Part shown: piece after piece, positions 1 through 64,000 of the stretch
How positions within the stretch are numbered: position 1 is the first letter of the stretch
How the letters are laid out: each line of letters starts with the position of its first letter
DNA from: an uncultured Rhizobiaceae bacterium
Lineage (GTDB): Bacteria > Pseudomonadota > Alphaproteobacteria > UBA828
Length of the DNA: 64,000 bases
Assembly (NCBI GenBank): GCA_964429775.1
Contig: CAYSDJ010000002.1
Coordinates: 60,859 to 124,858, forward strand
Direction of reading: 5' to 3'
Position numbers and translations under genes: made by a program
Notes under the pieces: model-generated
The model's database searches: none
Seen by the model: only the letters and a program-made list of their open reading frames with translations
What the model was told of the DNA's origin: nothing

Positions 1-233
1 TGCCGGTACTGGCAGTGCTGAATCGGGAATCCGACGGCAATGCGATGGTCCGCGCGGCCGACTGCGGCTTGGCCGTGCCCTCGGACGATAAAGAAGCCAT
101 CGCCGATGCCATCCGGACGATGTATGAGAGCAGCGCCCGGCTTGCCGAATGGGGAGCGCAGGGCCAAGCCTATGTCGATAAAAATTTTGAAAAGGCCGCA
201 GTGATTTCAGAGCTGGAAAAATATTTGGCTTAA
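1..233 (+). CDS. Glycosyltransferase (GT-B, group-1/GT4-like), C-terminal fragment. The 5' end lies upstream of the window.
   Basis: The frame stays open back to nt 3 (..PVLAVLNRESDGNAMVRAADCGLAVPSDDKEAIADAI..). This resembles the C-terminal tail of group-1 glycosyltransferases. The stop overlaps the convergent radical SAM gene stop by 4 nt. Confidence 0.45.
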   Translation, partial: PVLAVLNRESDGNAMVRAADCGLAVPSDDKEAIADAIRTMYESSARLAEWGAQGQAYVDKNFEKAAVISELEKYLA

Positions 234-1786
234 AGCCGCTTGGCGTACTCGCCATATTGGCGGAAGAATACTTGGTTCCTGACACCTTTCAGCGCCGAAA
301 ACAGAATCTTCTTGAGGAACCATTTGTTGCGCAGGCCCAGGCCCAAAAAATATGAAAACATTTTCGGGCTGGTCAGCATCCGCTTCAGGGTGATCGCCGT
401 CTTTTGCCGGTTGGCATAATTGTAGAGCGCCTGGATGTAATCCGGATCGAACTCATCCGTCTTGATCGTATTTGCGCGCGGCGGCGCGCTCAGCGTATTG
501 CCGTGCAGAAGGTCATGCTCGACAACCGTGTCATAGAGTTCCGTGCCCGGCAGCGGATTGGCCATGGAGAATGTTGGATAAACACCATAGCGCCGGTATT
601 TGTCGATCGCGTAATCGACATTCGCTTTGATCTCCGCCGCCGTCTCGCCCGGGAGGCCGAGGACAAAAAAGGCAGAGAGCGGCAGGCCGACCTTCTGGCA
701 CGCCGCCATGACCGGCTCGACCTTGCTGAGATCGAGCTTTTTCTTGACCACTTCGTCGATGACGCGCTGCACCGATGATTCAATGGCGATGCAAAGATGC
801 TGGCAGCCGGATTTCTTGGTGCGCTCGATGCGTTCCAATGTCCATGAATCCGCCCGCACGCCATTTGGCGTGTCCCACGGAATGATTTTCTCCATGTCAA
901 TGAGCGCATCGAGCAATTCCTCGAAGCGCGGAATATCATGGGTGAAATTGTCGTCTTCGAAATGGATGTAATCGATATTGTAATTGTCGATGAGATGCCT
1001 GATATGCGCCTGGACATATTCCGGCGAATGATGGCGGAATTTATAGCCCATGGTCGATTGAATCGAACAGAAGACGCATTGATGCGGGCAGCCGCGGCTG
1101 GTCAGGATGGTGACGGCACGCTTGCCATATTCGCGCACGCGCGGCGCGTAGCCATGCGATTGGAGATGAAAATAGCGGTCAATATCGACCAGATCATAGG
1201 CCGGTATCGGCAGATCATCGAGATTCGGAATAAACTTGATCGGCGCTTTCTTATTGGGCCTGAGCAGGTCCGCATCGGCGGCACTGCCTAGAATACCCTG
1301 CAACGATATGGCTTCGCCATTCTCCAACGCCTCGAGAAGATAGTGCAGGCGCTGCTCGCCCTCGCCCATTACGACATAATCAAGCGCTTCTTCCTCGATC
1401 ATTTTCAACGGAAAAGAAGATGCGTGCGGCCCGCCAAGAACGGTCACCGCCTCGGGACAGGTTTTTTTCGAAAGCCGCGCCGCTTCCAGGGCGCCCTGGA
1501 TTTGCCAGGAAAACATGTTGGATATGGCAACGACATCGGGCGCGTACTGGCGGATGGTTTGCGCCACACTGTCCCAGCTATCGCCAAAGGTCGTGCTGCC
1601 GTCCGGATATGATGTGGTCTTGGCACCGAGGCGCGCATCATAGACACGCATATCACCTGCCCATTCCATTTTTCGCAAATAGGCCGCCATGTAGAGCGAA
1701 CCCAGCGGTATGGAAACCGTGGGTGCAACATCGATTCCATCGGTGCTCCGAATAATCTGCGGCGGGATAAGGAAAAGAAGCTTCAT
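230..1786 (-). CDS. Class B (B12-binding domain) radical SAM enzyme
   Basis: 518-aa ORF. An N-terminal cobalamin-binding-like segment (DVVAISNMFSWQIQGALEAARL..VLGGPHASSFP) is followed by the CxxxCxxC cluster motif RGCPHQCVFCS. Confidence 0.85.
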   Translation of the reverse strand: MKLLFLIPPQIIRSTDGIDVAPTVSIPLGSLYMAAYLRKMEWAGDMRVYDARLGAKTTSYPDGSTTFGDSWDSVAQTIRQYAPDVVAISNMFSWQIQGALEAARLSKKTCPEAVTVLGGPHASSFPLKMIEEEALDYVVMGEGEQRLHYLLEALENGEAISLQGILGSAADADLLRPNKKAPIKFIPNLDDLPIPAYDLVDIDRYFHLQSHGYAPRVREYGKRAVTILTSRGCPHQCVFCSIQSTMGYKFRHHSPEYVQAHIRHLIDNYNIDYIHFEDDNFTHDIPRFEELLDALIDMEKIIPWDTPNGVRADSWTLERIERTKKSGCQHLCIAIESSVQRVIDEVVKKKLDLSKVEPVMAACQKVGLPLSAFFVLGLPGETAAEIKANVDYAIDKYRRYGVYPTFSMANPLPGTELYDTVVEHDLLHGNTLSAPPRANTIKTDEFDPDYIQALYNYANRQKTAITLKRMLTSPKMFSYFLGLGLRNKWFLKKILFSALKGVRNQVFFRQYGEYAKRL

Positions 1787-1985
1787 GGGTTTATTTCGAT
1801 TTTCGATATTGCTCTCAGGCTGTCACCATAGCTTAGTACGGGCCTGGAGTACCATATAGACCAGAATGTCTGAAATGCGAATCCGCCGCAAGAACGGAAA
1901 GTTCGGGGCGAGGTCTATTGCCCCTTCCTTGGCGATTGCCTATAAGAATCGCGGGCATTGGGCCAAATTTCAAAGGAAATAATAA

Positions 1986-3044
1986 ATGGGGGAAGACCCG
2001 CTCGGCCGCTATAAGGACACGCCGGTTCTGGTTACCGGCGGCGCCGGCGCAATCGGCGGCAATCTGGTACGCGCGCTGGCTGAGGCGGGTGCCAAACCGG
2101 TTGTCGTGCTGGATGATCTGTCTTCATCCTACCAATGGAATATCCCCAACTATCCAAATGTCCTGTTCGTCAAAGGCGACATCCGCGACGACGAATCCTT
2201 AAAGCGGGTGTTTCGTTTGCGGCCCAGGGTGGTTTTTCATCTCGCCGCCTTCTTTGCCAATCAGAATTCGGTGGATTATCCCGAAACTGATATTTTGGTC
2301 AGTGGCCTCGGCACGATCAAGGTTTTGGAGCATGCCGTGCTCACCGATGTCGAGCGTTTTGTCTATGCCGGCTCGGGCTGCGCCATTTATGGCGCCCAGG
2401 CGCCACTGCCCCTAAAAGAGGAATTTGTCTCCCTTCACCTCTCCACACCCTATCAAATCTCAAAGATGACCGGCGAGCTCTACTGCAATTTTTATTGGCA
2501 CCATTACGGCCTGAAAGTTGTGAAAACTAGATTCTTCAACTCCTACGGCCCCGGTGAAGTGCCCGGGCAGTACCGCAATGTCATTCCCAACTTTATCTAC
2601 TGGGCAATGCAGGGCCGGGCGCTGCCGATTACCGGCTCGGGCAAGATGACGCGCGATTTCACTTTTGTTGGCGATATCGTGGCTGCGCTGCTGAGTGCCG
2701 GACATGCTGAAGCCGCCGTCGGCAAGGAAATGAATATCGCCTCCGGCGTGGAAACGGAAATTGTCTGGTTGGCCGAAAAAATCAATGAGCTGACCGGCAA
2801 CAAGGCGGGTATCGCTTACACCGACCGGCGCAAATGGGACACCAAATCACGTCTGATGGCGAGTATCGATATCGCCCGCGAGGTGCTCGGCTACGAGCCC
2901 CATACAGCTTTCGACGACGGCCTGGAGCAAACCCTCAAATGGTTTCGCGACAATTGGGAGAATATCGATTCAAGCGCGGAATTTCCTCCCGGCATGTCCT
3001 CTGCGGTAAAGAATTTCACATCGTCGAAGAGTGCAGATAGTTGA
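1986..3044 (+). CDS. NAD-dependent nucleotide-sugar epimerase/dehydratase (extended SDR, UDP-glucuronate decarboxylase / 4,6-dehydratase-like)
   Basis: Glycine-rich NAD motif VLVTGGAGAIGGNL near the N-terminus and catalytic YxxxK (YQISK). 352 aa. Confidence 0.8.
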   Translation: MGEDPLGRYKDTPVLVTGGAGAIGGNLVRALAEAGAKPVVVLDDLSSSYQWNIPNYPNVLFVKGDIRDDESLKRVFRLRPRVVFHLAAFFANQNSVDYPETDILVSGLGTIKVLEHAVLTDVERFVYAGSGCAIYGAQAPLPLKEEFVSLHLSTPYQISKMTGELYCNFYWHHYGLKVVKTRFFNSYGPGEVPGQYRNVIPNFIYWAMQGRALPITGSGKMTRDFTFVGDIVAALLSAGHAEAAVGKEMNIASGVETEIVWLAEKINELTGNKAGIAYTDRRKWDTKSRLMASIDIAREVLGYEPHTAFDDGLEQTLKWFRDNWENIDSSAEFPPGMSSAVKNFTSSKSADS

Positions 3045-3102
3045 ATATTTAGCGCCAAGCGCCGGCGATGAGACAAACCAGGATCAGGGCGGTTAGCCGT
3101 TG

Positions 3103-3849
3103 ATGTTAAAATTGCTTACCGAAATTTTTATTTTGCCGCCATTCAACTTGATCCTTTTGGCGGCATTTGGGCTTGTCCTATTGCGGTGGCGCCGGCGGGC
3201 CGGAATTATCACCGTATCCGTAGCGCTGGTTCTCCTCTACGCCTTCAGCACCCCGCTCATGAGCGACTTTATTGCCCATTCGGTCCGCACCGACGAAGCA
3301 CCGGCAACAGTGGCCGACGAAGAATCGCACGCACAGGCAATCGTGATTTTGGGCGCCGGTAAGTATCTGAATGCACCGGAATATTTCGGTGACTCAATCC
3401 GAGGTCACGCACTAGAGCGTGTTCGCTACGGCGCATTTCTACACCGCAGAACCGGCAAACCAATCCTCGTCAGTGGCGGTGATACCCGAGGAAGCGGCAG
3501 CACCGAGGCCGAGCTGATGCGCGCGGTTTTGGAATCTGAACTGGGCGTCACCGTAACGTGGTCGGAAGACGCATCCGACAACACATTCGAGAGCGCCGAA
3601 TTCAGTTGGGCGCTTCTGAGCCAGGAAGGAATTGCGGCAATCTACCTTGTCACCCATTCCAGTCATATGGCGCGGGCAAAAAGAGTATTTGAGCAGGCTG
3701 GGTTCCGGGTTACTCCGGCGCCAACAATTTTCTTCGGTCCTCACGACTTGCAGGTGTTGGATTTTTTGCCGCGTGACAATGCAATGATCGTCAGCAACCG
3801 CGCCCTCAAAGAACTGATCGGCCGTGCATGGTACGCCATTCGGTACTGA
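3103..3849 (+). CDS. YdcF/ElyC-like DUF218 domain protein with N-terminal membrane anchor
   Basis: Hydrophobic N-terminus (two predicted helices), then DUF218-like signatures AIVILGAG .. ILVSGG .. YLVTHSSHMARA. The track start at 3100 is TTG immediately followed by ATG at 3103. Confidence 0.6.
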   Translation: MLKLLTEIFILPPFNLILLAAFGLVLLRWRRRAGIITVSVALVLLYAFSTPLMSDFIAHSVRTDEAPATVADEESHAQAIVILGAGKYLNAPEYFGDSIRGHALERVRYGAFLHRRTGKPILVSGGDTRGSGSTEAELMRAVLESELGVTVTWSEDASDNTFESAEFSWALLSQEGIAAIYLVTHSSHMARAKRVFEQAGFRVTPAPTIFFGPHDLQVLDFLPRDNAMIVSNRALKELIGRAWYAIRY

Positions 3850-4044
3850 TGTTGAGATTTCGTGATTTTACGCTAGGTGGAGGTATGATCAACAATCGGA
3901 AAACACCATGGACAGGCTGTCATGCTGTCCAACAGATTTGACCCATCCCAGAATATCTCTGAGTTGTCATCACGGACCGGCTGGTTTCGCAGCACTAATA
4001 ATTTTAAATCCATTCCGGCAATCTTATTTGTTCCGGGGACATAT

Positions 4045-5400
4045 TTAGGCTGATTTTTTGTAGATGGGGATATTATTAAGTTCTGTTTTATCAGCGCGCC
4101 GTGCGGCGCCAACAGCTAATACTAACATCAAGACCACCCAGAATATCACACCGAATCTCGACGCGGTAATTACAGGAGACCCAACGCCTGACAAAAGTAC
4201 AAATAAACCAAGAATCGTCAGGAGCCGCCCCGTTTCTATTCCGCGATACCACTCATTGGCACCCAGATACAACATTGTCGCTATAAATCCCAAATAAAGC
4301 AGTAGCGAAACGATACCACCCTGCATAAAATATTGAAGATAAGCGCTGTCTACAACGCTTAAATAAGCGAATCCAAGACCCTGTATCGGCGCGACTTCCC
4401 AAATATAAGGAAAGATTCCGCCTATCGAAAAATCATCATTAATTCCATATCGAATAGAAACAAAATGTAAAAATAGTGTAACCGGAGTATGTTTTGTGCC
4501 GCTGGTAAACAACTCCAGAATAAGTCTAGCTCCAATCCACGATTCTACAAAAATCACTACTGCACCTATTGCCGTCAATAGAACGGTTAATATTTTCCAT
4601 GATATTCGAGGGCTAACTCTCCCTGGCACCATCCAATAAATAATAAACAGTGGCAAACCTCCAAATAAAAATGTCTTAGAAACACTAACTGTGCCGCCAA
4701 CAACGATCAATCCCCCAAGTAACAACATCATGATCGATATTTGTTTTGTTTTACGTACTTGAAATGTCCACATTATTAAGGCCAATGTATAAGCATGGCC
4801 AGCTGTCGCCGGAAAATCGAAAATGCCGGTAAATCTGCCAGTCCCGGAATCCAATTGATCTGGTATTTCTCCCGTGATAACTTCTTCACGTAGAAAATAA
4901 TTTGTTATAGGTGCTGTATTCAAAAACACAGACGCCAACGCAATTAACGCATTTATTGCCATCAACGCAATCAGTATCTTTGCAACTTTATCTAACAATA
5001 TCTGTGTGTTTAAAGAGCTATATTTTCTTACGACCGCTCCGATAATTATAATCATAACAATAGTTTGAAAATAATTTTCGAAACCGCCAACTTCGTCCCA
5101 AAATGTACGGGATGAGTTTGTCACATGAGAGGGTACACCACCTGATGTTACCACCAGAGTCCAGATGGTAATAAAGCTAAAAATAGATAGTAGGAAAAGA
5201 ACTGGCTTGTAAAATAAAAGAGACTTTCCGCCGACGCATAAAATACCCAATGCTATCGGCAACAAAACGTACATAAATACTTGTTCTGTACCGACTCCGA
5301 TACTCGGCATTAATAGTGGACCAAATGCCGACACCATTAAAAACGATGGTACATAGCGCCCGGTTCCAAGCTGTCTGAGTTCAGTGACCATTAGGCCCAC
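4045..5400 (-). CDS. Polytopic inner-membrane protein, O-antigen polymerase/ligase (Wzy-like) candidate
   Basis: 451-aa ORF made almost entirely of hydrophobic spans (roughly 10-12) with one larger loop. AT-rich codon usage, typical of serotype-specific wzy genes. No diagnostic motif, so the call rests on topology and context only. Confidence 0.5.
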   Translation of the reverse strand: MGLMVTELRQLGTGRYVPSFLMVSAFGPLLMPSIGVGTEQVFMYVLLPIALGILCVGGKSLLFYKPVLFLLSIFSFITIWTLVVTSGGVPSHVTNSSRTFWDEVGGFENYFQTIVMIIIIGAVVRKYSSLNTQILLDKVAKILIALMAINALIALASVFLNTAPITNYFLREEVITGEIPDQLDSGTGRFTGIFDFPATAGHAYTLALIMWTFQVRKTKQISIMMLLLGGLIVVGGTVSVSKTFLFGGLPLFIIYWMVPGRVSPRISWKILTVLLTAIGAVVIFVESWIGARLILELFTSGTKHTPVTLFLHFVSIRYGINDDFSIGGIFPYIWEVAPIQGLGFAYLSVVDSAYLQYFMQGGIVSLLLYLGFIATMLYLGANEWYRGIETGRLLTILGLFVLLSGVGSPVITASRFGVIFWVVLMLVLAVGAARRADKTELNNIPIYKKSA

Positions 5401-5551
5401 TATAATTCATCATGTTATAAACGCTCTCTTATCTTCCAGCATACACCGAAAAAGAAGTGAATGGTGTAGATACAGTGATTTTATTTCGATAATAATTGTT
5501 TCTTGTAATAATTTTTAATATCGGAAGATAATATATACATATTTAGTTATG

Positions 5552-6592
5552 TTATTTTGTCTGATCTAATTCCTCATAGTGAGATGTTATATGTATATTT
5601 ATTTTTTCAACGTCATTCACCTTGCGAAAAACGAAATAGGCGTACCATTCACTACTCGTGTTGTCGTGAATAAAAGAACGCCTCAGATATCTCCACTTGC
5701 GATTTGCATATACTATTTTTAGAAATATTTCCTCCCCAAGCCAGTTACTTAGTAACTCTTTAACCCTTTTTCTAACACTCATGGGCGTTATGTTCTCTAC
5801 GGACTCGGTACCAACGCGGGAGGAGTCAACGGTCGGTGAGTACGCCTTGTCACCGGAGCGTGCTGGATAAAGAATACTATCACATCGTCTGACCGCCGGG
5901 CGATTTCTGCGAGCAGTATTGATTGTTTTGAGTATGGTAATGAGAAGATCACCGAGCGGTAGCAGAACGAATATCGGTGTCCCTTTAGTGGCAAACCGCC
6001 GATAAGGTAGAATTGTGCCCTTAGGGTTGATCAAAAATGCACGTTCCAGCTGAAATCCGTTTCCCGTATGAAAATCGATTAGGAAATTTGGCGACGGATT
6101 TAAGTCAAAGCGGTTTGTGTGATCACCAACCGTTGTAACAACAATCTTTATTCCGCCGGTTTTAGTCATTTTCGACGTATTCGAATAAGATTGAATAATA
6201 TTTGTCACATAAGTTGATGTAATATCAAGAACGAGGTCGTATTGTTGATGACACTCCGTCGATATCGGGTGAGATAAATCACACACTATATCCGCTCTGT
6301 CATAGATATCTATGTCTGAATATTTATCGTATCCAAATGATTTTAATACTTGAGAAGCGAGTTTATTACTCGAACGATAATATTGATTGCCTCCGCTGCA
6401 CATGTGCGCTGACATCTCTTCGTCAGAGATAGTCTGGATACCATACTTTCGAAGATATTTCCGGGTAAATAGAACATCATGTGCGCCCGTCGCTGCAGCT
6501 GAATAAATGGTTGACGCATTCACCTCATCCGTTTTGCGAATAAGGTCGGATACATTGTTTAATATATGCAGCCAAGTATTAGCATAAGACAT
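5552..6592 (-). CDS. Hypothetical protein (orphan, AT-rich). Possibly a degenerate Rossmann/methyltransferase-like fold.
   Basis: Uninterrupted 346-aa ORF in an AT-rich region where random stops are frequent, so it is likely real. I recognise no family motif. The segment DIYDRADIVCDLSHPI..YDLVLDITS only vaguely recalls class I MTase motifs. Confidence 0.45.
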   Translation of the reverse strand: MSYANTWLHILNNVSDLIRKTDEVNASTIYSAAATGAHDVLFTRKYLRKYGIQTISDEEMSAHMCSGGNQYYRSSNKLASQVLKSFGYDKYSDIDIYDRADIVCDLSHPISTECHQQYDLVLDITSTYVTNIIQSYSNTSKMTKTGGIKIVVTTVGDHTNRFDLNPSPNFLIDFHTGNGFQLERAFLINPKGTILPYRRFATKGTPIFVLLPLGDLLITILKTINTARRNRPAVRRCDSILYPARSGDKAYSPTVDSSRVGTESVENITPMSVRKRVKELLSNWLGEEIFLKIVYANRKWRYLRRSFIHDNTSSEWYAYFVFRKVNDVEKINIHITSHYEELDQTK

Positions 6593-6659
6593 TAATTTAT
6601 ATTCTCCGGTATTTTATTAAGTTATCGCTTTACATATGACGACTTTTCGCCTGAGCGGT

Positions 6660-6955
6660 TTAATTATTACGATTAATCGAAAGAAACATTTCTTCCGAAA
6701 TCGAAACAATTTTATCTGGAACAGCGCCGGGCGTGAAATGTTTATCATAGGTTTTGTGCCCGCCCTGGCGAAGCCTTCGGTTTAATTCACTATCAAGGCA
6801 AGCGCGCATAACCAAAGACGCTATTTCGAGCGCCTACGCCCCCACTAGCACATTCTCACATTGATCAAATTCCGGATGCGCTTCCAAACTGCCTTCATGA
6901 ACAACCAGACACAGGCCGGGGACCCATGCCATTATTTGCCAGCTAAAAATTGACT
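6660..6955 (-). pseudogene. Decayed third copy of the tandem GT4-like glycosyltransferase family (C-terminal ~95 codons only, with an in-frame stop)
   Basis: Minus-strand translation reads ..QIMAWVPGLCLVVHEGSLEAHPEFDQCENVLVGA*ALEIASLVMRACLDSELNRRLRQGGHKTYDKHFTPGAVPDKIV..*. It is colinear with the C-termini of the ORFs at 7553-8899 and 8987-10375. In-frame TAG at 6834-6836. No N-terminal part is present. Confidence 0.8.
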
Positions 6956-7552
6956 GTTGTGATGGACACTCCCATATTCTCCCTCTGAGACTAAAAGATA
7001 ACTGTTAATTCAGATATTTTGCTTCACACCCAATATCTAATATTTATATTATTCATTAAAGTTATGTCATTTTGTCTTTTGATGCAAGATTATAAATATT
7101 TTTATTATCTCAGCCCGTTCCGCATTAATGTGGGATGAAACATTGACAAAAGAGAACGCATATTCTTGCTAATGTGTGGGAAATGAAACTTTTTCTCTAT
7201 TTATTTACTGCCGGGCGGATACAGCGTATATAGCTTTAAGTACTAAGAAATGTATAAACAAAGTCGTCGAGAGATAGCAATATGGGAACCGATATTCCAT
7301 TGACCGATTCTCCTTCTTAATTACTTATCGTTTGAGATCTATCATATTATTAAAAACAAAACTTCATATTAGCTCAATAGGGCGCTCTCATATGGCAGTT
7401 ATTTACAGCTACTATGCATATTCTGGTCTACATAACATAAATAGTAATTCATTTTTTCATAACTAATGAGTGTCTCAGCAATGTTATGTTATTATATAAA
7501 AATAAGTGGCGTTACCTTATTATAATTTAACGTAGTCCGTATTTTGCAGATT

Positions 7553-8899
7553 TTATTTTACAACATCTTTCATTACCGCTATTATTTTTTTAGAAATAGC
7601 CAAAGGCGTAAAATGTTTGTCAAAAGTGTCGCGTCCTCCTTCACAAAGTTTTCGATTTCGTTTTTTATCTAGACAGGCGCTCCTAACCAGAGATGCTATT
7701 TCTGATGCTGACGCCCCCACCAAAGCATTTTTACCATGTTCGAGCTCCGGCAGCGCCTCCTTACTTCCTTCATGTACAACGAGACATAGACCCAAAGCCC
7801 AAGCCATTATTTGTCTGCTAAATATCGCTTTGGCCGGCCCTACATTGTTCAAAAATAGAAATACATTAGAGTCCATCAACTCCACATCTAGATCTTCTAC
7901 ATATCCTCGAACAATAACGTTTTTCTGCTTCAATTTCGCTTGTATGGGCTTTGCCAAGGCACCACCTCCGATAATATGTACCTCGAACTGATAACCTTTC
8001 ATTTCTTGATGCAGCTCCGGCATAAGCTTTTGGAGTAAATATTCGAGGCCAAACGTGGATGCCGTCGAATTGAGAAAACCAACATGACCAATAATCTTAA
8101 ACGGCTTTGCTATACTACCATCACGTGCCAATGAAGATCGATAATCAATCGTAGAAATTGGTTGATTGGTCCACGTCGTTCCGACATATGTGACCTTCGG
8201 ATGGCCCATATCTTTATAATACTGAACATTATTTGCCGATGCTGACACAATGGCATCCGCGCAAAGTGACACATATTTATGGCTCTTTTCATAATTTTGA
8301 AAACGTCGTCGCCTTATATATTTAGCGATCCGGTGTCGCATGTGATATTTTTTCTTGGTACTTGAATCATGAAACAATCTTTCATAGTTTAATCGTACTT
8401 TATCCGACATAAAGTCAATGTCACCTTGAAAAATAATTGTCGGATATTCCTTGACTGTCGCTATGGCACTGGCTCCATGTGGAGATACAACAGCAAGTAA
8501 TATATCGGGTTTAAACTGATCAGCAACTTCCGTTAATTTGGTTCCCATATTTATAGCGGGATAAAATGACCGTATCGAGTATATCCCACAAAGTTTTTTA
8601 ATATTACGATAAATCCGGGATATATAATGATGGCGAGTTCGTGTAACTGTTTTTTCATTCACAATAATCGGAGATAAAATGGAAAAATTACCTTTTTTGC
8701 AAGACTCAATTAAAAAGGGATCATTTACCCCCTTGTGGGAAAGTATTGAATTACTTTCTACGACTGGCAAAAAGGCAATATCGTGACCCATATTTGACAT
8801 TGCATGGGCCATTAAGAATAGTTGAATGTTAAGAGCGGTAACACCTGTATGTTTAACAGTATCATACGGCATATCTTGTACTACAATTATAATTCTCAT
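7553..8899 (-). CDS. Glycosyltransferase, GT-B/GT4-like (tandem paralog A)
   Basis: 448 aa. C-terminal half has the GT4-type pattern (..VRGYVEDLDVELMDSNVFLFLNN..VVHEGSKEALPELEHGKNALV, an ExxxxxxxE motif). Clear paralog of 8987-10375. Confidence 0.7.
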   Translation of the reverse strand: MRIIIVVQDMPYDTVKHTGVTALNIQLFLMAHAMSNMGHDIAFLPVVESNSILSHKGVNDPFLIESCKKGNFSILSPIIVNEKTVTRTRHHYISRIYRNIKKLCGIYSIRSFYPAINMGTKLTEVADQFKPDILLAVVSPHGASAIATVKEYPTIIFQGDIDFMSDKVRLNYERLFHDSSTKKKYHMRHRIAKYIRRRRFQNYEKSHKYVSLCADAIVSASANNVQYYKDMGHPKVTYVGTTWTNQPISTIDYRSSLARDGSIAKPFKIIGHVGFLNSTASTFGLEYLLQKLMPELHQEMKGYQFEVHIIGGGALAKPIQAKLKQKNVIVRGYVEDLDVELMDSNVFLFLNNVGPAKAIFSRQIMAWALGLCLVVHEGSKEALPELEHGKNALVGASASEIASLVRSACLDKKRNRKLCEGGRDTFDKHFTPLAISKKIIAVMKDVVK

Positions 8900-8986
8900 C
8901 TAACCGACCAGCACCTATAACTATGTTAATCTAATTATAATTATATAACTCTAGCCTATTATAATTTGTGAGAGTAAATAGACTTC

Positions 8987-10375
8987 TCACAAATCAACTC
9001 GCATATGATTATTTTTATTATTTCCACCTGGGGAAATAAAATCTTCCATGACTGAAAGCATTTTTGTCGCAACGGCTGTAGGAGTAAAAAATTTTTCATA
9101 AGTTTGGAGCCCCCCTCGGCGCACCCTATTATTCAGGTCCTTTTCAAGACACGCGAGTTTGATAAGAGATGCTATTTCCGGTGCCGATGCACCTACGAGC
9201 GCATTCTCGCCATGAACGATTTCCGGCAGTGTTTCTAAACTTCCTTCATGAACAATCGAGCAAAGCCCGAGAGCCCAAGCTATGATCTGCCGGCTGAAAA
9301 TCGATTTCAATGGCCCTGCATTATTCAAAAACAGAAATACATCCGAATCGAGCAGTTCAGAATCTAAGTCTTTTACATATCCTCGAACGATAATATTATC
9401 TTGCTCTAAATATCCCTGAAGAGCTTTAGTAACCTCACCACCACCAATAATGTGAACCTCAAAAGCTAATTCGCTCATTTCCTGCCGCAGAGCCGGCATG
9501 ACGTATTTAAGAAGGTATTCAAGGCCAAATGTTGAAGCCGTCATACCTAAATAACCAGCATGACCGATTATTTTGAAAGGTCGCTCTTCACTTCCATCGC
9601 CCGCTCTTTCCGTATGTCGGTTGGCTATTTCATCTGTTAGTTTTGACCAAATAGTGCCGACATACACAACTTTTGGGTGACCAATATCTTCATAATACTG
9701 GTTATTACCCGCTGACGTGTTAAAAATTATATCTGAGTGAAGTGAGACAAATTTATGAGAGTTCTCAAAATTATTAATGTGTTTCTCTCTAATCATTCTC
9801 TTTATATACCGCACAGCCCAGGGCCTCTTCGGTATCTTCGAGTCCTGAAACAAATGGTTGTATTCTAGGCGTAATTTATCTGTTATAAAATCGATATTAC
9901 CTTGGAAAATAGCCTTCGGATACTTAGTTACATTTGTCGCGGCACCAGCCGCTAGGGGACTCAAAAAAGATAATAAAATATCCGCATCAAATTCATCTGC
10001 GCACCTTGTTATTTCCGTACTCAAGTTTATGGAGGGGTAGTATTTCATCGTCGGGGCTACATTGAAAAACTCCCATATCGTTTTACTCAGACGATTTACC
10101 GGTCCGATTGCATGATGTGTTGGTGCTATTTCGTCGAAAAAGACAGGCCGCAAGACGGTAAATTCATTCTGGTTATTGGCCTCGACCAATAAATGAGAAG
10201 TTGATGTCTTCTCTGAATAATTATTGCCGTTCTCTTGAACCGGCAACAGTGCGACCTTATGACCCATTATAGACATTTCATGAGCCATCAAAAATAATTG
10301 AATATGGACTGCCGTAACTTCCTTAGATACGACGGACTCAAAGGGAAGATTCTCAGTAATAATTAGTATATTCAT
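8987..10375 (-). CDS. Glycosyltransferase, GT-B/GT4-like (tandem paralog B)
   Basis: 462 aa, colinear with paralog A along its whole length (MNILIITENLPFE.. vs MRIIIVVQDMPYD..; ..IVHEGSLETLPEIVHGENALVGASAPEIASLI..). Confidence 0.7.
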   Translation of the reverse strand: MNILIITENLPFESVVSKEVTAVHIQLFLMAHEMSIMGHKVALLPVQENGNNYSEKTSTSHLLVEANNQNEFTVLRPVFFDEIAPTHHAIGPVNRLSKTIWEFFNVAPTMKYYPSINLSTEITRCADEFDADILLSFLSPLAAGAATNVTKYPKAIFQGNIDFITDKLRLEYNHLFQDSKIPKRPWAVRYIKRMIREKHINNFENSHKFVSLHSDIIFNTSAGNNQYYEDIGHPKVVYVGTIWSKLTDEIANRHTERAGDGSEERPFKIIGHAGYLGMTASTFGLEYLLKYVMPALRQEMSELAFEVHIIGGGEVTKALQGYLEQDNIIVRGYVKDLDSELLDSDVFLFLNNAGPLKSIFSRQIIAWALGLCSIVHEGSLETLPEIVHGENALVGASAPEIASLIKLACLEKDLNNRVRRGGLQTYEKFFTPTAVATKMLSVMEDFISPGGNNKNNHMRVDL

Positions 10376-10827
10376 TATATTTAGGAGAAAAAATAAAACA
10401 TGTTTTAAATTTCATTCTCAGTGGCAATTTAATTAACTACTTTTCGATCCAATTTGTACTGCCAACCGAAAGTAGGCTTGTTAACCAATCTGACCAATGG
10501 GGAATCCTATCGCCTGTATTTTCACTCCACCCCCCCACAATCACGGCGTTACCAATTCTATATTTAAATCAACCGACTCCTAATCATTGAGCAATATTAA
10601 AACAAAATAGCTGTCGCTAATTATTTCAATATTAACTTCACCAGTAAGTGGGTCAAGGCCCATGATAAATGTATCACCAGTTTCAATTTCCGTGATCGAT
10701 CGCCTGTCAATACCCGCCGCGCTGGACATGATTATGCTGCCGTTCTGCAATTTATGGCTAACGCCATATTGTCAATATTGGCGTTCAAGTGGATGTACTT
10801 TATGACAATACCGGATGATCAGGTGGA

Positions 10828-11820
10828 TTACGAGTGCTTTGCATAGTAGACGATTTGGCTACCTGAATTTTCAAAGCGAAATGGCACATGAAGAAATTTC
10901 TCCAATTCTTGCCGCACCTTAGGTTGATCTCCAGGCTTCGCCACAAACGCCATGAACCCCCCACCTCCGGCGCCCAGTAATTTCCCGCCAATCGCACCCG
11001 CGCGCCGCCCCGTCTCATAAATTTCATCTATGAAGGTGTTGGCGATACGTGACGTAATTTCTCTCTTGATCATCCATTGCTCATGTAGGAGCCGACCGAA
11101 ATCCGTGACTATGTCGCCTTCGCTGCCAAACAATTGGAAAGCGTCTTCGGCCAGCGCTTGAATTTGCGCATGCTCCTTCTGTTTATTACCCATCTGATTT
11201 ATTTGCTCCGCCGCGATATCCGGTGCGCAGCGGGCGAAGCCGGTAAAAACCAGCATGAGATGGTCTTCCAAGGCCTGACGGCGCTCGGGCGACATTAAGA
11301 TCGGCGTGACGGTGATATCATGATCATCGCGAAAATCGATTCGATTGAACCCGCCAAACGCGGCCGCCATTTGATCCTGCGAGCCAACCGCCTCACCGAT
11401 TAAATCCTGCTCCACATGGATGGCACGCAAGGCAAGCTCCTTCTTGCTCAGCATTTGGTTTTCCAGTCCGGCCAGTGCATTCAGGAGACCCACCGTAAAG
11501 GTTGAACTTGAACCCAGGCCCGAGCGCGCCGGAAGGTCCGCATGGTGGACAATCTCCAAACCGTTCTCATAGTCAAAAAGCTTGAGGCATTCCCGGGCGG
11601 ACGGATGGCGGATATCCTCGACTGTCGTTGTCTCCTCGGTTTCGTAATAACGAATGCGATAACGATAATCGAAAAAGGGCGGCAGGTGACGGGCGGTAAT
11701 AAAGGAGTATTTGTTGATCGTCGCGCTGATCACCGATCCGCCATGTTCCCGGTACCATTGAGGATAGTCCGTGCCGCCACCGAAAAACGATATCCGGAAT
11801 GGGGTGCGGCTGATGATCAT
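10828..11820 (-). CDS. hddA: GHMP-family sugar kinase, D-glycero-alpha-D-manno-heptose 7-phosphate kinase (HddA)-like
   Basis: N-terminus MIISRTPFRISFFGGGTDYPQWY is characteristic of the HddA/COG2605 group. GHMP ATP motif PARSGLGSSSTFTVGLLNAL. 330 aa. Confidence 0.7.
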   Translation of the reverse strand: MIISRTPFRISFFGGGTDYPQWYREHGGSVISATINKYSFITARHLPPFFDYRYRIRYYETEETTTVEDIRHPSARECLKLFDYENGLEIVHHADLPARSGLGSSSTFTVGLLNALAGLENQMLSKKELALRAIHVEQDLIGEAVGSQDQMAAAFGGFNRIDFRDDHDITVTPILMSPERRQALEDHLMLVFTGFARCAPDIAAEQINQMGNKQKEHAQIQALAEDAFQLFGSEGDIVTDFGRLLHEQWMIKREITSRIANTFIDEIYETGRRAGAIGGKLLGAGGGGFMAFVAKPGDQPKVRQELEKFLHVPFRFENSGSQIVYYAKHS

Positions 11821-12938
11821 TGAATCGAATCCATAATACCATGCCAGATTCGGTATTCCTCGAAGAACCCGCTTATCTCGCGCCGCGCATCATCGGGAAT
11901 CTCATCGTTCTCCGCGGCACCGGCCAAAACGCTATCGATTAACGACGAAAGGACCTCTAGATAGTCGTCACCGGTAAGTTTCGCAGACCGCAATTGGCTG
12001 AGAAAATACGCGTTGGCCTTGTTGTTGGGCAACTCGTCCTCAAGGTCGACCCAAAGATTGTGCGGATTTCGAACCTGCTCGACCAGCGGCTCTCCAAACG
12101 CCACCATTTCATCAAAGTGAGCGACGAGCTTACAGAGGACGAAGGCCGCCCAGATATCCGAATTTCGGCCGACCACGGGCGGCGTAAAATACGCCGGCGC
12201 CGCCGCCCGCGACAAAGCCGTATTCTGATTGTTCCAGGACGACCAAGTGCCGGGCGCGAGGGCAAACCCGGGGGCAAAATCGGGCTGCATGGCGCGCACC
12301 CGGATCGGCCAAAACAATCGGCTAATGGCATCGATGTCCGGATCGCCGAGGACAAAGCCATTGAGCGCTGCGATCGTTCCGCGCCCGGCCTTAACGGCCC
12401 AACTCTTGTCCTCGCCAAAGCGTTCGCTCCACGGATAGCCGCGCGGAAAAATCGGCAGCGATTTCTCCTCGATCACACCCTGATAGATGTTGAACCAACC
12501 GCTATCCGACGATACCACCTTGGTGTCGCTCTCCCGCCCGACAACATCGTAATGACCGAAAAAATCCGACCCCGTCATGAAATTATCGTCGTCGAGCATG
12601 ATCAGGCGCTCCGCGCCATCGCGATAGGCAAGAATGTTGGCAAGCATCTTACGGCCGCCCCAATTATACGGCAGAATCCGCTCAGCCCCCGGCAGGCCCT
12701 TGACGATCTCAATCTGGGCCGGCACGTCAAAATAGAGGAATTCGAGGCCGAACTTTTTTTCCATGGATGCACAAAAATCACCGGCGCCAGCCGGTGTCTT
12801 GTGATCGCCAATGACATAAAACCTGATGTTCTCATGCCCATGCTCGCGGGCGTTTGCGCAGACGCCTTCAAAAAATGTCGGGACGTGGATCGTGGTCGTC
12901 AGAACGGCATCAAAACCGGCGTCAAAACTCATGGCCAA
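11817..12938 (-). CDS. Reversibly-glycosylated-polypeptide (RGP / GT75, UDP-arabinopyranose-mutase family)-like protein
   Basis: Colinear with plant RGP landmarks as I remember them. TTIHVPTFF..FYVIGDHKTP matches IVIPTIR..IIVQDGDPS. LIMLDDDNF matches FTIDDDCF. PRGYPWSER..NGFVLGDPDIDAISRL matches VRGYPFSLR..HGLWLNIPDYDAPTQL. GRNSDIWAAFVLCKL matches GRYDDMWAGWCVKVI. ATGA overlap with hddA. Confidence 0.55.
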   Translation of the reverse strand: MAMSFDAGFDAVLTTTIHVPTFFEGVCANAREHGHENIRFYVIGDHKTPAGAGDFCASMEKKFGLEFLYFDVPAQIEIVKGLPGAERILPYNWGGRKMLANILAYRDGAERLIMLDDDNFMTGSDFFGHYDVVGRESDTKVVSSDSGWFNIYQGVIEEKSLPIFPRGYPWSERFGEDKSWAVKAGRGTIAALNGFVLGDPDIDAISRLFWPIRVRAMQPDFAPGFALAPGTWSSWNNQNTALSRAAAPAYFTPPVVGRNSDIWAAFVLCKLVAHFDEMVAFGEPLVEQVRNPHNLWVDLEDELPNNKANAYFLSQLRSAKLTGDDYLEVLSSLIDSVLAGAAENDEIPDDARREISGFFEEYRIWHGIMDSIQ

Positions 12939-12997
12939 CCGAATTTCCTTTTGCGGCTAAATGTTCAACGCTGCGACCGTGACGGCACAGCACAGGA

Positions 12998-13966
12998 CTA
13001 AGTCCCGATATGGGCATGCCACCAACGAAGTGTTTTTTCAATTCCCTCTTGCAGCGATACACACGGTTGCCACGCCAATTCGTCCTTTGCCTTGCTACAG
13101 TTCAACGATAAAGAGGTCTTGATGGTTGGTTTCGAAAGGTCATGTTCCAGGACAAGGTCCGGATTTTCGGCGGCAACGATCATTTCCACCAGATGACGAA
13201 TTGTCACAGCTTCTCCGGCGCCGCAATTGTAAAGTCCGTATTGGGCGGATTGGCGTGTGACGGCACACTGCACGAAATCGACCAGGTCGCCGACATAAAG
13301 AAGATCGCGCGACTCCTCGCCGGTGCCCCAAACGGTGACTTTGCCATCCGCCGCCGTGCACACTTTGGTCATCGTCGCGCCAAACACGTGCGAGCGCTCT
13401 AGGTCAAACTTGTCGTGCGGCCCGTAAATATTGGAATGGCGGATGATGGTGAATTTCGTCTCGCTCTGGCGGGAAAAAAATTCGCACATTTTCTCGATAT
13501 AGACTTTGGTCCAGCCAACACCGAAATAGTTGGGATGAAGCGGCACCGACTCGTCGAAATCGGTTTCGCTGAGCGGCGTGTCGGAACTCTGATACATAAC
13601 CGTACAGCTGAAGAAGACGAAATGGCCGATGCCCAGATCGTGTACGGCGCGCAGCAACAGCGAATTCATCACCGCATTGTCGGTCACGTGAATATGCGGC
13701 CGTGACACAATATCCTTCGACCCGGACGTGGTTGCCGCAGCCTGAATGATGATATCGACATCGGCGAGACATTCCTGAACATTCTGTGCATTGGTCAAAT
13801 CCGCCTGGCGCCATTCAACCCCGGCGATTTCAAAAGGCGGTTTGCGGTGCCAAACGGCAATCACCCGATAGTCCGGATTTCCGGCATAGGCCTCGACGAC
13901 ATTGCGCCCGATAAACCCGGTCGCGCCGCATATAAGAAGTGTCCGGCGTTCGCTCAATGCCCGCAA
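12998..13966 (-). CDS. GDP-L-fucose synthase-like SDR (GDP-4-keto-6-deoxy sugar 3,5-epimerase/4-reductase family)
   Basis: LLICGATGFIGRNV NAD motif and the Fcl-type segment IIRHSNIYGPHDKFDLERSHVFGATMTKV. 322 aa. Confidence 0.7.
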   Translation of the reverse strand: MRALSERRTLLICGATGFIGRNVVEAYAGNPDYRVIAVWHRKPPFEIAGVEWRQADLTNAQNVQECLADVDIIIQAAATTSGSKDIVSRPHIHVTDNAVMNSLLLRAVHDLGIGHFVFFSCTVMYQSSDTPLSETDFDESVPLHPNYFGVGWTKVYIEKMCEFFSRQSETKFTIIRHSNIYGPHDKFDLERSHVFGATMTKVCTAADGKVTVWGTGEESRDLLYVGDLVDFVQCAVTRQSAQYGLYNCGAGEAVTIRHLVEMIVAAENPDLVLEHDLSKPTIKTSLSLNCSKAKDELAWQPCVSLQEGIEKTLRWWHAHIGT

Positions 13967-13978
13967 TCCTCCGTCAGG

Positions 13979-14716
13979 TTATCGCCCGCCCGTAACCGGA
14001 ACCACCGCTCCGGTCACATAGGAAGCTTTATCGGAAAGAAGCCACGCTACGGTGTCGGCAACTTCCTGTGGCAGGCCAACCCGGCCGAGGGGAATGGATT
14101 TCTCCAGGCGGTTCCGATCCGCATGATCACCGGACGCCATGTCGGTATCTATTACGCCGGGGCTCACGGCGTTGACGCGAATGCTCTCGCCGGCGAGCTC
14201 TCGCGCCAATGCCAGCGTCATGATGGCAAGGCCCGCCTTGGCCGCCGCGTAGGGCAAAAGACGGTTGCCGCCGGTATAGGCTGCCTGAGAGACCACATTC
14301 ACCACGGCACCACCGCTGCCGCCACGGCTTTTCGCCATGCGCCGGGCAGCCTCCTGCGTGCAGAATGCCGGGCCGAGCAGATTCACACCAAGCGCGGCGT
14401 CGAAATCGTCTGGAGTCAGATCAATGAAATCCTTGCGTCCGCCGCTGAACCCCGCATTGTTGACCAGAGCGTAAAGCGGGACGGACATTTCATCCACGCT
14501 ATCGAACAAGCGGCCGATCTGATCTGGCGCGGCAACATCCGCCTGAACGGCTCGCGCAATACCGCCGGCGCCCAAAATTTCCTCTACAACGCTGGCAGCG
14601 GCCGCTTCATCGCGCAGATAGTTGACGCACACCGCATAACCCTCGGCGGCCAGGGATTTCGCGATCACCGCGCCAATGCCGCGGCTGGCGCCCGTAACAA
14701 TTACCGCACGAGGCAA
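13979..14716 (-). CDS. Classical short-chain dehydrogenase/reductase (SDR)
   Basis: VIVTGASRGIG cofactor motif, NNAG, catalytic YAAAKAG. 245 aa. Confidence 0.85.
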   Translation of the reverse strand: MPRAVIVTGASRGIGAVIAKSLAAEGYAVCVNYLRDEAAAASVVEEILGAGGIARAVQADVAAPDQIGRLFDSVDEMSVPLYALVNNAGFSGGRKDFIDLTPDDFDAALGVNLLGPAFCTQEAARRMAKSRGGSGGAVVNVVSQAAYTGGNRLLPYAAAKAGLAIMTLALARELAGESIRVNAVSPGVIDTDMASGDHADRNRLEKSIPLGRVGLPQEVADTVAWLLSDKASYVTGAVVPVTGGR

Positions 14717-14729
14717 GGGCCGAACCTCC

Positions 14730-15743
14730 TCAATGACCTTGCGGCGTCATTTCGGGGTCGGTGAACGCGTTATAGCGTTTGTACGCCGCCTCGCCATTCT
14801 GGCGATACCAGGCAACCGTTTGGGCGATTCCCTCGGCCAGTGAGATTTGTGGTTCAAAGCCATATTTTTGCGCCCGCTCCATGCTCATCAGGCGCTCTTT
14901 ATCGCCTGTCGGCTTCGAGGTGTCCCACGCGATCTCCGGCGCATCGTCGAGACAATCGAGAATGACCTCGACCAATTGGCGGATCGAAACGGGCTGGCCA
15001 CTTGCCAAATTAACCGGCTCCGATACGCCGTGTTCCACCATCAACATCATGCCCCGGGCAACATCCTCGGCAAAAATGAAATCGCGCACGGGAGAGCCGT
15101 CACCCCAGATCGACAAGGGATTCTCGCCGGACAAGGCACGCCGGATCAGCGACGGTATGACCATGGCGTTGTTGGCATCAAAATTATCGTAAGGCCCATA
15201 AACGTTTCCCGGGCGAACAACCGAAATTTCGTTCCATTCATATTCGATCTGGTAGGCCTCGGCCTGCAATTCGCCCATGCGTTTTGCCCAGCCGGCAAAT
15301 TTGTCGTTTTCAGATGGGAATGTTTTCCACACATCGTCTTCGCGGAACAGCGCGGCCGGCGAGTAGACACCGACACTACTGGTAAATAGATAGCGCTTCA
15401 CGCCGGCGCGCCGCGCCGCCTCCATCATATTGATGCTGAACATAAGGGTCGGGACAAAAAAGGTCGCCGGCCGGCTCGCCGTCATCGCCGGGGAGCCTTT
15501 GACGCCGGCAAGATGGAAGACATAGTCCATATCGGCGCAGACCGGCATGCAATTGGCCAAATTCCTGAGATCGACACGTACGAATTCGACGCCGTCAGGC
15601 GCCCGCGAAGGCGGATCAAGCGACGCTACCCGCACCTTGGCGCCGGCCGCGAGCAGCAGACGTACCAGCGGTTGACCAATAAGTCCGCTACCGCCGGTTA
15701 CCAAGACAGCCTTGTCGTGAAAGAAACTTGTCTTCGTCATCAA
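14730..15743 (-). CDS. NAD-dependent nucleotide-sugar epimerase/reductase (extended SDR)
   Basis: VLVTGGSGLIGQPL motif, 337 aa, SDR-e architecture. Confidence 0.75.
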   Translation of the reverse strand: MMTKTSFFHDKAVLVTGGSGLIGQPLVRLLLAAGAKVRVASLDPPSRAPDGVEFVRVDLRNLANCMPVCADMDYVFHLAGVKGSPAMTASRPATFFVPTLMFSINMMEAARRAGVKRYLFTSSVGVYSPAALFREDDVWKTFPSENDKFAGWAKRMGELQAEAYQIEYEWNEISVVRPGNVYGPYDNFDANNAMVIPSLIRRALSGENPLSIWGDGSPVRDFIFAEDVARGMMLMVEHGVSEPVNLASGQPVSIRQLVEVILDCLDDAPEIAWDTSKPTGDKERLMSMERAQKYGFEPQISLAEGIAQTVAWYRQNGEAAYKRYNAFTDPEMTPQGH

Positions 15744-15774
15744 ATATCAATCCCATGTGTTTTTGCCCAGGGCG

Positions 15775-16737
15775 TCATGCGAGGCGCGCCCTGTGGTAAT
15801 TCAGTAAATCTTCCATGGTCTGCTCGAGCGCCACCTCGGACTGCCAGCCCGTCGCCTGACGGAACTTGCTGGTGTCGGGAATTTGCAAGGTGACATCGGA
15901 CGGGCGCAGAAGCGCATCGGATATTTCATGCCGGACCTCGCAACGCGCCAGCGACTTCAGAACCTCGAGCATTTCACCGACGGTCATGGTGCGGTCCCCG
16001 CCTATATTGTAGGCCTCTCCGGGCGTGCATTTTTCGAGCAATTGCCAATAGGCGCGAACCGCGTCGCGCACATCGGCAAATGTCCGGACGCTATCCAGAT
16101 TGCCGACCCGGACGATGTTGTCGCCGGTCAAGCCGGCTTCGATTCTGGCGATCTGGCGGGCAAACGCGCTTTCCGCGAAGACATCGCCCCGGCGCGGTCC
16201 GGTGTGGGTAAACATGCGCGTCCGCAGAGTGCGAATGCCGTAGGAGAGAAAATATTGCAGCGCGATCATATCCTCGCCGACCTTGGATACCGCATAGGGG
16301 CTGGCCGGGCGAAACGGGTTGTTCTCGTTGATCGGAATCTCGTCCTCGCGCACCTGCCCATACACTTCCGATGACGAGCATATGTGGATCAGCGGGTCGA
16401 GCTCGGTATGGCGCACGGCCTCAAGCAAATTGGTGGTGCCGATTGTATTTACGTGAATAGTCTCGGCCGGCAAGGCGAAGCTGTCGACAACATAGGACTG
16501 CGCCGCAAGGTGAAAGATGCGCTCCGGCCCGACCTCGCGCAGAAGACCAATCAATGACCCGAGATCGTGCAAATCCGCCGCGTGGAGGTGAATGCGATCG
16601 AGAATATGGCGGATATTGTCGCGCGGGCTGCGCCAGCGAATCGTGCCATGAACCTCAACATCCGGGTGTTCAGCCAGAACATATTCGGCCAGATGACTTC
16701 CGACCATTCCGGTTATTCCGGTAATCAATATTTTCAT
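15775..16737 (-). CDS. GDP-sugar 4,6-dehydratase / GDP-4-keto-6-deoxy reductase family SDR (Gmd/Rmd/DmhA-like)
   Basis: MKILITGITGMVGSHLAEYVL..VHGTIRWRS.. N-terminus is typical of the short GDP-mannose 4,6-dehydratase/Rmd group. YAVSK catalytic motif. 320 aa. Confidence 0.7.
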   Translation of the reverse strand: MKILITGITGMVGSHLAEYVLAEHPDVEVHGTIRWRSPRDNIRHILDRIHLHAADLHDLGSLIGLLREVGPERIFHLAAQSYVVDSFALPAETIHVNTIGTTNLLEAVRHTELDPLIHICSSSEVYGQVREDEIPINENNPFRPASPYAVSKVGEDMIALQYFLSYGIRTLRTRMFTHTGPRRGDVFAESAFARQIARIEAGLTGDNIVRVGNLDSVRTFADVRDAVRAYWQLLEKCTPGEAYNIGGDRTMTVGEMLEVLKSLARCEVRHEISDALLRPSDVTLQIPDTSKFRQATGWQSEVALEQTMEDLLNYHRARLA

Positions 16738-16788
16738 GGCTACAGCATATACACTTTGTGGAAGACGAAAGCCAAGCTATGTAAGATC

Positions 16789-17529
16789 ATGGCTTCATTG
16801 GATTCAGACGAAATGAGCGCAATACCCTCCATATCCGAACTGCCCGCCATTATCCTGGCCGGGGGATTGGGCACCAGACTTCGGCCGGCAACCGGGGATA
16901 TGCCAAAAGCCATCGTTCCGGTGGCCGGCGAACCCTTCCTCAACCACCTTCTGAGCCGCCTGGACCATGCCGGTATTCGCCGCGCCATTTGCTGCACCGG
17001 CTATGGCGCCGAGCAAATCCGCCAAACGATGGGAGAGAAATTCGCTAATATCGACCTCGCCTATTCCAAAGAGGACCAGCCGCTCGGCACCGCAGGCGCT
17101 CTATCCCAGAGCGCCGAACATTGGCACGCCGAGTTTGCCCTGGTTATGAACGGCGACACTTTGTTTGATTTAGATTTACCAGCCTTTTTAGAGTGGACCG
17201 CAAGCAAAAGAGATATCCGCGCCTGTTTGGCGCTGGCGCCGACGCCCGGCATCAATCGCTATGGCAGCGTCTCGACAAACGATGAAGGCGGCATCACCCG
17301 ATTTGAAGAAAAAGGTGGCCAGTCGAGCGGCTGGATCAATGCCGGCATCTATTTGCTTCGACGCACCATGTTGGATGAATTTCCGGCCGCCCGGCCGCTG
17401 TCCCTGGAAGTCGATATTTTTCCGGCGTTGATTGGCAACGGGCTGTACGGATTTCGCCAGCAAGGCCGGTTCCTGGATATTGGCGTTCCGGAGGATTACC
17501 GCGCGGCCGAGGAATTTGTCCGCGCCTAA
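16789..17529 (+). CDS. Sugar-1-phosphate nucleotidyltransferase (HddC / mannose-1-P guanylyltransferase-like)
   Basis: AIILAGGLGTRLRPATGDMPKAIVPVAG signature. The track ORF (from 16567) overlaps the divergent dehydratase gene and its first 74 codons look non-coding. The first internal ATG at 16789 gives a 246-aa protein of the expected size. Confidence 0.75.
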   Translation: MASLDSDEMSAIPSISELPAIILAGGLGTRLRPATGDMPKAIVPVAGEPFLNHLLSRLDHAGIRRAICCTGYGAEQIRQTMGEKFANIDLAYSKEDQPLGTAGALSQSAEHWHAEFALVMNGDTLFDLDLPAFLEWTASKRDIRACLALAPTPGINRYGSVSTNDEGGITRFEEKGGQSSGWINAGIYLLRRTMLDEFPAARPLSLEVDIFPALIGNGLYGFRQQGRFLDIGVPEDYRAAEEFVRA

Positions 17530-17554
17530 GAGCCGCCCCACGTCCCGGCGAAAC

Positions 17555-18847
17555 CTATCTCGGCAGAGATTCGATTTGATCGCGCACCCAAGTAATATTT
17601 TCGGCTGTTATCGCTTGATGATTGCCGATCGAGAAGCTGTTGCGCATGACATTGGTGGCCGAGGCCAAATCGCCGACCGTACGGTGGGGATAATCCTGCA
17701 AACCCGGCTGGAGAGCGATATTGCCGCAGATGATCGGCCGGGTTTCGATTCCGGCAGCGTCGAAATGCCGGCGCACGTCATGGCATGAATAGGGTGCCTC
17801 GGGCCGGACAGTAACCGGAAAGCCAAACCAGGCATGGGTGCCGCCCGGTGTCTCGCTTTGGGTTTGCATGAAGTCGCCTTGGCTGGCGAAAAGTTTTTTC
17901 CAGTGCGCTGCGGTCGCCCGGCGCTGACCCAGAAATTCTTCCAGTTTCGGCACCTGCTCCAACCCGACAGCCGCCTGAACTTCGGTCAAACGTAAATTGT
18001 AGCCGACATTGACGAAAAGAAACCGCGCATCGATTTCCGGAAATTGTTCGGTGTAACGTTGCTTGTTTTTGGCTTCGCGAATCCAGCCATGCGAGCGCAA
18101 AATCCGTAGCGTATCGGCGATTTCATCGTCAGCGGTCATGCACATGCCGCCTTCGAAGGTGGTGATGTGATGCGAGAAATAGAAGCTGAAGCTCGAAATA
18201 CGGCCAAATTGGCCGAGCGGCCGGCCTTTATATTCGCCGCCCATCGCCTCGCAGACGTCCTCGATCATCATCAACCCGTGCCGGGCGCAAATATCCTCAA
18301 GCGCATCCATATCGCACGGATTGCCATAGACATGGACCGGCATGATCGCACGGGTCTTGGCGCTGACGGCGCGCTCAACCTCGTTCGGATCCATGTTCAG
18401 GGTCGCCGGATCGATATCGACAATCACCGGCGTCAACCCGTGTTGGACCAGCGGCCAGATTGTTGTCGACCATGATAGCGCCGGCACGATCACCTCGTCG
18501 CCAGGCCTGAGACCATCCTTGGTCTGGGGGTTCGCCAAAGCACCGACCGCCAGCAAATTTGCCGATGAGCCGGAGTTGCACGACACCCCTTCGGGCACGC
18601 CGACGAGATTGGCAAAGACACGCTCCAACTCGGCGACACGTTTGCCCATGGTCACATAGGACGTCAGCATGCAATCCACTGCCGCCATGATCTCATCGAC
18701 GCCGAAAGTGGGCTCGTGCAGCTTCAGCCCATTGCCACGCACCGCCGAAGCCTCGGCCATCTCAAGCTCCCAGCCCTCTGCAATCGCCTTCCGGAGTGCT
18801 TCCCGCGCCGCTGCTTTGGCGCCGCTTGGGTCTTTGGCCTTGGGCAA
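17555..18847 (-). CDS. PLP/PMP-dependent sugar 3-dehydratase of the DegT/ColD/E1 (RfbH) type
   Basis: DegT/DnrJ/EryC1 fold (..NSGSSANLLA..). The active-site segment reads SFSFYFSHHITTFEGGM, so His sits where sugar aminotransferases have the Schiff-base Lys. I see no CxC-type Fe-S motif. Confidence 0.7.
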   Translation of the reverse strand: MPKAKDPSGAKAAAREALRKAIAEGWELEMAEASAVRGNGLKLHEPTFGVDEIMAAVDCMLTSYVTMGKRVAELERVFANLVGVPEGVSCNSGSSANLLAVGALANPQTKDGLRPGDEVIVPALSWSTTIWPLVQHGLTPVIVDIDPATLNMDPNEVERAVSAKTRAIMPVHVYGNPCDMDALEDICARHGLMMIEDVCEAMGGEYKGRPLGQFGRISSFSFYFSHHITTFEGGMCMTADDEIADTLRILRSHGWIREAKNKQRYTEQFPEIDARFLFVNVGYNLRLTEVQAAVGLEQVPKLEEFLGQRRATAAHWKKLFASQGDFMQTQSETPGGTHAWFGFPVTVRPEAPYSCHDVRRHFDAAGIETRPIICGNIALQPGLQDYPHRTVGDLASATNVMRNSFSIGNHQAITAENITWVRDQIESLPR

Positions 18848-18880
18848 TTGAGCTACCTTTCCCTGCTGAACGCCGGACGC

Positions 18881-19948
18881 CTAAAACGGCCCGCGAAATT
18901 CCGTAACTTCGGCGGCATCGCTGCCTTCCGGCATCCAAGCGCCATCGTCAGTGCCTGTTACCAGGCTGTGCGCACGCGACGCGATCGTCCGGTCATTTGG
19001 ATAGTAGAGCTGCTCCAGCGGCCGGGTTGTCGGGCACGGCGAAGACGCGAAGCCCATCCGGCCAACGGCGATGCTGCGCCTGCCCTGCAGCCGCTCGACG
19101 GTCTCGGCAATAATTTCGGCCGACGCGCCGCAGCTCAGCCAGCCATTGTCAACGACCAACAGCCGGCCGGTTTTCTCAACCGAAGACACAATGCGATCCC
19201 AATCGATCGGGCTCAGGCTGACCGGGTCGATGATCTCCGCCGCAATACCGACGCTCTCCAAGTGGTGCCGCGCGCGCAATGCCTCAATCACCATATGGCT
19301 GATCGCGACGATGGTGATGTCCCCGCCTTCCGCCAATAAACGTGCCTGGCCGAACGGCACTTCGTAGCTCTCCTCGGCAACGTGGCCGGAGAGGCCATAG
19401 AGCATCCGGTGCTCAATAAAGACGACCGGGTTGTTGTCGCGGATGGCTGAGACGAGGCAGCCCTTGGCGTCATGCGCCGTGGTCGGCGCCACGACCTTCA
19501 GACCGGGGACATGCATGAACATCGCATGCAGCGCCTGTGAATGCTGCGCACCCTGGCCCCAACTGCGGCCAATCGAGGCCCGGACAACCAAGGGCACGCG
19601 ATAGGTGCCATTGAACATGTAAGAAAATTTCGCCGCCATGTTGACCAGCTGGTTCATGCACAGCAGCAAAAAATCCATACGCTGGTGAACATTTATCGGC
19701 CGCATGCCGGCAAGGGCGGCGCCCACCGCCAAACCCGTCATCGCGTCTTCGGCAAGCGGCGTATCGAAGCATCTGTCGGGGCCGAAATCGCGGTGCAAAT
19801 CCATCGTCGTGCCGTAATGGCCCTTATGATCGTCAACCCCCTGGCCGAACACGAACACATTGTCGTCGCGCTCCATTTCCTGCCGGGTCGCCTCATAGAG
19901 CGCCTCAGCGTAAGTGATTTGGCGCAAGGGTTGATTATCCGTAGACAT
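18881..19948 (-). CDS. ThDP-dependent 2-oxoacid dehydrogenase E1 component, beta subunit-like
   Basis: 355 aa, typical E1-beta layout (..VFVFGQGVDD..FDTPLAEDAMTGLAVGAALAGMRPI..). Overlaps the alpha subunit gene by 14 nt. Confidence 0.8.
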   Translation of the reverse strand: MSTDNQPLRQITYAEALYEATRQEMERDDNVFVFGQGVDDHKGHYGTTMDLHRDFGPDRCFDTPLAEDAMTGLAVGAALAGMRPINVHQRMDFLLLCMNQLVNMAAKFSYMFNGTYRVPLVVRASIGRSWGQGAQHSQALHAMFMHVPGLKVVAPTTAHDAKGCLVSAIRDNNPVVFIEHRMLYGLSGHVAEESYEVPFGQARLLAEGGDITIVAISHMVIEALRARHHLESVGIAAEIIDPVSLSPIDWDRIVSSVEKTGRLLVVDNGWLSCGASAEIIAETVERLQGRRSIAVGRMGFASSPCPTTRPLEQLYYPNDRTIASRAHSLVTGTDDGAWMPEGSDAAEVTEFRGPF

Positions 19949-20900
19949 GATCGATCAACATGTCGGCTTCCGGATAAGGTGCGGCCTCCGCCAAGGCAAA
20001 AGCCTCACTGATTTCGGCGGTAACGGCGCCCTCGATTGCCGCCCGCGCTTCGGCATTCAACAAATCGCCGAGAAAACGCATCGGATCTTTGCTAAAGCGC
20101 GCTTGCTCTTCCGCAGCGTCACGATAACCGGCGTCCCAATCCTCGGCTGGGCCGACATGCTCGCGCCAGCGGCAGGTTGTGCATTCGAGAAAGCGTGGGC
20201 CGGCACCGGCGCGTACGTCACTGACCAATTCAGCCGCGGCGCTGCGGATTGAAACAATATTCTCATCGCTAACCTGCCGGCCCTGAATGCCATACGACGA
20301 AAACCGCCCGGCCAGCCCGGGGCCCGCCATTCTGTTTTCAGCCGGCGAATGAATGGCCAGTTGATTATTTTCACAGACAAAAAGCAGCGGCAGATATTTC
20401 AAGGAAGCAAAATTCATCGCTTCATGAAACGCGCCCTCATCGGTCGCGCCCTCGCCGAAAAAGCAGACAACGACCGCCGGCTGGCCTTTCGATCTGATCG
20501 CGAACGCATGGCCCACCGCCAAGGGGATATTGGTCGCCACAATGGCCGACATGCCCATCACGTTGACGGCGCTATCGACGAGGTGCATCGAGCCGGCCTT
20601 GCCCCCGGCGCAGCCCGATTCGCGGCCGAATAATTCGGCAATCATCGCCTTCAGGTCGCCACCCTTGGCAAGATAAAGCGCATGCCCCCGGTACGTGCCG
20701 TAAGCAATATCCTCGCGCTCCAGAACATCGCAAACACCGACCGAAACGGCTTCCTGCCCGATCGATAAATGAATCGGGCTCTTGACCAGGTCAGTCGGAT
20801 AAATTCGGGCAACTTCTTCCTCAACGCGGCGGATGCGCAACACGGCCCGATACAGCGCGCCGATTTTCTCGGTCGAAAGCCCGGTTTTGTTGTCTGTCAT
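19935..20900 (-). CDS. ThDP-dependent 2-oxoacid dehydrogenase E1 component, alpha subunit-like
   Basis: 321 aa. ThDP-binding motif region FFGEGATDEGAFHEAMNFASLKYLPLLFVCENNQLAI. Confidence 0.8.
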   Translation of the reverse strand: MTDNKTGLSTEKIGALYRAVLRIRRVEEEVARIYPTDLVKSPIHLSIGQEAVSVGVCDVLEREDIAYGTYRGHALYLAKGGDLKAMIAELFGRESGCAGGKAGSMHLVDSAVNVMGMSAIVATNIPLAVGHAFAIRSKGQPAVVVCFFGEGATDEGAFHEAMNFASLKYLPLLFVCENNQLAIHSPAENRMAGPGLAGRFSSYGIQGRQVSDENIVSIRSAAAELVSDVRAGAGPRFLECTTCRWREHVGPAEDWDAGYRDAAEEQARFSKDPMRFLGDLLNAEARAAIEGAVTAEISEAFALAEAAPYPEADMLIDHVYG

Positions 20901-21122
20901 GCGGTTGAAACGATCCGATTGTAGATTAATTGCAGCGCCATTTATTGGAGTAAGAACCCGTATGGCGAGGCCTTACGGCTACCGCAGCCCAGGGTGACAC
21001 GAAATCTGGACCAACGCGGTAAGGCCTCAATATACTTGAAGAATTGGCGCGACCAAGTCCTTTTCCCGCTGCCGTGATTCGGTTGGCCAGGAAGTGCATC
21101 GCCCCCCTAAAAATGCGAAAAG

Positions 21123-21851
21123 TCAGCAATCTTTGAGACCCCCGATGAGCAAAAGCGGGCCCTCACAATTTTGAATTGGTTGCGGTGAAAAGCCGGCGGC
21201 GCGCAGTATTTCACACCATTCTTCCGGCGTGAAACGCGCCATTGAATATTTTAGATAATCCGTATCCTCGCCGCCGGCCTTGATCCGCCGGGCCCAGCGC
21301 GCAATCCGTCCGCGTAAATTGTGCCTTCGAAATTCCTCTGATTTTCGCACTTCATGGCGCATATCCGGGACCGTCAAAAAAATTCGGCCGCGCGGCGCCA
21401 GAATGCGGCAAAGTTCTCTTAAGGACGTGGCAGGGTCGGGAATATATTCAAACACGCTGGAGGCGACGGCCACGTCAAAGGATGCATCATCAAATGGGAG
21501 CTTTGCGCTAGCCGATATCTCGAGCGCCCGCCATTGCACGTGCTCACTGCCGGACGCCGCTCGGGCATTGCGCAACATTTCACCCGAAATATCGCATCCC
21601 GTGACGCGCCAGCCCTTTTCGGCCAACGCCCTGGCAAGCTCACCACTGCCGCAACCAAAATCAAGGATGCGCATATCTGGCTGAGAATTTTCTTCGCAAG
21701 CGGCAACAAATCTTGTGATCCGCCCGCGCATCTGGCCCTCGGGCGCATAATGCGAACTCCAACGCCCGGCGACCTGGTCAAAATAAGACCTGACCTGATC
21801 CGTTGTACCGGCCTTTTCGCCATGGTTCGGTGCCTTTACCATCACCGCCAT
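21123..21851 (-). CDS. Class I SAM-dependent methyltransferase
   Basis: Motif I ILDFGCGSGELARAL. ATG at 21851 sits 5 nt after the wecC stop. The longest ORF starts at a GTG at 21872, so the start is uncertain. Confidence 0.8.
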   Translation of the reverse strand: MAVMVKAPNHGEKAGTTDQVRSYFDQVAGRWSSHYAPEGQMRGRITRFVAACEENSQPDMRILDFGCGSGELARALAEKGWRVTGCDISGEMLRNARAASGSEHVQWRALEISASAKLPFDDASFDVAVASSVFEYIPDPATSLRELCRILAPRGRIFLTVPDMRHEVRKSEEFRRHNLRGRIARWARRIKAGGEDTDYLKYSMARFTPEEWCEILRAAGFSPQPIQNCEGPLLLIGGLKDC

Positions 21852-21856
21852 ACCCG

Positions 21857-23116
21857 TCAGAGGGCGCGCCACGACCCCGACGTATCGACAAGCTCCTTGC
21901 CCGCCAGCAGGCTTTGGTCAAGCGATTGAAAGTCGCGATGATTGACAAGTAAAGCCACCACTCCGGCCCGTCCAAGCGCCTCATCGATGGCAACCAAATC
22001 GATATTTTTTATGGCCGACAAAGTGTCTGGCAGTTTCTCGATATGCGGCTCGACCACAAGCAAACGCACCCCCTTGTCCTCGGCCAAACGCGTGACAATT
22101 TCCACAGCCGGGCTGCCGCGTAAATCATCGACTTCCGGCTTAAAAGCGAGACCAAGGCAGGCAACAACCGCATTTTTTCTGTCACCGATCGCTTGTTTGA
22201 TCTTGGCAACCACATGACCAGGTTTGGAATCGTTCACCTCACGTGCGGCGCGGATTAATTTTGCCCGCTCCGGTGACGACGCGACGATAAACCAGGGATC
22301 AACGGCGATGCAGTGCCCGCCGACGCCCGAACTCGGCGATAGCACATTCACGCGCGGATGCTGATTGGCCAGTTGAATGAGATCCCAGACATCGATATCC
22401 AAATCGTCGCAAATGATGGAGAGCTCGTTGGCAAAGGCGATATTGACATCGCGGTAAGCATTCTCAACCAGCTTGGAAAGTTCCGCCGTGCGGGCATTGG
22501 CCAGGGTAATCGCGCCATGCACAAAGGTAGCGTAAAAATCGCGCGCCCGCTCGGCCGAGGGCAAGTCGATGCCGCCCACGGTGCGGTCGTTTTCCAACAA
22601 TTCCTGCATGAGATGGCCCGGCAAAACCCGTTCCGGACAATGGGCCAAAAAGATGCGATCGCCATCATTCGCTTGGCCCTCCGTTTCACGGAATGTCAAA
22701 TCGGTGCGGCAATTGCCGATCCATTCCGCCATGCGCTCGGTGGTGCCGACCGGTACGGTCGATTCGAGAATGACCAAATTTCCCGGCGCGAGATGGTGGG
22801 CCAAGGCCTCGCACGCGGCTTTGATGGCCGCAAGGTCGGCGCCGCTATGGTCGGGCAGAACGGGGGTCGGGACCGCGAGAATAAATATGTCCGCCGGTGC
22901 CGGCGCGGCCGAGGCGACAAGATTGCCGCTGCCGACCGCCGACTTCACCAATAGGTCGAGGTCCGGCTCGACCGAGGTGAACGCGCCGTCATTGATCGCC
23001 GTGACCAGAGCGCTATTGGTATCCACACCATGGACGCGCATGCCTTTGGTCGCGAGTAACGCGCCGGTGGGCAAACCGACATAGCCCAGGCCAACAACAC
23101 ATACCTTCACTGCCAT
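21857..23116 (-). CDS. wecC: UDP-N-acetyl-D-mannosamine dehydrogenase (WecC/Cap5O-like nucleotide-sugar dehydrogenase)
   Basis: MAVKVCVVGLGYVGLPTGALLA.. NAD motif. 419 aa. Immediately downstream of, and overlapping, a UDP-GlcNAc 2-epimerase gene. Confidence 0.75.
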   Translation of the reverse strand: MAVKVCVVGLGYVGLPTGALLATKGMRVHGVDTNSALVTAINDGAFTSVEPDLDLLVKSAVGSGNLVASAAPAPADIFILAVPTPVLPDHSGADLAAIKAACEALAHHLAPGNLVILESTVPVGTTERMAEWIGNCRTDLTFRETEGQANDGDRIFLAHCPERVLPGHLMQELLENDRTVGGIDLPSAERARDFYATFVHGAITLANARTAELSKLVENAYRDVNIAFANELSIICDDLDIDVWDLIQLANQHPRVNVLSPSSGVGGHCIAVDPWFIVASSPERAKLIRAAREVNDSKPGHVVAKIKQAIGDRKNAVVACLGLAFKPEVDDLRGSPAVEIVTRLAEDKGVRLLVVEPHIEKLPDTLSAIKNIDLVAIDEALGRAGVVALLVNHRDFQSLDQSLLAGKELVDTSGSWRAL

Positions 23117-24267
23117 TCCTCGCCTATCAATAGTTCAGCGATTCGCTGTCCGGCCTTGCCATCGCCAAACGGATTGACTGCCCGGCTCATCGCCGCGTGG
23201 TGGCCGGCATCCTCCAGCAAGTGATTCGCTTCCGAAATGATTGTTTCTTTATCCGTTCCTACCAGTCGCGCGCAGCCGGCCTCAACCGCTTCCGGCCTTT
23301 CCGTCGTATCGCGCATGACCAATGTCGGCACACCGAGGCTCGGGCTTTCTTCTTGAACGCCGCCCGAATCGGTCAGAATGATATGCGCCCGCATCATTAA
23401 GTAAACGAAGGAAACATAATCGACCGGTTCAATCAGATGAATGCGGTTTGCGACCGAATCCTCCCCCCCTGCCAGAATATCGAATACCGGCCCGCGCACA
23501 CGGGGATTAAGGTGCACGGGATAGACAAGCTCCACATCGGAGTGGGTGGCGACAATATTACGCAGGGCCTGGCAAATACCCTTCATGATATCGCCAAAGT
23601 TCTCCCGCCGGTGGCTGGTGACGAGAATAAGCCGCCTGTCGCAATCCAAATATGAAAATTCCTGCGCCTTGTCGCGTTGCAAAGGCGCTTCCTGGGCGAA
23701 TTTGTTCTTCATATCGATGAGCGCGTCGACCACGGTATTGCCGGTAACAAATATATCGGCGGCATTGATGCCCTCGCGCAATAAATTGCCGCGCGCTTCC
23801 TCGGTTGGGGCGAAATGAAAGCGCGTTAGGGCGGCGATCAGGCGCCGATTGCCTTCTTCCGGCCACGGCGAATAATTGTTGCCGGTACGCAGGCCAGCTT
23901 CCACATGGGCAACGGGTATACGCGAATAATAGGCACCAAGCGCCGCGGCAAAAGCGCTTCCAGTGTCTCCCTGGACGACCATCAAATCGGGCGAAACCTC
24001 CGTCAAGAGCGGGTTCAGGCCGGTTAGGACGCGCGCCGTCACGTCACCAGGCCCTTGGTCGGGGGCCATAATATCCAGATTGTAATCCGGCTTGAGCGCC
24101 ATAAACGCAAGCGCCTGATCGAGCATTTCCCGGTGCTGTCCCGTCGCGCAGACGAAGACGTCGAACAGGTCAGGGCGCGCGCGTAAGGCTTGCACGACCG
24201 GCGCCAATTTGAGGGCTTCCGGCCGGGTCCCCATCACAATGATAATTTTGCGTTTGCCGCCGGCCAT
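23107..24267 (-). CDS. wecB: UDP-N-acetylglucosamine 2-epimerase (non-hydrolysing, WecB-like)
   Basis: KIIIVMGTRPEALKLAPV N-terminus and ..ILTDSGGVQEE.. motif. Start placed at the internal ATG (MAGGKRK) at 24267. The 18 upstream codons of the track ORF look non-coding. Confidence 0.85.
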   Translation of the reverse strand: MAGGKRKIIIVMGTRPEALKLAPVVQALRARPDLFDVFVCATGQHREMLDQALAFMALKPDYNLDIMAPDQGPGDVTARVLTGLNPLLTEVSPDLMVVQGDTGSAFAAALGAYYSRIPVAHVEAGLRTGNNYSPWPEEGNRRLIAALTRFHFAPTEEARGNLLREGINAADIFVTGNTVVDALIDMKNKFAQEAPLQRDKAQEFSYLDCDRRLILVTSHRRENFGDIMKGICQALRNIVATHSDVELVYPVHLNPRVRGPVFDILAGGEDSVANRIHLIEPVDYVSFVYLMMRAHIILTDSGGVQEESPSLGVPTLVMRDTTERPEAVEAGCARLVGTDKETIISEANHLLEDAGHHAAMSRAVNPFGDGKAGQRIAELLIGEEWQ

Positions 24268-24503
24268 CAAGCATGCTCCTGAAGTTGATTGTGCGCGGCG
24301 GCATCGCAAAATAGCCGCCATACCCGAATCGGTTCGGACTTCATATCGTAATGCCCTTTGGCCCGATCGACAGCCGCGTCCGATGTGGCCAATTGTTCTA
24401 AATCGGGCTCACTCACAACATGTGCAAAGCAATGCCGCGCCGCCATATAGGCCGCGCATTTTGCCGGCAGCGAATTTTTGATGAATTGCCGGCTCAAGCG
24501 CAC
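24267..24503 (-). CDS. Small hypothetical protein (59-78 aa), possibly translationally coupled to wecB
   Basis: The ORF's TGA overlaps the wecB ATG (ATGA). It fills the gap between the sulfotransferase and wecB genes. No recognisable motif. The start (GTG 24503 or ATG at codon 20) is uncertain. Confidence 0.25.
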   Translation of the reverse strand: MRLSRQFIKNSLPAKCAAYMAARHCFAHVVSEPDLEQLATSDAAVDRAKGHYDMKSEPIRVWRLFCDAAAHNQLQEHA

Positions 24504-24570
24504 AAATGCATATTCCCCGGAACTGAAAAAATTAGATTGGGCGCAAATTCATCAATGGCAGCGCCGCGCA

Positions 24571-25545
24571 TTACTGCGAAAACGGCTGGCGCACATCATC
24601 AAGTTCAGCGTGAATCTCATCGATGCGGCGCGCGAGTGTTGCGTCCAGACGCGCCAACTCACTTGGATTAATGACGCTCTCCAGCTCCAGGAATTTATTG
24701 TTGCGGTAGCTAATATCCTCATCTTTCGGCCAATTGCTGTAACCACGCGTGTACATGGCGGCGAGCGTCGAAATCTGTTCGGCCGAGAGCGGCGGTGTGT
24801 CCAACCCGGCGAAAGAAATTATCGCCGGCAGAAGACCAGCGCAATTCTCAAGCATGTCCTCATATTTGATGACAACAAAATCAGACGGCCGCGCGCGGAT
24901 GGCTGCAAGCCAAGTTTCGTGGTGGCGGACATATTCCTGTGACCAGTACACCAAAAATGATTCGTCTTCCGAGAGACCCTCAATTTTATCGCCGGGCAAC
25001 GGCACCTTCTCGCGATCTGTGCCACGAAACAGATCGAACTCATAAAGCGTCGAAATATTATCGAGGGTGTAACGCTCCACCGTGTAAATCGACTTGATCG
25101 CCTCGTAGGAATTTCGATAGATCATGATGGCGCGGCGGAATTCGGGAAAATAGTGTGAATGGGTCTTCAGAAAACTCATGCCATCGTTGAAATGATACGG
25201 AACATATGCTCCATGGCCATGAATGGTGTCGCAATACTTTCCCAGTTCCTTGTGTGCCAGCTTGCGATACTCCCCTGTTGCGCGATAGTGCAGCACGGTC
25301 ATCAGGGTAAAACGCAACCAAGCGACGCCGCAGCGGCGGTAGTCGGCCAGCATTATTGTATTCTCGTCCACGCGTTGTAGCCGTCTTTCGCGGTCATAAG
25401 TATCGGCAACGGCCTTAACGACAAATCGCGAAATGAACTTGCGCACGAAGCGAGGCAACGCAGCCTTCAATCTGTGTTGATGGGCGGCCTTCATAAGAAG
25501 GAAATACAGGCGCCGGGCGATGCCGCGCACAAGAAACCTGATCAA
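24571..25545 (-). CDS. Sulfotransferase-domain protein (paralog 1)
   Basis: 5'-PSB-like loop ADYRRCGVAWLRFTL (compare the bacterial consensus YPKSGNTWLRFLL), 3'-PB-like IMIYRNSYEAIKS and VIKYEDMLEN.. segment. 324 aa. Confidence 0.65.
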   Translation of the reverse strand: MIRFLVRGIARRLYFLLMKAAHQHRLKAALPRFVRKFISRFVVKAVADTYDRERRLQRVDENTIMLADYRRCGVAWLRFTLMTVLHYRATGEYRKLAHKELGKYCDTIHGHGAYVPYHFNDGMSFLKTHSHYFPEFRRAIMIYRNSYEAIKSIYTVERYTLDNISTLYEFDLFRGTDREKVPLPGDKIEGLSEDESFLVYWSQEYVRHHETWLAAIRARPSDFVVIKYEDMLENCAGLLPAIISFAGLDTPPLSAEQISTLAAMYTRGYSNWPKDEDISYRNNKFLELESVINPSELARLDATLARRIDEIHAELDDVRQPFSQ

Positions 25546-25653
25546 CCTTCCTACCTCACCGTCGCCATGCCCTGATTTGAGTCAAGAGAAACCGCAATGA
25601 CTCAAACCGCAAATCATAATCATATGGGCTGGGACAATATGCCGTCGTCGAAA

Positions 25654-26751
25654 TCAACACGCGCCATTAATACTTGCCGGTATCACGCGTACACTATCAA
25701 GTTCAGAGCGGATTTCCGCAACCCGCGCTGCAAGCCCACTGTTCAGTCTTTCCAGTTCGCTCACGCATATGACATTCTCGAGCTCTCGAAATTTTCTGTT
25801 CCGGTAAGCGATATCATTCTCCGTTCGCCAGTTCGCATGGCGCCGCGTGTACATGGCGGCTAGCATGGAGATTTGCTCGTTCGTCAATGTTGGCGTCTCC
25901 AACCCAACAAAGGAAATAATGGCCGGAAGAAGCTTTTCGCAGTGTTCGAGCATATCCTCATATTTGACCACAAAAAAATCGCTCGGCCGCGCGTGAATGG
26001 CGGCAAGCCAGGTTTCATGGTGCGTTACGTATTCCTGGCACCAATAGTGAAGAAACGATTCATTTTGCGATAGCCCTTCGATTTTCTCGCCCGATAACTC
26101 AACTCCAAAGCGCTTGGGAACATCCGTCAGTTCGAAATCGACGTCATCAAGAGTGTAACTCTCATGCGTGTGGAGTGATTTTATTGCTTCGAACGGATTG
26201 CGATAAATCATGACCGCGCGGCGGTACTCAGGAAAATAATGCGAGTGTGTTTTAGCGAAGCTTGCGCCGTCATTAAAACAATGCGAATCAAAATTTCCAT
26301 GGCTGTGAACGGTAGGAGCAAATTTTCCCATCTCCGCAATGGTCAATTTGCGAATCTCCCCTGTCATACGATAATTCAGCAGTGTCGCCAGTACAAAACG
26401 CAGCCAATTGACACCACAGCGTGGGTAGTCCGCCAATAATATCGATTTGTCATTTATCCATCGCAGCCGCCGCTCGCGGTCGTAAGCGTCGGCAACAGCT
26501 TTGACGATATATTTCGAAATAAACCTGCGCATGAATGAAGGCATCGCCGCCTTTAGTTTCTGCCAGTGCGCAGCCTTGGCGAAAAAATTGTATAGGACTT
26601 TCGCGAGTCTCCAATTGAGGTCTTTAATTATTTTTCTTGCCACGCATTTACCTCGTTTTGGAAACGGTCGAACGAGGCTCACGCACACGCGACGCAATTC
26701 GATTTTCGGAGTAAGTTTGAACTTGAATTCCAAAGAAGAATTCTTGTCCAA
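25654..26751 (-). CDS. Sulfotransferase-domain protein (paralog 2)
   Basis: ADYPRCGVNWLRFVLATLL, MIYRNPFEAIKS, VVKYEDMLEH. Colinear with paralog 1. The longest ORF starts at TTG 26751. Alignment with paralog 1 suggests a GTG start at 26643 (about 330 aa). Confidence 0.65.
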   Translation of the reverse strand: MDKNSSLEFKFKLTPKIELRRVCVSLVRPFPKRGKCVARKIIKDLNWRLAKVLYNFFAKAAHWQKLKAAMPSFMRRFISKYIVKAVADAYDRERRLRWINDKSILLADYPRCGVNWLRFVLATLLNYRMTGEIRKLTIAEMGKFAPTVHSHGNFDSHCFNDGASFAKTHSHYFPEYRRAVMIYRNPFEAIKSLHTHESYTLDDVDFELTDVPKRFGVELSGEKIEGLSQNESFLHYWCQEYVTHHETWLAAIHARPSDFFVVKYEDMLEHCEKLLPAIISFVGLETPTLTNEQISMLAAMYTRRHANWRTENDIAYRNRKFRELENVICVSELERLNSGLAARVAEIRSELDSVRVIPASINGAC

Positions 26752-26809
26752 TACATAATTGAAGTACTGGTTTTTGTAAATCTAACGGAAATGGTGCGAT
26801 TTTCATTTT

Positions 26810-28096
26810 TTATGCGCCAAATCCCGTCAGTGGCTTCCGTCGGCGCGCCACAACGTCGTGGTATAGATCGCTAAATTGTGCCGATTGACGAGACATACAA
26901 AATTCATCGGAAATCAGCCGGCTGGCAGCTTCGCCCATTTGAACACGCTGTTCCTTGGAATCGATGAATAATTTGATTCCCTTTGCCAGATCTCTACCGT
27001 CCCTGGCTGCCGCCAAATATCCTGTTTTCATATGTTGAACAGCGTCCCGCGTCCCGCCAGCGTCGAAGGCGACAATGGGTAAACCACACGCCATGGCCTC
27101 TAAGGCTGTGTTGGCAAGATTTTCATCCACGGATGGAACGACGGATATATCTGCAGCGGCATAAACTTTCGACATTTCTCCCGGTTCTTCCCTGTACCCT
27201 GCCAAGCGGACGTCGAGCGGCTGCAATTTAGTCCACTTTTCCCCGCCAACACCGGCCAGAAGAAGAACAATGTTCGGCAACCTGCCCAACATATTAAGCG
27301 CCGCGACAAGATGCTGCCCGCCCTTGCGAGAATTATTTTCCAATACATGCGCTGCAAATAAAATGACGATTGCATCTTCGGCGATGTTCAGGCTGGCCCG
27401 GCTAGCACTACGCTCTTTCGCACAAACCTGAAGATTGAATTGCTTTTGGTCCACGCCGGTGGCAATGCGGTGCAGTGGAAAATTGCGCAACAAGGGGCTC
27501 TGGCGAACCACTTTCTCCATCCAGCTCGATGGCGCGACGAAGGTGATGTCACTCTTTTCATAGGCGGCTTTCTTGAGCCGCCACAAGAGGGCGGTTGCGT
27601 CTCGGCGAACGGGCGGATAAGCCGCCAAATCCGGACACTGGCCACAGCCAGTTTGCCAACGCTCGCACGCCCCCGAATAGGCGCAATGACCGGTGGCCGG
27701 CCACATATCCGAGAGGCGCCACACGATAGGCGCGTGACGGGAAAATCCGGCAAGGGCAAAGGGCGACAGATACCCGCCGTGGGTGTTGTAAAGCTGAATA
27801 ACATCCGCTTCGCGGACCCAGCGATGGCGCACGGCGCGGCGCGACGAGGGAACATATAAATATTGCAGCCCGCTGCGCATGGCAAAAATTTCCGCCGCGC
27901 GGTGCCACAACCGGGCCGGCCCATCCGGCCAGACGCTCTCAATATTCTCATCATCGGACTGCTTGAACCTCACCAGCATGCGCGAGCGATGACCGAGCTC
28001 TCCCAGGCCCTGATGAATGCGAAAAGCCGCCTTTGCCGAACCACCGAGAATATCTGCCGTTGAAAAGTGGCAAATTGATAGCGCCGCCTCCGTCAT
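26810..28096 (-). CDS. Glycosyltransferase family 4 (GT-B)
   Basis: ICHFSTADILGGSAKAAFRIH N-terminus and C-terminal VVPSVDENLANTALEAMACGLPIVAFDAGGTRD (ExxxxxxxE). ATG at 28096 avoids overlap with the asnB-like gene. Confidence 0.8.
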   Translation of the reverse strand: MTEAALSICHFSTADILGGSAKAAFRIHQGLGELGHRSRMLVRFKQSDDENIESVWPDGPARLWHRAAEIFAMRSGLQYLYVPSSRRAVRHRWVREADVIQLYNTHGGYLSPFALAGFSRHAPIVWRLSDMWPATGHCAYSGACERWQTGCGQCPDLAAYPPVRRDATALLWRLKKAAYEKSDITFVAPSSWMEKVVRQSPLLRNFPLHRIATGVDQKQFNLQVCAKERSASRASLNIAEDAIVILFAAHVLENNSRKGGQHLVAALNMLGRLPNIVLLLAGVGGEKWTKLQPLDVRLAGYREEPGEMSKVYAAADISVVPSVDENLANTALEAMACGLPIVAFDAGGTRDAVQHMKTGYLAAARDGRDLAKGIKLFIDSKEQRVQMGEAASRLISDEFCMSRQSAQFSDLYHDVVARRRKPLTGFGA

Positions 28097-28106
28097 CGGG
28101 GGAGAC

Positions 28107-29894
28107 CTAGGCGCATTGTGGCTGTTCCTCAAGGCCGCGATACCAGAGCTGAAACATCAGGGCGCCCCAAATGAGATTTGTGTTGTCCGCCTGCCCTTTA
28201 AGATGCGGTGTCACATAACGATCATGGAAATCGGCGCGATAGAAACCTTGCTCCGAAAGCCGTTGCGGCGCCAATAAATCCTGCGTCATCTCGCTGAGCG
28301 GCCCGCGCAGCCACAGTTTGAGCGGCATGACGAAGCCCTTTTTGGGAGCTTCCAAAATCGACTTCGGCAGGAGCGGCGCCATGGCTTCGCGCAACAATTG
28401 CTTGTAAGGGCGAAACCGCGTGCGTACCGCCGCCGCCATGGAAAACATGCTTTCGACGAATTCATGGTCGAGGAAGGGCGTTCGCACTTCGAGCGAATGC
28501 GCCATCGAAAGACGATCGGTCATCAACAGAAATTCCTCCGTAAGCTGGGTCTCCATATCCATTCGGGTGATCCGGTCGCGCACCGAGGCGGGCGGTTCAT
28601 CGTCGAGCGTTGAATATAGAAAATCCGAGGTGCTGTTTTCAGGTATCATGTGCGGCTGAAACACAGACCGGCATTTCTCGGCATCGCTTAAATAATAATG
28701 GCGCCCAAAATACTCCCGCGCGAATCTTGCTTTGGTTCTGACGACCGGCAGGGTCCGGCCTTCAAAGTGACGCCAACGCATATAGTCGCCGAAGATCTCA
28801 TCCCCGCCCGTGCCGGTCAGCCCGACTTTGACCTCCTTGCTCATGAACTTGAACACCGCCCAGGACGGCAAGCCGCCACCATAGGGCTCATCAAGATGCC
28901 ACGCCATTTTCGGCAGATCCGCAATTAACGTTTCCGGATCAATGACGATTTCATTGTGCTCGGCGCCCATATTTTGCGCCAATTCACGCGCCAGGGGCAA
29001 CTCGTTCCACGTCTCCTCGCCCGGCCCGGTGAAACCGACGGAATATGTTTTAAGCGGCCGCCCCCCTTCGGCCAACAAGACGGCGATGGCGGATGAATCG
29101 AGGCCGCCCGACAAGGAACAGGCGATGGGTACGTCTGAGAGCGTCCATCTTTCGACCGCCTTGGCCAGCGCCGAACGGACACGCGCGTTTGCCTCTTCCG
29201 GTTTGACGCGCTCGCTGCCGAAGCGCAGGCGCCACCAGCGCTGGATGTGCAAATTGCCGGTCCTCAAATCGTATCGCAGGCTGTGTGCCGGCGGCAATTT
29301 ATTCACTTGGGCCAGGATTGTTGCCGGGCCCGGAACAAACATCAGGCTGGCATAGTGATAGAGGCTTTCCGGGTTCAAGCTCCGTTCGACGAAGGGCAGG
29401 GCCGTCAGCGATTTCAGTTCCGAGGCAAAGGCAAAATGCGCGCCGTCGGCAAAATAATAAAACGGTTTGATGCCGAATCTATCACGTGCGCAGAAAAGCG
29501 TTTTTTCCACATTGTCGAATATGGCGAACGCAAACATGCCATTGAGGCGCTTGAGCATGTCCTCACCGTCCAACGCATAACCGCGCAATAGAATTTCGGT
29601 ATCGGAGTGATCGCTCGAAAATTCAACACCGCGCGCCTCAAGGGCGCGGCGCAGCTCGGGCGCGTTGAAAATTTCGCCGTTGAAAATGATCGTGTAGCGT
29701 CCGCCCGCCATCGTCATCGGCTGGCGGCCGCCATCCATATCGATGATGGCCAGGCGCCGCATGGCGAGCGACAGGCCGTCACCGGGCGATTCATAGATGC
29801 CGCTATCGTCGGGGCCGCGATGCGCAATATTCTCGTTCATGGCATGTATCCAGGCCGGATCCTGGGTGCCGTGAATTCCGACTATTCCACACAT
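28107..29894 (-). CDS. Asparagine synthase (glutamine-hydrolysing)-like amidotransferase
   Basis: N-terminal nucleophile MCGIVGI and PP-loop SLSGGLDSS. 595 aa. Located in a glycan locus next to the UDP-ManNAcA genes. Confidence 0.85.
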   Translation of the reverse strand: MCGIVGIHGTQDPAWIHAMNENIAHRGPDDSGIYESPGDGLSLAMRRLAIIDMDGGRQPMTMAGGRYTIIFNGEIFNAPELRRALEARGVEFSSDHSDTEILLRGYALDGEDMLKRLNGMFAFAIFDNVEKTLFCARDRFGIKPFYYFADGAHFAFASELKSLTALPFVERSLNPESLYHYASLMFVPGPATILAQVNKLPPAHSLRYDLRTGNLHIQRWWRLRFGSERVKPEEANARVRSALAKAVERWTLSDVPIACSLSGGLDSSAIAVLLAEGGRPLKTYSVGFTGPGEETWNELPLARELAQNMGAEHNEIVIDPETLIADLPKMAWHLDEPYGGGLPSWAVFKFMSKEVKVGLTGTGGDEIFGDYMRWRHFEGRTLPVVRTKARFAREYFGRHYYLSDAEKCRSVFQPHMIPENSTSDFLYSTLDDEPPASVRDRITRMDMETQLTEEFLLMTDRLSMAHSLEVRTPFLDHEFVESMFSMAAAVRTRFRPYKQLLREAMAPLLPKSILEAPKKGFVMPLKLWLRGPLSEMTQDLLAPQRLSEQGFYRADFHDRYVTPHLKGQADNTNLIWGALMFQLWYRGLEEQPQCA

Positions 29895-29921
29895 TACCGA
29901 TACACCAGGTGCGAAGTGCGC

Positions 29922-31262
29922 TTATCCACCCTGCCTCTCAAGCAACAATTCAGCCTTTGCCGCCCTTTCCTCAGCCCGGATCGGCTGATCAGAGCCGTAT
30001 AATTCCATCCAAACCGGCGAAATAAACGATTGGCTGAGAACACTCCAATAATACGGTTTCATACCGGCAACATTTTTCGCCGGAACGCCGAACCCGCTGC
30101 CACGCGCCACGCTGTCGGCAAAATGGGTAATCGCCGCCTCGAGCTCCGCGGCACCATTTTCGAGAACTTTTGGTTCCGTGTGCACGACATCATCGCCGTA
30201 TTTTTCAAACATATCCCTGGCCGAAACGATGCGCCCATCAACCTGTTGCAATACCTTGAAATAGACCACCATGTCGTTCCAGCCGATATGAAACGGATAG
30301 GTATTCACCAGCATACTGGGGATGCTGTTAATCGGGCTTATCCAAAATCCGCCGCCGCACTCGCCAATCGATATTTGGCACTCCGTCGTCGCGTAGAGAT
30401 AAAATAGTTCAGCGGAAATATTTAGGCTCCGGGCATCGACGAACATGCCATTGAATTCAGCCGACAGCCCGGCAGGCAAACTGCGGTCTCCAACCAGCAA
30501 GACCTGATAGCCGCGCTCATTCAGGCGCTTTACAGCACGGCAATAGCTCTCCACGTCACCGCCCGACCTGAGATATGCGTCGGGCCATTCCGCCGTCGAA
30601 CGAAGGCGCAAATAGAGACAGCAGAGCCTGGTGTCTTTGCCAGCGGCCCGTTGAAGCGCGTCGGCCACAAGGCGCTTGTCCTTTTCGGGCAACTCCAAAC
30701 GCGCCGCCGGAACATCGCGGAGAAGGCGAAAGTAGGCCGGCACCCACTGATCTGGTGATGAACGCCCGGTGGGAATTTCGTGCGCCGAAAATGAGGCGAA
30801 ATATTCCATGTCAGTAATGATTCGCCGCGCCGGCACCAGCCAACCAAGGCACACGCCGATCAATCGAAACAAGGTGTAGCGCCACCCGTTAAAATATGGA
30901 AAAAGCGCCACCGTTTGCGCATCTACATCATACGGGTGAAATTGCCGGGTAAAAGGTCGGCGGAACGCGACCGGAATAAATACCAAATCCACATCGCGCC
31001 AAATCTTGCGGATTTTCCGGTTATGGGTTCCCGGAACATAGGCGAAAATTATGACAATGCGCTGGCCGACGCGATCCCGGCGCACGAGATCGGGGGTGGT
31101 AATCGTAAATCCAAATCCACCCGTCGCATGGAGCATCACCAAATCGGCGCGGACAATTTTCCGCCAATTCGCCAGGATCATCGCGATGGCATAGCCGGTA
31201 GCCATAACAATCGTTAGCGAAATACTTGCGTGCCGGAATATGGTTTTTAGCAATGCCATCAA
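29922..31262 (-). CDS. Hypothetical protein with N-terminal TM helix. Putative GT-B-like glycosyltransferase (resembles the TIGR04372-type pattern from memory).
   Basis: 446 aa. Segment ..CCLYLRLRS..YLRSGGDVESYCRAVKRLNERGYQVLLVGDRS..ECGGGFWISPINSIPSMLVNTYPF.. resembles an uncharacterised putative transferase family. Not verifiable here. Confidence 0.35.
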   Translation of the reverse strand: MMALLKTIFRHASISLTIVMATGYAIAMILANWRKIVRADLVMLHATGGFGFTITTPDLVRRDRVGQRIVIIFAYVPGTHNRKIRKIWRDVDLVFIPVAFRRPFTRQFHPYDVDAQTVALFPYFNGWRYTLFRLIGVCLGWLVPARRIITDMEYFASFSAHEIPTGRSSPDQWVPAYFRLLRDVPAARLELPEKDKRLVADALQRAAGKDTRLCCLYLRLRSTAEWPDAYLRSGGDVESYCRAVKRLNERGYQVLLVGDRSLPAGLSAEFNGMFVDARSLNISAELFYLYATTECQISIGECGGGFWISPINSIPSMLVNTYPFHIGWNDMVVYFKVLQQVDGRIVSARDMFEKYGDDVVHTEPKVLENGAAELEAAITHFADSVARGSGFGVPAKNVAGMKPYYWSVLSQSFISPVWMELYGSDQPIRAEERAAKAELLLERQGG

Positions 31263-32959
31263 GGCTCAGGCTGCCCGGTTAGATCCCAGTTGCAATAGTC
31301 ATCGTTCGCGGAAAGGATCCAATCCCCAAGCGCAATAATATCCGGTGATCTTTTCAGTGCCGCCGTGTCTCCGACGACCAATGTTGCCGCTAAACTCGCC
31401 GCCGCATCCTGGCGAAATGAAAACTGCACACTTGAGAGGGCGGTCGGCCGCAAGGCGAATGTGCCAAAGGCAAATTTTTGTGCCAATTCAGTCTGCTCGG
31501 GCGTTAGCGGCGGCAATGTTTCAAGCCGCGCCAATTGCGACAAATAGGCGTCCCTGTCGTTAAAATCCACGGTAAAGCCCAACCGGTCATATCGCCCCGT
31601 GCCTGCCGTTAAAACGGGAATGCCCCGATACGCTGCCTCAATGCCGATGGTGCCGCGCACCGTCAGGCAATAATCCATGATTGAGAAAAGAGATAGCGTG
31701 CTGATATCGCTGGAGGCCTCAATCAAGTGAATATGGTCCGGCCTTTCGCCCAGAACGCGCTTCAGCGCTGTTACCTCGGAATGCTCTGTTGAGAACTGAT
31801 CTCTCACATCCTTCACGATGTTGGCAGGGTGCACCTTTATGATCCAATTTAAATTCGTGTTCTCGCACGCAACCTTCAATACCTCGCAATACCATTGCTC
31901 ATAGTCATCAAACAGATCCTTGCCCCAAAAAAAAGTGCCGTCCCAAAAGATATGCGGAAATAGGACAACAGTTTTTTTCGCGGGATTGAGCGCTAGGCGC
32001 TCCGTCAGCGCCTCCCGATCAAACGACGACACATGAAATTGGGTTCCGACTTCACCGTACCACTCGCCGCTCGTATAGCTATCGACGAGCTCGCGCTCAC
32101 TCGCGGCACGGAATTCATCGCACCACTTCATGTTGGAGATTTTTTCCCAACTCTCACGGGAAAGGGAATGATGATGAACTTCGGCATTATGCGCGGCAAA
32201 CCGCTTCATGACGATCAAGCCGTCGCGGTGCGCCATATTCCAGGTGTAAACCGGAATTTCGTCGGCAATACACAGACTGGACACCTCGCCGTAGGGCGTA
32301 TAGCCGCGGTCGCACACAACCAACGCCCCGGGCCGATGCCGACGGAGCAATTTATGCGCGGCTTCGACAGCGCTTATCGAGCGGGCCAACGCGTCGATCA
32401 ATATGTTCCGCGTCGACGCATCGTTTAGATCAAAACTGCCTGTTCTTTGGCTCCGCATCAGGGTCGACATGGCATATTTTCCGCATGTTACGCCGCCATA
32501 GCGAAACGCATGCAGTTCATTCTCATGCCGCATCCCTAAAATTGCCTGTGTCGCTGCCGCGCGCGCCGCGCCGCCGATAAAGGGCGTAAATGTAATTATT
32601 CTTCTCAGTCCCAAATATTCATACGCTTTGCGGCCAAGCATGAAGCGCGGCCCGACCATAATGGGAGCCATGCCGGCGTGTTCGAATGCCGCAGCTACAA
32701 CCCGCTCAATGATGGCCATCTCAACACGGCAAAAGCCGAAAACAAGCACGCATTTTCCGCCGCGCGCCGGCATGCCTTGGGAGAATCTATTCCCTATTTT
32801 CGCTTTCAGGCGGCTGAGTGCATTGACTTCCTCTTTTTGCCGCTTGCGATAATTCTCATCTCTAATCGCCCGCCATTTTTCAGCCAGGGAAGACAGCGGT
32901 GGGAATATCTCAAAGGCAGCATGCTTGACCCTTGCCAACACCCGACGACCAATGGTCAA
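31259..32959 (-). CDS. Capsule-biosynthesis (KpsC/KpsS, PF05159-like) family protein, candidate CMP-sugar-dependent transferase
   Basis: 566 aa. ..VVLFPHIFWDGTFFWGKD..NWIIKVHPANI..DYCLTVRGTIGIEAAYRGIPVLTAGTGRYDRLGF.. matches my recollection of the capsule_synth pattern. 4-nt overlap with the downstream ORF. Confidence 0.4.
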   Translation of the reverse strand: MTIGRRVLARVKHAAFEIFPPLSSLAEKWRAIRDENYRKRQKEEVNALSRLKAKIGNRFSQGMPARGGKCVLVFGFCRVEMAIIERVVAAAFEHAGMAPIMVGPRFMLGRKAYEYLGLRRIITFTPFIGGAARAAATQAILGMRHENELHAFRYGGVTCGKYAMSTLMRSQRTGSFDLNDASTRNILIDALARSISAVEAAHKLLRRHRPGALVVCDRGYTPYGEVSSLCIADEIPVYTWNMAHRDGLIVMKRFAAHNAEVHHHSLSRESWEKISNMKWCDEFRAASERELVDSYTSGEWYGEVGTQFHVSSFDREALTERLALNPAKKTVVLFPHIFWDGTFFWGKDLFDDYEQWYCEVLKVACENTNLNWIIKVHPANIVKDVRDQFSTEHSEVTALKRVLGERPDHIHLIEASSDISTLSLFSIMDYCLTVRGTIGIEAAYRGIPVLTAGTGRYDRLGFTVDFNDRDAYLSQLARLETLPPLTPEQTELAQKFAFGTFALRPTALSSVQFSFRQDAAASLAATLVVGDTAALKRSPDIIALGDWILSANDDYCNWDLTGQPEP

Positions 32960-33021
32960 CGTAAATTCCTTCCCAAATCAGGCACTGGAATCGTTTGGCA
33001 ACAACTCACGCTTAACGGCCT

Positions 33022-33708
33022 CTAACCAGGCGGTGCGGCGTGCATGTTCGCCACCAGCGATTCAGCGAGCCAAAAGTCATGCGCCGTATTGATATCGATG
33101 GCCTCGATCGGATCGAGGATAAAGGGCTTCACCGCATCTCCCAAAACGATCCCCGTCCGGCGCAGCGCGCTGACGCGGCTCACATATATGGCGCTGTTTT
33201 CCTCATAGAGCGGTTCGCGCTGTTGCTGGCGGCGCGGCGCATCGGGGAAGAGACGGCGTAAATATCCGCTCTCTTCGAGGCGCCAGAAATCGCGCCGGTC
33301 CTCGCTCACGGACATGTAGCAATCGACCTCATCTCCGGTGCCACGCGCCGCGTCAAAAAACATGCGGATGGTTTTGCTCGAGCGAAACGGTGAGGTCGGC
33401 GACAGGGTCATGATCCATTCTGGCGAAACGCCTTCCTTCTCCTTCTCATCCAGCACATGCAAGAGGGCCGCTTCGGTCGGGCTATCGTCCGCCGCCAATT
33501 CCGCCGGGCGCAACACCACCTCGGCGCCATAGGTTTTGGCGACCTCGGCAATCTCTGCGTCTTCCGTCGAAACAATCAGCGGCGCGGGAATATCGGCCTC
33601 CAGCGCGGCCTCTATCGTATAGGCCACGAGCGGCTTGCCGCCGAGCGGGCGAATATTCTTTCGCGGCAGCCGCTTGGAGCCGCCTCTGGCGGGAATCACA
33701 ATGATCAA
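33022..33708 (-). CDS. neuA: Acylneuraminate (nonulosonate) cytidylyltransferase
   Basis: MIIVIPARGGSKRLPRKNIRPLGGKPLVAYTIEAAL, the canonical CMP-NeuAc synthetase N-terminus. 228 aa. Confidence 0.85.
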   Translation of the reverse strand: MIIVIPARGGSKRLPRKNIRPLGGKPLVAYTIEAALEADIPAPLIVSTEDAEIAEVAKTYGAEVVLRPAELAADDSPTEAALLHVLDEKEKEGVSPEWIMTLSPTSPFRSSKTIRMFFDAARGTGDEVDCYMSVSEDRRDFWRLEESGYLRRLFPDAPRRQQQREPLYEENSAIYVSRVSALRRTGIVLGDAVKPFILDPIEAIDINTAHDFWLAESLVANMHAAPPG

Positions 33709-33726
33709 GGTGCGGGCAGACTTAGG

Positions 33727-34077
33727 TCATTCCATCGCGTTCAGGGTCTCGTGCAAAGTAACAACGCCGGTCAGGCGAAATTCCTTATCGAGCACGGGAA
33801 CCATGGCGATGCCGAAATGTTTGAAAAGCTCAAGCGCACGCGCCGAATCGGGCGCGTCCAAATGTTTAAAGCTGTGATTGACGAAATCCGCCAACGGCGC
33901 ATGCACGCCAACGCCGCGCAACAGAGCGCGCAAAATATCGCCTTCGCTGATAACTCCAACAACCTTTTCACCCTCGACCACGACGGCGCTTCGGCTGTGG
34001 GTATGCTCGATTACTTCCGCCGCGTCCAACAGCGTGGCGTTCTGGGCGACAATATAATCTGTATATTCCAATGCCAT
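33727..34077 (-). CDS. Stand-alone CBS-pair domain protein
   Basis: 116 aa with two CBS-like repeats (..VVVEGEKVVGVISEGDILRALL.. and ..MVPVLDKEFRLTGVVTLHETL..). Confidence 0.7.
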   Translation of the reverse strand: MALEYTDYIVAQNATLLDAAEVIEHTHSRSAVVVEGEKVVGVISEGDILRALLRGVGVHAPLADFVNHSFKHLDAPDSARALELFKHFGIAMVPVLDKEFRLTGVVTLHETLNAME

Positions 34078-34090
34078 GTGCCGGGCTCCG

Positions 34091-35224
34091 CTACAGGGTT
34101 AGCCGTTTGATTAACAGCCGGTCATTGATCGGTGTGTTTTCAAGGCGGTCAATGATACGGCTTGAGGATTTTCCGTCACCATACGGATTGCTGCAATTTT
34201 TCACGATTTGTTGAAACTCGTCCGAGAGGGCGCGCTTGATGCCATCGGTAATCGCCGCGATCTCGATTGGCACATCGATCACATTATCGCCGCGCACCCG
34301 GTCGAGTTGGCGGCGGCCGATATTGACCGTCGCCACTTTGAGCGTCGGCGCCTCCAGCAGGCCGGAGCTCGAATTACCGACAATACAGGCGGCATTGGCG
34401 AGAAAGCCGAGATAATCGCCGCGCGATAAATTATCGAACATCAGCGTCTCGCCGGTGCGGAACTTGAACAAGGCGCGCCTGACGGCGCCCGCCCCGGCAT
34501 CATTGTTGGGCAGCACCCACACTTTCTGCATGTCGAGGGCCTCAAGCGCCTTACCGAGCGTCATCGCCTGCTCATAGGCGCTGTCCATTTCCTCGGTCAC
34601 CGGATGCTGGACGACCATTAAATAGGGCCGGTCAAAATCAAAATCATATTTCGCCGCAAGCTCGCGTCGGCTCAGAATTTCGCCCTCAACAATCTCATCG
34701 AGCTGCGGCGCGCCGACATTGTGAACGCGAAAATCCTCTTCGCCCAAATTGCGTAATCTGGTGGCGGCATCCTCATTGGCGGCAAGATGAAGATGCACCA
34801 GCTTACCGATGGCGTGTCGGCTCACGCCGTCGATATTTCCCGAGCGCTCGCCGGCCTGAATATGGGCGACCGGCGTGTAGGTATAGGCGGCGGCCACTGC
34901 GCCCATGAGCTGCTCCGCCCGGTCTCCCGACAACACCACCCAGGTTGGGCGCTCGCGGTTAAGCGTATCAGCGAAGGAGCTCAAAAACACACCAAGGGAT
35001 TTTGACATGGAGTAGTGGTTATGGCCTTCGAGCGCCATGTAGATTTCATCCGAAACGGTAAAGCCGTCGTTCCTGATCTCGTCGATCAGGGTGCCGTAGG
35101 CGGGCAGCAGCAGCATGTTGGTGGCGCAAATATGGTAATCCACATTGCGTTTTTCGCAGAGCCGTAGAATCGGGCGGATATAGCCCCATTCACTGCGCGA
35201 GCCGGTGAGGAACAGCAGCTTCAT
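34091..35224 (-). CDS. neuC: UDP-N-acetylglucosamine 2-epimerase (hydrolysing), NeuC/LegG-like
   Basis: MKLLFLTGSRSEWGYIRPIL N-terminus is typical of hydrolysing NeuC-type epimerases. 377 aa. 4-nt overlap with neuB. Confidence 0.8.
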   Translation of the reverse strand: MKLLFLTGSRSEWGYIRPILRLCEKRNVDYHICATNMLLLPAYGTLIDEIRNDGFTVSDEIYMALEGHNHYSMSKSLGVFLSSFADTLNRERPTWVVLSGDRAEQLMGAVAAAYTYTPVAHIQAGERSGNIDGVSRHAIGKLVHLHLAANEDAATRLRNLGEEDFRVHNVGAPQLDEIVEGEILSRRELAAKYDFDFDRPYLMVVQHPVTEEMDSAYEQAMTLGKALEALDMQKVWVLPNNDAGAGAVRRALFKFRTGETLMFDNLSRGDYLGFLANAACIVGNSSSGLLEAPTLKVATVNIGRRQLDRVRGDNVIDVPIEIAAITDGIKRALSDEFQQIVKNCSNPYGDGKSSSRIIDRLENTPINDRLLIKRLTL

Positions 35225-36264
35225 GCGCCGGCCGGCTCGAAATCGTCCCAGCCGAGGAGAATGTTTTCATCCAGGTCCCGCGCCGCGCGCCGGCCGATAA
35301 CTTCGGCCATGCAATGCGAGGGGATTCCCGTGCCCGGCCGCTTCGACCAGACCATATCGCCGGTGAACTCCTCGCCGGCCTTGATGGCGCGTGTCGTCAC
35401 CAGGCTGCGGAACGCCCAGGTCCGGATCGGTTGCTCAAGCCCATGCACTTCGCGGCGCGCGCCCCGCGCCGCCTCGATCTTGCGAATGCCATCGACCAAT
35501 TCTGTTAGATCATCAAAATCTATCGACACCGACTGATCCGGGCCGGGCTGCTTTTTGTCCAGAATAACGTGCTTTTCGATGATCGCGGCGCCGAGCGTAA
35601 CGGCGGCAAAACAGGTGAACAAATCCGGCGTATGATCGGAATGGCCGATCACCGCCTCGGGAAAACGCTCCTGCAGGACGGATATGACATCGAGATTGAT
35701 ATCCTCATAAGCGGGCGGATATTCGCTGACGCAATTGAGCAACGCCAATGAATCGCTGCGCGCGATCACGGCCTTATAGGTGCGTTCGATCTCATCGAGC
35801 GTACACATGCCGGTGGAGACAATCATCGGCTGACCGAAATCGGCGATTTTCTCGAGGCTGGGAACGTCCGTCATTTCGCCTGAGCCGATCTTATAGGCGT
35901 CCACGCCGAGCGTGTTCAGCTCGCGCGCGGCGGCGTAACTGAACGGCGTGCAAAGATATTGGATTCCGGTCGCCTCGCAATGCGCTTTCAACTCGCGGTG
36001 CTGGTCGAGGGTGAGGGCGTATTTTTTGAGAAACTCATAGAGCGGCTCCTCGAAATTATCCGACATCGGCGCATCGGGCAGCATCTCCTCATCCGGCAGA
36101 TGGTGCTGAAACTTGATCGCATCCGCGCCGGCCCTGTGTGCGCGGGTGACCATCTCGCGCGCCGCCGCCGTATCGCCCAAATGATTGTCGCAGCCCTCGG
36201 CGATGATGAAAGCCGGATGCCCGGCGCCGATCTTTCTGCCGGCGATCTCGATTAGTTTGCTCAT
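35221..36264 (-). CDS. neuB: N-acetylneuraminate (nonulosonate) synthase, PEP-condensing
   Basis: KIGAGHPAFIIAEGCDNHLGD N-terminus and a C-terminal SAF/antifreeze-like domain (..LVTTRAIKAGEEFT..). 347 aa. Confidence 0.85.
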   Translation of the reverse strand: MSKLIEIAGRKIGAGHPAFIIAEGCDNHLGDTAAAREMVTRAHRAGADAIKFQHHLPDEEMLPDAPMSDNFEEPLYEFLKKYALTLDQHRELKAHCEATGIQYLCTPFSYAAARELNTLGVDAYKIGSGEMTDVPSLEKIADFGQPMIVSTGMCTLDEIERTYKAVIARSDSLALLNCVSEYPPAYEDINLDVISVLQERFPEAVIGHSDHTPDLFTCFAAVTLGAAIIEKHVILDKKQPGPDQSVSIDFDDLTELVDGIRKIEAARGARREVHGLEQPIRTWAFRSLVTTRAIKAGEEFTGDMVWSKRPGTGIPSHCMAEVIGRRAARDLDENILLGWDDFEPAGA

Positions 36265-36836
36265 CCGCTTCCTTCTCCGCTCAAGAGACCAAACTGGGCG
36301 CGCGCCATGGCAGTATATGCTGCAACCGCATCCGCATCACTTTCCGCCGCCGCCCAGTCAGGATAAATGCTGTCGCCCTCGCCAAGGAATGGTCCGGGCT
36401 TGGATTCATGATAAATCACCGGGTCGCTGAGCGGCATCACGGCGTGATACATGCCGACCGCGATGCGATAAATATCGCCGGCACCGAGCACCGTGGCGTC
36501 ACACACCGCGCCATCCTCATCGAACGCCAACAATCCCAGCTTGCCATCAACCACATGAAAGCACTCACCTTTCGCCGCATGTTTATGCGGGCGATAATAA
36601 TTGCCGCTACGTTCCAACACCACCATGTCGTGGTGCTCGTCCTCCGGTGCCGCGTGCAGGCAGATTCGCACATTGCGCCCGCCGCGCGCCGACGAAACCT
36701 GCTTCATTTCCGCCAACAGCGCCGCATCCACATGCACCGGACGTTGCAGGCAAAAAAACGAAACCGACTTGGCGCCCAAGTCTTCGCGGAGTTTGGCCGG
36801 ATCAGGCGCGAGAAGAGATATTGAAGACAGGGTCAT
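36261..36836 (-). CDS. WbuC-family cupin-fold protein
   Basis: ..VRICLHAAPEDEHHDMVVLERSGNYYRPHKHAAKGECFHVVDGKLGLLAFDEDG.. cupin motif. ATG at 36836 forms an ATGA overlap with the upstream gene stop. Confidence 0.6.
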   Translation of the reverse strand: MTLSSISLLAPDPAKLREDLGAKSVSFFCLQRPVHVDAALLAEMKQVSSARGGRNVRICLHAAPEDEHHDMVVLERSGNYYRPHKHAAKGECFHVVDGKLGLLAFDEDGAVCDATVLGAGDIYRIAVGMYHAVMPLSDPVIYHESKPGPFLGEGDSIYPDWAAAESDADAVAAYTAMARAQFGLLSGEGSG

Positions 36837-37708
36837 TTTGCGGCCATGAGCCCCTGGCAAAATTCTTCTACCCGGCGCGGCGAGAACCCAATTTCGGCGG
36901 CCAGCTTGTCGATTCTCATGCTCACATCGACGGGCCGCATCTCGGGAAATTCAAAGTCATTTATGCGGCACGGCACCGTTTCCACGGCAACCGGCCGCAC
37001 GCGCCGCGCTTGGGTCAAAAGGGCCTCCAGGCACTCCATACGGCTCAGCCCTTCCGGCCCGCCAAGGTGAAACACGCCGCGTATTCGGGCTTCGGCCGCT
37101 TTGAGCAAGGCATCGACGACATCATCCACATGTATCGGTGAAAAGCGCTGATCGCTGGCGCATTTTTGCTGGCCGCCGCGCTCGATTGCCGGCAGCCAAT
37201 TGGTAAAGAGCGTGCCGTCGCCAATCTCTCCGCCATAAACCTTGGCCAGGCGCAAAACGGCATAATCCTCTGTGACGGATTGGAGATAGCGTTCGATTGC
37301 AAGCTTCTGGGCGCCATAGACAAGAATCGGATTTGGCGCATCGGCTTCCGAATATCCGCCCTTATGACCGTCGAATACGAATTCGCTCGAAATGAATATC
37401 GGCCGCACGCCGGCGGCCAACAGATCGTCAATCACGCGTTTGATGCCATCGACATTGACCGCCTGGGAGCGCTCCGGATCGCGCACGCAGGAATCGGGCT
37501 GGGTATCGCCGAGCAGGAGAAGCGCTTGATCATAGGCGGCCAAATCGCCAACAGCCTCGGCAAGGCGCATCACCGTACAATCGAACTTGACCGTGCCGGG
37601 ATAGGCATTGGCGGCATAGGTTGCGCAGTATTGCGCCGGGGTGAGGCGCGCAAGCAAATGCTTGCCAACGAAGCTCGAGCCGCCCAGCACCAGGAGCTTA
37701 GCCATCAA
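36833..37708 (-). CDS. RmlD-like NAD(P)-dependent sugar reductase / epimerase (SDR)
   Basis: LLVLGGSSFVGKHL motif. 291 aa, a size and layout typical of dTDP-4-dehydrorhamnose reductase-like enzymes. Confidence 0.65.
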   Translation of the reverse strand: MMAKLLVLGGSSFVGKHLLARLTPAQYCATYAANAYPGTVKFDCTVMRLAEAVGDLAAYDQALLLLGDTQPDSCVRDPERSQAVNVDGIKRVIDDLLAAGVRPIFISSEFVFDGHKGGYSEADAPNPILVYGAQKLAIERYLQSVTEDYAVLRLAKVYGGEIGDGTLFTNWLPAIERGGQQKCASDQRFSPIHVDDVVDALLKAAEARIRGVFHLGGPEGLSRMECLEALLTQARRVRPVAVETVPCRINDFEFPEMRPVDVSMRIDKLAAEIGFSPRRVEEFCQGLMAAK

Positions 37709-37719
37709 TGGTGCCGTCC

Positions 37720-38385
37720 TTACTCAAAATAGATGAAACCGTAATCACCTTCATATCCGGCCTCAGAAAAACACCAGAGCCACTCATCGGGGGTAAAGAA
37801 ACTTTCGCAGGTGAGTTGCCAATAGAGCAGATTGGCCTTCTCACTTTCGTTTCGGTAGGACTCGACCATGACATATTTGCGCGGGCCCGGGCAGACGCGC
37901 TGGATTTCCTTGAGCGCGGCGATGGCATCGAAGACATATAAATTGTGATAGGTCGCGAGCGAGATGGCGATATCGAACGCGCCATCCTCGAACGGCAGGT
38001 CGGTCGCATTGGCGAACCGCAAATTGCCGCGCACCTCCTCCTTGGCATTGGCGAGACCATATTCGGAAATATCCACGCCGGTGACTTCAAGGCCCGGGAT
38101 CACCTGGGTCAACTCGAAGATGAGATAAGCCTTGCCGCAGCCGACATCGAGAAGCCGGTCACCGGCCTTCATATTGTAATGCGCCGCCATGCGCTCGGCG
38201 ATCGGGCGCCAGCGGCCATCATAGGAATAGCCGCCATAGCCGTGATGACGCGCGCCATCCCAATAATCCTCGCCGAATTTCTTGGCGATGGTGGCGCACT
38301 CGGCCTTGTCCGCCTCGGTGACGCGAGCGACATAATCGCGCGCGGTCGCGCGGTGCACCGGGCCGATAAAGTCGATCAGTTCCAT
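37720..38385 (-). CDS. Class I SAM-dependent methyltransferase
   Basis: Motif I LLDVGCGKAYLIFEL, then post-I DISE and AFDIAISL. ATG at 38385 (10-nt overlap with the upstream ORF). An alternative GTG lies at 38433. Confidence 0.8.
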   Translation of the reverse strand: MELIDFIGPVHRATARDYVARVTEADKAECATIAKKFGEDYWDGARHHGYGGYSYDGRWRPIAERMAAHYNMKAGDRLLDVGCGKAYLIFELTQVIPGLEVTGVDISEYGLANAKEEVRGNLRFANATDLPFEDGAFDIAISLATYHNLYVFDAIAALKEIQRVCPGPRKYVMVESYRNESEKANLLYWQLTCESFFTPDEWLWCFSEAGYEGDYGFIYFE

Positions 38386-38801
38386 TCGGGGAGTTCTTTC
38401 GGACAAAGCGGAAGGATATTGCGCATCAGCCACAGGGCTTCCATTCTTTCAATATCCGGCTCGGATTTGAGTACCAAACCTTCAACCGCAAAATGCATGC
38501 TGGCGTCTGCTTCGATGACGGCACGATAGATCGCTTCGCGCTCGGCCAATTGGGACGGCAGCATAAACAGCGAATAACAGATCAGCCCTTCCAATTGTGC
38601 CAAGTCGCCCAGCAATTGCTCCAATATCATGTAGCAGTTGGGCATGGAGTATTCGGTCGCGCTCAGCAAATAGTGCAGTTTCTGCCGCTCGGCATATTTG
38701 CTGATGATGATATTCTGCACATGCTGCGCGGCGCGCTCGCCCATGAAGGGGCGGCTGGCGTTATAGCCGCGATAGCCGGCTCGGCCAGGGTTAGAAGCCA
38801 T
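38376..38801 (-). CDS. Small hypothetical protein (about 141 aa), unknown family
   Basis: ORF wedged between the oxygenase and methyltransferase genes, overlapping both (ATGGCTTCTAA and ATGGAACTGA junctions). The sequence from MASNPGRAGY.. onward looks protein-like (..YAERQKLHYLLSATEYSMPNCYMILEQLLGDLAQLEGL..). Confidence 0.45.
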   Translation of the reverse strand: MASNPGRAGYRGYNASRPFMGERAAQHVQNIIISKYAERQKLHYLLSATEYSMPNCYMILEQLLGDLAQLEGLICYSLFMLPSQLAEREAIYRAVIEADASMHFAVEGLVLKSEPDIERMEALWLMRNILPLCPKELPEWN

Positions 38802-39618
38802 CAGGCAACTCATAGGAGAGGCCGATGCGCGATGCGGCGCGCAAGGTGATCGGCTCGAAGAATTCGCCGAGGCGTTTTTCGGCATAGGGCGTGAAGGCGC
38901 CCTTGAAGCGGCAATTCATCGACCAGCGCGTCTCGCTCTCCACATTTATTCGATTGCCGTGCATCACATTCTGATTGAAAAGCAGCACGTTGCCATAGGG
39001 TATATCGATCCAGATGAGATGCGGCTCTACTTCTTCAAACAAGTCATCCGTACTGCGCCCACTAAATTCCTTCAGGCGCGCCTGCACCTCGGCATTCACT
39101 TCCGGTGGCGCGAGAAACATCGATTTGGTTTTGAAACAATCGACCAGCGGCAACCACAAAACCATCTCAAAAGGCGAATCGCCATCCCACACATCGCAAT
39201 GGATGGGGAGGAGTGAGCTGTCATCGCCGGGTAATTGGATGCTCAAATTGACACGCCGCTGCATCGCCAATTCATTGCCGATGAGGCATTCCAGCGCCGT
39301 TCTGGCGAGTTCGAAATAAGTCGGCCGCAACCAGGGTTGGCGATTGACTCCTTCGAAAACGCTCAGGCGAAAATCATTGAGTTCCGCCACCCCAACCCGC
39401 TCAGCAATGGAGTTAAGAAAGGCGCCCGCATCGTCAGGCTGCGCGCATTTCAGCAAATCGACACAATGCGCAACAATCTCAGCGCGGATCTTGTCCAGAC
39501 CGGCCAGATTTTCGACCGGCAGGATGCAATAGCCCTGCTCGATGAACTGCTTGGAAAGGGTGATTTCCTCAGCCGTAAGAAATGCATTGGCTTCGATATT
39601 TTGCAAAATCTTAGACAT
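38791..39618 (-). CDS. 2-oxoglutarate/Fe(II)-dependent oxygenase (phytanoyl-CoA dioxygenase-like, carbohydrate-cluster type)
   Basis: HxD...H facial triad candidates LPIHCDVWDG and NVMHGNRIN. 275 aa. Confidence 0.6.
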   Translation of the reverse strand: MSKILQNIEANAFLTAEEITLSKQFIEQGYCILPVENLAGLDKIRAEIVAHCVDLLKCAQPDDAGAFLNSIAERVGVAELNDFRLSVFEGVNRQPWLRPTYFELARTALECLIGNELAMQRRVNLSIQLPGDDSSLLPIHCDVWDGDSPFEMVLWLPLVDCFKTKSMFLAPPEVNAEVQARLKEFSGRSTDDLFEEVEPHLIWIDIPYGNVLLFNQNVMHGNRINVESETRWSMNCRFKGAFTPYAEKRLGEFFEPITLRAASRIGLSYELPDGF

Positions 39619-39627
39619 TTGAATCCC

Positions 39628-40551
39628 CTAATCGAGCGCTTCCGACACCACAGCCGCAACATTTTTAGGCGTAATGCCAAAGAGCCGCATCAAATCATCC
39701 TGGCGGCCATAATTTTGCGGGAATGCATCCGGCACACCAATACGGCGGAATTTTACCGCCGCCGCCTCATCCCACTCTGCCATTAATTCGGCCACGGCGC
39801 TGCCCAAACCGCCGATGATGGAATGTTCTTCGACGCTGACAACGGCGCGGACATTCGGAATCCGCGCTTGCAATGCCGCTTTATCGAGCGGCTTTACCGT
39901 ATGCAAATGCAGGATGCCGGCGCTGATGCCGTCCTGCTCCAGTCGCTCCGCCGCCTCGAGCGCAACTTGCAGAGTCACCCCGGTGGTTACCAGGAGCGCG
40001 TCCGTGCCCTTGCGCATTTCGATGGCGCGGCCAATCTCGAACGGTAAATCGTCGCGGCTGACAACTTTATCGCCGCCTTTTGCCAGGCGGATATAGACCG
40101 GCCCCGGCCAATCGATGGTTTGCGGAATGAGACGCTTCATTTCCTCCGCATCCGAAGGTGCCACAATCGTCATGTTGGGAATGGCGCGCAGGATGGCGAT
40201 ATCGTCCGTCGCCAAATGGGTCGGGCCGAGCGGCGCATAAACCAAGCCGCCGCCATTGCCAATCAGGCGCACATTGACATTGTGCAGGCAGGCGTCATTG
40301 ACCAATTGCTCGAAGCAGCGCCGGGTGAGGAAGGTCGCGATGGTGTTGACGTAAACGATCCTGCCGTCCATCGCCATGCCGCTCGCCATGCCGACAACAT
40401 GCGCTTCACTCACCCCCTCCATAAAAAAGCGCTCGGGAATATCGCGCTTGAAATCATCGAGCGTTCCCGCGCCCAGATCCGAGCCGATAAAGACGATGCG
40501 CTCGTCCTTCAGGGCATGCTCATAGACTTTGTTGAGGCTCGTCTTACGCAT
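39628..40551 (-). CDS. Transketolase, C-terminal (pyrimidine-binding + C-terminal domain) subunit
   Basis: ..IVFIGSDLGAGTL..FFMEGVSEAHVVGMASGMAMDGRIVYV..TIVAPSD.. typical of split-transketolase subunit B. 307 aa. ATGA overlap with the N-terminal subunit gene. Confidence 0.85.
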   Translation of the reverse strand: MRKTSLNKVYEHALKDERIVFIGSDLGAGTLDDFKRDIPERFFMEGVSEAHVVGMASGMAMDGRIVYVNTIATFLTRRCFEQLVNDACLHNVNVRLIGNGGGLVYAPLGPTHLATDDIAILRAIPNMTIVAPSDAEEMKRLIPQTIDWPGPVYIRLAKGGDKVVSRDDLPFEIGRAIEMRKGTDALLVTTGVTLQVALEAAERLEQDGISAGILHLHTVKPLDKAALQARIPNVRAVVSVEEHSIIGGLGSAVAELMAEWDEAAAVKFRRIGVPDAFPQNYGRQDDLMRLFGITPKNVAAVVSEALD

Positions 40552-41381
40552 CAGGCGGATTCCAAGGCATCATAGAGTTCCTTAAAGCCGTCCTCACCGA
40601 TGCGGCTTTGGTGATGCCAGGCCGGATTGCCTTCGGCGAAGGAAATCCCCTTGCCTTTGACGGTATGGCAGACAATCGCCATGGGACGCCCGGGTACGAA
40701 GGGCTTCGGCTGGAGCAGCGTGCGCAACGCATCGACATCATGGCCGTCGACTTCCTCGGCGGCAAAACCGAACGCCGTCCATTTGTCCAACAGCGGCTCC
40801 AAATCCAAAACTTCGCTGGTCGGCCCGTAGGATTGCAATTTATTGTAATCCACCAGCACCGTCAGATTGTCGAGGCCATGCTTGACGGCGCTCATGGCGC
40901 CCTCCCAAATCGAGCCCTCGTTGATTTCACCGTCTCCGGTGACCACATAGACACGCCGCGCCGAACCCTCCATGCGCGCCGCCAGCGCCATGCCGATGCC
41001 AATCGAAAGGCCGTGCCCGAGCGCGCCGGTCGATGCCTCGACGCCGGGCACCTTGCCGGCATCCGGATGGCCGCCGAGGATGCCGTCAAAGGCGCAAAAT
41101 TTATCAAGCTCACCCTCGGGGAAATATTTCTTGTCGGCGAGAATGGCGTAAAGCGCGAGGCAACCATGGCCCTTGCTCAAAATGCAGCGGTCGCGATCCC
41201 GCCATTCCGGTTCGTCGCTGCGAAAATTGAGGATGTCGTCATAAAGCACCCGCATTATTTCAATTAAAGAGAAGGCGGCGCCGACATGGCCGCGGTCGGC
41301 GCCCTGCATCATGCGCAAGACGCTGCGGCGCAAATCCTTCGACCTGGCATCGAGCGGCGGCGGTGAATTCTTAAGCAGCAT
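40551..41381 (-). CDS. Transketolase, N-terminal (ThDP/PP-binding) subunit
   Basis: ..GHVGAAFSLIEIM..SKGHGCLALYA..GHP..STGALGHGLSIGIGMA..VTGDGEINEGSIWEGAM..DYN.. motifs. Start set at ATG 41381 (276 aa). The upstream part of the track ORF overlaps the kinase gene. Confidence 0.85.
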   Translation of the reverse strand: MLLKNSPPPLDARSKDLRRSVLRMMQGADRGHVGAAFSLIEIMRVLYDDILNFRSDEPEWRDRDRCILSKGHGCLALYAILADKKYFPEGELDKFCAFDGILGGHPDAGKVPGVEASTGALGHGLSIGIGMALAARMEGSARRVYVVTGDGEINEGSIWEGAMSAVKHGLDNLTVLVDYNKLQSYGPTSEVLDLEPLLDKWTAFGFAAEEVDGHDVDALRTLLQPKPFVPGRPMAIVCHTVKGKGISFAEGNPAWHHQSRIGEDGFKELYDALESA

Positions 41382-42453
41382 AGGGAAACTCTTCATTGGC
41401 ACGGATGGCATTATTGAGAAACTTCTTGGCTTTATCCAATTGGCCGCTGAGATGCGTCTCCACTTCTGCTTCGTCATGACCGGAAAATACGCGCCGCTGC
41501 CAATCGGCCGGCGAAAATTCATTGAGGATGATGAATACCCATTTGAGGCCAAACAGGGGGAAATAGGTGCGCAGCCGTTCGCTGAGCCCCGGGTCGTCAA
41601 ACGCCGCGAGAGATTGCGAAAGAAAAATATCGCCATGCTGCCGGCTCAAATTCATCGCCGGATGCAGGAGAAAATCCGCAATCGTTTTGGCCGGGTCGTC
41701 CCAGCCGAAATACTCGAAATCGACAAACACCAGTGTGCCGTCGCCGCGCCGTATCGCATTGTGAAATCCAAAATCCGACGGGCTCAGGGTGCGCCAACAT
41801 GCATCCAACGCCGTCTCTGATCTTCGCTCCGAGCGGGCGCGGGCGGATTCGGCCATGTTTTCCAGCGCCGGTGCGATTTCATTGTCGCGCAGCGCACACA
41901 GCTCCTCAAACACGGGTGATTGCGGCTCGACATTGTTCAGACGATTCAATCGAAGGCGCAAATTATCAAGCACGTCATCGAGCGAGAAACAGGCTTCCGC
42001 CGCCGCAGGTAAATCCTTCGCTTGCGGCAGTTTTGCCAGCTCACGCAAGCGCTTTAGAAAACCAACAGCCTGGCCAATATCATCCGCTTCCGGCGTGCGG
42101 TCATTTGCCGGCAAGCCATCGACATGGCGATAAACAGCGACACCTTGATCGCGGTCACAGGCCAGAGGTTCGGCGGTTTGCCTCACACCGTAGCGCCATA
42201 AAAATTCCAAGCCGCCGAACTCGGCGTCAAGGCGGCTCGTGGGGTTGGTCGACTGTTGGAAATATTGTTTGGCAACGAAGCATTCACCGCTATCGCCCGT
42301 AACCTTGAACAGTTTATTGTTGCCGCCACCGGCCATGCGCTCGATCCCATCCGGCTGGATGCCGAGAAGGCGCGCGACGGATTGCGCGACGGCGGCGGCA
42401 TTCTGATCCGTGTTGGAATCAAGCGGGGCCAAGGAGATGAGCCGATATGTCAT
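41371..42453 (-). CDS. APH/choline-kinase-family small-molecule kinase
   Basis: G-loop-like GGGNNKLFKV and catalytic/Brenner region SPSDFGFHNAIRRGDGTLVFVDFEYFGWDDP. Start at the internal ATG (MTYRLISL) at 42453. Upstream codons look non-coding. Confidence 0.7.
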   Translation of the reverse strand: MTYRLISLAPLDSNTDQNAAAVAQSVARLLGIQPDGIERMAGGGNNKLFKVTGDSGECFVAKQYFQQSTNPTSRLDAEFGGLEFLWRYGVRQTAEPLACDRDQGVAVYRHVDGLPANDRTPEADDIGQAVGFLKRLRELAKLPQAKDLPAAAEACFSLDDVLDNLRLRLNRLNNVEPQSPVFEELCALRDNEIAPALENMAESARARSERRSETALDACWRTLSPSDFGFHNAIRRGDGTLVFVDFEYFGWDDPAKTIADFLLHPAMNLSRQHGDIFLSQSLAAFDDPGLSERLRTYFPLFGLKWVFIILNEFSPADWQRRVFSGHDEAEVETHLSGQLDKAKKFLNNAIRANEEFPYAA

Positions 42454-43048
42454 GCCAGGACGCGAATGTCCCGGCGGCTGAATTGGATTGGCTTGTGCTT
42501 TGATCGAAGAGCAATTTCTCCACTCCTGCGGGGAACTCCGGATCGTCGAATACCTCAACCAGATCGTCGATGAAGTGGCTGCAGTTGAGCGCCTTGATGC
42601 AGGCAATCTTTTCGCTCCGCGTGGCAGCGAAATTTACCTGCGCCCGGTCCAGCCCGCCGCCCGATGGCGCGAACAGGCCGCGGCGCTCCATCCAACCGAG
42701 GGCCGCTTGGCGCAAATTGGTCTTGGTGCTGTCGAAATTGGCATATTCCGTCTTGTGGCTGATGACATGGAGCGGGATCGCCCGCGCCCGGCAGCGGCTG
42801 AGAAACTCCTCCACGCCTTCGATCAGCTCGGCGCCATCGATGCCGGGGCCATAGATCTCTGCCTGAATTTTCTGCCAGCTATTCTCGCCATCGGGCGTTA
42901 AACGAATGGCATCGCGCATCGCTTTCTTACTCGCCGGAACTGTCGCATCGATAAGTCCCATGCGCAGGGCGGTGGCGCGGATAAGCCGATCATAGGAAAT
43001 GATGGTGTTGTCAAAATCCACCCCGATGATGGCGCGGCTTGCGATCAG
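42419..43048 (-). CDS. HAD-superfamily hydrolase (phosphatase-like)
   Basis: Motif I in context ..RAIIGVDFDNTIISYD. The track ORF starts at GTG 43021, directly on the motif. The frame is open upstream and a CTG at 43048 overlaps the upstream gene's TGA (CTGA). Start uncertain. Confidence 0.65.
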   Translation of the reverse strand: MIASRAIIGVDFDNTIISYDRLIRATALRMGLIDATVPASKKAMRDAIRLTPDGENSWQKIQAEIYGPGIDGAELIEGVEEFLSRCRARAIPLHVISHKTEYANFDSTKTNLRQAALGWMERRGLFAPSGGGLDRAQVNFAATRSEKIACIKALNCSHFIDDLVEVFDDPEFPAGVEKLLFDQSTSQSNSAAGTFASWHDISAHLLGPA

Positions 43049-44049
43049 CTGAAGTCCATCGATTGCAACAGTTTGATGTTGAAATATTTCGGGTCGTTCA
43101 TCGAATCGGGTACCTTGCCGGCCTGAAAGGCATCGAGCAGCGAGCGCACCGCATCGTCGATCGTGTGGCTCGGACGAAAGCCGATCTGGCGGTAGATGCG
43201 CTCCGACGAAATGCGGTAGGAGCGCAGATCATCGGTCGGCTGCGTCTCAACCGCGACCGCGCCGCCGATAACGCCGCGCACCTTGTCGGCGATATCGCGG
43301 ACACTGTGATTTTCGTAGCCGACATTGAAAATCTGGCCATCGAAAGATTCGCGCGGCCAGGCGAGGCAGGCGACATAGAGATCGGTCATATCCTCAATAT
43401 GAATATTGGGCCTCGTTTGCGCACCGCCGAAGACCGTGATCTTGCCGTTGTTGATGGCATGATTGGTGAGGATATTGACGGTCAAATCGAGCCTCAGGCG
43501 CGGCGCATATCCGCACACCGTGGCTGGGCGAATGACCAGGGTCTCGAAGGCCGCAGAGCGGCGCTGAAGCAATACATCCTCACACAACGCCTTGTATTTC
43601 GAATAATCGGTCAAGGGCTCGAGCGAGAGCTCCTCCGTCACCTCGGCCTCATCCTTGACGCCATAGACGCTTGACGAAGAGGCGTAAACGAATCGCTCTA
43701 CCCCGGCTTCGACCGACGCATCGACCAGGGTGACAAAGGCGTCGTAATTGATCTCTTTGCCGATTTCGGGATTGAGGTCGAAGGACGGATCGTTCGAGAC
43801 GCAAGCCAAGTGGATCACCATGTCGCAACCCTTAAGCGCTTGAGCGACAGTGGCCGGGTCTCGGATATCGCCGCGCACCTCGGTCAATCCCGGCTGATGG
43901 CGGCATCCGGCCAGGACATCCTCGCCAAAGAGATAAAGGTCGAGCACGGTGACCTTGTGCCCCTCTGCGAGCAGTTTCGGCACCAGCATGCTGCCGACAT
44001 ATCCAGCGCCGCCGGTGACGAGAATATGGCGCTTCTTATCAAGGCTCAT
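43045..44049 (-). CDS. NAD-dependent nucleotide-sugar epimerase/dehydratase (extended SDR)
   Basis: HILVTGGAGYVGSML motif, YSKYK catalytic motif. Start at internal ATG 44049 (ATGA overlap with the upstream gene). 334 aa. Confidence 0.8.
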   Translation of the reverse strand: MSLDKKRHILVTGGAGYVGSMLVPKLLAEGHKVTVLDLYLFGEDVLAGCRHQPGLTEVRGDIRDPATVAQALKGCDMVIHLACVSNDPSFDLNPEIGKEINYDAFVTLVDASVEAGVERFVYASSSSVYGVKDEAEVTEELSLEPLTDYSKYKALCEDVLLQRRSAAFETLVIRPATVCGYAPRLRLDLTVNILTNHAINNGKITVFGGAQTRPNIHIEDMTDLYVACLAWPRESFDGQIFNVGYENHSVRDIADKVRGVIGGAVAVETQPTDDLRSYRISSERIYRQIGFRPSHTIDDAVRSLLDAFQAGKVPDSMNDPKYFNIKLLQSMDFS

Positions 44050-45041
44050 GTCGCTGACTTCCCGAGATAGCGGAACCAGGTTTCGGTTGCCTGCTCGATA
44101 CCGCTTTCCGTCCACACCGGTGCGTCGCGCCACATCTCGATATTTTCCAGCATGATTTCGACGCCCTCTTGGAATGGCGTCTCGGCCTGCCAGCCCAGCA
44201 GGCGCTGAATTTTTGAAATATCGGCCTGGGTGCAATCGGGCTCGCCGGGGCGTTTGGGAATATGAACCCGATCGCCGCCCAGCATGGCGGCAATATCATT
44301 GACGCTTTGCGGTGTGCCGGTGCCGACATTCATAATCTCACCGGCGACCTCGCTCTCGACCGTCATGACAAGCGCGTTGACGATATCCTTCACATAGGTG
44401 AAGTCGCGCGTCTGCGAGCCGTCGCCAACAATGGTCAACGGCTTGCCCGCCAGTTTCTGCGCCAGGAAAACGCTGAATACGGCGCCATAGCTTCCGGTGG
44501 TGCGCGAGCGCGGGCCGAAAATGTTGAAGGCGCGCAGTGAATTTGCCGCCAGGCCGTAAGTCTGGCTCCAATGCATGACCATTTGCTCGCCGAGATATTT
44601 GCTCAGCGCGTAGGGGTACATGGTGTTAATCGCCGCCGTTTCCGGCGTCGGGAAAATATCGGGCAGGCCGTAGCAGGATGACGACGCCATATAGACGAGG
44701 CGCTTGACGCCGGCCTGGCGCGATGCTTCGAGCGTCGCGATGGTGCCATCGACATTCGAGTGGTGATATTTCATCGGCTGCTCAATCGACGGCACCACAT
44801 CGGCCAGCGCCGCAATGTGATACACCCAGTCGACATCCTTGAAATGTGGCGACGCGGCGGCAAAATCAGCGATATCGATCTCGTGTAGAACCAAGGCGGG
44901 GTTGGCCGCCATGGTCGCCAAATTTTCGCGCCGGCCGGAAGCAAAATTGTCCAACACAACCACATCATGGCCATCGCCAAGCAGTCTTTCGGCGATGTGG
45001 CTGCCGACGAAACCGGCACCGCCGGTGATCAGACACTTCAT
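44046..45041 (-). CDS. NAD-dependent nucleotide-sugar epimerase/dehydratase (UDP-glucose 4-epimerase / UDP-GlcA decarboxylase-like)
   Basis: MKCLITGGAGFVGSHIAERLL, YALSK. 331 aa. Confidence 0.8.
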   Translation of the reverse strand: MKCLITGGAGFVGSHIAERLLGDGHDVVVLDNFASGRRENLATMAANPALVLHEIDIADFAAASPHFKDVDWVYHIAALADVVPSIEQPMKYHHSNVDGTIATLEASRQAGVKRLVYMASSSCYGLPDIFPTPETAAINTMYPYALSKYLGEQMVMHWSQTYGLAANSLRAFNIFGPRSRTTGSYGAVFSVFLAQKLAGKPLTIVGDGSQTRDFTYVKDIVNALVMTVESEVAGEIMNVGTGTPQSVNDIAAMLGGDRVHIPKRPGEPDCTQADISKIQRLLGWQAETPFQEGVEIMLENIEMWRDAPVWTESGIEQATETWFRYLGKSAT

Positions 45042-45082
45042 ATCAGAGATGTTCTCCCAACGAACTCAGGGCTCGCAACAAA

Positions 45083-46624
45083 CTATTTGAGCAGTACGGA
45101 AATATACTGGAGGAGCGATTCGCGCTCCACCGTGCGGCGATTGCCGATGATCTGAACTTCGAGCGCGGCCGCCGCACCGCCCACGAATGCGGAAAGCTTG
45201 GGCGCCAGTCCCGAAGCCAAACAGATTGACGCCAGCGCCAGAAAAGCATCGCCGGCGCCGACACGATCCACCACCTTCGACGCCAGCGCCGGCACGTGAT
45301 GCGGCTCGCTTAAATCCTTGTGAATTGCCAGCAGGCCCTTCGCCCCTTGGGTAATGGCGATGCCATCGGCGCCGAGTTCGGACATGATTTGCCGCGCCAG
45401 CAGATCCGTCGGGTCATGGCGATTGTGACTTGCCAGCCATAATTCGGGCTCATTGAGGCAGATGAAATTCGCACGTGGATATCTGGTGACCACGTGATAG
45501 CCGCGATTGCCGCTATTGACCTGGGTGTTGACGGCGAGAAACGGGCTGCGGCCGCATATCACGTCGATCATGCGCGCGGTTATCATGCCATTGCCGTAAT
45601 CCGGCACGATCACCGCATCAAAGCGCGCAAGATTTTCCTGCAACCAGGTACAAACTTCGTCCTCTTCGCTGGCGGACACTTGCGGCTCTTCTTCAAAATA
45701 ATAGACCTCGAACAATTTCGCCAGGCTATCGGAATCAACGAAGCGTTCCTTGACGATGGTTTGCGCCTGGCTGAATTTGACCAAGTGCGGCGTGACATTT
45801 TCACGCAGATTCTCGCCGATAAATTTTTCATCGTCCGTGCCCTGGGCGCCCTTGCCGCCAAGTGCCGTCAGCAAGGTTGTTTGCTTGACGAAGGCGGCGG
45901 CATGGTTGGCAACAGCCAAGGAACCACCGGCATAATCCTCGGAATATTTGTGGCGCACGGAAAGGGCCGAGCTTTTGCCGCTTTGCCCAAGCGGCGAGGC
46001 GAAGGTGTAGCGGTCGATAATCGCTTCACCGATGACCAGGACATTGCAATTCGCCAAGCGCTCAAGTTCACGCGAAATATGGTCGAAATCATGCTCGTCG
46101 CGCCGGCCCTGCAGGTAGCGGTCGGTTTCTTCGGAAAAGATGCCGAAATGGCGGTTGAGAATATTGCTTGAGCTGAAGGTCAGCTCGTCGGTGAAATGAA
46201 TGCGCCCGCCATGGGCCTCAACGGCGCGCTGCTCATCGACGATCTTGCCGGAGATATCGTCTTCCGCATCGCGGTAATCACTGCCTTTGGCGTACACGTT
46301 GGGTTTAATTTGTTCAATGACCACTTCGGAGGTGTCGGCATGGTTGATCGCCACATAGTCGACACAGGCGAGCGCCGCCAGGGCCTCCGCCCGCAATATA
46401 TCGGTGAATACCGGGCGACCCGGTCCTTTGCGGGAAAAGGCATCCGCCGTCACCGTGACGATAAGAATATCGCCCTCGAGTTTTGCTCTTTGGAGATGGC
46501 GCACATGACCGAGGTGGATAAGGTCGAACATGCCATGACACAGAACGATCGTCCGACCGTCCTTGCGTAGGCGTTCGGCGACTGCAGCCAGGGCGTCGAG
46601 GCTGAGTAAATTATCCGTGGACAT
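45083..46624 (-). CDS. Bifunctional cytidylyl/adenylyltransferase (N-terminal) + PfkB-family sugar kinase (C-terminal). HldE/RfaE-like but with the domain order reversed.
   Basis: N-terminal HxGH-type nucleotidyltransferase motif CHGMFDLIHLGHVRHLQRAK..LIVTVTAD. C-terminal PfkB signature VDRVGAGDAFLA. Start at internal ATG 46624 (MSTDNLL). Confidence 0.75.
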   Translation of the reverse strand: MSTDNLLSLDALAAVAERLRKDGRTIVLCHGMFDLIHLGHVRHLQRAKLEGDILIVTVTADAFSRKGPGRPVFTDILRAEALAALACVDYVAINHADTSEVVIEQIKPNVYAKGSDYRDAEDDISGKIVDEQRAVEAHGGRIHFTDELTFSSSNILNRHFGIFSEETDRYLQGRRDEHDFDHISRELERLANCNVLVIGEAIIDRYTFASPLGQSGKSSALSVRHKYSEDYAGGSLAVANHAAAFVKQTTLLTALGGKGAQGTDDEKFIGENLRENVTPHLVKFSQAQTIVKERFVDSDSLAKLFEVYYFEEEPQVSASEEDEVCTWLQENLARFDAVIVPDYGNGMITARMIDVICGRSPFLAVNTQVNSGNRGYHVVTRYPRANFICLNEPELWLASHNRHDPTDLLARQIMSELGADGIAITQGAKGLLAIHKDLSEPHHVPALASKVVDRVGAGDAFLALASICLASGLAPKLSAFVGGAAAALEVQIIGNRRTVERESLLQYISVLLK

Positions 46625-46686
46625 TATTTTGGCTTGCGCCCGATAACTTGGTTCGTCCCTGAATGGCACTGGCGGGCATAGCGACC

Positions 46687-47934
46687 TTAAGCACGCAGTG
46701 AATCCAATTCGCGCCAAATATCCTTGGGGGAAAACAATGACGAATATGTGATTCTCTGACTGCTTAAACCAGTCATCCGCCGCACCACCGCCTCTTCATT
46801 TTCATTGTTCACCGCCAACAAGCATGTAATCGGTGCCGAATATTCAGAAACTGTTTTGGGATCGTGTATGGCAAGACCGCTTCCCGGCATATATTTACCC
46901 TGCTTTTCGGGTTGATCGTCAAACGCCACATCAATGCTGTTTTCAAGTCCCAACGCATTAACTGTCATAACGCCGCGAGCGCCGACGCCAAACAATATCA
47001 CCGTTTCTCCGGCCCGCTTGCGAGCGGACAAGACATCGCGGAGCTGTGCTGCGTAAGCCTTCATTTTGCCGCTATAGTCGTTCTGAGAATATGCAGAAAT
47101 ATCGGCGAGGCCTGCCGCCTCCCGGTCAAATTGCCGCGCGTTGTTATTAATTCTCGGTAATTGTCGCGCAATTATGGACAGCGATTCTCCTGTGAAAAGG
47201 TATCGTTTGAGCGCAACAATTTCATAGCCATACCCGAGCAACATGGCTCGCATTGTATTCTCATCAAAATAGTTCAAATGCTCCTCCCAAAGAACAGAAG
47301 CATCACCCATTTCTATCGCCGTGCCACAGTCAGGCGCGTCCAGCATCAAATAGCCACCAGGTTTAAGGACAATATCAATGCAGGAAAAAAAATTCCGCAA
47401 ATCAGCAATATGTTCTATGACATGGCGGGAAATAACATTGTCAAAAAATCCATATTTCTGGACCGCATCTTTGCAGATTCCTGGCCGCAACCAGTCTTCA
47501 TATACGGTGAACCCTTTGTCGCGCGCAATTTTTCCAGACAAAGGATTGGGCTCCACTCCAACGCAGCTCTGAAAGCCATGTTGAATTAGCACTTCCATAA
47601 ACGTGCCATCATTACAGCCGATTTCAAATACGCTTTTGCCAGTTTTTTGGTTTATTATCATGTTCACCTGATCGTTCCGGTGCGGTTCAGGTTTCCATGA
47701 TGTAAAACAGTAATTATAGTCTCGGTATAGAATATTTTCGGGAATGGGGTTTGAGATTTGCCGTAGACCACACGTCATGCATCTATGCACTGTATAATGG
47801 TACGTTTCCTCGGATAGCGCTGTATTCTCAACATATCGGTGCGCTATAGGCTGCTCTCCTAAATCGATTACCAGGCTTATTTTATCGCTTTTGCACAGGC
47901 GACATATCTGGTTATTGTTACTATGTTTGGGCAT
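46687..47934 (-). CDS. NDP-sugar C-methyltransferase-like (Zn-ribbon + class I SAM MTase + C-terminal domain, TylCIII/EryBIII architecture)
   Basis: N-terminal CRLCKSDKISLVIDLGEQPIAHRY plus CMTCGL (Zn-ribbon pattern), SAM motif VFEIGCNDGTF. 415 aa. Confidence 0.65.
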   Translation of the reverse strand: MPKHSNNNQICRLCKSDKISLVIDLGEQPIAHRYVENTALSEETYHYTVHRCMTCGLRQISNPIPENILYRDYNYCFTSWKPEPHRNDQVNMIINQKTGKSVFEIGCNDGTFMEVLIQHGFQSCVGVEPNPLSGKIARDKGFTVYEDWLRPGICKDAVQKYGFFDNVISRHVIEHIADLRNFFSCIDIVLKPGGYLMLDAPDCGTAIEMGDASVLWEEHLNYFDENTMRAMLLGYGYEIVALKRYLFTGESLSIIARQLPRINNNARQFDREAAGLADISAYSQNDYSGKMKAYAAQLRDVLSARKRAGETVILFGVGARGVMTVNALGLENSIDVAFDDQPEKQGKYMPGSGLAIHDPKTVSEYSAPITCLLAVNNENEEAVVRRMTGLSSQRITYSSLFSPKDIWRELDSLRA

Positions 47935-47939
47935 TTTGA

Positions 47940-49981
47940 TCGTATCGCTATCTACACATTCAATATCTTTGTAGCGAATTCACGTGCAGTATCTCGATGA
48001 GACACTAATATTATTATCATGTCTGGGTATGTTCTTCGAATATTATTAAATATTTTTTTCTCCGTATCGGTATCGATATTTGAAGTTGCTTCATCCAAAA
48101 GAAGTATTTTTGGTTTTCGTAGGAGTGCGCGTGCCAGTGATATCCTCTGTTTCTGACCAGCAGAAATTCCTTCTCCCCCTTCTTTTAATGTATAGGATAA
48201 ATCTCCCGATAAGCTATGAATAAAATCACAGGAAGCTAATTCCAACACCTTCTCGACATCTCCATTTTTTCTATTCGCTTTGCTTTGCCCCAATCGAATG
48301 TTTTCTTCAATCGTTGCATCAAATAAAAATGGATCGGAACCAGAGTAAGAAATATACGGTCTAAATGACTTTTGATCTACATCTTCTATTTTTATTTCAT
48401 TCCAAAGTACTTTACCTTTAATAGGTCGCAATAGACCGATAATTGTATAAATAAAAGTAGTTTTTCCCGCACCGGATTCTCCAGATATTAGAAGCATATC
48501 TCCTTGATTCAGTTTTATATTAATGTTCTTGAGTATTTCCTTTTCACGCCCAACGCTGAGATTCTCAGCAGAAAATGACATTGGTTCCGAAATATTAATA
48601 TTCTTACCACTATCAATAACTTTCCTATCCCGTAGCATAATTTTATTGTACGCGACCAAATCTAAGAATGCCGGTTTGCTTATTTGATATTTTCCATAGC
48701 TTCCAGTTATGTCGCTTATAGAAGAAGCAATTCTACTTAGTAAGAAAATAAACGGCACAAGAGTTGGCGGAGAAACAATTTTCTCTTCTGAATTAACTAC
48801 AACCATTAAGACAACTACAAAAATTGCCAACAGATTCGGCCACACCATATTCACAAAATAAATATTATGGAATTTCATCAAAAATTTGTGTATTTGCGCA
48901 TTATTTTGATTTAATATATTTTTCTCATCTGTAATTTTTCCACTTAGCTTTAGCAACAATACATTACGAATATTTCGAATTAAATTTTGGGTGTAACTGG
49001 CGGTCTCGTTAAATGCTGTTTTCGACAATCGAACATAATGCTTTCTAAATATTATCGTCGGAAAGCCAAAAGCAATAATTGCCGAGATCGCAATTAAGCT
49101 TAACTCTGTTGATAAAGAAAATAATCCAGCCAGAAGAACAAATAACCTAACAGTCGCTATTAGAAAGGTGGATATAGCATTTATATGACTTCCTACGCTA
49201 CTGACTAAATTTGTCATTATATGACTAACATTGGCAACAGATATTTCAGAAACGTCTCCTTCTTCTCTGAGTGTTTCGTCGTTAACGAGCTGACGCATAC
49301 GCATCATAAATAATTGTCTGGCATAATTTGGGAAGTAAAATGAGAAAAACCTTAAGAACGCCAAAATAACGGCTACAGCTAGAATATATATGAGTGGGTT
49401 AACAGTTACCGGTAGTAATTCTGAATATTCTTCATTGCGTTTTAGAAGATCATAAGATGAAAGAAATTTCTCGAGGCCCAACCCGAATAATATCTCTGAA
49501 GCCCCCAGTCCTATGCCAGTTACAACACCAATAACGCAAATCACGGCAACGCGCTTGCCAGATAGCTGCACGATGTTATTCGTATAGATGATTAAATTAT
49601 TGAACACAGTCATTAGGAGATTTTGTTCACATTAAACTATTGCGGTAAAAAATTTTAAAACATGATATGCTGAACATGCTCAGAGAACAAAGAGAACCTT
49701 GATAATTTCTTATTATGTGTACACATACCATTACGCTGCGCCGGTGATTAATTAGACTATTTCTCCACGCTACCGCACTTTCGGGTGAAATTGGTCAAAT
49801 GTACCTACCCGAAAAATCATTAACGCCGGGCCCAACTATATAGTCGAACAAGTAATTAATGCGCGCCGGCTTTTTGCGCAACGTCTTAATATTCTATACT
49901 TTAACGAAACAAACTGTAATTTGAATGCGGTATATTATGTGCCTGTCTGTAAGTTATTTCGCGATCGTTTTAGCAGTTGAA
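47940..49981. other. Second strongly AT-rich segment (ABC exporter plus 368-bp upstream spacer)
   Basis: Composition is visibly AT-rich relative to neighbours. The adjacent genes 46687-47934 and 49982-53000 are intermediate. Confidence 0.6.
47952..49613 (-). CDS. Fused TMD-NBD ABC exporter (MsbA/PglK-like)
   Basis: N-terminal six-helix-like hydrophobic domain. Walker A GESGAGKTT, signature LSAGQKQRISLARAL, Walker B ILLLDEATSNID. Strongly AT-rich. Confidence 0.85.
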   Translation of the reverse strand: MTVFNNLIIYTNNIVQLSGKRVAVICVIGVVTGIGLGASEILFGLGLEKFLSSYDLLKRNEEYSELLPVTVNPLIYILAVAVILAFLRFFSFYFPNYARQLFMMRMRQLVNDETLREEGDVSEISVANVSHIMTNLVSSVGSHINAISTFLIATVRLFVLLAGLFSLSTELSLIAISAIIAFGFPTIIFRKHYVRLSKTAFNETASYTQNLIRNIRNVLLLKLSGKITDEKNILNQNNAQIHKFLMKFHNIYFVNMVWPNLLAIFVVVLMVVVNSEEKIVSPPTLVPFIFLLSRIASSISDITGSYGKYQISKPAFLDLVAYNKIMLRDRKVIDSGKNINISEPMSFSAENLSVGREKEILKNINIKLNQGDMLLISGESGAGKTTFIYTIIGLLRPIKGKVLWNEIKIEDVDQKSFRPYISYSGSDPFLFDATIEENIRLGQSKANRKNGDVEKVLELASCDFIHSLSGDLSYTLKEGGEGISAGQKQRISLARALLRKPKILLLDEATSNIDTDTEKKIFNNIRRTYPDMIIILVSHRDTAREFATKILNV

Positions 49982-50920
49982 CTACCTTACTTGACCATAC
50001 CGAAATCTATTACAGTCAAACCGAGGCAAGGCCTGCCGTCGTTGAGATAAATCTTCTGCCGTAATATTTCTTGGCTCTACCTTAAATGAAAATGAGCAAC
50101 CGGCCTCTTCCAACAGCCGCTCACTCTCTGAGTTAAATGAATCACTACCCCCATAAGGAAAACAGAAGGTACGAAATTTTAATCCCCCCGTCACCTTATC
50201 TAGAAAATCAAACGAACTCTGAATCTCGCGCGCCTGATCCGCAACGGAAAGCTGACTAAACATGCGATGACTAACAGCGTGACTTCCAATGATCATTCCA
50301 CTCTCTTGGAGAGAGTTTATTTGTTTGGAAGATACATAAAAATTCTCAGCCTCAGAGCGTGTACCGTTAAAATATTTATGCATTAACCGGTCAATGATTT
50401 CTCCACCATATTCCTGCGATACAAAATAATTCAGTATGAGTTTTACTTCTGCAGCATTCGCCTCATTGTCCTGCCGATCAAAAGCGAGGCTGCGAAATTC
50501 TTCAATGTGGCTCTGGCTCAACATTTCCGGAGAGAGGATATTATTCAGACTTGCAAGAATAGCGTCTCCTCCGAACGCTCCCAACAGCAGGTGCAGACGG
50601 TGCACATCGAGTAAGGTCCCGTTCTGATACATTCCGGTAGGAATATAAAAAATACCCCACAGGCCTCGCTTGCGCAGTTCTGGTAAGACATAGTCGAAGT
50701 GATCCGCGAATGCGTCATCGAATGTAAGAACAACTCCCGATCCCGCAGGTTCACCTGATTCCAAGGCGTGTAAAAATTCTTCCCGCGAGACAAAACCGTG
50801 CTCTCGCTCAAACAAATCCAATTGGCTTCGAAAATCATCTAAATGCAAATATCGAAAATATGGCAATCCCTTAGGCTCGGGCCGCACATAGTGATACATG
50901 ATCGCCTTCATTGGACGCAT
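49982..50920 (-). CDS. Polysaccharide deacetylase (CE4/NodB-like, ArnD-like) family protein
   Basis: AIMYHYV.. and VVLTFDDAFADHFDYVLPELRKRGLWGIFYIPTG motifs. 312 aa. Overlaps the formyltransferase gene by 13 nt. Confidence 0.75.
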   Translation of the reverse strand: MRPMKAIMYHYVRPEPKGLPYFRYLHLDDFRSQLDLFEREHGFVSREEFLHALESGEPAGSGVVLTFDDAFADHFDYVLPELRKRGLWGIFYIPTGMYQNGTLLDVHRLHLLLGAFGGDAILASLNNILSPEMLSQSHIEEFRSLAFDRQDNEANAAEVKLILNYFVSQEYGGEIIDRLMHKYFNGTRSEAENFYVSSKQINSLQESGMIIGSHAVSHRMFSQLSVADQAREIQSSFDFLDKVTGGLKFRTFCFPYGGSDSFNSESERLLEEAGCSFSFKVEPRNITAEDLSQRRQALPRFDCNRFRYGQVR

Positions 50921-51747
50921 TCCATTAAGGCATCAACAGGTTGAATTACAGGATTTTCAATAATAGGCACAGCTTTACATCGTTCCCGTTTTTGGCTGAT
51001 ATACTTATCAATCATTCCAGACAAAAAATTTTCCCGTAATACCTGAACCGAGTGTTCGCTATAATTAGCGCGGCGATAGTAGCGGGTTTCCGATGGCACG
51101 GGTAATTGCTCCATCGATTTTAACAACCCAAATTTTTGAATAATCTCACCATATACAAGCGCAATATCGCAGATAAGCCGGTTGCCAATCTGATGGGGAG
51201 AATCTCCGGTATGAATACGCGCCCGTATCTGGTGAATCACCTCACCTGTATCAACGCCCTCATCCATATACATAAATGTTGCACCGACATATTCAGGGGC
51301 GTCATTCACAAGTGGCCAATAATTCGTTGCACTACCGCGGTAATATGGCGACAGGCCGAGATGAACATTGAGGACACGTCTGCGATATGCCTTCAATAAC
51401 GGAGCTTTAATAAGCGAACAGCCATAGGCGACGATGAGGTCGGGACAAAGCGATTTGATTTCGTCCACATAGCGCACCTCGTTTACTTCCCCTTTAAGAA
51501 GACGCTTCGGGTTGCTTCGATCCTCGGCAAAGCCACAAAACGCGGCAAAAAAATCATGCTCGGATTGCTCCCGCATTTGCAAGTGAGCTAAGCGGCCACT
51601 ATTGCCCCCCGGCTGCTCTCGAACAAATGTCTCCAAATTCACATCCTCGCAATAGCTGCGTTGCACATGAACCCCTGGCGTAAGCGCAAGCATCTTCCGT
51701 ACAAAATCGTGACGAAGCTCCGCCCCTGTCAGGATCACAATATTCAA
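50908..51747 (-). CDS. Formyltransferase-family protein (Fmt/ArnA N-domain-like)
   Basis: ..DLIVAYGCSLIKAPLLKAYRRRVLNVHLGLSPYYRGSATNYWPL.. corresponds to the formyl_trans_N catalytic N..H..RG region. 279 aa. Confidence 0.7.
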   Translation of the reverse strand: MNIVILTGAELRHDFVRKMLALTPGVHVQRSYCEDVNLETFVREQPGGNSGRLAHLQMREQSEHDFFAAFCGFAEDRSNPKRLLKGEVNEVRYVDEIKSLCPDLIVAYGCSLIKAPLLKAYRRRVLNVHLGLSPYYRGSATNYWPLVNDAPEYVGATFMYMDEGVDTGEVIHQIRARIHTGDSPHQIGNRLICDIALVYGEIIQKFGLLKSMEQLPVPSETRYYRRANYSEHSVQVLRENFLSGMIDKYISQKRERCKAVPIIENPVIQPVDALMECVQ

Positions 51748-51895
51748 ACTAATTCGAATCCTGCCAACATCTTGAAGTTCTTATAACATCTGATATTCGG
51801 GAGACAACTTCGAAGTCCCGCGAATTGAAGTCATCATTTCGAATGCCGTCCGCCGTCAACCGTGCCGGCCCTTCCATCGACGCTCCCATACCACC

Positions 51896-52993
51896 CTACC
51901 TCGCCATGCGAGACAATCGCCTTGTTGCGACGACATTCTTAAGAAACGTCACCATCAGAACCAACGCGCCGCCGAGTGCAAACCCTACGATTGCACCTAA
52001 TACAAGACGAACCAATATATTCGGGCTGGAAGCGCGATCGGAAACAACTGGTGATTGAATAATTTCAGCGATATGCGGAGCGCCCGATTGCAATTCGAGA
52101 ATTTTTTTCTCCTGCCCGGCAAGTACAAATATTAGCGAATCGCGGTACTCGCTGATGGTGATTGTTGCTAGTTTGTTTCGGACATAGGTCAGCATATTCG
52201 AAACGCGCTCTAACTCTTGCGCGTGTAGCTCGTCCTCCGCCTCCTGATAAATATTCTGTAAAAATTCCAACGCAAATTCAGCATTAGGGTGCTGATATTG
52301 AATTTTGTACATATCGTTATAATTTTGAAGTTCAATGACGGAGATATTCCCAGCCACATAGGCGGCCAATTGATGCGCAGTTGGCGGTGACCATTCCCCA
52401 ATAGGCGCAAATCCACGGAAATAATCATCCAAATCGGCGCGCCATCCCACGGGAGCTTTCCAGCTTTGTGTCGCCTCGTTCCACTGCCCCGCATATACTC
52501 GTTTCACATAGTCATATTTTCTGTCCAGCTTTTCGGCGAATTGCACGGAACCAAGAAGAACAGCGAAATGGTCAAACGTGGATGAGCTATCATCCTTGAT
52601 GGCGACGCCGAAGCCTTGCGCCAAATTGCTCAATTGGTTGGGTATCTGCAACCCCCCGGACTTTGACTGAGCCTCGCGCACCAGCATATGGGCGGTGAAA
52701 GTCGGAGCGAAATTCTTCAAAGAGTAGCCGGCGTACACAACCGACAAAATCATCACAATTAGAATAATCCACCAGCCGCGCAGAATAACCCAGGTCAGTC
52801 GATAGATATCCGGATCGATGGCACCCAGGCGCCCGGATCCAGACTTATCATCCACCTCCCGTGTCAATACGGCTGCATCACCAGAATCGGTTGCCACCAA
52901 AGGCTCGGAATCGGGTATCGCATCTGACAGCTGCCCCGTCCTTGACGGCTCTGACGCCTCAATTCCGCTTTTTCTGCTCTGCTCATCACTCAT
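51896..52993 (-). CDS. Polysaccharide co-polymerase / chain-length determinant (Wzz-like, no kinase domain)
   Basis: Two TM helices (WWIILIVMILSVVYAGY near the N-terminus, LVLGAIVGFALGGALVLMVTF at the C-terminus) flank a coiled-coil-rich periplasmic region. No Walker motifs. Confidence 0.6.
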   Translation of the reverse strand: MSDEQSRKSGIEASEPSRTGQLSDAIPDSEPLVATDSGDAAVLTREVDDKSGSGRLGAIDPDIYRLTWVILRGWWIILIVMILSVVYAGYSLKNFAPTFTAHMLVREAQSKSGGLQIPNQLSNLAQGFGVAIKDDSSSTFDHFAVLLGSVQFAEKLDRKYDYVKRVYAGQWNEATQSWKAPVGWRADLDDYFRGFAPIGEWSPPTAHQLAAYVAGNISVIELQNYNDMYKIQYQHPNAEFALEFLQNIYQEAEDELHAQELERVSNMLTYVRNKLATITISEYRDSLIFVLAGQEKKILELQSGAPHIAEIIQSPVVSDRASSPNILVRLVLGAIVGFALGGALVLMVTFLKNVVATRRLSRMAR

Positions 52994-53262
52994 TGCTTAA
53001 TATATCGAATAATCAGGATCGAACCCTTTGTTTTTCACATCTAGACGCCCCAGGAAGACAGTGGAATAAACATGCTTTCACATTAAAATACAACATAGTA
53101 GAGGCTGGTGCGCGCCGCCAAAAAGATATAACGAAACCCACGAAGATAGCAAAGACATTGGCCCTCCCAAGAAGCCAACCGCAGAGCCACCCGCCACAAC
53201 CATCAGCCATCAAAAACTCATTGCCGGGATCGCCGATAGGCGGCAGCGCACAAAATTATTCA

Positions 53263-55809
53263 CTATTCAAGAATTCGATCCCAATCACGCTCTATAAGTC
53301 CAAAATTATTTCCGGTGATACCATGCAAACTCCTATTAACGTTGAGCTTTTGGCCGCCATCCCGGGTAAGTGGACGAAACGGAAATATTCCGGCGGTACC
53401 ATCCGAGGTTGGATAAAACAAATCCCAAGGTATGGTTATGAAAATACCCTTGTCGAAGCTGCCCTCGCCAAACTCAGCGGCTGAAAGGTCGGTGACCGTA
53501 AACCAGGTGCCGAGCACCACGCCACTGTCAAAGCGGCGCGATATTTCAACGGTACTGCCAATATCCCCGGCCAAATATTTTCCCACCGACACGCTGGTAA
53601 ACAAATTCAAGATCGGCATGTCGTAATAGAACGTCGAATGGCCGGTGATGGTGCTGTATTCGAGCGCCGGGTCTTTTTGCAATCCGAGCCGCTGTTCGAA
53701 CTCGCGTTGATAAACCTTGTAAATATCGAACCCGGCGGCCCAACGCGAATTGAATGGCCGATAAAGAACCTCTCCGCCATAACCGGCAAACATTTCCTCA
53801 AGATAGCCGCCAGAAAATCTCGCATACCAGGATTCCGCCGGATTGAAAATGTACGACAGTGTGAGGCTGACCAGATTGTTTGGGCCCTTGTTTAAATAAT
53901 TGACGATCTCGGTTCGGACGTGCGGAATATTACTGACCGGAAGCGACTCCAGGTCGCCAAAATTGTGATGTACATTCTTTCCAAGCGCGCCCGCCAGGGT
54001 CAGGCCTCTGAACAGCTCTACCGCGCCTTCCAACTTCAGCCACAGCTGATAGCGGTGAAACTGCCCGGGCCGGCCCAGATGTTGGCGTAGTTTTGGCCGG
54101 AGTTTCCACGACAGGCCGGGATAGCGCCCGGCATTCAACATAGCCGAATCATCAATTCCGGTGGTCGGCCGAAAGCTCGCGCTATGCCACATTTCCTCGG
54201 GGCTGCCTTTGTTGCTAAGCGCGTTTTCAAGCGCTGTCCGCATCAACGAGACTTCCCCCGTCGTAATGCCATTGCTCATCAGCACGATGGTAATGACTTC
54301 CACGCCGTCCGGCGCATGATTGGCGGCAATTCGCGCCGCCCGGCCAATGGCGCGAGACACGTGACGGTATTTCGACTGCGTGAAATAGATTTTTATTTCT
54401 CGCCCTGAGAATTGAACGGCTTCGGCCTGAAAGCTTTGTATTTCAAGGTCGCGAATAATGGCGTTGCCTATTCTTGCCGCTTCCTGTTCGCCCAACTGCG
54501 GCCGACCATCTCCGCCATTTCGTGTCGCACCCACGCCCGGGCTGATCGGGCGGAATAAATCGGCGTGGGCGACAGATATATAGGCGACATCGCCCGCGTC
54601 GCTTGTACTCGCAATCGTTAGCTTCGAGATCGGCAATGGCAGGGCTTGACCGGCCTGACGCGCCGTATCGTGCCAAAATTCCACCGGTAATGATTTCTCT
54701 GGCGGCGCAACATAAATAACCGCAGCGCCGTCACTTAAATCGAACGCCTCAATATGGAGGCCGCGTGCATCAAACGCTTCAAATAGCCTTTCCGCCGCAT
54801 CATCTCCTTGACCGGACAGTGTCGCTGCGGCGCGAGAGGTGGCACGGGGATCACCGTTCTTTTTTGCAACGCGCACTTTCACCGGCGGCGGTGGTAAATC
54901 GGCGAATTTTGGCATACCGGTAATCTCGTGCAAACGCGCGGTGACCGCCACTTTCCCCGAGAATCCTTCATTCCGTTCCTGCATGAGCGAGGCTCGCAAC
55001 CAAGGCCAGGGCGCATATTCGACGCCATAATTAAACGGGTTCGTTACACTGAAATCCCCGCCACCGGCCGGCTCGTTTCTATAGTCATTGCCGTCATATT
55101 CGAGTTTGAAACTGACCCCTTCGAAAGGGGAGTGATATTCGATGCCGCCAAAAATACCGACCCGTTCTCCGCTGAATAATTTTCCGACTTCCGGGATGCC
55201 GCCAAGGCCACTAAAGCCTTGGTCGCGGTTTTCGAAAAAGGTTGAGAAATAGGTCAAGGGATTCTGTGTTGTCCCCCGGGTTCCCGAGTATCCCCAAGCC
55301 ATTCCTGCAGAGAAATCGAAATCGTAATAGCGTTTGCTCAACACCAGATATTCACTATCGAACAAGCCCGTGCCGAGCATATCCTGCAGGCCAACGGCGA
55401 TCGCCGGCGTCCACTGGCCTTCTTCCGACAAACGGAATTTCAGATCGGCGCCCCGGTCAGTCAAGGTCGCGCCGAAGCGCCTTTGAGTGAGCCGCTCATC
55501 TTTCGAAAGCGTATAGCGAAACGTGCCTTCAAACCACGGCAACGCCTGAAGGTTGACAAAATACCGGTCATAAGGCGCAACGAACGAAGCGCCCATGCTC
55601 AATTCTCCGTCCGGGCCAAAACGCGCATTGCGCGTTTGCAGAAGACCGATACCGCCCCAATCGCTATTCGACCATTCGAACGGCCGCTCATCGGACTGCG
55701 CCGGCAGGGCTATGAGCCATATCCCAAGCACCGGCAATAGGCCGGCCGCAAAGCGTGCCAGTGCGCTCAAGGAGCCTCTAAATAGCTGGCGCCCGCCCCC
55801 CGAAGACAC
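53263..55809 (-). CDS. YjbH/GfcD-family outer-membrane beta-barrel protein (expanded, 848 aa)
   Basis: Signal-like N-terminus, then SNSDWGGIGLLQTRNARFGPDGELSMGASFVAPYDRYFVNLQALPWFEGTFRYT, which is characteristic of YjbH. The C-terminal half is beta-barrel-like. Confidence 0.7.
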   Translation of the reverse strand: MSSGGGRQLFRGSLSALARFAAGLLPVLGIWLIALPAQSDERPFEWSNSDWGGIGLLQTRNARFGPDGELSMGASFVAPYDRYFVNLQALPWFEGTFRYTLSKDERLTQRRFGATLTDRGADLKFRLSEEGQWTPAIAVGLQDMLGTGLFDSEYLVLSKRYYDFDFSAGMAWGYSGTRGTTQNPLTYFSTFFENRDQGFSGLGGIPEVGKLFSGERVGIFGGIEYHSPFEGVSFKLEYDGNDYRNEPAGGGDFSVTNPFNYGVEYAPWPWLRASLMQERNEGFSGKVAVTARLHEITGMPKFADLPPPPVKVRVAKKNGDPRATSRAAATLSGQGDDAAERLFEAFDARGLHIEAFDLSDGAAVIYVAPPEKSLPVEFWHDTARQAGQALPLPISKLTIASTSDAGDVAYISVAHADLFRPISPGVGATRNGGDGRPQLGEQEAARIGNAIIRDLEIQSFQAEAVQFSGREIKIYFTQSKYRHVSRAIGRAARIAANHAPDGVEVITIVLMSNGITTGEVSLMRTALENALSNKGSPEEMWHSASFRPTTGIDDSAMLNAGRYPGLSWKLRPKLRQHLGRPGQFHRYQLWLKLEGAVELFRGLTLAGALGKNVHHNFGDLESLPVSNIPHVRTEIVNYLNKGPNNLVSLTLSYIFNPAESWYARFSGGYLEEMFAGYGGEVLYRPFNSRWAAGFDIYKVYQREFEQRLGLQKDPALEYSTITGHSTFYYDMPILNLFTSVSVGKYLAGDIGSTVEISRRFDSGVVLGTWFTVTDLSAAEFGEGSFDKGIFITIPWDLFYPTSDGTAGIFPFRPLTRDGGQKLNVNRSLHGITGNNFGLIERDWDRILE

Positions 55810-55831
55810 GCGGAAATCCGCCGCGCTCGGA

Positions 55832-58615
55832 TTAATTATTGCTGATTACAGCGATTGACGCCGCGCCGATTGCCAACTGGCTAAATATTTGCGTTAGGTC
55901 CTTGGCAAAGGAGACAAAATCAAATGGTGTTGCGTCTCGTGGAATAACAACAGTGCTTCCTGGGGGAATGTTGACCGGGTCATAGTTCCAATAGGAAATC
56001 GAGAGCGGTTTTGCGGCGCCATTGGGAAGTACGACAAAAACGCGCCCGTCATCGCCGGCCTCGCCAATTCCGCCAGCCATGTCTATATATTCGTCCGCTT
56101 TCACGCCCGGGGAAAATTGCAAGGCGCCGGGATTGAGGACTTCTCCTGTTACCGTCACCGAACTTGGGCGTTTGGGCATGACCAGTTGGTCGCCGGGTTC
56201 CAACACAATGTCCAGGTCGGGGCGAATCTGCAGAACTGTCGGATCCGCTTCCATAACCACGCGGCCGATAGGCTCTGCCGAACGCAATGTATCTACTAGA
56301 TTACTAACAGCCTGAGAGGCCGAGCCTAAACCGAGTGCGCCTGAATTCGGCGATGACAGCGCCGTCGCGAGCGACCCTTCCAGCTCAAGCGCCGAGCGTT
56401 CGAAACCCAGCTTTTCTCTTTTTTTCGCGCTCTCGCGTGTGAACACCGCGCCATAAGGATAGGCTTGCGGCGTCAACCCACCAACCCGGGCAATAATTTC
56501 CGATACCCGCTCGCCACGCTTGATCGTGTATCGGCCGGGCCGCTTAAATTCACCCCGCAATGTTACAACGCCCGAATCCCGATCAGTGAATATCTTGCCG
56601 ATTTGCACAACGTCTCCCGGATCCAGCGAGACTGTGGCCAGCCCGCTCTGCGACAAATCACGTACTTGCCGATCCGTCCGCGCATTACCACCTGCCGCAC
56701 CGGAATTGTACCGGGTGAGTTCAACGTGGGAGAGGTTAGCCGTCCGCGACAACCCCTCTGCTGCGGATACAATCGAAGCGAGCGCCGTACCGCCGATGAT
56801 CGGATACACACCGGGTGCGCGCACCTCTCCCTGCAACATCACCGTGTGTTCCAGCAGGAATGGCAATGCTTTTGGGTATTCTTCAAATAGCCCGGGACAA
56901 GAGCTTTTCTCTCTGTCTGAAAAGGTTTTTTCAAGAAGATCTGTCTTGAGCGGATCGGCTTCCATGCGCGCCTGTACTTCACGCAGTTTCGCATTCCGTT
57001 CATCCAGCACTACTCGCCGGCGCTCCAATTTGAAGCGTTCTAGGTCGAGCTGAGAATTATCTCCCAGTTTCACTCCGCCATCATCAGATAAGCTATCCAA
57101 ATAAAGTGTCGCACCTAAATATTTTCCGGGATTTCCCATCGCGACGGCCGTCTCCAAGGAACGAAGACTGAGGCATGGCAAAGCCCCATTACCGTTATCC
57201 TTGCCAGCCAACACGCGCTGTACATCGGCGCTCTTCAGATAATCGATGTCCGCCGCGCTGAAGATCATGACAACATCTTGATCGTGCAGGCGATAATCCA
57301 CTTGGCCCGAGAACACGCTTTCCAAATTCGCAGGATATAATCTTCTTGTCCGCGTGCGCGTATCGGTGGTCTCCACGGCGGCAAACAAAAGATACGGATT
57401 ATTGTCGACAATTGATCCATCAGCCAAAAGTGCACGCAGCGTTGGCGCGCTTACCAGGGAGCGACGATTTGGCACCCGCACATGGCCCACCGTCTTGACG
57501 TTTCCAAGCTGAATATTCTGGCTCAGCTCGACGAGAAGAATATCGCCTGCCGCTATCCTTGCGGTCTCAGGGTTCTTGCGCTCCTCCACCCTCTGACGGC
57601 CATCGGCCTGCAGCGAAATTTGCAGTAACCTGTGACCGGTCGGCCGCACGGTACCGCCGCCAAGTGCGATCAGGTCCTTAAGCGAACCGGATTTCACGCC
57701 CTCACCAAGTTCGTAGATGCCTGGCCTGTTTACCAACCCCGCGGCGGCAACGGTATCGCCGATAAGGGGTACAACGATGCGGTCGCCATCTCTCAACTGG
57801 AGGTCGCGACCGAGAGTACCGGTGAATATAAGATCATAGAGATCCAGCCAAAATATTTCTTCTCCGCGAACGATTTGAAGCCGCCGCAAACTTCCCGTTT
57901 TCTTAATGCCTCCGGCAAGCGACAACGCATCCAAGATCGAAGAGAGGGCCGAGACCTTCTGAAATCCGGGCTGTTCAACTTCGCCAACCACCAGTACAGA
58001 TATACGCCTGATCTTGCCCAGCGAAACAAAGACTTCGGAGCCCAGCAAAGTTAATTGCGTAAGCGCCTCCAATTCGCGGCGAAAATCTCCAAAGGTACGT
58101 CCCGCTGCCGATATAGGCGGCAATTTATTCAATACGACGCGACCTTCGCTATCCACTCGCGTTGTCCCGGAGGTCGATTCCTGGCCACGAAACGTTACGA
58201 CGAGAATATCGCCTATTCCCATGACGTAGTCATCCTGGACAGCGCCGCCAACGACTCTGGTTTGTTTTTCCGGCGATTGTTGAAACAATTCATATCCAAA
58301 TTGCCTCAATTCGGTTCCAGCGCGTGCCGAAAAATCTTCTTCCAATGCCGTCGGTTTTTGTTTATCCGCCAATCGCTGCAATTCAAGCTTCGATTTGGCA
58401 TCGGCAAGAATCGGATCACCCCTGAATTTAAATTCCTCGTCTCTTACGGCCTTTTGCAGAGGAACTTGACCAACTGAGCCACCGCCATCAACGCGTCTTA
58501 ACTGTTCGGCTAAAATGCGCGTAAAATCGCTCGAATCTTGTGCGCTTGACGGCGCACCGCCAATCAGTATCGACATACTTAGAACCGCCACGCACAATAA
58601 CCACTTCCGCATCAC
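55832..58615 (-). CDS. Outer-membrane polysaccharide export protein (OPX, Wza-like) with multiple SLBB/beta-grasp repeats, 927 aa
   Basis: Signal peptide MMRKWLLCVAVLSMSILIGGAPSSAQ. Poly_export-like DDYVMGIGDILVVTFRG..RVDSEGRVVLNKLPPISAAGRTFGDF. Repeated GD.v.v..-type SLBB segments. Hydrophobic/amphipathic C-terminal helix. Confidence 0.75.
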   Translation of the reverse strand: MMRKWLLCVAVLSMSILIGGAPSSAQDSSDFTRILAEQLRRVDGGGSVGQVPLQKAVRDEEFKFRGDPILADAKSKLELQRLADKQKPTALEEDFSARAGTELRQFGYELFQQSPEKQTRVVGGAVQDDYVMGIGDILVVTFRGQESTSGTTRVDSEGRVVLNKLPPISAAGRTFGDFRRELEALTQLTLLGSEVFVSLGKIRRISVLVVGEVEQPGFQKVSALSSILDALSLAGGIKKTGSLRRLQIVRGEEIFWLDLYDLIFTGTLGRDLQLRDGDRIVVPLIGDTVAAAGLVNRPGIYELGEGVKSGSLKDLIALGGGTVRPTGHRLLQISLQADGRQRVEERKNPETARIAAGDILLVELSQNIQLGNVKTVGHVRVPNRRSLVSAPTLRALLADGSIVDNNPYLLFAAVETTDTRTRTRRLYPANLESVFSGQVDYRLHDQDVVMIFSAADIDYLKSADVQRVLAGKDNGNGALPCLSLRSLETAVAMGNPGKYLGATLYLDSLSDDGGVKLGDNSQLDLERFKLERRRVVLDERNAKLREVQARMEADPLKTDLLEKTFSDREKSSCPGLFEEYPKALPFLLEHTVMLQGEVRAPGVYPIIGGTALASIVSAAEGLSRTANLSHVELTRYNSGAAGGNARTDRQVRDLSQSGLATVSLDPGDVVQIGKIFTDRDSGVVTLRGEFKRPGRYTIKRGERVSEIIARVGGLTPQAYPYGAVFTRESAKKREKLGFERSALELEGSLATALSSPNSGALGLGSASQAVSNLVDTLRSAEPIGRVVMEADPTVLQIRPDLDIVLEPGDQLVMPKRPSSVTVTGEVLNPGALQFSPGVKADEYIDMAGGIGEAGDDGRVFVVLPNGAAKPLSISYWNYDPVNIPPGSTVVIPRDATPFDFVSFAKDLTQIFSQLAIGAASIAVISNN

Positions 58616-58633
58616 TTTCTCCCGCCGGTCACA

Positions 58634-59350
58634 ATGATTCGATCCATGGCCTCAAGATTTCCAATAGCAATTCCCAGCAGGGGAATCGCACGCTTTGCAT
58701 GGCATCGTCTGCTCATAATTGTTTTTACTCTCTCTTTGTGCGCTTGCGAAAATATATCGGAACTCTCGGACTTACAAAAGGCAACCGAGTTTGCCCTATT
58801 CGGAAATCCCGATATTGCGGTCGAGCGCGCTGATATTGACAAGCTACCATATGCTTCTATTCGGGCAAAGATGGGCCAAAGCGGCCGCGTCATTATGATC
58901 CTGGGCCGTTATGACGGACCCGACCTGCACTGGATATCAGCCGATAATGTTGCCGTCGCCACCCGTAGAGGAAGAATCGTAAAATCCAGCGGCCTGCCGG
59001 AAACACTCAAAACCACAAATTATGACGGCGTGGATCCGATCGGCCTGCGTGAGCGGAAATGGAGCACCCCCATCGCCACGCGGCGTTTTGTCGATATTGA
59101 ACCCGGCGCCCATTATGGCGTTACCGTCATTGGCAGGGTTGAGCAGATCGGCGTCGAGGAAATTGAAATATTAGGCCATCGCTATCAAACGATCATGCTG
59201 CGCGAACGCGCCTATGCCGCTCAACTCGACTGGTCGTTTGAAAACTATTTTTGGCTGGATATGAAAACGGGGTTTGTGTGGAAATCCATCCAACACATAA
59301 CCCCGACTTTGCCGCCGTTTGAGATCGAAATACTCAAACCGGCGGGTTGA
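58634..59350 (+). CDS. YjbF/GfcB-family lipoprotein
   Basis: Signal peptide with candidate lipobox ..IIVFTLSLCAC. Body ..HWISADNVAVATRRGRIVKSSGL.. resembles YjbF. 238 aa. Confidence 0.6.
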   Translation: MIRSMASRFPIAIPSRGIARFAWHRLLIIVFTLSLCACENISELSDLQKATEFALFGNPDIAVERADIDKLPYASIRAKMGQSGRVIMILGRYDGPDLHWISADNVAVATRRGRIVKSSGLPETLKTTNYDGVDPIGLRERKWSTPIATRRFVDIEPGAHYGVTVIGRVEQIGVEEIEILGHRYQTIMLRERAYAAQLDWSFENYFWLDMKTGFVWKSIQHITPTLPPFEIEILKPAG

Positions 59351-59376
59351 GCTGAAATCGTCCCGAATATGTACCG

Positions 59377-59676
59377 TTAGTTGGACGTCGTCGTTGTTGT
59401 GGTCGTGGTCGTGGTTGTCGTGGTCACAACGGTCGTTTCGTCAGAGGCAGTGATAACGCCCACCGCAACGCCGACAGCCGCCGCAATACCAACACCCGCC
59501 GCAATCGCGCCGGTGCTTACGCCACCGGCAGCAGTGCTGCCCGCCGCACTACCCGCAGCCGAACCCGTACTTGAACCTTCGGCAGCAGCCGCCTCTTCCT
59601 GGGCAAATGCAGCGGCCGGTGCGAACATTAACGTGCCCGCAATTAAGGCGACGGAAAACTTTTTCAACAAGGGCAT
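59377..59676 (-). CDS. YjbE/GfcA-like small secreted Ala/Gly/Ser-rich protein with poly-threonine tail
   Basis: 99 aa. Signal peptide MPLLKKFSVALIAGTLMFAPAAAFA, a low-complexity A/G/S region, a hydrophobic GVGIAAAVGVAVGVI segment and C-terminal TTVVTTTTTTTTTTTTTSN. Same design as E. coli YjbE/GfcA. Confidence 0.65.
   Translation of the reverse strand: MPLLKKFSVALIAGTLMFAPAAAFAQEEAAAAEGSSTGSAAGSAAGSTAAGGVSTGAIAAGVGIAAAVGVAVGVITASDETTVVTTTTTTTTTTTTTSN
59386..59436 (-). repeat. Threonine-codon tract (13 consecutive Thr codons plus TTVV) at the 3' end of the yjbE-like gene
   Basis: Plus strand reads cgtcgtcgttgttgtggtcgtggtcgtggttgtcgtggtcacaacggtcgt, an imperfect ACN repeat on the coding strand. 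Confidence 0.9.
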
Positions 59677-59834
59677 CTCAACTCTCCTGCAAAATATATC
59701 GTAAACGTATAGCGCCTTTTTTAGTGTGCCGCAACAATGATATAAATTCCTTAACGAAATGGATAGATCAATAATCGCAGCTGATTTGCCACCTAATATA
59801 GCAAAATTAACCTAAACATACCTTTTTGCACGGC

Positions 59835-60815
59835 CTAAACACCGTGATAATCGCGGAACCAGGCGATAAACCGTGGAATTCCTTCATCAATGCCGGTTTT
59901 CGGTTCGAAACCGTGGTCGCGGCGTATAGCCTCGATATTGGCGTAAGTTTCCTTCACATCACCGGGCTGCATCGGGGCAAATTGCTTTTCCGCGCGCCGG
60001 CCAATCGCCTTTTCCAACACTTCGACATAGCGCAGCAGCGGCTCCGGCTGGTTGTTTCCGATATTGTAAACCCGGTGGGGAGCGTTTCCACCGCTGTCAG
60101 AAGGCGGCGAATCGAGTACTGAGAGGACGCCCGTAACCACATCGTCGACATAGGTAAAATCACGCCGCATATCGCCATTGTTGAATAGTCGTACCGGTTC
60201 ACCATCAAAAATGGCGCGGGCGAAGATATAGGCGGCCATGTCGGGCCGGCCCCATGGTCCATAAACGGTGAAAAAGCGCAATCCCGTCATCGGCACACGA
60301 TATAAATGCGCATAGACATGACCCATCAGCTCATCGGACTTTTTGCTCGCGGCGTAGAGCGAGACCGGGCGGTCCACCGGATCGGATTCGGAAAACGGCA
60401 CGTCGCTATTGCCGCCATAAACCGAGCTTGAGCTGGCATAAACCAAATGCGCCAAATTCGGCAGGTGGCGGCACATCTCGAGAATGTTGAGCTGGCCGAC
60501 GATATTGGTCTCGACATAAGCCGACGGATTGGTCAGGGAATAGCGCACGCCGGCCTGAGCGGCCAAATGCAAAACCGCATGCACATCATCCGCCGCTTGG
60601 GCGGCCTGTTGCATGGCATCCTTATCGCAAATATCGGCATGAATGAATTTGAACCCGTCATGCCCTTTTAAACGTTCGAGTCGCGCCTCTTTGAGCGCGA
60701 CATCGTAATATTCGTTCAGATTATCCAGGCCAATGACGGCTTCACCGCGCGCAAGAAGAGCCTCGCACATATGATAGCCTATGAAGCCGGCGGCGCCGGT
60801 GACGAAAACGGTCAT
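59835..60815 (-). CDS. UDP-glucuronate 4-epimerase-like SDR (LpsL/Cap1J-type)
   Basis: MTVFVTGAAGFIGYHMCEALLARGEAVIGLDNLNEYYDVALKEARLERL is the characteristic N-terminus of the UDP-uronate 4-epimerase group. YAASK motif. 326 aa. Confidence 0.75.
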   Translation of the reverse strand: MTVFVTGAAGFIGYHMCEALLARGEAVIGLDNLNEYYDVALKEARLERLKGHDGFKFIHADICDKDAMQQAAQAADDVHAVLHLAAQAGVRYSLTNPSAYVETNIVGQLNILEMCRHLPNLAHLVYASSSSVYGGNSDVPFSESDPVDRPVSLYAASKKSDELMGHVYAHLYRVPMTGLRFFTVYGPWGRPDMAAYIFARAIFDGEPVRLFNNGDMRRDFTYVDDVVTGVLSVLDSPPSDSGGNAPHRVYNIGNNQPEPLLRYVEVLEKAIGRRAEKQFAPMQPGDVKETYANIEAIRRDHGFEPKTGIDEGIPRFIAWFRDYHGV

Positions 60816-61048
60816 TTAATCGCTTCTGGATATTGTCTTAACAATCAAAGCATTGGCGTGACAAAATAAGCGCTGCTCACACGCCTCCCCTGTTATCGCC
60901 CCGCGCTGCGGGAGAAACAACATACTTGCCACGTAAAATCCAGCCCGATCAGATACAGTTCGCGCATGAATTGACAGCGGCTAGGTTTCGGGCGAATAGC
61001 TCTCCACGCAGCTGCTGGCAAAATGGAGAACAAACTGATGGGTCGAGG

Positions 61049-62311
61049 ATGAGTAGGATCGCCATTATTGGCCTCGGTTATGTCGGGTTGCCGCTGGCGG
61101 TCGCATTGGCCGAGCATCATAGCATCATCGGTTACGACATCACGGCAGAGCGCATCGACCAATTGCGCGCCGGGCACGACCGCACCGATGAGATTTCCCC
61201 TGAGCAGCTCCAGGCCGCCAACATCGAGTGGAGTACCGAGCCCGCCGCCATGCGGGGCGCCGAATTCTTCATCGTCACCGTGCCGACGCCGGTGGACAAG
61301 GAGAACACGCCCGACCTCAGCGCCATTTTGGCGGCATCGCGCAGCGTCGGCGCCGAGCTCCAGCCGGGCGCCATCGTCATTTATGAGAGCACGGTGTGGC
61401 CCGGCCTGACCGAAGAACAATGCGCGCCCGAGCTCGAACGCGCGTCGGGCCTGGCATGCGGCCGCGATTTTCATCTCGGCTATTCGCCCGAGCGCATCAA
61501 TCCGGGCGATAGCGAGCACACGCTCAGCACCATCATAAAAATTGTTGCCGGCGATACGCCTGAGGTCGCGGCGCGCATCGAAGCGCTCTATGGCTCGATC
61601 AATGGCGGCAACATTTATGTCGCGCCCGATATCCGCACCGCCGAGGCGGCGAAGGTGATCGAGAACGCCCAGCGAGATATCAACATCGCTTTTGTCAACG
61701 AGGTCGCGCAGATCTGTCACAAGCTCGGCCTCTCCAGCGCCGAAGTGCTCCAGGCCGCCGGGACAAAGTGGAATTTCCTCAATTTCACGCCCGGTCTGGT
61801 CGGTGGCCATTGTATCGGCGTCGATCCCTATTATCTCGCCCACCGTGCAGAGCAGGCCGGCCATCGGCCCGAGGTGATCCTCGCCGGGCGGCAGATCAAT
61901 GACAGCATGGGGGATTTTGTCAGCTCCCACATCGCCCGGCATTTGCCCGCCTCGGGCGGGCGCATCCTTATGCTCGGCCTCACCTTCAAGCAAAACGTGC
62001 CGGACCTGCGCAACTCCCTGGTGGCGGATATCGTGCACCTGCTGAAAGCGGCCGGCCATGCGGTCGATGTGCATGACCCGCTGGCCGATGCCGGCGAAGC
62101 CAAGGCCCTCTATGGCATTGAGCTGATGGCAGCTATCGATGGCGGCGGGCGTTACGATTGTCTCGCCGGCGCGGTCGCGCATGACAGCTACAGCAAAATG
62201 ACCCCGGCGCAAATCGCCGGCCTGTTGGCAGAAGATGGCCTGGTCGCCGATATTGCCGGCATGTGGCGTGACCTCGACCTCCCAGCGGGGCTGCGCCGCT
62301 GGCAGCTTTGA
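61049..62311 (+). CDS. Nucleotide-sugar 6-dehydrogenase (TviB/WbpO/UDP-GlcNAc or GalNAc dehydrogenase-like)
   Basis: MSRIAIIGLGYVGLPLAVALAEHH NAD motif. Catalytic Cys region GLVGGHCIGVDPYY. Start at internal ATG 61049. The 478-aa antisense ORF is a shadow. Confidence 0.8.
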   Translation: MSRIAIIGLGYVGLPLAVALAEHHSIIGYDITAERIDQLRAGHDRTDEISPEQLQAANIEWSTEPAAMRGAEFFIVTVPTPVDKENTPDLSAILAASRSVGAELQPGAIVIYESTVWPGLTEEQCAPELERASGLACGRDFHLGYSPERINPGDSEHTLSTIIKIVAGDTPEVAARIEALYGSINGGNIYVAPDIRTAEAAKVIENAQRDINIAFVNEVAQICHKLGLSSAEVLQAAGTKWNFLNFTPGLVGGHCIGVDPYYLAHRAEQAGHRPEVILAGRQINDSMGDFVSSHIARHLPASGGRILMLGLTFKQNVPDLRNSLVADIVHLLKAAGHAVDVHDPLADAGEAKALYGIELMAAIDGGGRYDCLAGAVAHDSYSKMTPAQIAGLLAEDGLVADIAGMWRDLDLPAGLRRWQL

Positions 62312-62350
62312 GCTATAATCGGGCCACACCAGATCGAGGTTAAGCGGCGC

Positions 62351-63142
62351 ATGGCCACGACCGGGATAGACAATTCAGCTCCGGGCTTTGCCAAACATCC
62401 GGGCTATCGCCTGGAGGTTCTACCTTGCGACAAGCGGGTACGGGTGACCTTCGGCGGTGAGACGATCATTGACAGCATGGCCGCCAAACTGCTTCTCGAG
62501 AACTCCCTTACCCCGGTCTATTATTTTCCCAAGCAGGATTTCCGCTCTGAGTTTGCCGAGAAGACGGCGCACGACACCTACTGCCCGTTCAAGGGAAATG
62601 CTTCCTACTGGACGCTGAAAGCCGGCGGCAAAACCGGAGAAAATTTGGTGTGGGGTTACGAATCCCCCTATGACGAGGCCAGCGCGCTGGCCGATCACGT
62701 GGCGCTTTACTGGCAGCCGATGGATGGCTGGTTCGAGGAAGACGAGGAAATATTTTGCCATGCGCGCGATCCGCATGTGCGCCTCGATATTTTAAAGAGC
62801 TCCCGTCCGGTGCGGGTCGAGGCCGGCGGAAACGTCATCGCCGAAAGCACGCGGGCGCGTTTTTTGTTCGAGACCGGTCTCGCGCCACGCCACTACATCC
62901 CGCGCGATGATGTACGCATGGACCTGCTGACAAAATCAGAGACGCGGACGCAGTGCCCCTACAAGGGCGAAGCGCAATATTTCTCTCTCACCGGCATCAA
63001 GCCAAACATCGCCGATATCGCCTGGAGCTATCCCGCGCCGCTGCCGGAAGCTTCGCCGATTGCCGGCCATATCTGCTTTTTTAAGCGTCATGTCGACGCC
63101 ATCTATGTCGATGGCGTGCGCCAGGAGAATCCGTCGGATTAG
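62351..63142 (+). CDS. Tandem DUF427 domain protein
   Basis: Internal duplication. First copy: RVRVTFGGETIIDS..PVYYFPKQDF..TYCPFKGNASYWTL. Second copy: PVRVEAGGNVIAES..PRHYIPRDDV..TQCPYKGEAQYFSL. Confidence 0.7.
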   Translation: MATTGIDNSAPGFAKHPGYRLEVLPCDKRVRVTFGGETIIDSMAAKLLLENSLTPVYYFPKQDFRSEFAEKTAHDTYCPFKGNASYWTLKAGGKTGENLVWGYESPYDEASALADHVALYWQPMDGWFEEDEEIFCHARDPHVRLDILKSSRPVRVEAGGNVIAESTRARFLFETGLAPRHYIPRDDVRMDLLTKSETRTQCPYKGEAQYFSLTGIKPNIADIAWSYPAPLPEASPIAGHICFFKRHVDAIYVDGVRQENPSD

Positions 63143-64000
63143 TTTATTGGCACGAATCGGCTCGGTGCGATCCACCAGCCGCTATGCCGCGCGCGCAGCG
63201 AATCAGCGCCCTCCGCCGCCACGGCATCATTATCGAAAAGCGCGAAACAGGTGGCGCCACTGCCCGACATACGCGCCAACCGGCAGCCGGGCAAGGCGTT
63301 GAGCGCGGCCAATGTTTCACCGATCATCGGCGCCAGCGCCATTGCCGGAGCTTCAAGGTCATTGCCGCGCGCGGCCAGAATTTCGGCCAGGTCCTGGCCA
63401 TCGCGTGCGGTCTGTTCGAAGCGCGCCGGCGCGGAAAATCCGCCCTGACGGGCGCGAAACACATCCGGCGTCGCGAGCGAGACGCCGGGATTGACCAGCA
63501 GCAGGGCGCAATCGGGCAGCGCCGGCGCCGCATCAATGATCTCGCCAACACCGCCGACAAAGCATGTCTCACCATGCAAACACATCGGCACATCGGCACC
63601 GAGCGAAAGCGCCAGCGCCGCCAGCGCCGCCGGATCGGGCGCCAAGCCCCAAAGGGCGATCAAGGCGCGGAGCGCCGCCGCCGCGTCGGACGAGCCGCCG
63701 CCAATGCCGGCGGCGACGGGAAGCTGTTTGTCGAGGACAATGTGGGCGCCCGGCGCGATAGCGGCCATCTCGGCCAGCCGCCGTGCCGCCGTCTCCACCA
63801 GATTCGGCTCGGACGCATTGTGCAAAGCCGGTGCGAACGGGCCGCCGATGTCGAGCGATAGTTCCGGCGCCTCGGTCACCGAAATCCGATCGAAAGGTGC
63901 GGCGAAGGCGATCAGGCTATCGAGGGTGTGAAAGCCATCGCCGCGCCGGCCGGTGATGTGGAGATAAAGATTGATCTTGGCCGGCGCATCAATGGCGACG
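63139..64000 (-). CDS. ispE: 4-diphosphocytidyl-2-C-methyl-D-erythritol kinase. The 5' end lies beyond the window.
   Basis: The frame is open to the window edge. Translation reads ..APAKINLYLHITGRRGDGFHTLDSLIAF.. followed by the GHMP motif KQLPVAAGIGGGSSDAAAAL. Confidence 0.85.
   Translation of the reverse strand, partial: VAIDAPAKINLYLHITGRRGDGFHTLDSLIAFAAPFDRISVTEAPELSLDIGGPFAPALHNASEPNLVETAARRLAEMAAIAPGAHIVLDKQLPVAAGIGGGSSDAAAALRALIALWGLAPDPAALAALALSLGADVPMCLHGETCFVGGVGEIIDAAPALPDCALLLVNPGVSLATPDVFRARQGGFSAPARFEQTARDGQDLAEILAARGNDLEAPAMALAPMIGETLAALNALPGCRLARMSGSGATCFALFDNDAVAAEGADSLRARHSGWWIAPSRFVPIN

Follow-up and report, generated by a model that had tools for sequence, protein, structure and literature searches.

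Whether bacteria possess a flavin-independent route to the furanosyl nucleotide sugars of their surface glycans is the question raised by a gene located at positions 11817-12938 (minus strand) of the window, the 64-kb stretch of alphaproteobacterial DNA analysed here. All characterised furanose-forming steps for Gram-negative surface polysaccharides, including those that involve heptose, arabinose and 6-deoxyhexose in Campylobacter, are carried out by the flavin enzyme Glf/UGM (PMC10680097, PMC10615251, PMC12369002). The bacterial GT75 mutases tested so far come from only two actinomycete antibiotic pathways. The product of the gene (P0001), a putative MtdL-like NDP-sugar pyranose/furanose mutase of the GT75 superfamily, probably acts in the cytoplasm as a divalent cation-dependent, flavin-independent enzyme of the MtdL/Hyg20/plant UAM type that converts a GDP-(di)deoxy-heptopyranose to the heptofuranose and thereby feeds a surface glycan. 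This proposal draws on homology, on the fold, on a conserved active site and on a recurrent gene context; from these observations we infer what the protein does, on which substrate it acts and in which order the steps follow. If active, the enzyme would open a second way to make furanosyl donors for bacterial glycans, one that needs no cofactor, and would serve as an enzymatic source of GDP-heptofuranoses; hundreds of genes now called "hypothetical" or "STELLO-like" could then be annotated correctly.

Relationship to the GT75 mutases

The open reading frame, which the preliminary description of this DNA delimited correctly, leaving the strand unstated, encodes 373 amino acids with a TTG start (371 with the ATG two codons downstream), contains no internal stops and is full length compared with its homologues (query coverage 94-98%). 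Its translation includes all four landmark blocks listed there for the plant RGPs, namely LIMLDDDNF, FPRGYPWSER, NGFVLGDPDIDAISRLF and GRNSDIWAAF. The Pfam profile for RGP (PF03214; gathering threshold 23.8 bits) does not match the protein even at E<=1, an outcome that the preliminary description had named as sufficient to discard its assignment. This demand is judged too strict. MtdL itself (residues 9-336) scores 48.3 bits on the same profile, a contrast that counts against the assignment; 16 of 50 close homologues of the protein yield weak matches (best E=1.1e-8). The NCBIfam profiles likewise yield no match to the protein at E<=1 and, with both collections blank, the assignment was made by sequence search of the PDB, structure prediction and fold search.

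A phmmer search of the PDB retrieves MtdL (chains 7xpr and 7yua; E=3.5e-40, 141 bits, 32% identity), with residues 11-337 of the query aligned to residues 10-337 of MtdL, and at the sequence level this similarity is far beyond chance. MtdL belongs to the A201A pathway of Marinactinospora thermotolerans and has been crystallised with substrate and product (PDB 7XPR, 7XPS, 7XPT, 7XPU, 7YUA and 8HL8; PMC9937993). Together with Hyg20 of the hygromycin A pathway, it represents the bacterial GT75 GDP-L-galactose/GDP-L-fucose pyranose-furanose mutases, so the earlier statement that such an activity is poorly documented in bacteria does not hold. Judged by its full-length similarity to this characterised member, the protein is a member of CAZy family GT75 in the wide sense. 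Among 1.84 billion representative proteins, the branch of the family to which it belongs comprises 928 clusters (50% identity) at E<=1e-10. The flavin-type mutase profile Glf/UGM (PF03275) is absent from the query and from the whole of the 100%-complete genome.

The predicted structure leads to the same group. The AF2 model (pLDDT 94.2, pTM 0.93) finds MtdL in all of the six top Foldseek matches in the PDB, with a TM-score of 0.89 for the whole chain, C-terminal helical region included (with 7xps: TMq 0.89, TMt 0.90, 380 columns). In the model, the three-region architecture of MtdL, with an N-terminal Rossmann-like GT-A half, a unique core and a C-terminal helical domain, is present. The next fold match is rice UAM2 (8cid; E=3.8e-11, TM 0.63-0.68, 13% identity), whereas ordinary GT-A transferases reach TM-scores of only 0.3-0.45 and superpose just on the Rossmann half. 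The homology with plant RGPs proposed earlier, for which a comparison with rice UAM was recommended, thus holds at the level of the superfamily and the fold, but the nearest relative is the bacterial MtdL. The plant class-1 RGPs/UAMs (OsUAM1/3, AtRGP1-3, rice UAM2; PF03214) share with the protein a GT-A-derived fold, the catalytic Arg, the DxD motif and the RGYPxSxR, PDxDA and GRxxDxWA blocks; however, they match it only at the fold level, use UDP-sugars and are eukaryotic cytosolic or Golgi-associated proteins. With MtdL and Hyg20 already established as bacterial GT75 mutases, the protein adds a putative member to a known kind; undescribed so far are the clade to which it belongs, the heptose context and the recurrent association with a ThDP-dependent E1 pair.

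Active site and predicted mechanism

The activity of MtdL is abolished by mutation of R159, D195, Q229, R257, D260 or D109-111 (PMC9937993), and all these residues are kept in the query, as R166, D201, Q238, R258, D261 and D116-118, respectively, as are R289 (R290) and H292 (H293). The equivalents are invariant across 50 genome loci and occur in at least 143 of the 152 sequences of an alignment in which the query and MtdL are joined by the 150 top-ranked cluster representatives; R166, D201 and D261 are found in 149-150 of these. In common with MtdL and Hyg20, the protein has the DDD motif, the Arg nucleophile, the Asp base, the Gln and Arg binders of phosphate and sugar, and the Arg and His of loop A; like them, it is found in a GDP-sugar context and lacks a flavin domain. 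Thr15 corresponds to the guanine-contacting Thr13 of MtdL, whereas plant RGPs have Pro at this position. The protein thus keeps the catalytic residues of the flavin-independent type of mutase named in the preliminary description.

Three experimentally supported residues of MtdL are changed in the query, which, on sequence comparison, counts against the mutase reading. Gln288 stands in place of the Mn ligand His287, Lys47 in place of the guanine-O6 contact Asn42, and Gly94 in place of Asp87, a sugar-contacting residue whose exchange for Asn or Ser (D87N, D87S) inactivates MtdL (PMC9937993). The metal-site residue is Gln in 89 and His in 53 of the 152 aligned sequences, interleaved down the E-value ranking, and the replacement of His by Gln is, as judged from the alignment, a normal polymorphism of the family that is also seen between close relatives. 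AtRGP5, an inactive plant paralogue, has lost both the metal-site His and the residue equivalent to Arg258 (PMC9937993). The possibility that Gln288 marks an inactive paralogue of this type was considered and rejected because Gln and His alternate, Arg258 is kept and the other catalytic residues are near-invariant. The same alternation offers a natural handle on metal use.

By analogy with MtdL, the DDD motif and Gln288 would hold a metal ion on the diphosphate, and Arg166 would attack C1 and displace GDP, with Asp261 acting as the base. The sugar linked to the arginine would then undergo ring opening and reclosure through O4, and renewed attack by GDP would release the furanosyl nucleotide.

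Gene context and probable substrate

The stop codon of the mutase gene overlaps the start codon of a GHMP sugar kinase gene (10828-11820, minus strand; Pfam GHMP_kinases_N/C) in the sequence caATGAtc, as had been noted before, and the two genes are therefore called translationally coupled. The kinase is HddA-like; its best PDB matches are the heptose kinases 3k85, 4n3o and 4usm (E from 2e-38 to 2e-33), compared with 4e-16 for fucokinase. On the opposite side of the mutase gene, the minus strand carries genes for an extended SDR similar to GDP-fucose synthase and GDP-mannose-3,5-epimerase (an epimerase/reductase; 12998-13966), a classical FabG-like ketoreductase (13979-14716) that accompanies the mutase gene in six loci of its clade, a second extended SDR of the former kind (14730-15743) and a GDP-heptose 4,6-dehydratase-like SDR (15775-16737). 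These are followed by a divergent gene for an HddC-like sugar-1-phosphate guanylyltransferase (16789-17529, plus strand), whose best PDB match is HddC (5xhw/6jq8, E=1.3e-38). Then come, again on the minus strand, a DegT-family PMP-dependent sugar 3-dehydrase of the E1/ColD type (17555-18847) and a stand-alone ThDP-dependent E1 pair recognised by Pfam and NCBIfam profiles (18881-20900; beta, 18881-19948; alpha, 19935-20900). The 3-dehydrase is closest to the E1 3-dehydrase 3bcx (1e-74), to whose segment SFYPAHHITMGEGG its own SFYFSHHITTFEGG is aligned, and to ColD/WbdK 2gms (7e-73).

Every enzyme around the mutase gene is of the GDP-sugar type, and UDP-arabinose, one of the substrates suggested earlier, is for this reason unlikely. 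The kinase, the guanylyltransferase and the dehydratase are each closest to solved GDP-heptose enzymes, which bears out the location in a GDP-heptose/6-deoxy-sugar module. A GDP-linked 6-deoxy- or 3,6-dideoxy-heptose, which may bear a two-carbon branch, is the likely substrate. Its synthesis would proceed from the HddA-like kinase through the HddC-like guanylyltransferase, the heptose 4,6-dehydratase and the 3-dehydrase, in this order, to the reductases of the Fcl-like and FabG-like types and the ThDP-dependent E1 pair. The resulting GDP-heptofuranose may be consumed by glycosyltransferases encoded just downstream for a strain-variable surface polysaccharide. Candidate users are two paralogous GT-B enzymes (7553-10375, minus strand; Pfam Glyco_trans_1_4) encoded in a directly adjacent AT-rich island with a GC content of 38-40%. 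Homologous glycosyltransferases follow the kinase gene in three related loci (L001-L003) and the mutase gene itself in three others (L004, L005 and L010). GmhA and GmhB were looked for within the 64-kb window and none was found; the adjacent GmhB-like and GmhA-like genes of this genome lie on another contig (C3), and both products score under their cutoffs. In the Saccharibacteria locus L007, by comparison, the order GmhB-GmhA-kinase-dehydratase-mutase-E1 alpha-E1 beta is found in a single run.

In a quick IQ-TREE phylogeny, the protein falls into a clade of 17 members (SH-aLRT 100), and a second clade has 31; MtdL forms a very long outgroup branch, which counts against the mutase reading. Eight loci of the first clade, from six phyla, encode the E1 alpha/beta pair at a distance of at most 10 kb from the mutase gene, whereas the pair was not found in the second clade; there, the context consists of a DPM1-like GT2 and an SDR, and only L017 has a weak match (34%), which concerns E1 beta without its partner and lies at the locus boundary.

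Alternative readings

A mutase of the same type might act on a GDP-6-deoxyhexose, such as GDP-L-fucose or GDP-6-deoxy-L-altrose, or on GDP-L-galactose, instead of a heptose. GDP-L-fucose and GDP-L-galactose are the substrates of MtdL and Hyg20, two Fcl/GME-like SDR genes flank the mutase gene and GmhA and GmhB lie outside the locus; furthermore, the kinase, which is also fucokinase-like, scores 142 bits on the NCBIfam HddA model, far under the 600-bit cutoff, and the guanylyltransferase scores slightly higher on the NCBIfam Man-1-P guanylyltransferase model (177 bits) than on HddC (152 bits). We nevertheless consider a hexose substrate unlikely. The dehydratase scores 268 bits against the solved GDP-heptose 4,6-dehydratase and at most 157 bits against GDP-mannose dehydratases, the kinase reaches about 1e-38 with heptose kinases compared with about 1e-16 for fucokinase, solved HddC is the best match of the guanylyltransferase, GmhA and GmhB are part of the gene run in L007, and the sugar-contacting Asp of MtdL is Gly in the query. 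More radically, the protein could glycosylate its own arginine or be a genuine GT-A glycosyltransferase that passes a sugar to an acceptor, similar to the non-mutase class-2 RGPs or the STELLO-like proteins. A GT-A fold with a DxD motif is in principle compatible with glycosyl transfer, autoglycosylation is also known in GT75 members, the metal-site residue lost in AtRGP5 is not His in the query, relatives at 25-29% identity carry the names "STELLO glycosyltransferase family protein" or "alpha-1,4-glucan-protein synthase" in RefSeq, and 23 of the 50 homologues produce weak matches to the STELLO profile PF03385. However, these matches are below the gathering threshold (27.8 bits) and local, confined to positions 1-80 of 387, and the query has none, so that STELLO membership was rejected. 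All residues essential for the mutase reaction are near-invariant across the family, including the Arg whose counterpart AtRGP5 has lost, and the Gln/His swap occurs between close relatives; the full-length model, with its closed core and MtdL-specific helical domain at TM 0.89, points in the same direction. The mutase gene is, moreover, placed among genes for the modification of nucleotide-sugar precursors, not among glycosyltransferase and polymerase genes, and a non-mutase function appears highly improbable.

The remaining alternative concerns the E1 pair, for which a simple ring contraction offers no evident task; the actual substrate or the actual reaction may therefore be less ordinary. 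MtdL-like chemistry, with ring opening of an arginine-linked sugar, might serve a different rearrangement tied to this pair, for example by offering an open-chain or furanose form for a two-carbon addition at a position that lies outside the ring in the furanose alone, or by ring contraction of a sugar that already bears its branch. We know of no precedent for such a rearrangement. The restriction of the pair to the 17-member clade and the clade-dependent sugar-contact positions 93, 94 and 237 speak for it, but neighbouring genes do not reveal the sequence in which their products act, and three loci of the same clade (L004, L005 and L014) lack the pair. The simplest course would have the E1 pair branch the 4-keto intermediate before a final mutase step; the other evidence agrees with this, and a distinct rearrangement is very unlikely. 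Still broader, and in our estimate unlikely, is the idea that the Gln-site GT75 clade and the stand-alone E1 pair form one functional unit of GDP-heptose pathways that has spread horizontally over at least six phyla, with ring contraction and two-carbon branching mechanistically linked, for example through exposure of C5/C6 in the furanose form for oxidation and acyloin-type addition. If true, the pathway would yield a branched heptofuranose of higher carbon number, a nonose-like sugar of a kind so far undescribed in any glycan.

The favoured reading, that of a GDP-heptopyranose mutase, has a functional parallel in the Glf/UGM-type enzymes of the Campylobacter jejuni capsule, among which HS41.17 acts on CDP-6-deoxyhexoses and HS15.16 on UDP-L-Ara, and HS10.16 and HS41.15 are predicted GDP-6-deoxy-heptopyranose mutases (PMC10680097). 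The last two share with the protein the predicted substrate class, and all share the proposed conversion of an NDP-pyranose to an NDP-furanose for a surface polysaccharide, but the fold and the cofactor are unrelated: N5 of FADH2 is the nucleophile in those enzymes, whereas, by analogy with MtdL, an arginine and a metal ion would be used here. A paratofuranose/altrofuranose "mutase", WbyH, has also been predicted in Yersinia (PMC5399914). MtdL and Hyg20, for their part, are encoded in actinomycete antibiotic clusters, whereas the query belongs to an alphaproteobacterial surface-polysaccharide locus. Relatives of the protein are spread over Alphaproteobacteria, Acidobacteriota, CPR phyla and others, and nearly all those whose own names were seen are labelled "hypothetical protein"; on plasmids, tblastn detects distant relatives only, at 24-29% identity.

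Homology to GT75 mutases and conservation of the active site

The MtdL-like gene is an uninterrupted open reading frame (11817..12938) encoding 373 amino acids from a TTG start codon, with an alternative ATG two codons inside and an AGGA motif 7 nt upstream of the TTG. The preliminary description had located the gene correctly, and only the strand (minus) is added here; the four blocks named there are all present in the translation (LIMLDDDNF, FPRGYPWSER, GFVLGDPDIDAISRLF and GRNSDIWAAF). The RGP/GT75 kinship proposed in the same description holds with respect to the GT75 mutases but not to the Pfam RGP model: PF03214, the profile suggested there as a check, gave no match to the query protein even at E<=1, like all other Pfam-A and NCBIfam profiles, whereas a comparison with PDB sequences matched 7xpr, 7yua and further chains, which bear the name ‘Transglycosylse’, at E=3.5e-40. 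These chains are MtdL, the pyranose-furanose mutase for GDP-L-galactose and GDP-L-fucose in the A201A pathway, classified in CAZy family GT75 (PMC9937993). In a Foldseek search of the PDB with the AlphaFold2 model of the query (built on 50 homologues; mean pLDDT 94.2, pTM 0.93), the best six matches are all MtdL (TM 0.89 over the full length), followed by rice UAM2 (8cid; E=3.8e-11, TM 0.63-0.68). The PF03214 profile scores 48 bits on residues 9-336 of MtdL and weakly matches 16 of the 50 homologues of the query. Thus, judging by the sequence and fold matches to MtdL and by the PF03214 scores of MtdL and the homologues, the query is genuinely homologous to the GT75 mutases, though outside the range of the Pfam RGP model. 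Matches to PF03385 (STELLO) were also found in 23 of the 50 homologues; those inspected in detail are local and sub-threshold.

The residues of MtdL described in PMC9937993 were mapped onto the query. The proposed nucleophile R159, the autoglycosylated Arg of RGPs, corresponds to R166; its Asp partners D195 and D260 to D201 and D261; the diphosphate and sugar binders Q229 and R257 to Q238 and R258; the DDD motif D109-D111 to D116-D118; R289 and H292 of loop A to R290 and H293; and T13, a guanine contact that is Pro in plant RGPs, to T15. In contrast, the Mn ligand H287 is replaced by Q288, the sugar contact D87 (inactive as D87N or D87S) by G94, the guanine O6 contact N42 by K47, and the sugar contact S228 by N237. 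Neither Q288 nor K47 varies among the 50 genomic relatives, except in one poorly aligned sequence (L038), and positions 93, 94 and 237 differ by clade. In an alignment of 152 sequences (the best 150 representatives of an exhaustive search, the query and MtdL), the catalytic set is found in at least 143, and position 288 is occupied by Gln in 89 and His in 53, interleaved along the E-value ranking. Because the catalytic set is kept and the two residues are interleaved, we read the two as probably serving equally well in this family, either as ligands or as phosphate binders, so that Gln288 would not be a sign of inactivity.

Gene context in the window and the genome

The MtdL-like gene is one of a series of nucleotide-sugar genes on the minus strand, so transcription proceeds from high to low coordinates. 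The run starts with a ThDP E1 alpha and E1 beta pair (20900-18881), next to which is encoded a DegT-type protein, also on the minus strand, with the E1 and ColD 3-dehydrases as best PDB matches and His-His at the position of the aminotransferase Schiff-base Lys. Two Fcl/GME-like SDRs and one FabG-like SDR precede the MtdL-like gene; a divergently transcribed nucleotidyltransferase has the solved HddC as its best match. The stop codon of the MtdL-like gene overlaps the ATG of a GHMP kinase gene (10828..11820, minus) as ATGA; the kinase best matches solved heptose kinases and scores well under the HddA cutoff of NCBIfam. Both genes are single-copy in the genome.

Directly past the kinase gene (3850-10827), GC content falls to 38-40%, compared with 55-60% in the precursor module and a genome average of 59.9%. 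This AT-rich island encodes a pair of GT-B glycosyltransferases; two further ORFs in it (4045-5400, 5552-6592) gave no Pfam match. Given the drop in GC content, the glycosyltransferase/polymerase part of the locus seems to have an origin other than that of the sugar-precursor part.

A second ThDP pair (39628-41636, minus) is a split transketolase: one ORF (40551-41636) encodes the N-terminal part that binds ThDP, the other (39628-40551) the Pyr and C-terminal parts. Its neighbours include an APH-type phosphotransferase (41371-42606), a further two extended SDRs (43045-45041) and, at 46687-47934, a C-methyltransferase, and the region looks like another unusual sugar-building module of the same locus. 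A fusion protein (45083-46717, minus) that combines an N-terminal cytidylyltransferase-like domain (residues 60-186) with a PfkB kinase domain (225-525) may represent a second, ADP-type route of heptose activation.

No GmhA-like or GmhB-like genes were found in the 64-kb window; the two are adjacent to each other on contig C3 of the same genome, in a cluster (94315-99906) of canonical Gmd and Fcl followed by GmhB-like, GmhA-like, a 340-aa ORF and a DegT-like gene. Since this is the only GmhA/GmhB source in the genome, the cluster probably feeds the heptose pathway of the window in trans.

Relatives of the query and its proposed function

The comparative scan covered one genome per species and yielded 50 loci, 49 from assemblies labelled as MAGs and one from an uncultured single-cell assembly. 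The nearest relatives come from uncultured Rhizobiaceae (81% and 78% identity), followed by a Rhodospirillales genome (50%). In a quick maximum-likelihood tree, in which MtdL forms a very long outgroup branch, the query falls within a 17-member clade (SH-aLRT 100), and 31 further sequences, most of the remainder and mostly from Acidobacteriota and CPR phyla, group at a weaker SH-aLRT of 80. In 8 loci of the query's clade, from Rhizobiaceae, Rhodospirillales, Saccharibacteria, Parcubacteria, Elusimicrobiota, Phycisphaerales, Omnitrophota and a groundwater MAG labelled ‘Acetobacterium woodii’, an E1 alpha/beta pair lies at most 10 kb from the mutase-like gene, usually with a heptose-type dehydratase, a GHMP kinase and a FabG-like SDR nearby.

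The analysis shows the homology, the fold, the conserved active site and the gene context; we infer an activity, a substrate and an order of reactions as follows. The query is probably a metal-dependent, flavin-free GDP-sugar pyranose/furanose mutase, acting most likely on GDP-6-deoxy- or 3,6-dideoxy-heptose: the neighbouring enzymes would make this GDP-heptopyranose, the query would isomerise it to a heptofuranosyl donor, and the downstream glycosyltransferases would receive the donor. The same chemistry on a 6-deoxyhexose would accommodate the Fcl/GME-like SDRs and appears unlikely; the strongest argument in favour of heptose is the Saccharibacteria locus L007, with the run GmhB-GmhA-kinase-dehydratase-mutase-E1a-E1b. 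The recurrent E1 pair could also be mechanistically coupled to the rearrangement, which we consider quite improbable; in the 31-member clade, the genes immediately upstream are instead those of an extended SDR and of a short GT2 resembling DPM1. Least probable is a self-glycosylating protein or transferase devoid of mutase activity: R166 is the counterpart of the autoglycosylated Arg, but ordinary GT-A transferases match the query model with TM of only 0.3-0.45 (Foldseek, PDB).

The proposed flavin-free mutase differs from the enzymes that form furanoses in Campylobacter, which are FADH2-dependent Glf types, as are the mutases predicted there for GDP-6-deoxy-heptose (PMC10680097). No gene with PF03275 (Glf) was detected in the whole genome, which is scored 100% complete. 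The notion of an activity with little documentation in bacteria has to be narrowed, as MtdL and Hyg20 are characterised; it stands for a role in surface polysaccharides or on heptose, where we know of no documented member of the MtdL/GT75 family. MtdL has been crystallised with substrate and with product (PMC9937993), and a covalent mechanism involving Arg is suggested by the title of PDB entry 7yua.

The gene was found in 3 of the 44 genomes of the window's own family, all of one genus, a patchy accessory distribution typical of variable surface-glycan loci. The context in the 31-member clade is consistent with a pathway in which an NDP-sugar is made and then loaded onto a lipid carrier. In this sister clade (L016-L044, L047, L049 and L050; Acidobacteriota, CPR and Chloroflexota), an extended SDR is located upstream in 28 loci and a DPM1/AglJ-like GT2 of 240-280 aa in 19, which suggests a conserved module of epimerase, mutase and polyprenyl-phosphate-furanose synthase, in that order. 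The module of the window recurs at locus L013 of a groundwater MAG (5443-6081, 8689-9375 and 11911-12915), where a NUDIX hydrolase, a third ThDP-binding fragment (Transketolase_N) and a radical SAM protein are interleaved with the dehydratase, E1 pair and mutase. The family also includes fusion proteins, P0125 (570 aa) and P0135 (742 aa), the latter with the MtdL-like domain (residues 379-734) behind an N-terminal half of ~380 aa.

Follow-up and report, generated by a model that had tools for sequence, protein, structure and literature searches.

The stretch of DNA analysed here (64,000 nucleotides; the window) encodes a stand-alone ThDP-dependent E1alpha/E1beta pair that, judged from sequence, probably attaches a branch of two carbons to a deoxy-heptose linked to GDP, as part of a conserved cassette in a capsule or O-antigen locus. 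Both E1 genes lie on the minus strand and, as a sequence-only reading of this DNA had described, they overlap by 14 nt; both the start codon of E1beta and the stop codon of E1alpha lie within ATGTCTACGGATAA. A gap of 33 nt separates E1beta from the gene of a DegT-family sugar dehydratase, and in the order of transcription the E1 pair comes first and the dehydratase after. The text of that reading had likewise placed the pair upstream of the dehydratase, which is correct, whereas its title gave the reverse order, which is not. The nucleotidyltransferase gene, whose start codon was taken from the sequence, is convergent with the dehydratase gene.

Table 1. Genes of the proposed branched-heptose cassette and its neighbours, with positions in the window.
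Feature	Position	Strand	Details
HddA-like GHMP sugar kinase	10828-11820	minus	330 aa; GHMP_kinases_N + GHMP_kinases_C
Conserved protein of unknown function	11817-12938	minus	373 aa
Second extended SDR, GDP-sugar epimerase/reductase type	12998-13966	minus	
Classical SDR, FabG-like	13979-14716	minus	245 aa; adh_short_C2, 196 bits
Extended SDR, candidate epimerase or reductase	14730-15743	minus	Pfam Epimerase
DmhA-like GDP-heptose 4,6-dehydratase	15775-16737	minus	320 aa; best PDB match 7US5, 268 bits
HddC-like sugar-1-phosphate guanylyltransferase	16813-17529	plus	238 aa; PF00483
ColD-type PLP/PMP-dependent sugar 3-dehydratase	17555-18847	minus	430 aa; PF01041 DegT-family, 328 bits
E1beta-like subunit	18881-19948	minus	355 aa; PF02779 Transket_pyr + PF02780 Transketolase_C
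E1alpha-like ThDP-binding subunit	19935-20900	minus	321 aa; PF00676 E1_dh, 178 bits
SAM-dependent methyltransferase	21123-21872	minus	Methyltransf_11/23/25; directly upstream of E1alpha

Judged by domain and residue signatures, the E1 pair is intact, as is the ColD-type dehydratase. The ThDP motif noticed earlier in E1alpha (GEGATDEG..CENNQ) is present, and FFGEGATDEG...VCENNQ aligns to GDGAANQG...CENNR of human PDH E1alpha with Glu in place of Asp; GEG and GDG variants are both found among E1alpha family members. The alignment with human PDH E1alpha also shows that E1alpha keeps its active-site His (RWREH), while E1beta keeps an active-site His (AQHSQ) and the cofactor-activating Glu (PLAE). 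In its paired domains, motif, Glu and His the pair has the features of heterotetramer-type ThDP E1 enzymes (alpha-KADH2 superfamily), and the stand-alone E1 is probably an alpha2beta2 enzyme. Scores against dehydrogenase models fall below the cut-offs, with E1alpha reaching 270.7 bits against the NCBIfam PDH model TIGR03182 (cut-off 393.85) and E1beta 300.2 bits against PRK09212 (cut-off 321). Moreover, at the point where E1beta normally ends, this protein continues into a C-terminal extension of about 30 aa that is specific to the family and closes with EFRGPF. Every family E1beta examined has such an F[RK]GPF tail, whereas E2-linked E1beta proteins do not.

The Pfam scan, which covered window ORFs of at least 200 aa minus shadow ORFs of scanned genes, gave no match to 2-oxoacid_dh or Biotin_lipoyl and no significant match to Pyr_redox; TPP_enzyme domains, which would mark a YerE-type single-chain ThDP enzyme, were also absent from these ORFs. 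A six-frame motif search of the 64-kb window found neither DHRxxDG nor the E3 redox-disulfide motif, and 84 related loci (about 1.3 Mb in total) likewise yielded no E2 or E3 gene. In a neighbour-joining tree of E1beta the core family is monophyletic with 100/100 bootstrap, and the split between stand-alone E1beta and the outgroup, which comprised only six E2-linked sequences, is likewise supported at 100/100. Together, the missing E2 and E3 genes, the separate clade and the sub-cut-off PDH scores place the pair outside any dehydrogenase complex locus. The sequence-only reading had seen no E2 or E3 partner and considered a 2-oxoacid dehydrogenase complex unlikely, and both judgements hold; it had also named clustering with E2/E3-partnered E1 enzymes as an outcome that would refute its proposal, and the tree places E1beta apart from these. 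Among more distant homologues, those of Azospirillum oryzae and Solidesulfovibrio magneticus (47-49% identical) still lie within sugar clusters. Six examined plasmid-borne homologues, 42-46% identical, all have E2 immediately downstream (6/6), and two Streptomyces plasmid homologues lie outside sugar clusters.

The DegT-family protein next to the E1 pair has the residues of a ColD-type 3-dehydratase. Its segment SFYFSHHITTFEGG has Ser-His where aminotransferases carry Asn-Lys, the Lys being the one that forms the Schiff base; it lines up there with Ser-His in ColD and with His in RfbH, and FSHH corresponds to YSHH of ColD and AHH of RfbH. In place of the Cys-rich Fe-S stretch that RfbH contains (WGRDCYCAPGCDNTCKKRF) it has HGWIREAKNKQRY, as in ColD. 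Among PDB entries it is matched best by RfbH/E1 dehydrase (3BCX, 255 bits) and ColD (2GMS, 249 bits). Assignment to the RfbH (E1 dehydrase) type was rejected because the [2Fe-2S] Cys motif is absent, and Pfam scans of the window ORFs revealed no RfbI-type reductase gene. The Ser-His-His signature is found in 57/57 homologues that adjoin E1beta, the Fe-S motif in 0/57. The His substitution and the missing RfbH Fe-S motif thus uphold the earlier description of a ColD-like dehydratase beside the E1 pair.

Genes around the E1 pair include DmhA-like, HddC-like and HddA-like members of a putative GDP-6-deoxy-heptose pathway. The best PDB match of the 4,6-dehydratase is 7US5, a GDP-D-glycero-D-manno-heptose 4,6-dehydratase, at 268 bits, against 157 bits for GDP-mannose 4,6-dehydratase. 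The nucleotidyltransferase best matches HddC of the 6-deoxy-manno-heptose pathway (5XHW/6JQ8, 136 bits), mannose-1-P guanylyltransferases reaching 96-106 bits, and the best NCBIfam model for the kinase is the D-glycero-D-manno-heptose 7-phosphate kinase HddA (142 bits, below cut-off). GmhA and GmhB-type phosphatase genes are absent within the 64-kb window and present or fused in many related loci; the heptose assignment therefore depends on the best matches and the related loci. The acceptor is probably GDP-3,6-dideoxy-4-keto-heptose rather than a hexose. For the GDP-linked 3,6-dideoxy-4-keto acceptor that had been proposed earlier, the GDP link stands, whereas the heptose-type best matches of the 4,6-dehydratase and the nucleotidyltransferase make a heptose more likely than a hexose. 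The extended SDR at 14730-15743 is related to GDP-L-fucose synthase and GDP-mannose 3,5-epimerase (PDB matches of about 105 bits). By analogy with YerF, the FabG-like SDR is a candidate acetyl-branch reductase, and the methyltransferase is a possible tailoring enzyme, kept upstream of E1alpha only in the closest relatives (L001, L002 and L005). The protein of unknown function has no Pfam or NCBIfam match even at E=1 and occurs only in the same three loci, at 78-81% identity. A NeuB-type ulosonic acid pathway is also encoded in the window, at 33-36 kb.

Enough downstream sequence is available for 71 related loci, all taken from one-genome-per-species representatives. E1alpha adjoins E1beta in 71/71 of these, and in 50/71 the ColD-type gene comes directly after E1beta, so the juxtaposition is conserved and not due to chance; the co-occurrence of the E1 pair with ColD-like genes, which the sequence-only reading had suggested checking, takes the form of direct adjacency. 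Gammaproteobacterial loci account for 16 of those long enough downstream, and in 13 of them the ColD-type gene is not found directly after E1beta, which indicates that 3-deoxygenation is not obligatory for the E1. Neighbours in the related loci include GmhA, an HddA-like kinase (50 loci), a DmhA-like 4,6-dehydratase (40 loci), an HddC-like transferase, often fused to a HAD phosphatase, and a FabG-like SDR (15 loci). Among the 45 loci of at least 15 kb, a nucleotidyltransferase is present in 37, a GHMP kinase in 33, a 4,6-dehydratase in 29 and GmhA in 12. Genes for B12-radical-SAM proteins, aldo-keto reductases and PhyH proteins recur near the E1 pairs. In one locus (L003) E1alpha begins with a fused SDR domain, whose best full-length tblastn match is the SDR at 12998-13966 (57%), and the 4,6-dehydratase is fused to a nucleotidyltransferase-HAD protein. 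The sugar-gene context is kept in at least 80 species-level genomes of Alpha- and Gammaproteobacteria, Nitrospiraceae, Acidobacteriaceae and Desulfovibrionia, and the family occurs in Coxiellaceae and Legionellales. Cultured carriers include Azospirillum lipoferum 4B and Skermanella aerolata.

For the pathway we infer the following order of steps, with pyruvate as the donor and C4 as the site of branching. The HddA-like kinase and HddC-like guanylyltransferase would supply GDP-D-glycero-alpha-D-manno-heptose, which the DmhA-like 4,6-dehydratase would convert to GDP-6-deoxy-4-keto-heptose. The ColD-type enzyme would then form a PMP Schiff base at C4 and eliminate the 3-hydroxyl, giving GDP-3,6-dideoxy-4-keto-heptose. 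The stand-alone E1 alpha2beta2 enzyme would decarboxylate pyruvate on ThDP, and the resulting hydroxyethyl-ThDP carbanion would attack the C4 ketone to yield a 4-C-acetyl tertiary alcohol. Neighbouring SDRs, and perhaps the methyltransferase, may tailor this intermediate, for example by turning the acetyl branch into 1-hydroxyethyl. The pathway is predicted to end in a nine-carbon homologue of yersiniose built on a heptose. Counting against this proposal, a quaternary C4 would make the two GDP-fucose-synthase-like SDRs superfluous as 4-reductases.

E1 alpha/beta pairs have been described for two-carbon branching in avilamycin, paulomycin, kosinostatin, everninomicin and kibdelomycin, and KbDH-alpha/beta transfers a pyruvate-derived C2 unit to an NDP-keto-sugar in vitro. 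The AviB1/AviB2 precedent cited earlier is thus correct, and E1 pairs branch sugars in several actinomycete antibiotics. AviB1/AviB2, Plm8/Plm9, EvdU5/EvdS3, KbDH-alpha/beta and the aldgamycin and kosinostatin enzymes belong to the alpha-KADH2 group. Like the pair described here, they are stand-alone E1alpha and E1beta proteins without E2, inside an NDP-deoxysugar pathway that makes a keto-sugar, and they are proposed (in vitro for KbDH) to transfer C2 from pyruvate to a ketone to give a tertiary alcohol. In Actinomycetota the substrates of such pairs are hexoses and pentoses that are bound to dTDP or UDP and belong to secondary metabolites, whereas the present clade is found in Gram-negative surface-polysaccharide loci with GDP-heptose genes, a ColD-type dehydratase and the F[RK]GPF tail; we liken it to AviB1/B2, Plm8/9 and KbDH by gene context and published descriptions. 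About 120 clusters with sugar-branching E1-type enzymes were reportedly mined by Krug et al. in 2024, a survey that could mention this clade, and E1-type sugar branching has so far been reported only in antibiotic-making actinomycetes.

The YerE/YerF route to yersiniose A (with the relatives ErwE, MMAR_2332 and MygE) follows the same logic and probably shares the regiochemistry. There, a 4,6-dehydratase and a PMP-dependent 3-dehydratase produce a 3,6-dideoxy-4-keto sugar, a ThDP enzyme adds an acyl branch from a 2-oxo acid at C4, a branch reductase follows, and the product is a sugar of a cell-surface glycan. YerE is a single-chain member of the acetolactate-synthase/decarboxylase superfamily and uses a CDP-hexose made by the Fe-S enzyme RfbH and its reductase, whereas the system here has a two-subunit E1-type enzyme, an Fe-S-free ColD-type dehydratase and a GDP-linked sugar, probably a heptose. 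ColD itself, the GDP-4-keto-6-deoxy-D-mannose 3-dehydratase of colitose synthesis, shares with the dehydratase the Ser-His pair, the lack of Fe-S and a GDP-type context. The dehydratase differs from ColD in about 40 additional N-terminal residues, a feature that RfbH also has, and in a substrate that is probably a heptose; ColD is followed by the epimerase/reductase ColC, the dehydratase here by the proposed C-branching. According to a 2025 review, E1-type enzymes branch the sugars of secondary metabolites and YerE-type enzymes those of LPS, consistent with the earlier statement that an E1-type route to a surface glycan had not been described.

The E1 pair may act in this same pathway by a chemistry other than C2 branching at C4, a reading to which we give a minor but appreciable chance. 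When a ColD-type enzyme restores its PMP at the expense of glutamate, 2-oxoglutarate is set free and could serve as donor, as could hydroxypyruvate or 2-oxobutyrate; YerE-like enzymes accept C3 to C8 donors. The site could likewise differ, with chain extension at an oxidised heptose C7 or branching at C3. In most of the gammaproteobacterial loci examined, E1beta is not directly followed by a ColD-type gene, which implies that some acceptors are not 3-deoxy sugars, and the recurring B12-radical-SAM, aldo-keto reductase and PhyH genes suggest more elaborate products. However, the tight E1beta-ColD adjacency suits direct use of the 4-keto product, and E1-type branching enzymes appear, according to the review, specialised for pyruvate-derived C2 units.

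We consider it improbable that the pair, instead of acting as a carboligase, cleaves a C-C bond beside a sugar carbonyl as a lyase or decarboxylates a sugar-derived 2-oxo acid. The model for such an activity is the acetoin-cleaving E1 enzymes: acetoin:DCPIP oxidoreductase, of the same superfamily, cleaves an alpha-hydroxyketone, and JGI gives this name to many members of the family. The NeuB-type pathway noted above counts in favour of this reading, but in the related loci NeuB genes are not kept alongside the E1 pair; moreover, a 3-deoxy-4-keto sugar offers no obvious productive cleavage, and with no E2 present the acyl fragment would have no acceptor. That the pair is an ordinary pyruvate or acetoin dehydrogenase E1, with E2 and E3 encoded elsewhere and an incidental position in a glycan locus, is disfavoured by the present data and very improbable. 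Public annotations name the pair in this way, the Coxiella genes CBU_0692/0693 are so interpreted in PMC5423948, the His residues for lipoyl acylation are conserved, and the absence of E2 and E3 applies to the 64-kb window and the related loci. Pyruvate, branched-chain 2-oxoacid and acetoin dehydrogenase E1 enzymes indeed have their fold and cofactor machinery in common with the pair, and E1beta is 43-46% identical to the E2-linked homologues examined; the pair differs from them in the lack of E2/E3 in cis, its clade apart from E2-linked E1beta, its scores under the PDH equivalog cut-offs and the C-terminal extension at the usual E1beta end. The sugar-gene context kept across so many species and the SDR-E1alpha fusion also speak against an ordinary E1.

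Under the preferred reading, C2 branching at C4, the cassette of E1 pair, ColD-type dehydratase and GDP-heptose genes might even be the missing skeleton-building step for nine- or ten-carbon branched or carbocyclic LPS sugars, although we hold this extension to be rather unlikely. Caryose is a 4,8-cyclo-3,9-dideoxy-nonose; a C7 heptose whose 3-deoxy-4-keto intermediate gains two pyruvate-derived carbons at C4 would share three of its features, the 3-deoxy position, the C4-C8 bond and the C9 methyl. The recurring B12-radical-SAM proteins and oxidoreductases could close the carbocycle or add methyl groups, as in bradyrhizose-like sugars. The presence of the family in Coxiellaceae and Legionellales, together with the literature, suggests that the "pyruvate dehydrogenase" genes of the Coxiella O-antigen locus may encode glycan enzymes. 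If the proposed function is correct, thousands of genes annotated as pyruvate or acetoin dehydrogenase E1, carried by soil and aquatic Alphaproteobacteria, Azospirillum plasmids and Coxiellaceae/Legionellales, would encode glycan-building carboligases. They would form a family of ketone-accepting ThDP carboligases of interest for tertiary alcohol synthesis, and Gram-negative bacteria would branch surface sugars with both YerE-like and E1-like ThDP enzymes, which are unrelated to each other. The proposal also predicts nine-carbon branched heptoses, a class not yet seen in LPS or capsule chemistry, and would provide a concrete candidate for the as yet unexplained biosynthesis of higher-carbon LPS sugars.

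The E1α and E1β genes and a gene for a DegT-family protein lie head-to-tail, in that order, on the minus strand. The two E1 genes overlap by 14 nt (ATGTCTACGGATAA), and 33 nt separate the end of E1β from the start of the DegT gene; coordinates, domains and motifs all agree with the sequence-only reading, which had described an E1 pair overlapping by 14 nt directly upstream of a ColD-like gene. The ThDP motif of E1α reads GEGATDEG...VCENNQ, and its active-site histidine, the counterpart of His263 in the alignment to human PDH E1α, is retained. In E1β, both the cofactor-activating glutamate (PLAE) and the histidine of the QHSQ motif are retained. A scan for promoters and terminators gave nothing exceeding chance.

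Genes of the E1 cassette, its surroundings and the split transketolase region (window positions)
Feature	Position	Strand	Remarks
E1α	19935-20900	minus	321 aa; E1_dh domain, ThDP motif
E1β	18881-19948	minus	355 aa; pyrimidine-binding and C-terminal transketolase-like domains
DegT-family protein, ColD-type 3-dehydratase (predicted)	17555-18847	minus	430 aa
Nucleotidyltransferase	16813-17529	plus	convergent with dehydratase gene; best match HddC
DmhA-like 4,6-dehydratase	15775-16737	minus	best match solved GDP-D-glycero-D-manno-heptose 4,6-dehydratase
SDR, extended	14730-15743	minus	resembles GDP-fucose synthase and GDP-mannose 3,5-epimerase
SDR, classical	13979-14716	minus	
SDR, extended	12998-13966	minus	resembles GDP-fucose synthase and GDP-mannose 3,5-epimerase
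Protein without domain match	11817-12938	minus	373 aa
GHMP kinase	10828-11820	minus	best curated match HddA
Split transketolase, N-terminal half	40551-41636	minus	abuts C-terminal half
Split transketolase, C-terminal half	39628-40551	minus	abuts N-terminal half
RfaE-like PfkB kinase/nucleotidyltransferase	45083-46717		near split transketolase
TylC3-like sugar C-methyltransferase	46687-47934		near split transketolase

Against solved 3-dehydratases the DegT protein gives a near tie, with 255 bits to RfbH/E1 and 249 bits to ColD. It has Ser-His at the position of the aminotransferase Asn-Lys, and in the alignment it lacks the cysteine-rich [2Fe-2S]-binding segment of RfbH. Because this segment is missing, we classify the protein from its sequence as a ColD-type, reductase-independent 3-dehydratase; the RfbH type, its top NCBIfam match, was ruled out on the same ground.

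Close relatives of the E1β number in the thousands and carry generic labels only (pyruvate or acetoin dehydrogenase E1, transketolase C-terminal domain protein). Both subunits score under the NCBIfam cut-offs for pyruvate dehydrogenase E1. E2 and E3 domains were absent from the scanned window ORFs of at least 200 aa, as were their signature motifs from the window in any frame and from all 84 related loci, in line with the earlier remark that the pair has no such partner. A translated search of plasmids returned homologues at lower identity. Those at 58% come from Azospirillum lipoferum 4B, A. ramasamyi and A. thermophilum, and the A. lipoferum locus (AZOLI_RS29260/29255/29250), the one examined at this level, has the E1α-E1β-DegT arrangement. 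At 47-49% (A. oryzae and Solidesulfovibrio magneticus RS-1) the homologues still lie within sugar clusters, with kinase, SIS, DegT, SDR, nucleotidyltransferase and radical-SAM genes. At 46% or less, all six homologues examined (proteobacterial, Bacillota and Thermus) have E2 immediately downstream, often with E3. Plasmid homologues from Streptomyces griseofuscus and S. albogriseolus have PKS/NRPS or transporter genes around them instead of a sugar cluster, and were dropped as sugar-branching references.

In a neighbour-joining tree of 32 E1β sequences, the core family is monophyletic (bootstrap 100/100) and stand-alone E1β sequences are split from E2-linked ones (100/100), the latter sampled by six sequences. 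Clustering with acetoin or pyruvate dehydrogenases had been named beforehand as evidence against a sugar-branching role; the pair instead groups apart from these six. Every family E1β examined (loci L005-L084, L085 and L087) also has a C-terminal extension of ~30 aa ending in F[RK]GPF (18881-18970 in the window), which is absent from the E2-linked E1β proteins examined and might obstruct the site where E2 binds or form part of the lining of the active-site channel. The end of a Streptomyces stand-alone homologue reads FAGPY. The tree split, the F[RK]GPF tail and the sub-cut-off scores therefore set the pair apart from the acetoin and pyruvate dehydrogenases as sampled here, and we consider it very probable that the pair acts in a sugar pathway and is not the E1 of a dehydrogenase complex.

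With each species represented by a single genome, the related-locus scan yielded 80 loci at E1β identities of 59-86%. Most are from Alphaproteobacteria, including Skermanella aerolata; the others include Gammaproteobacteria (Coxiellaceae and Legionellales among them), one Nitrospiraceae and one Acidobacteriaceae. A further protein search, for which a Xanthobacteraceae E1β served as query, matched metagenome and MAG proteins only. E1α adjoins E1β wherever the upstream flank is present, and the suggested co-occurrence with ColD-like genes was borne out, a DegT gene directly following E1β in 50 of the 71 loci whose downstream flank was long enough. The 57 DegT proteins adjoining E1β form two classes by length and identity; every one carries a Ser-His-His signature, and the Fe-S motif is absent from all of them. 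Genes that recur nearby encode a nucleotidyltransferase, frequently as a fusion with a HAD phosphatase, a GHMP kinase, a 4,6-dehydratase and the SIS-domain GmhA, along with aldo-keto reductases, B12-radical-SAM enzymes and SDRs that resemble GDP-fucose synthase. Together they would constitute the GDP-D-glycero-α-D-manno-heptose pathway and tailoring enzymes. One locus, L003 on a 1.2-Mb metagenome contig, encodes an SDR-E1α fusion (638 aa) and a 4,6-dehydratase-nucleotidyltransferase-HAD phosphatase fusion (8101-10017 and 11982-14561), which, seen in this locus only, are weak evidence taken alone.

B12-binding radical-SAM genes (clusters rSAM678 and rSAM531) adjoin the E1-ColD cassette in ~25 related loci, often accompanied by an aldo-keto reductase, and the window has a distant B12-radical-SAM gene (230-1786, minus strand) ~9 kb from the cassette. 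These enzymes could add a methyl group to the branched sugar or close a ring in it.

Within the window, the 4,6-dehydratase scores 268 bits against the solved GDP-heptose enzyme versus 157 bits against GDP-mannose dehydratases, and the nucleotidyltransferase 136 bits against HddC of the 6-deoxy-manno-heptose pathway versus 96-106 bits against mannose-1-phosphate guanylyltransferases. A relaxed Pfam search gave no match for the 373-aa protein or the other unannotated ORFs. In the pathway we propose, the DmhA-like enzyme would form a GDP-6-deoxy-4-keto-heptose, from which the ColD-type enzyme would remove the 3-hydroxyl, a step in which formation of the PMP Schiff base depends on the 4-keto group. 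The E1 pair would make a hydroxyethyl-ThDP carbanion from pyruvate and transfer it to the 3,6-dideoxy-4-keto sugar, giving a 4-C-acetyl tertiary alcohol whose branch would then be reduced by one of the SDRs, either the classical one or one that resembles GDP-fucose synthase. The ColD step would have to precede branching because branching uses up the ketone. We infer the donor, site of attack and final structure of this C4 acetyl-branching with moderate confidence. The sequence-only reading, in which the pair would C-acylate a GDP-linked 3,6-dideoxy-4-keto sugar, is supported by comparative genomics, but the acceptor is probably a heptose, not a hexose.

In most gammaproteobacterial loci examined the ColD-type gene is not beside E1β and the 4,6-dehydratase is kept, which suggests that E1 can also accept the 6-deoxy-4-keto sugar directly. 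These loci (L032-L045 and L048-L049, including Coxiellaceae L040 and Legionellales L049) have the E1 pair without an adjacent ColD-type gene, and many have a 4,6-dehydratase-GmhA-nucleotidyltransferase block upstream and large proteins (~630-1225 aa) downstream.

For avilamycin, everninomicin, paulomycin, kosinostatin, aldgamycin, trioxacarcin and kibdelomycin, an E1 α/β pair is known or proposed to attach a pyruvate-derived C2 branch to an NDP-keto-sugar; KbDH-α/β has been characterised in vitro, and the sequence-only reading was right to cite AviB1/AviB2 as a precedent. The pair in the window would work like these actinomycete enzymes. A 2025 review places E1-type branching enzymes in secondary metabolites and ascribes yersiniose, erwiniose, caryophyllose and gastriose, all branched sugars of LPS, to YerE-like enzymes. 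In the literature searched, which lay outside a genome-mining paper listing ~120 clusters with such enzymes, no E1-type branching enzyme was described for the surface glycans of Gram-negative bacteria, nor one paired with ColD and GDP-heptose genes. The proposed pathway shares the logic of yersiniose synthesis (4,6-dehydratase, 3-dehydratase, ThDP branching, reductase) but differs in dehydratase subtype, nucleotide and ThDP enzyme family, and its sugar is probably a heptose. A link to mycobacterial LOS and caryophyllose was rejected, the enzymes there being YerE-like rather than E1 pairs.

Several wider connections are speculative. Coxiella burnetii CBU_0692/CBU_0693, whose numbering presumably puts them near CBU_0678-0683, genes of LPS biosynthesis, are speculative candidates for the family. 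The single paper found to name them lists them among horizontally acquired 'pyruvate dehydrogenases' and reads them as fatty-acid-related (PMC5423948). In an uncultured Coxiellaceae genome, a family member adjoins a heptose 4,6-dehydratase, GmhA and a nucleotidyltransferase. Caryose is a 4,8-cyclo-3,9-dideoxy-nonose, and the literature describes its biosynthesis as unknown; speculatively, joining C2 to C4 of a 3-deoxy heptose intermediate would account for three of its features (3-deoxy, C4-C8 bond, C9 methyl), although caryose retains the 6-hydroxyl, which argues against a 4,6-dehydratase route. A link between the cassette and bradyrhizose, whose published cluster has 11 genes, is equally conjectural.

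The whole window is a single large surface-polysaccharide region with glycosyltransferases, sulfotransferases, a NeuB-type pathway, an ABC exporter and YjbH/YjbF/Wza-like export genes. Low-GC stretches are typical of those parts of glycan loci that are exchanged horizontally and differ between serotypes; two such islands (4001-10000 and 47000-50000; GC 0.36-0.40 versus ~0.57 elsewhere in the window) hold glycosyltransferase-like ORFs, unannotated ORFs and the ABC exporter. The nonulosonic acid pathway (33022-36264, minus strand), with a NeuB-type synthase, hydrolysing 2-epimerase and CMP-transferase, shows no conserved association with the E1 cassette in other loci. Two tandem sulfotransferase-domain genes (24571-26751, minus strand) suggest a sulfated glycan, and sulfotransferase genes are also close to the E1 cassette on A. 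lipoferum 4B plasmid AZO_p6. A second ThDP system, the split transketolase (39628-41636), has an APH-like kinase, two SDRs and an RmlD-like reductase among its neighbours (36833-47934). Since keto-sugar branching by split transketolases has been proposed for miharamycin and amipurimycin (2025 review), the locus may hold two different systems that form C-C bonds on sugars.
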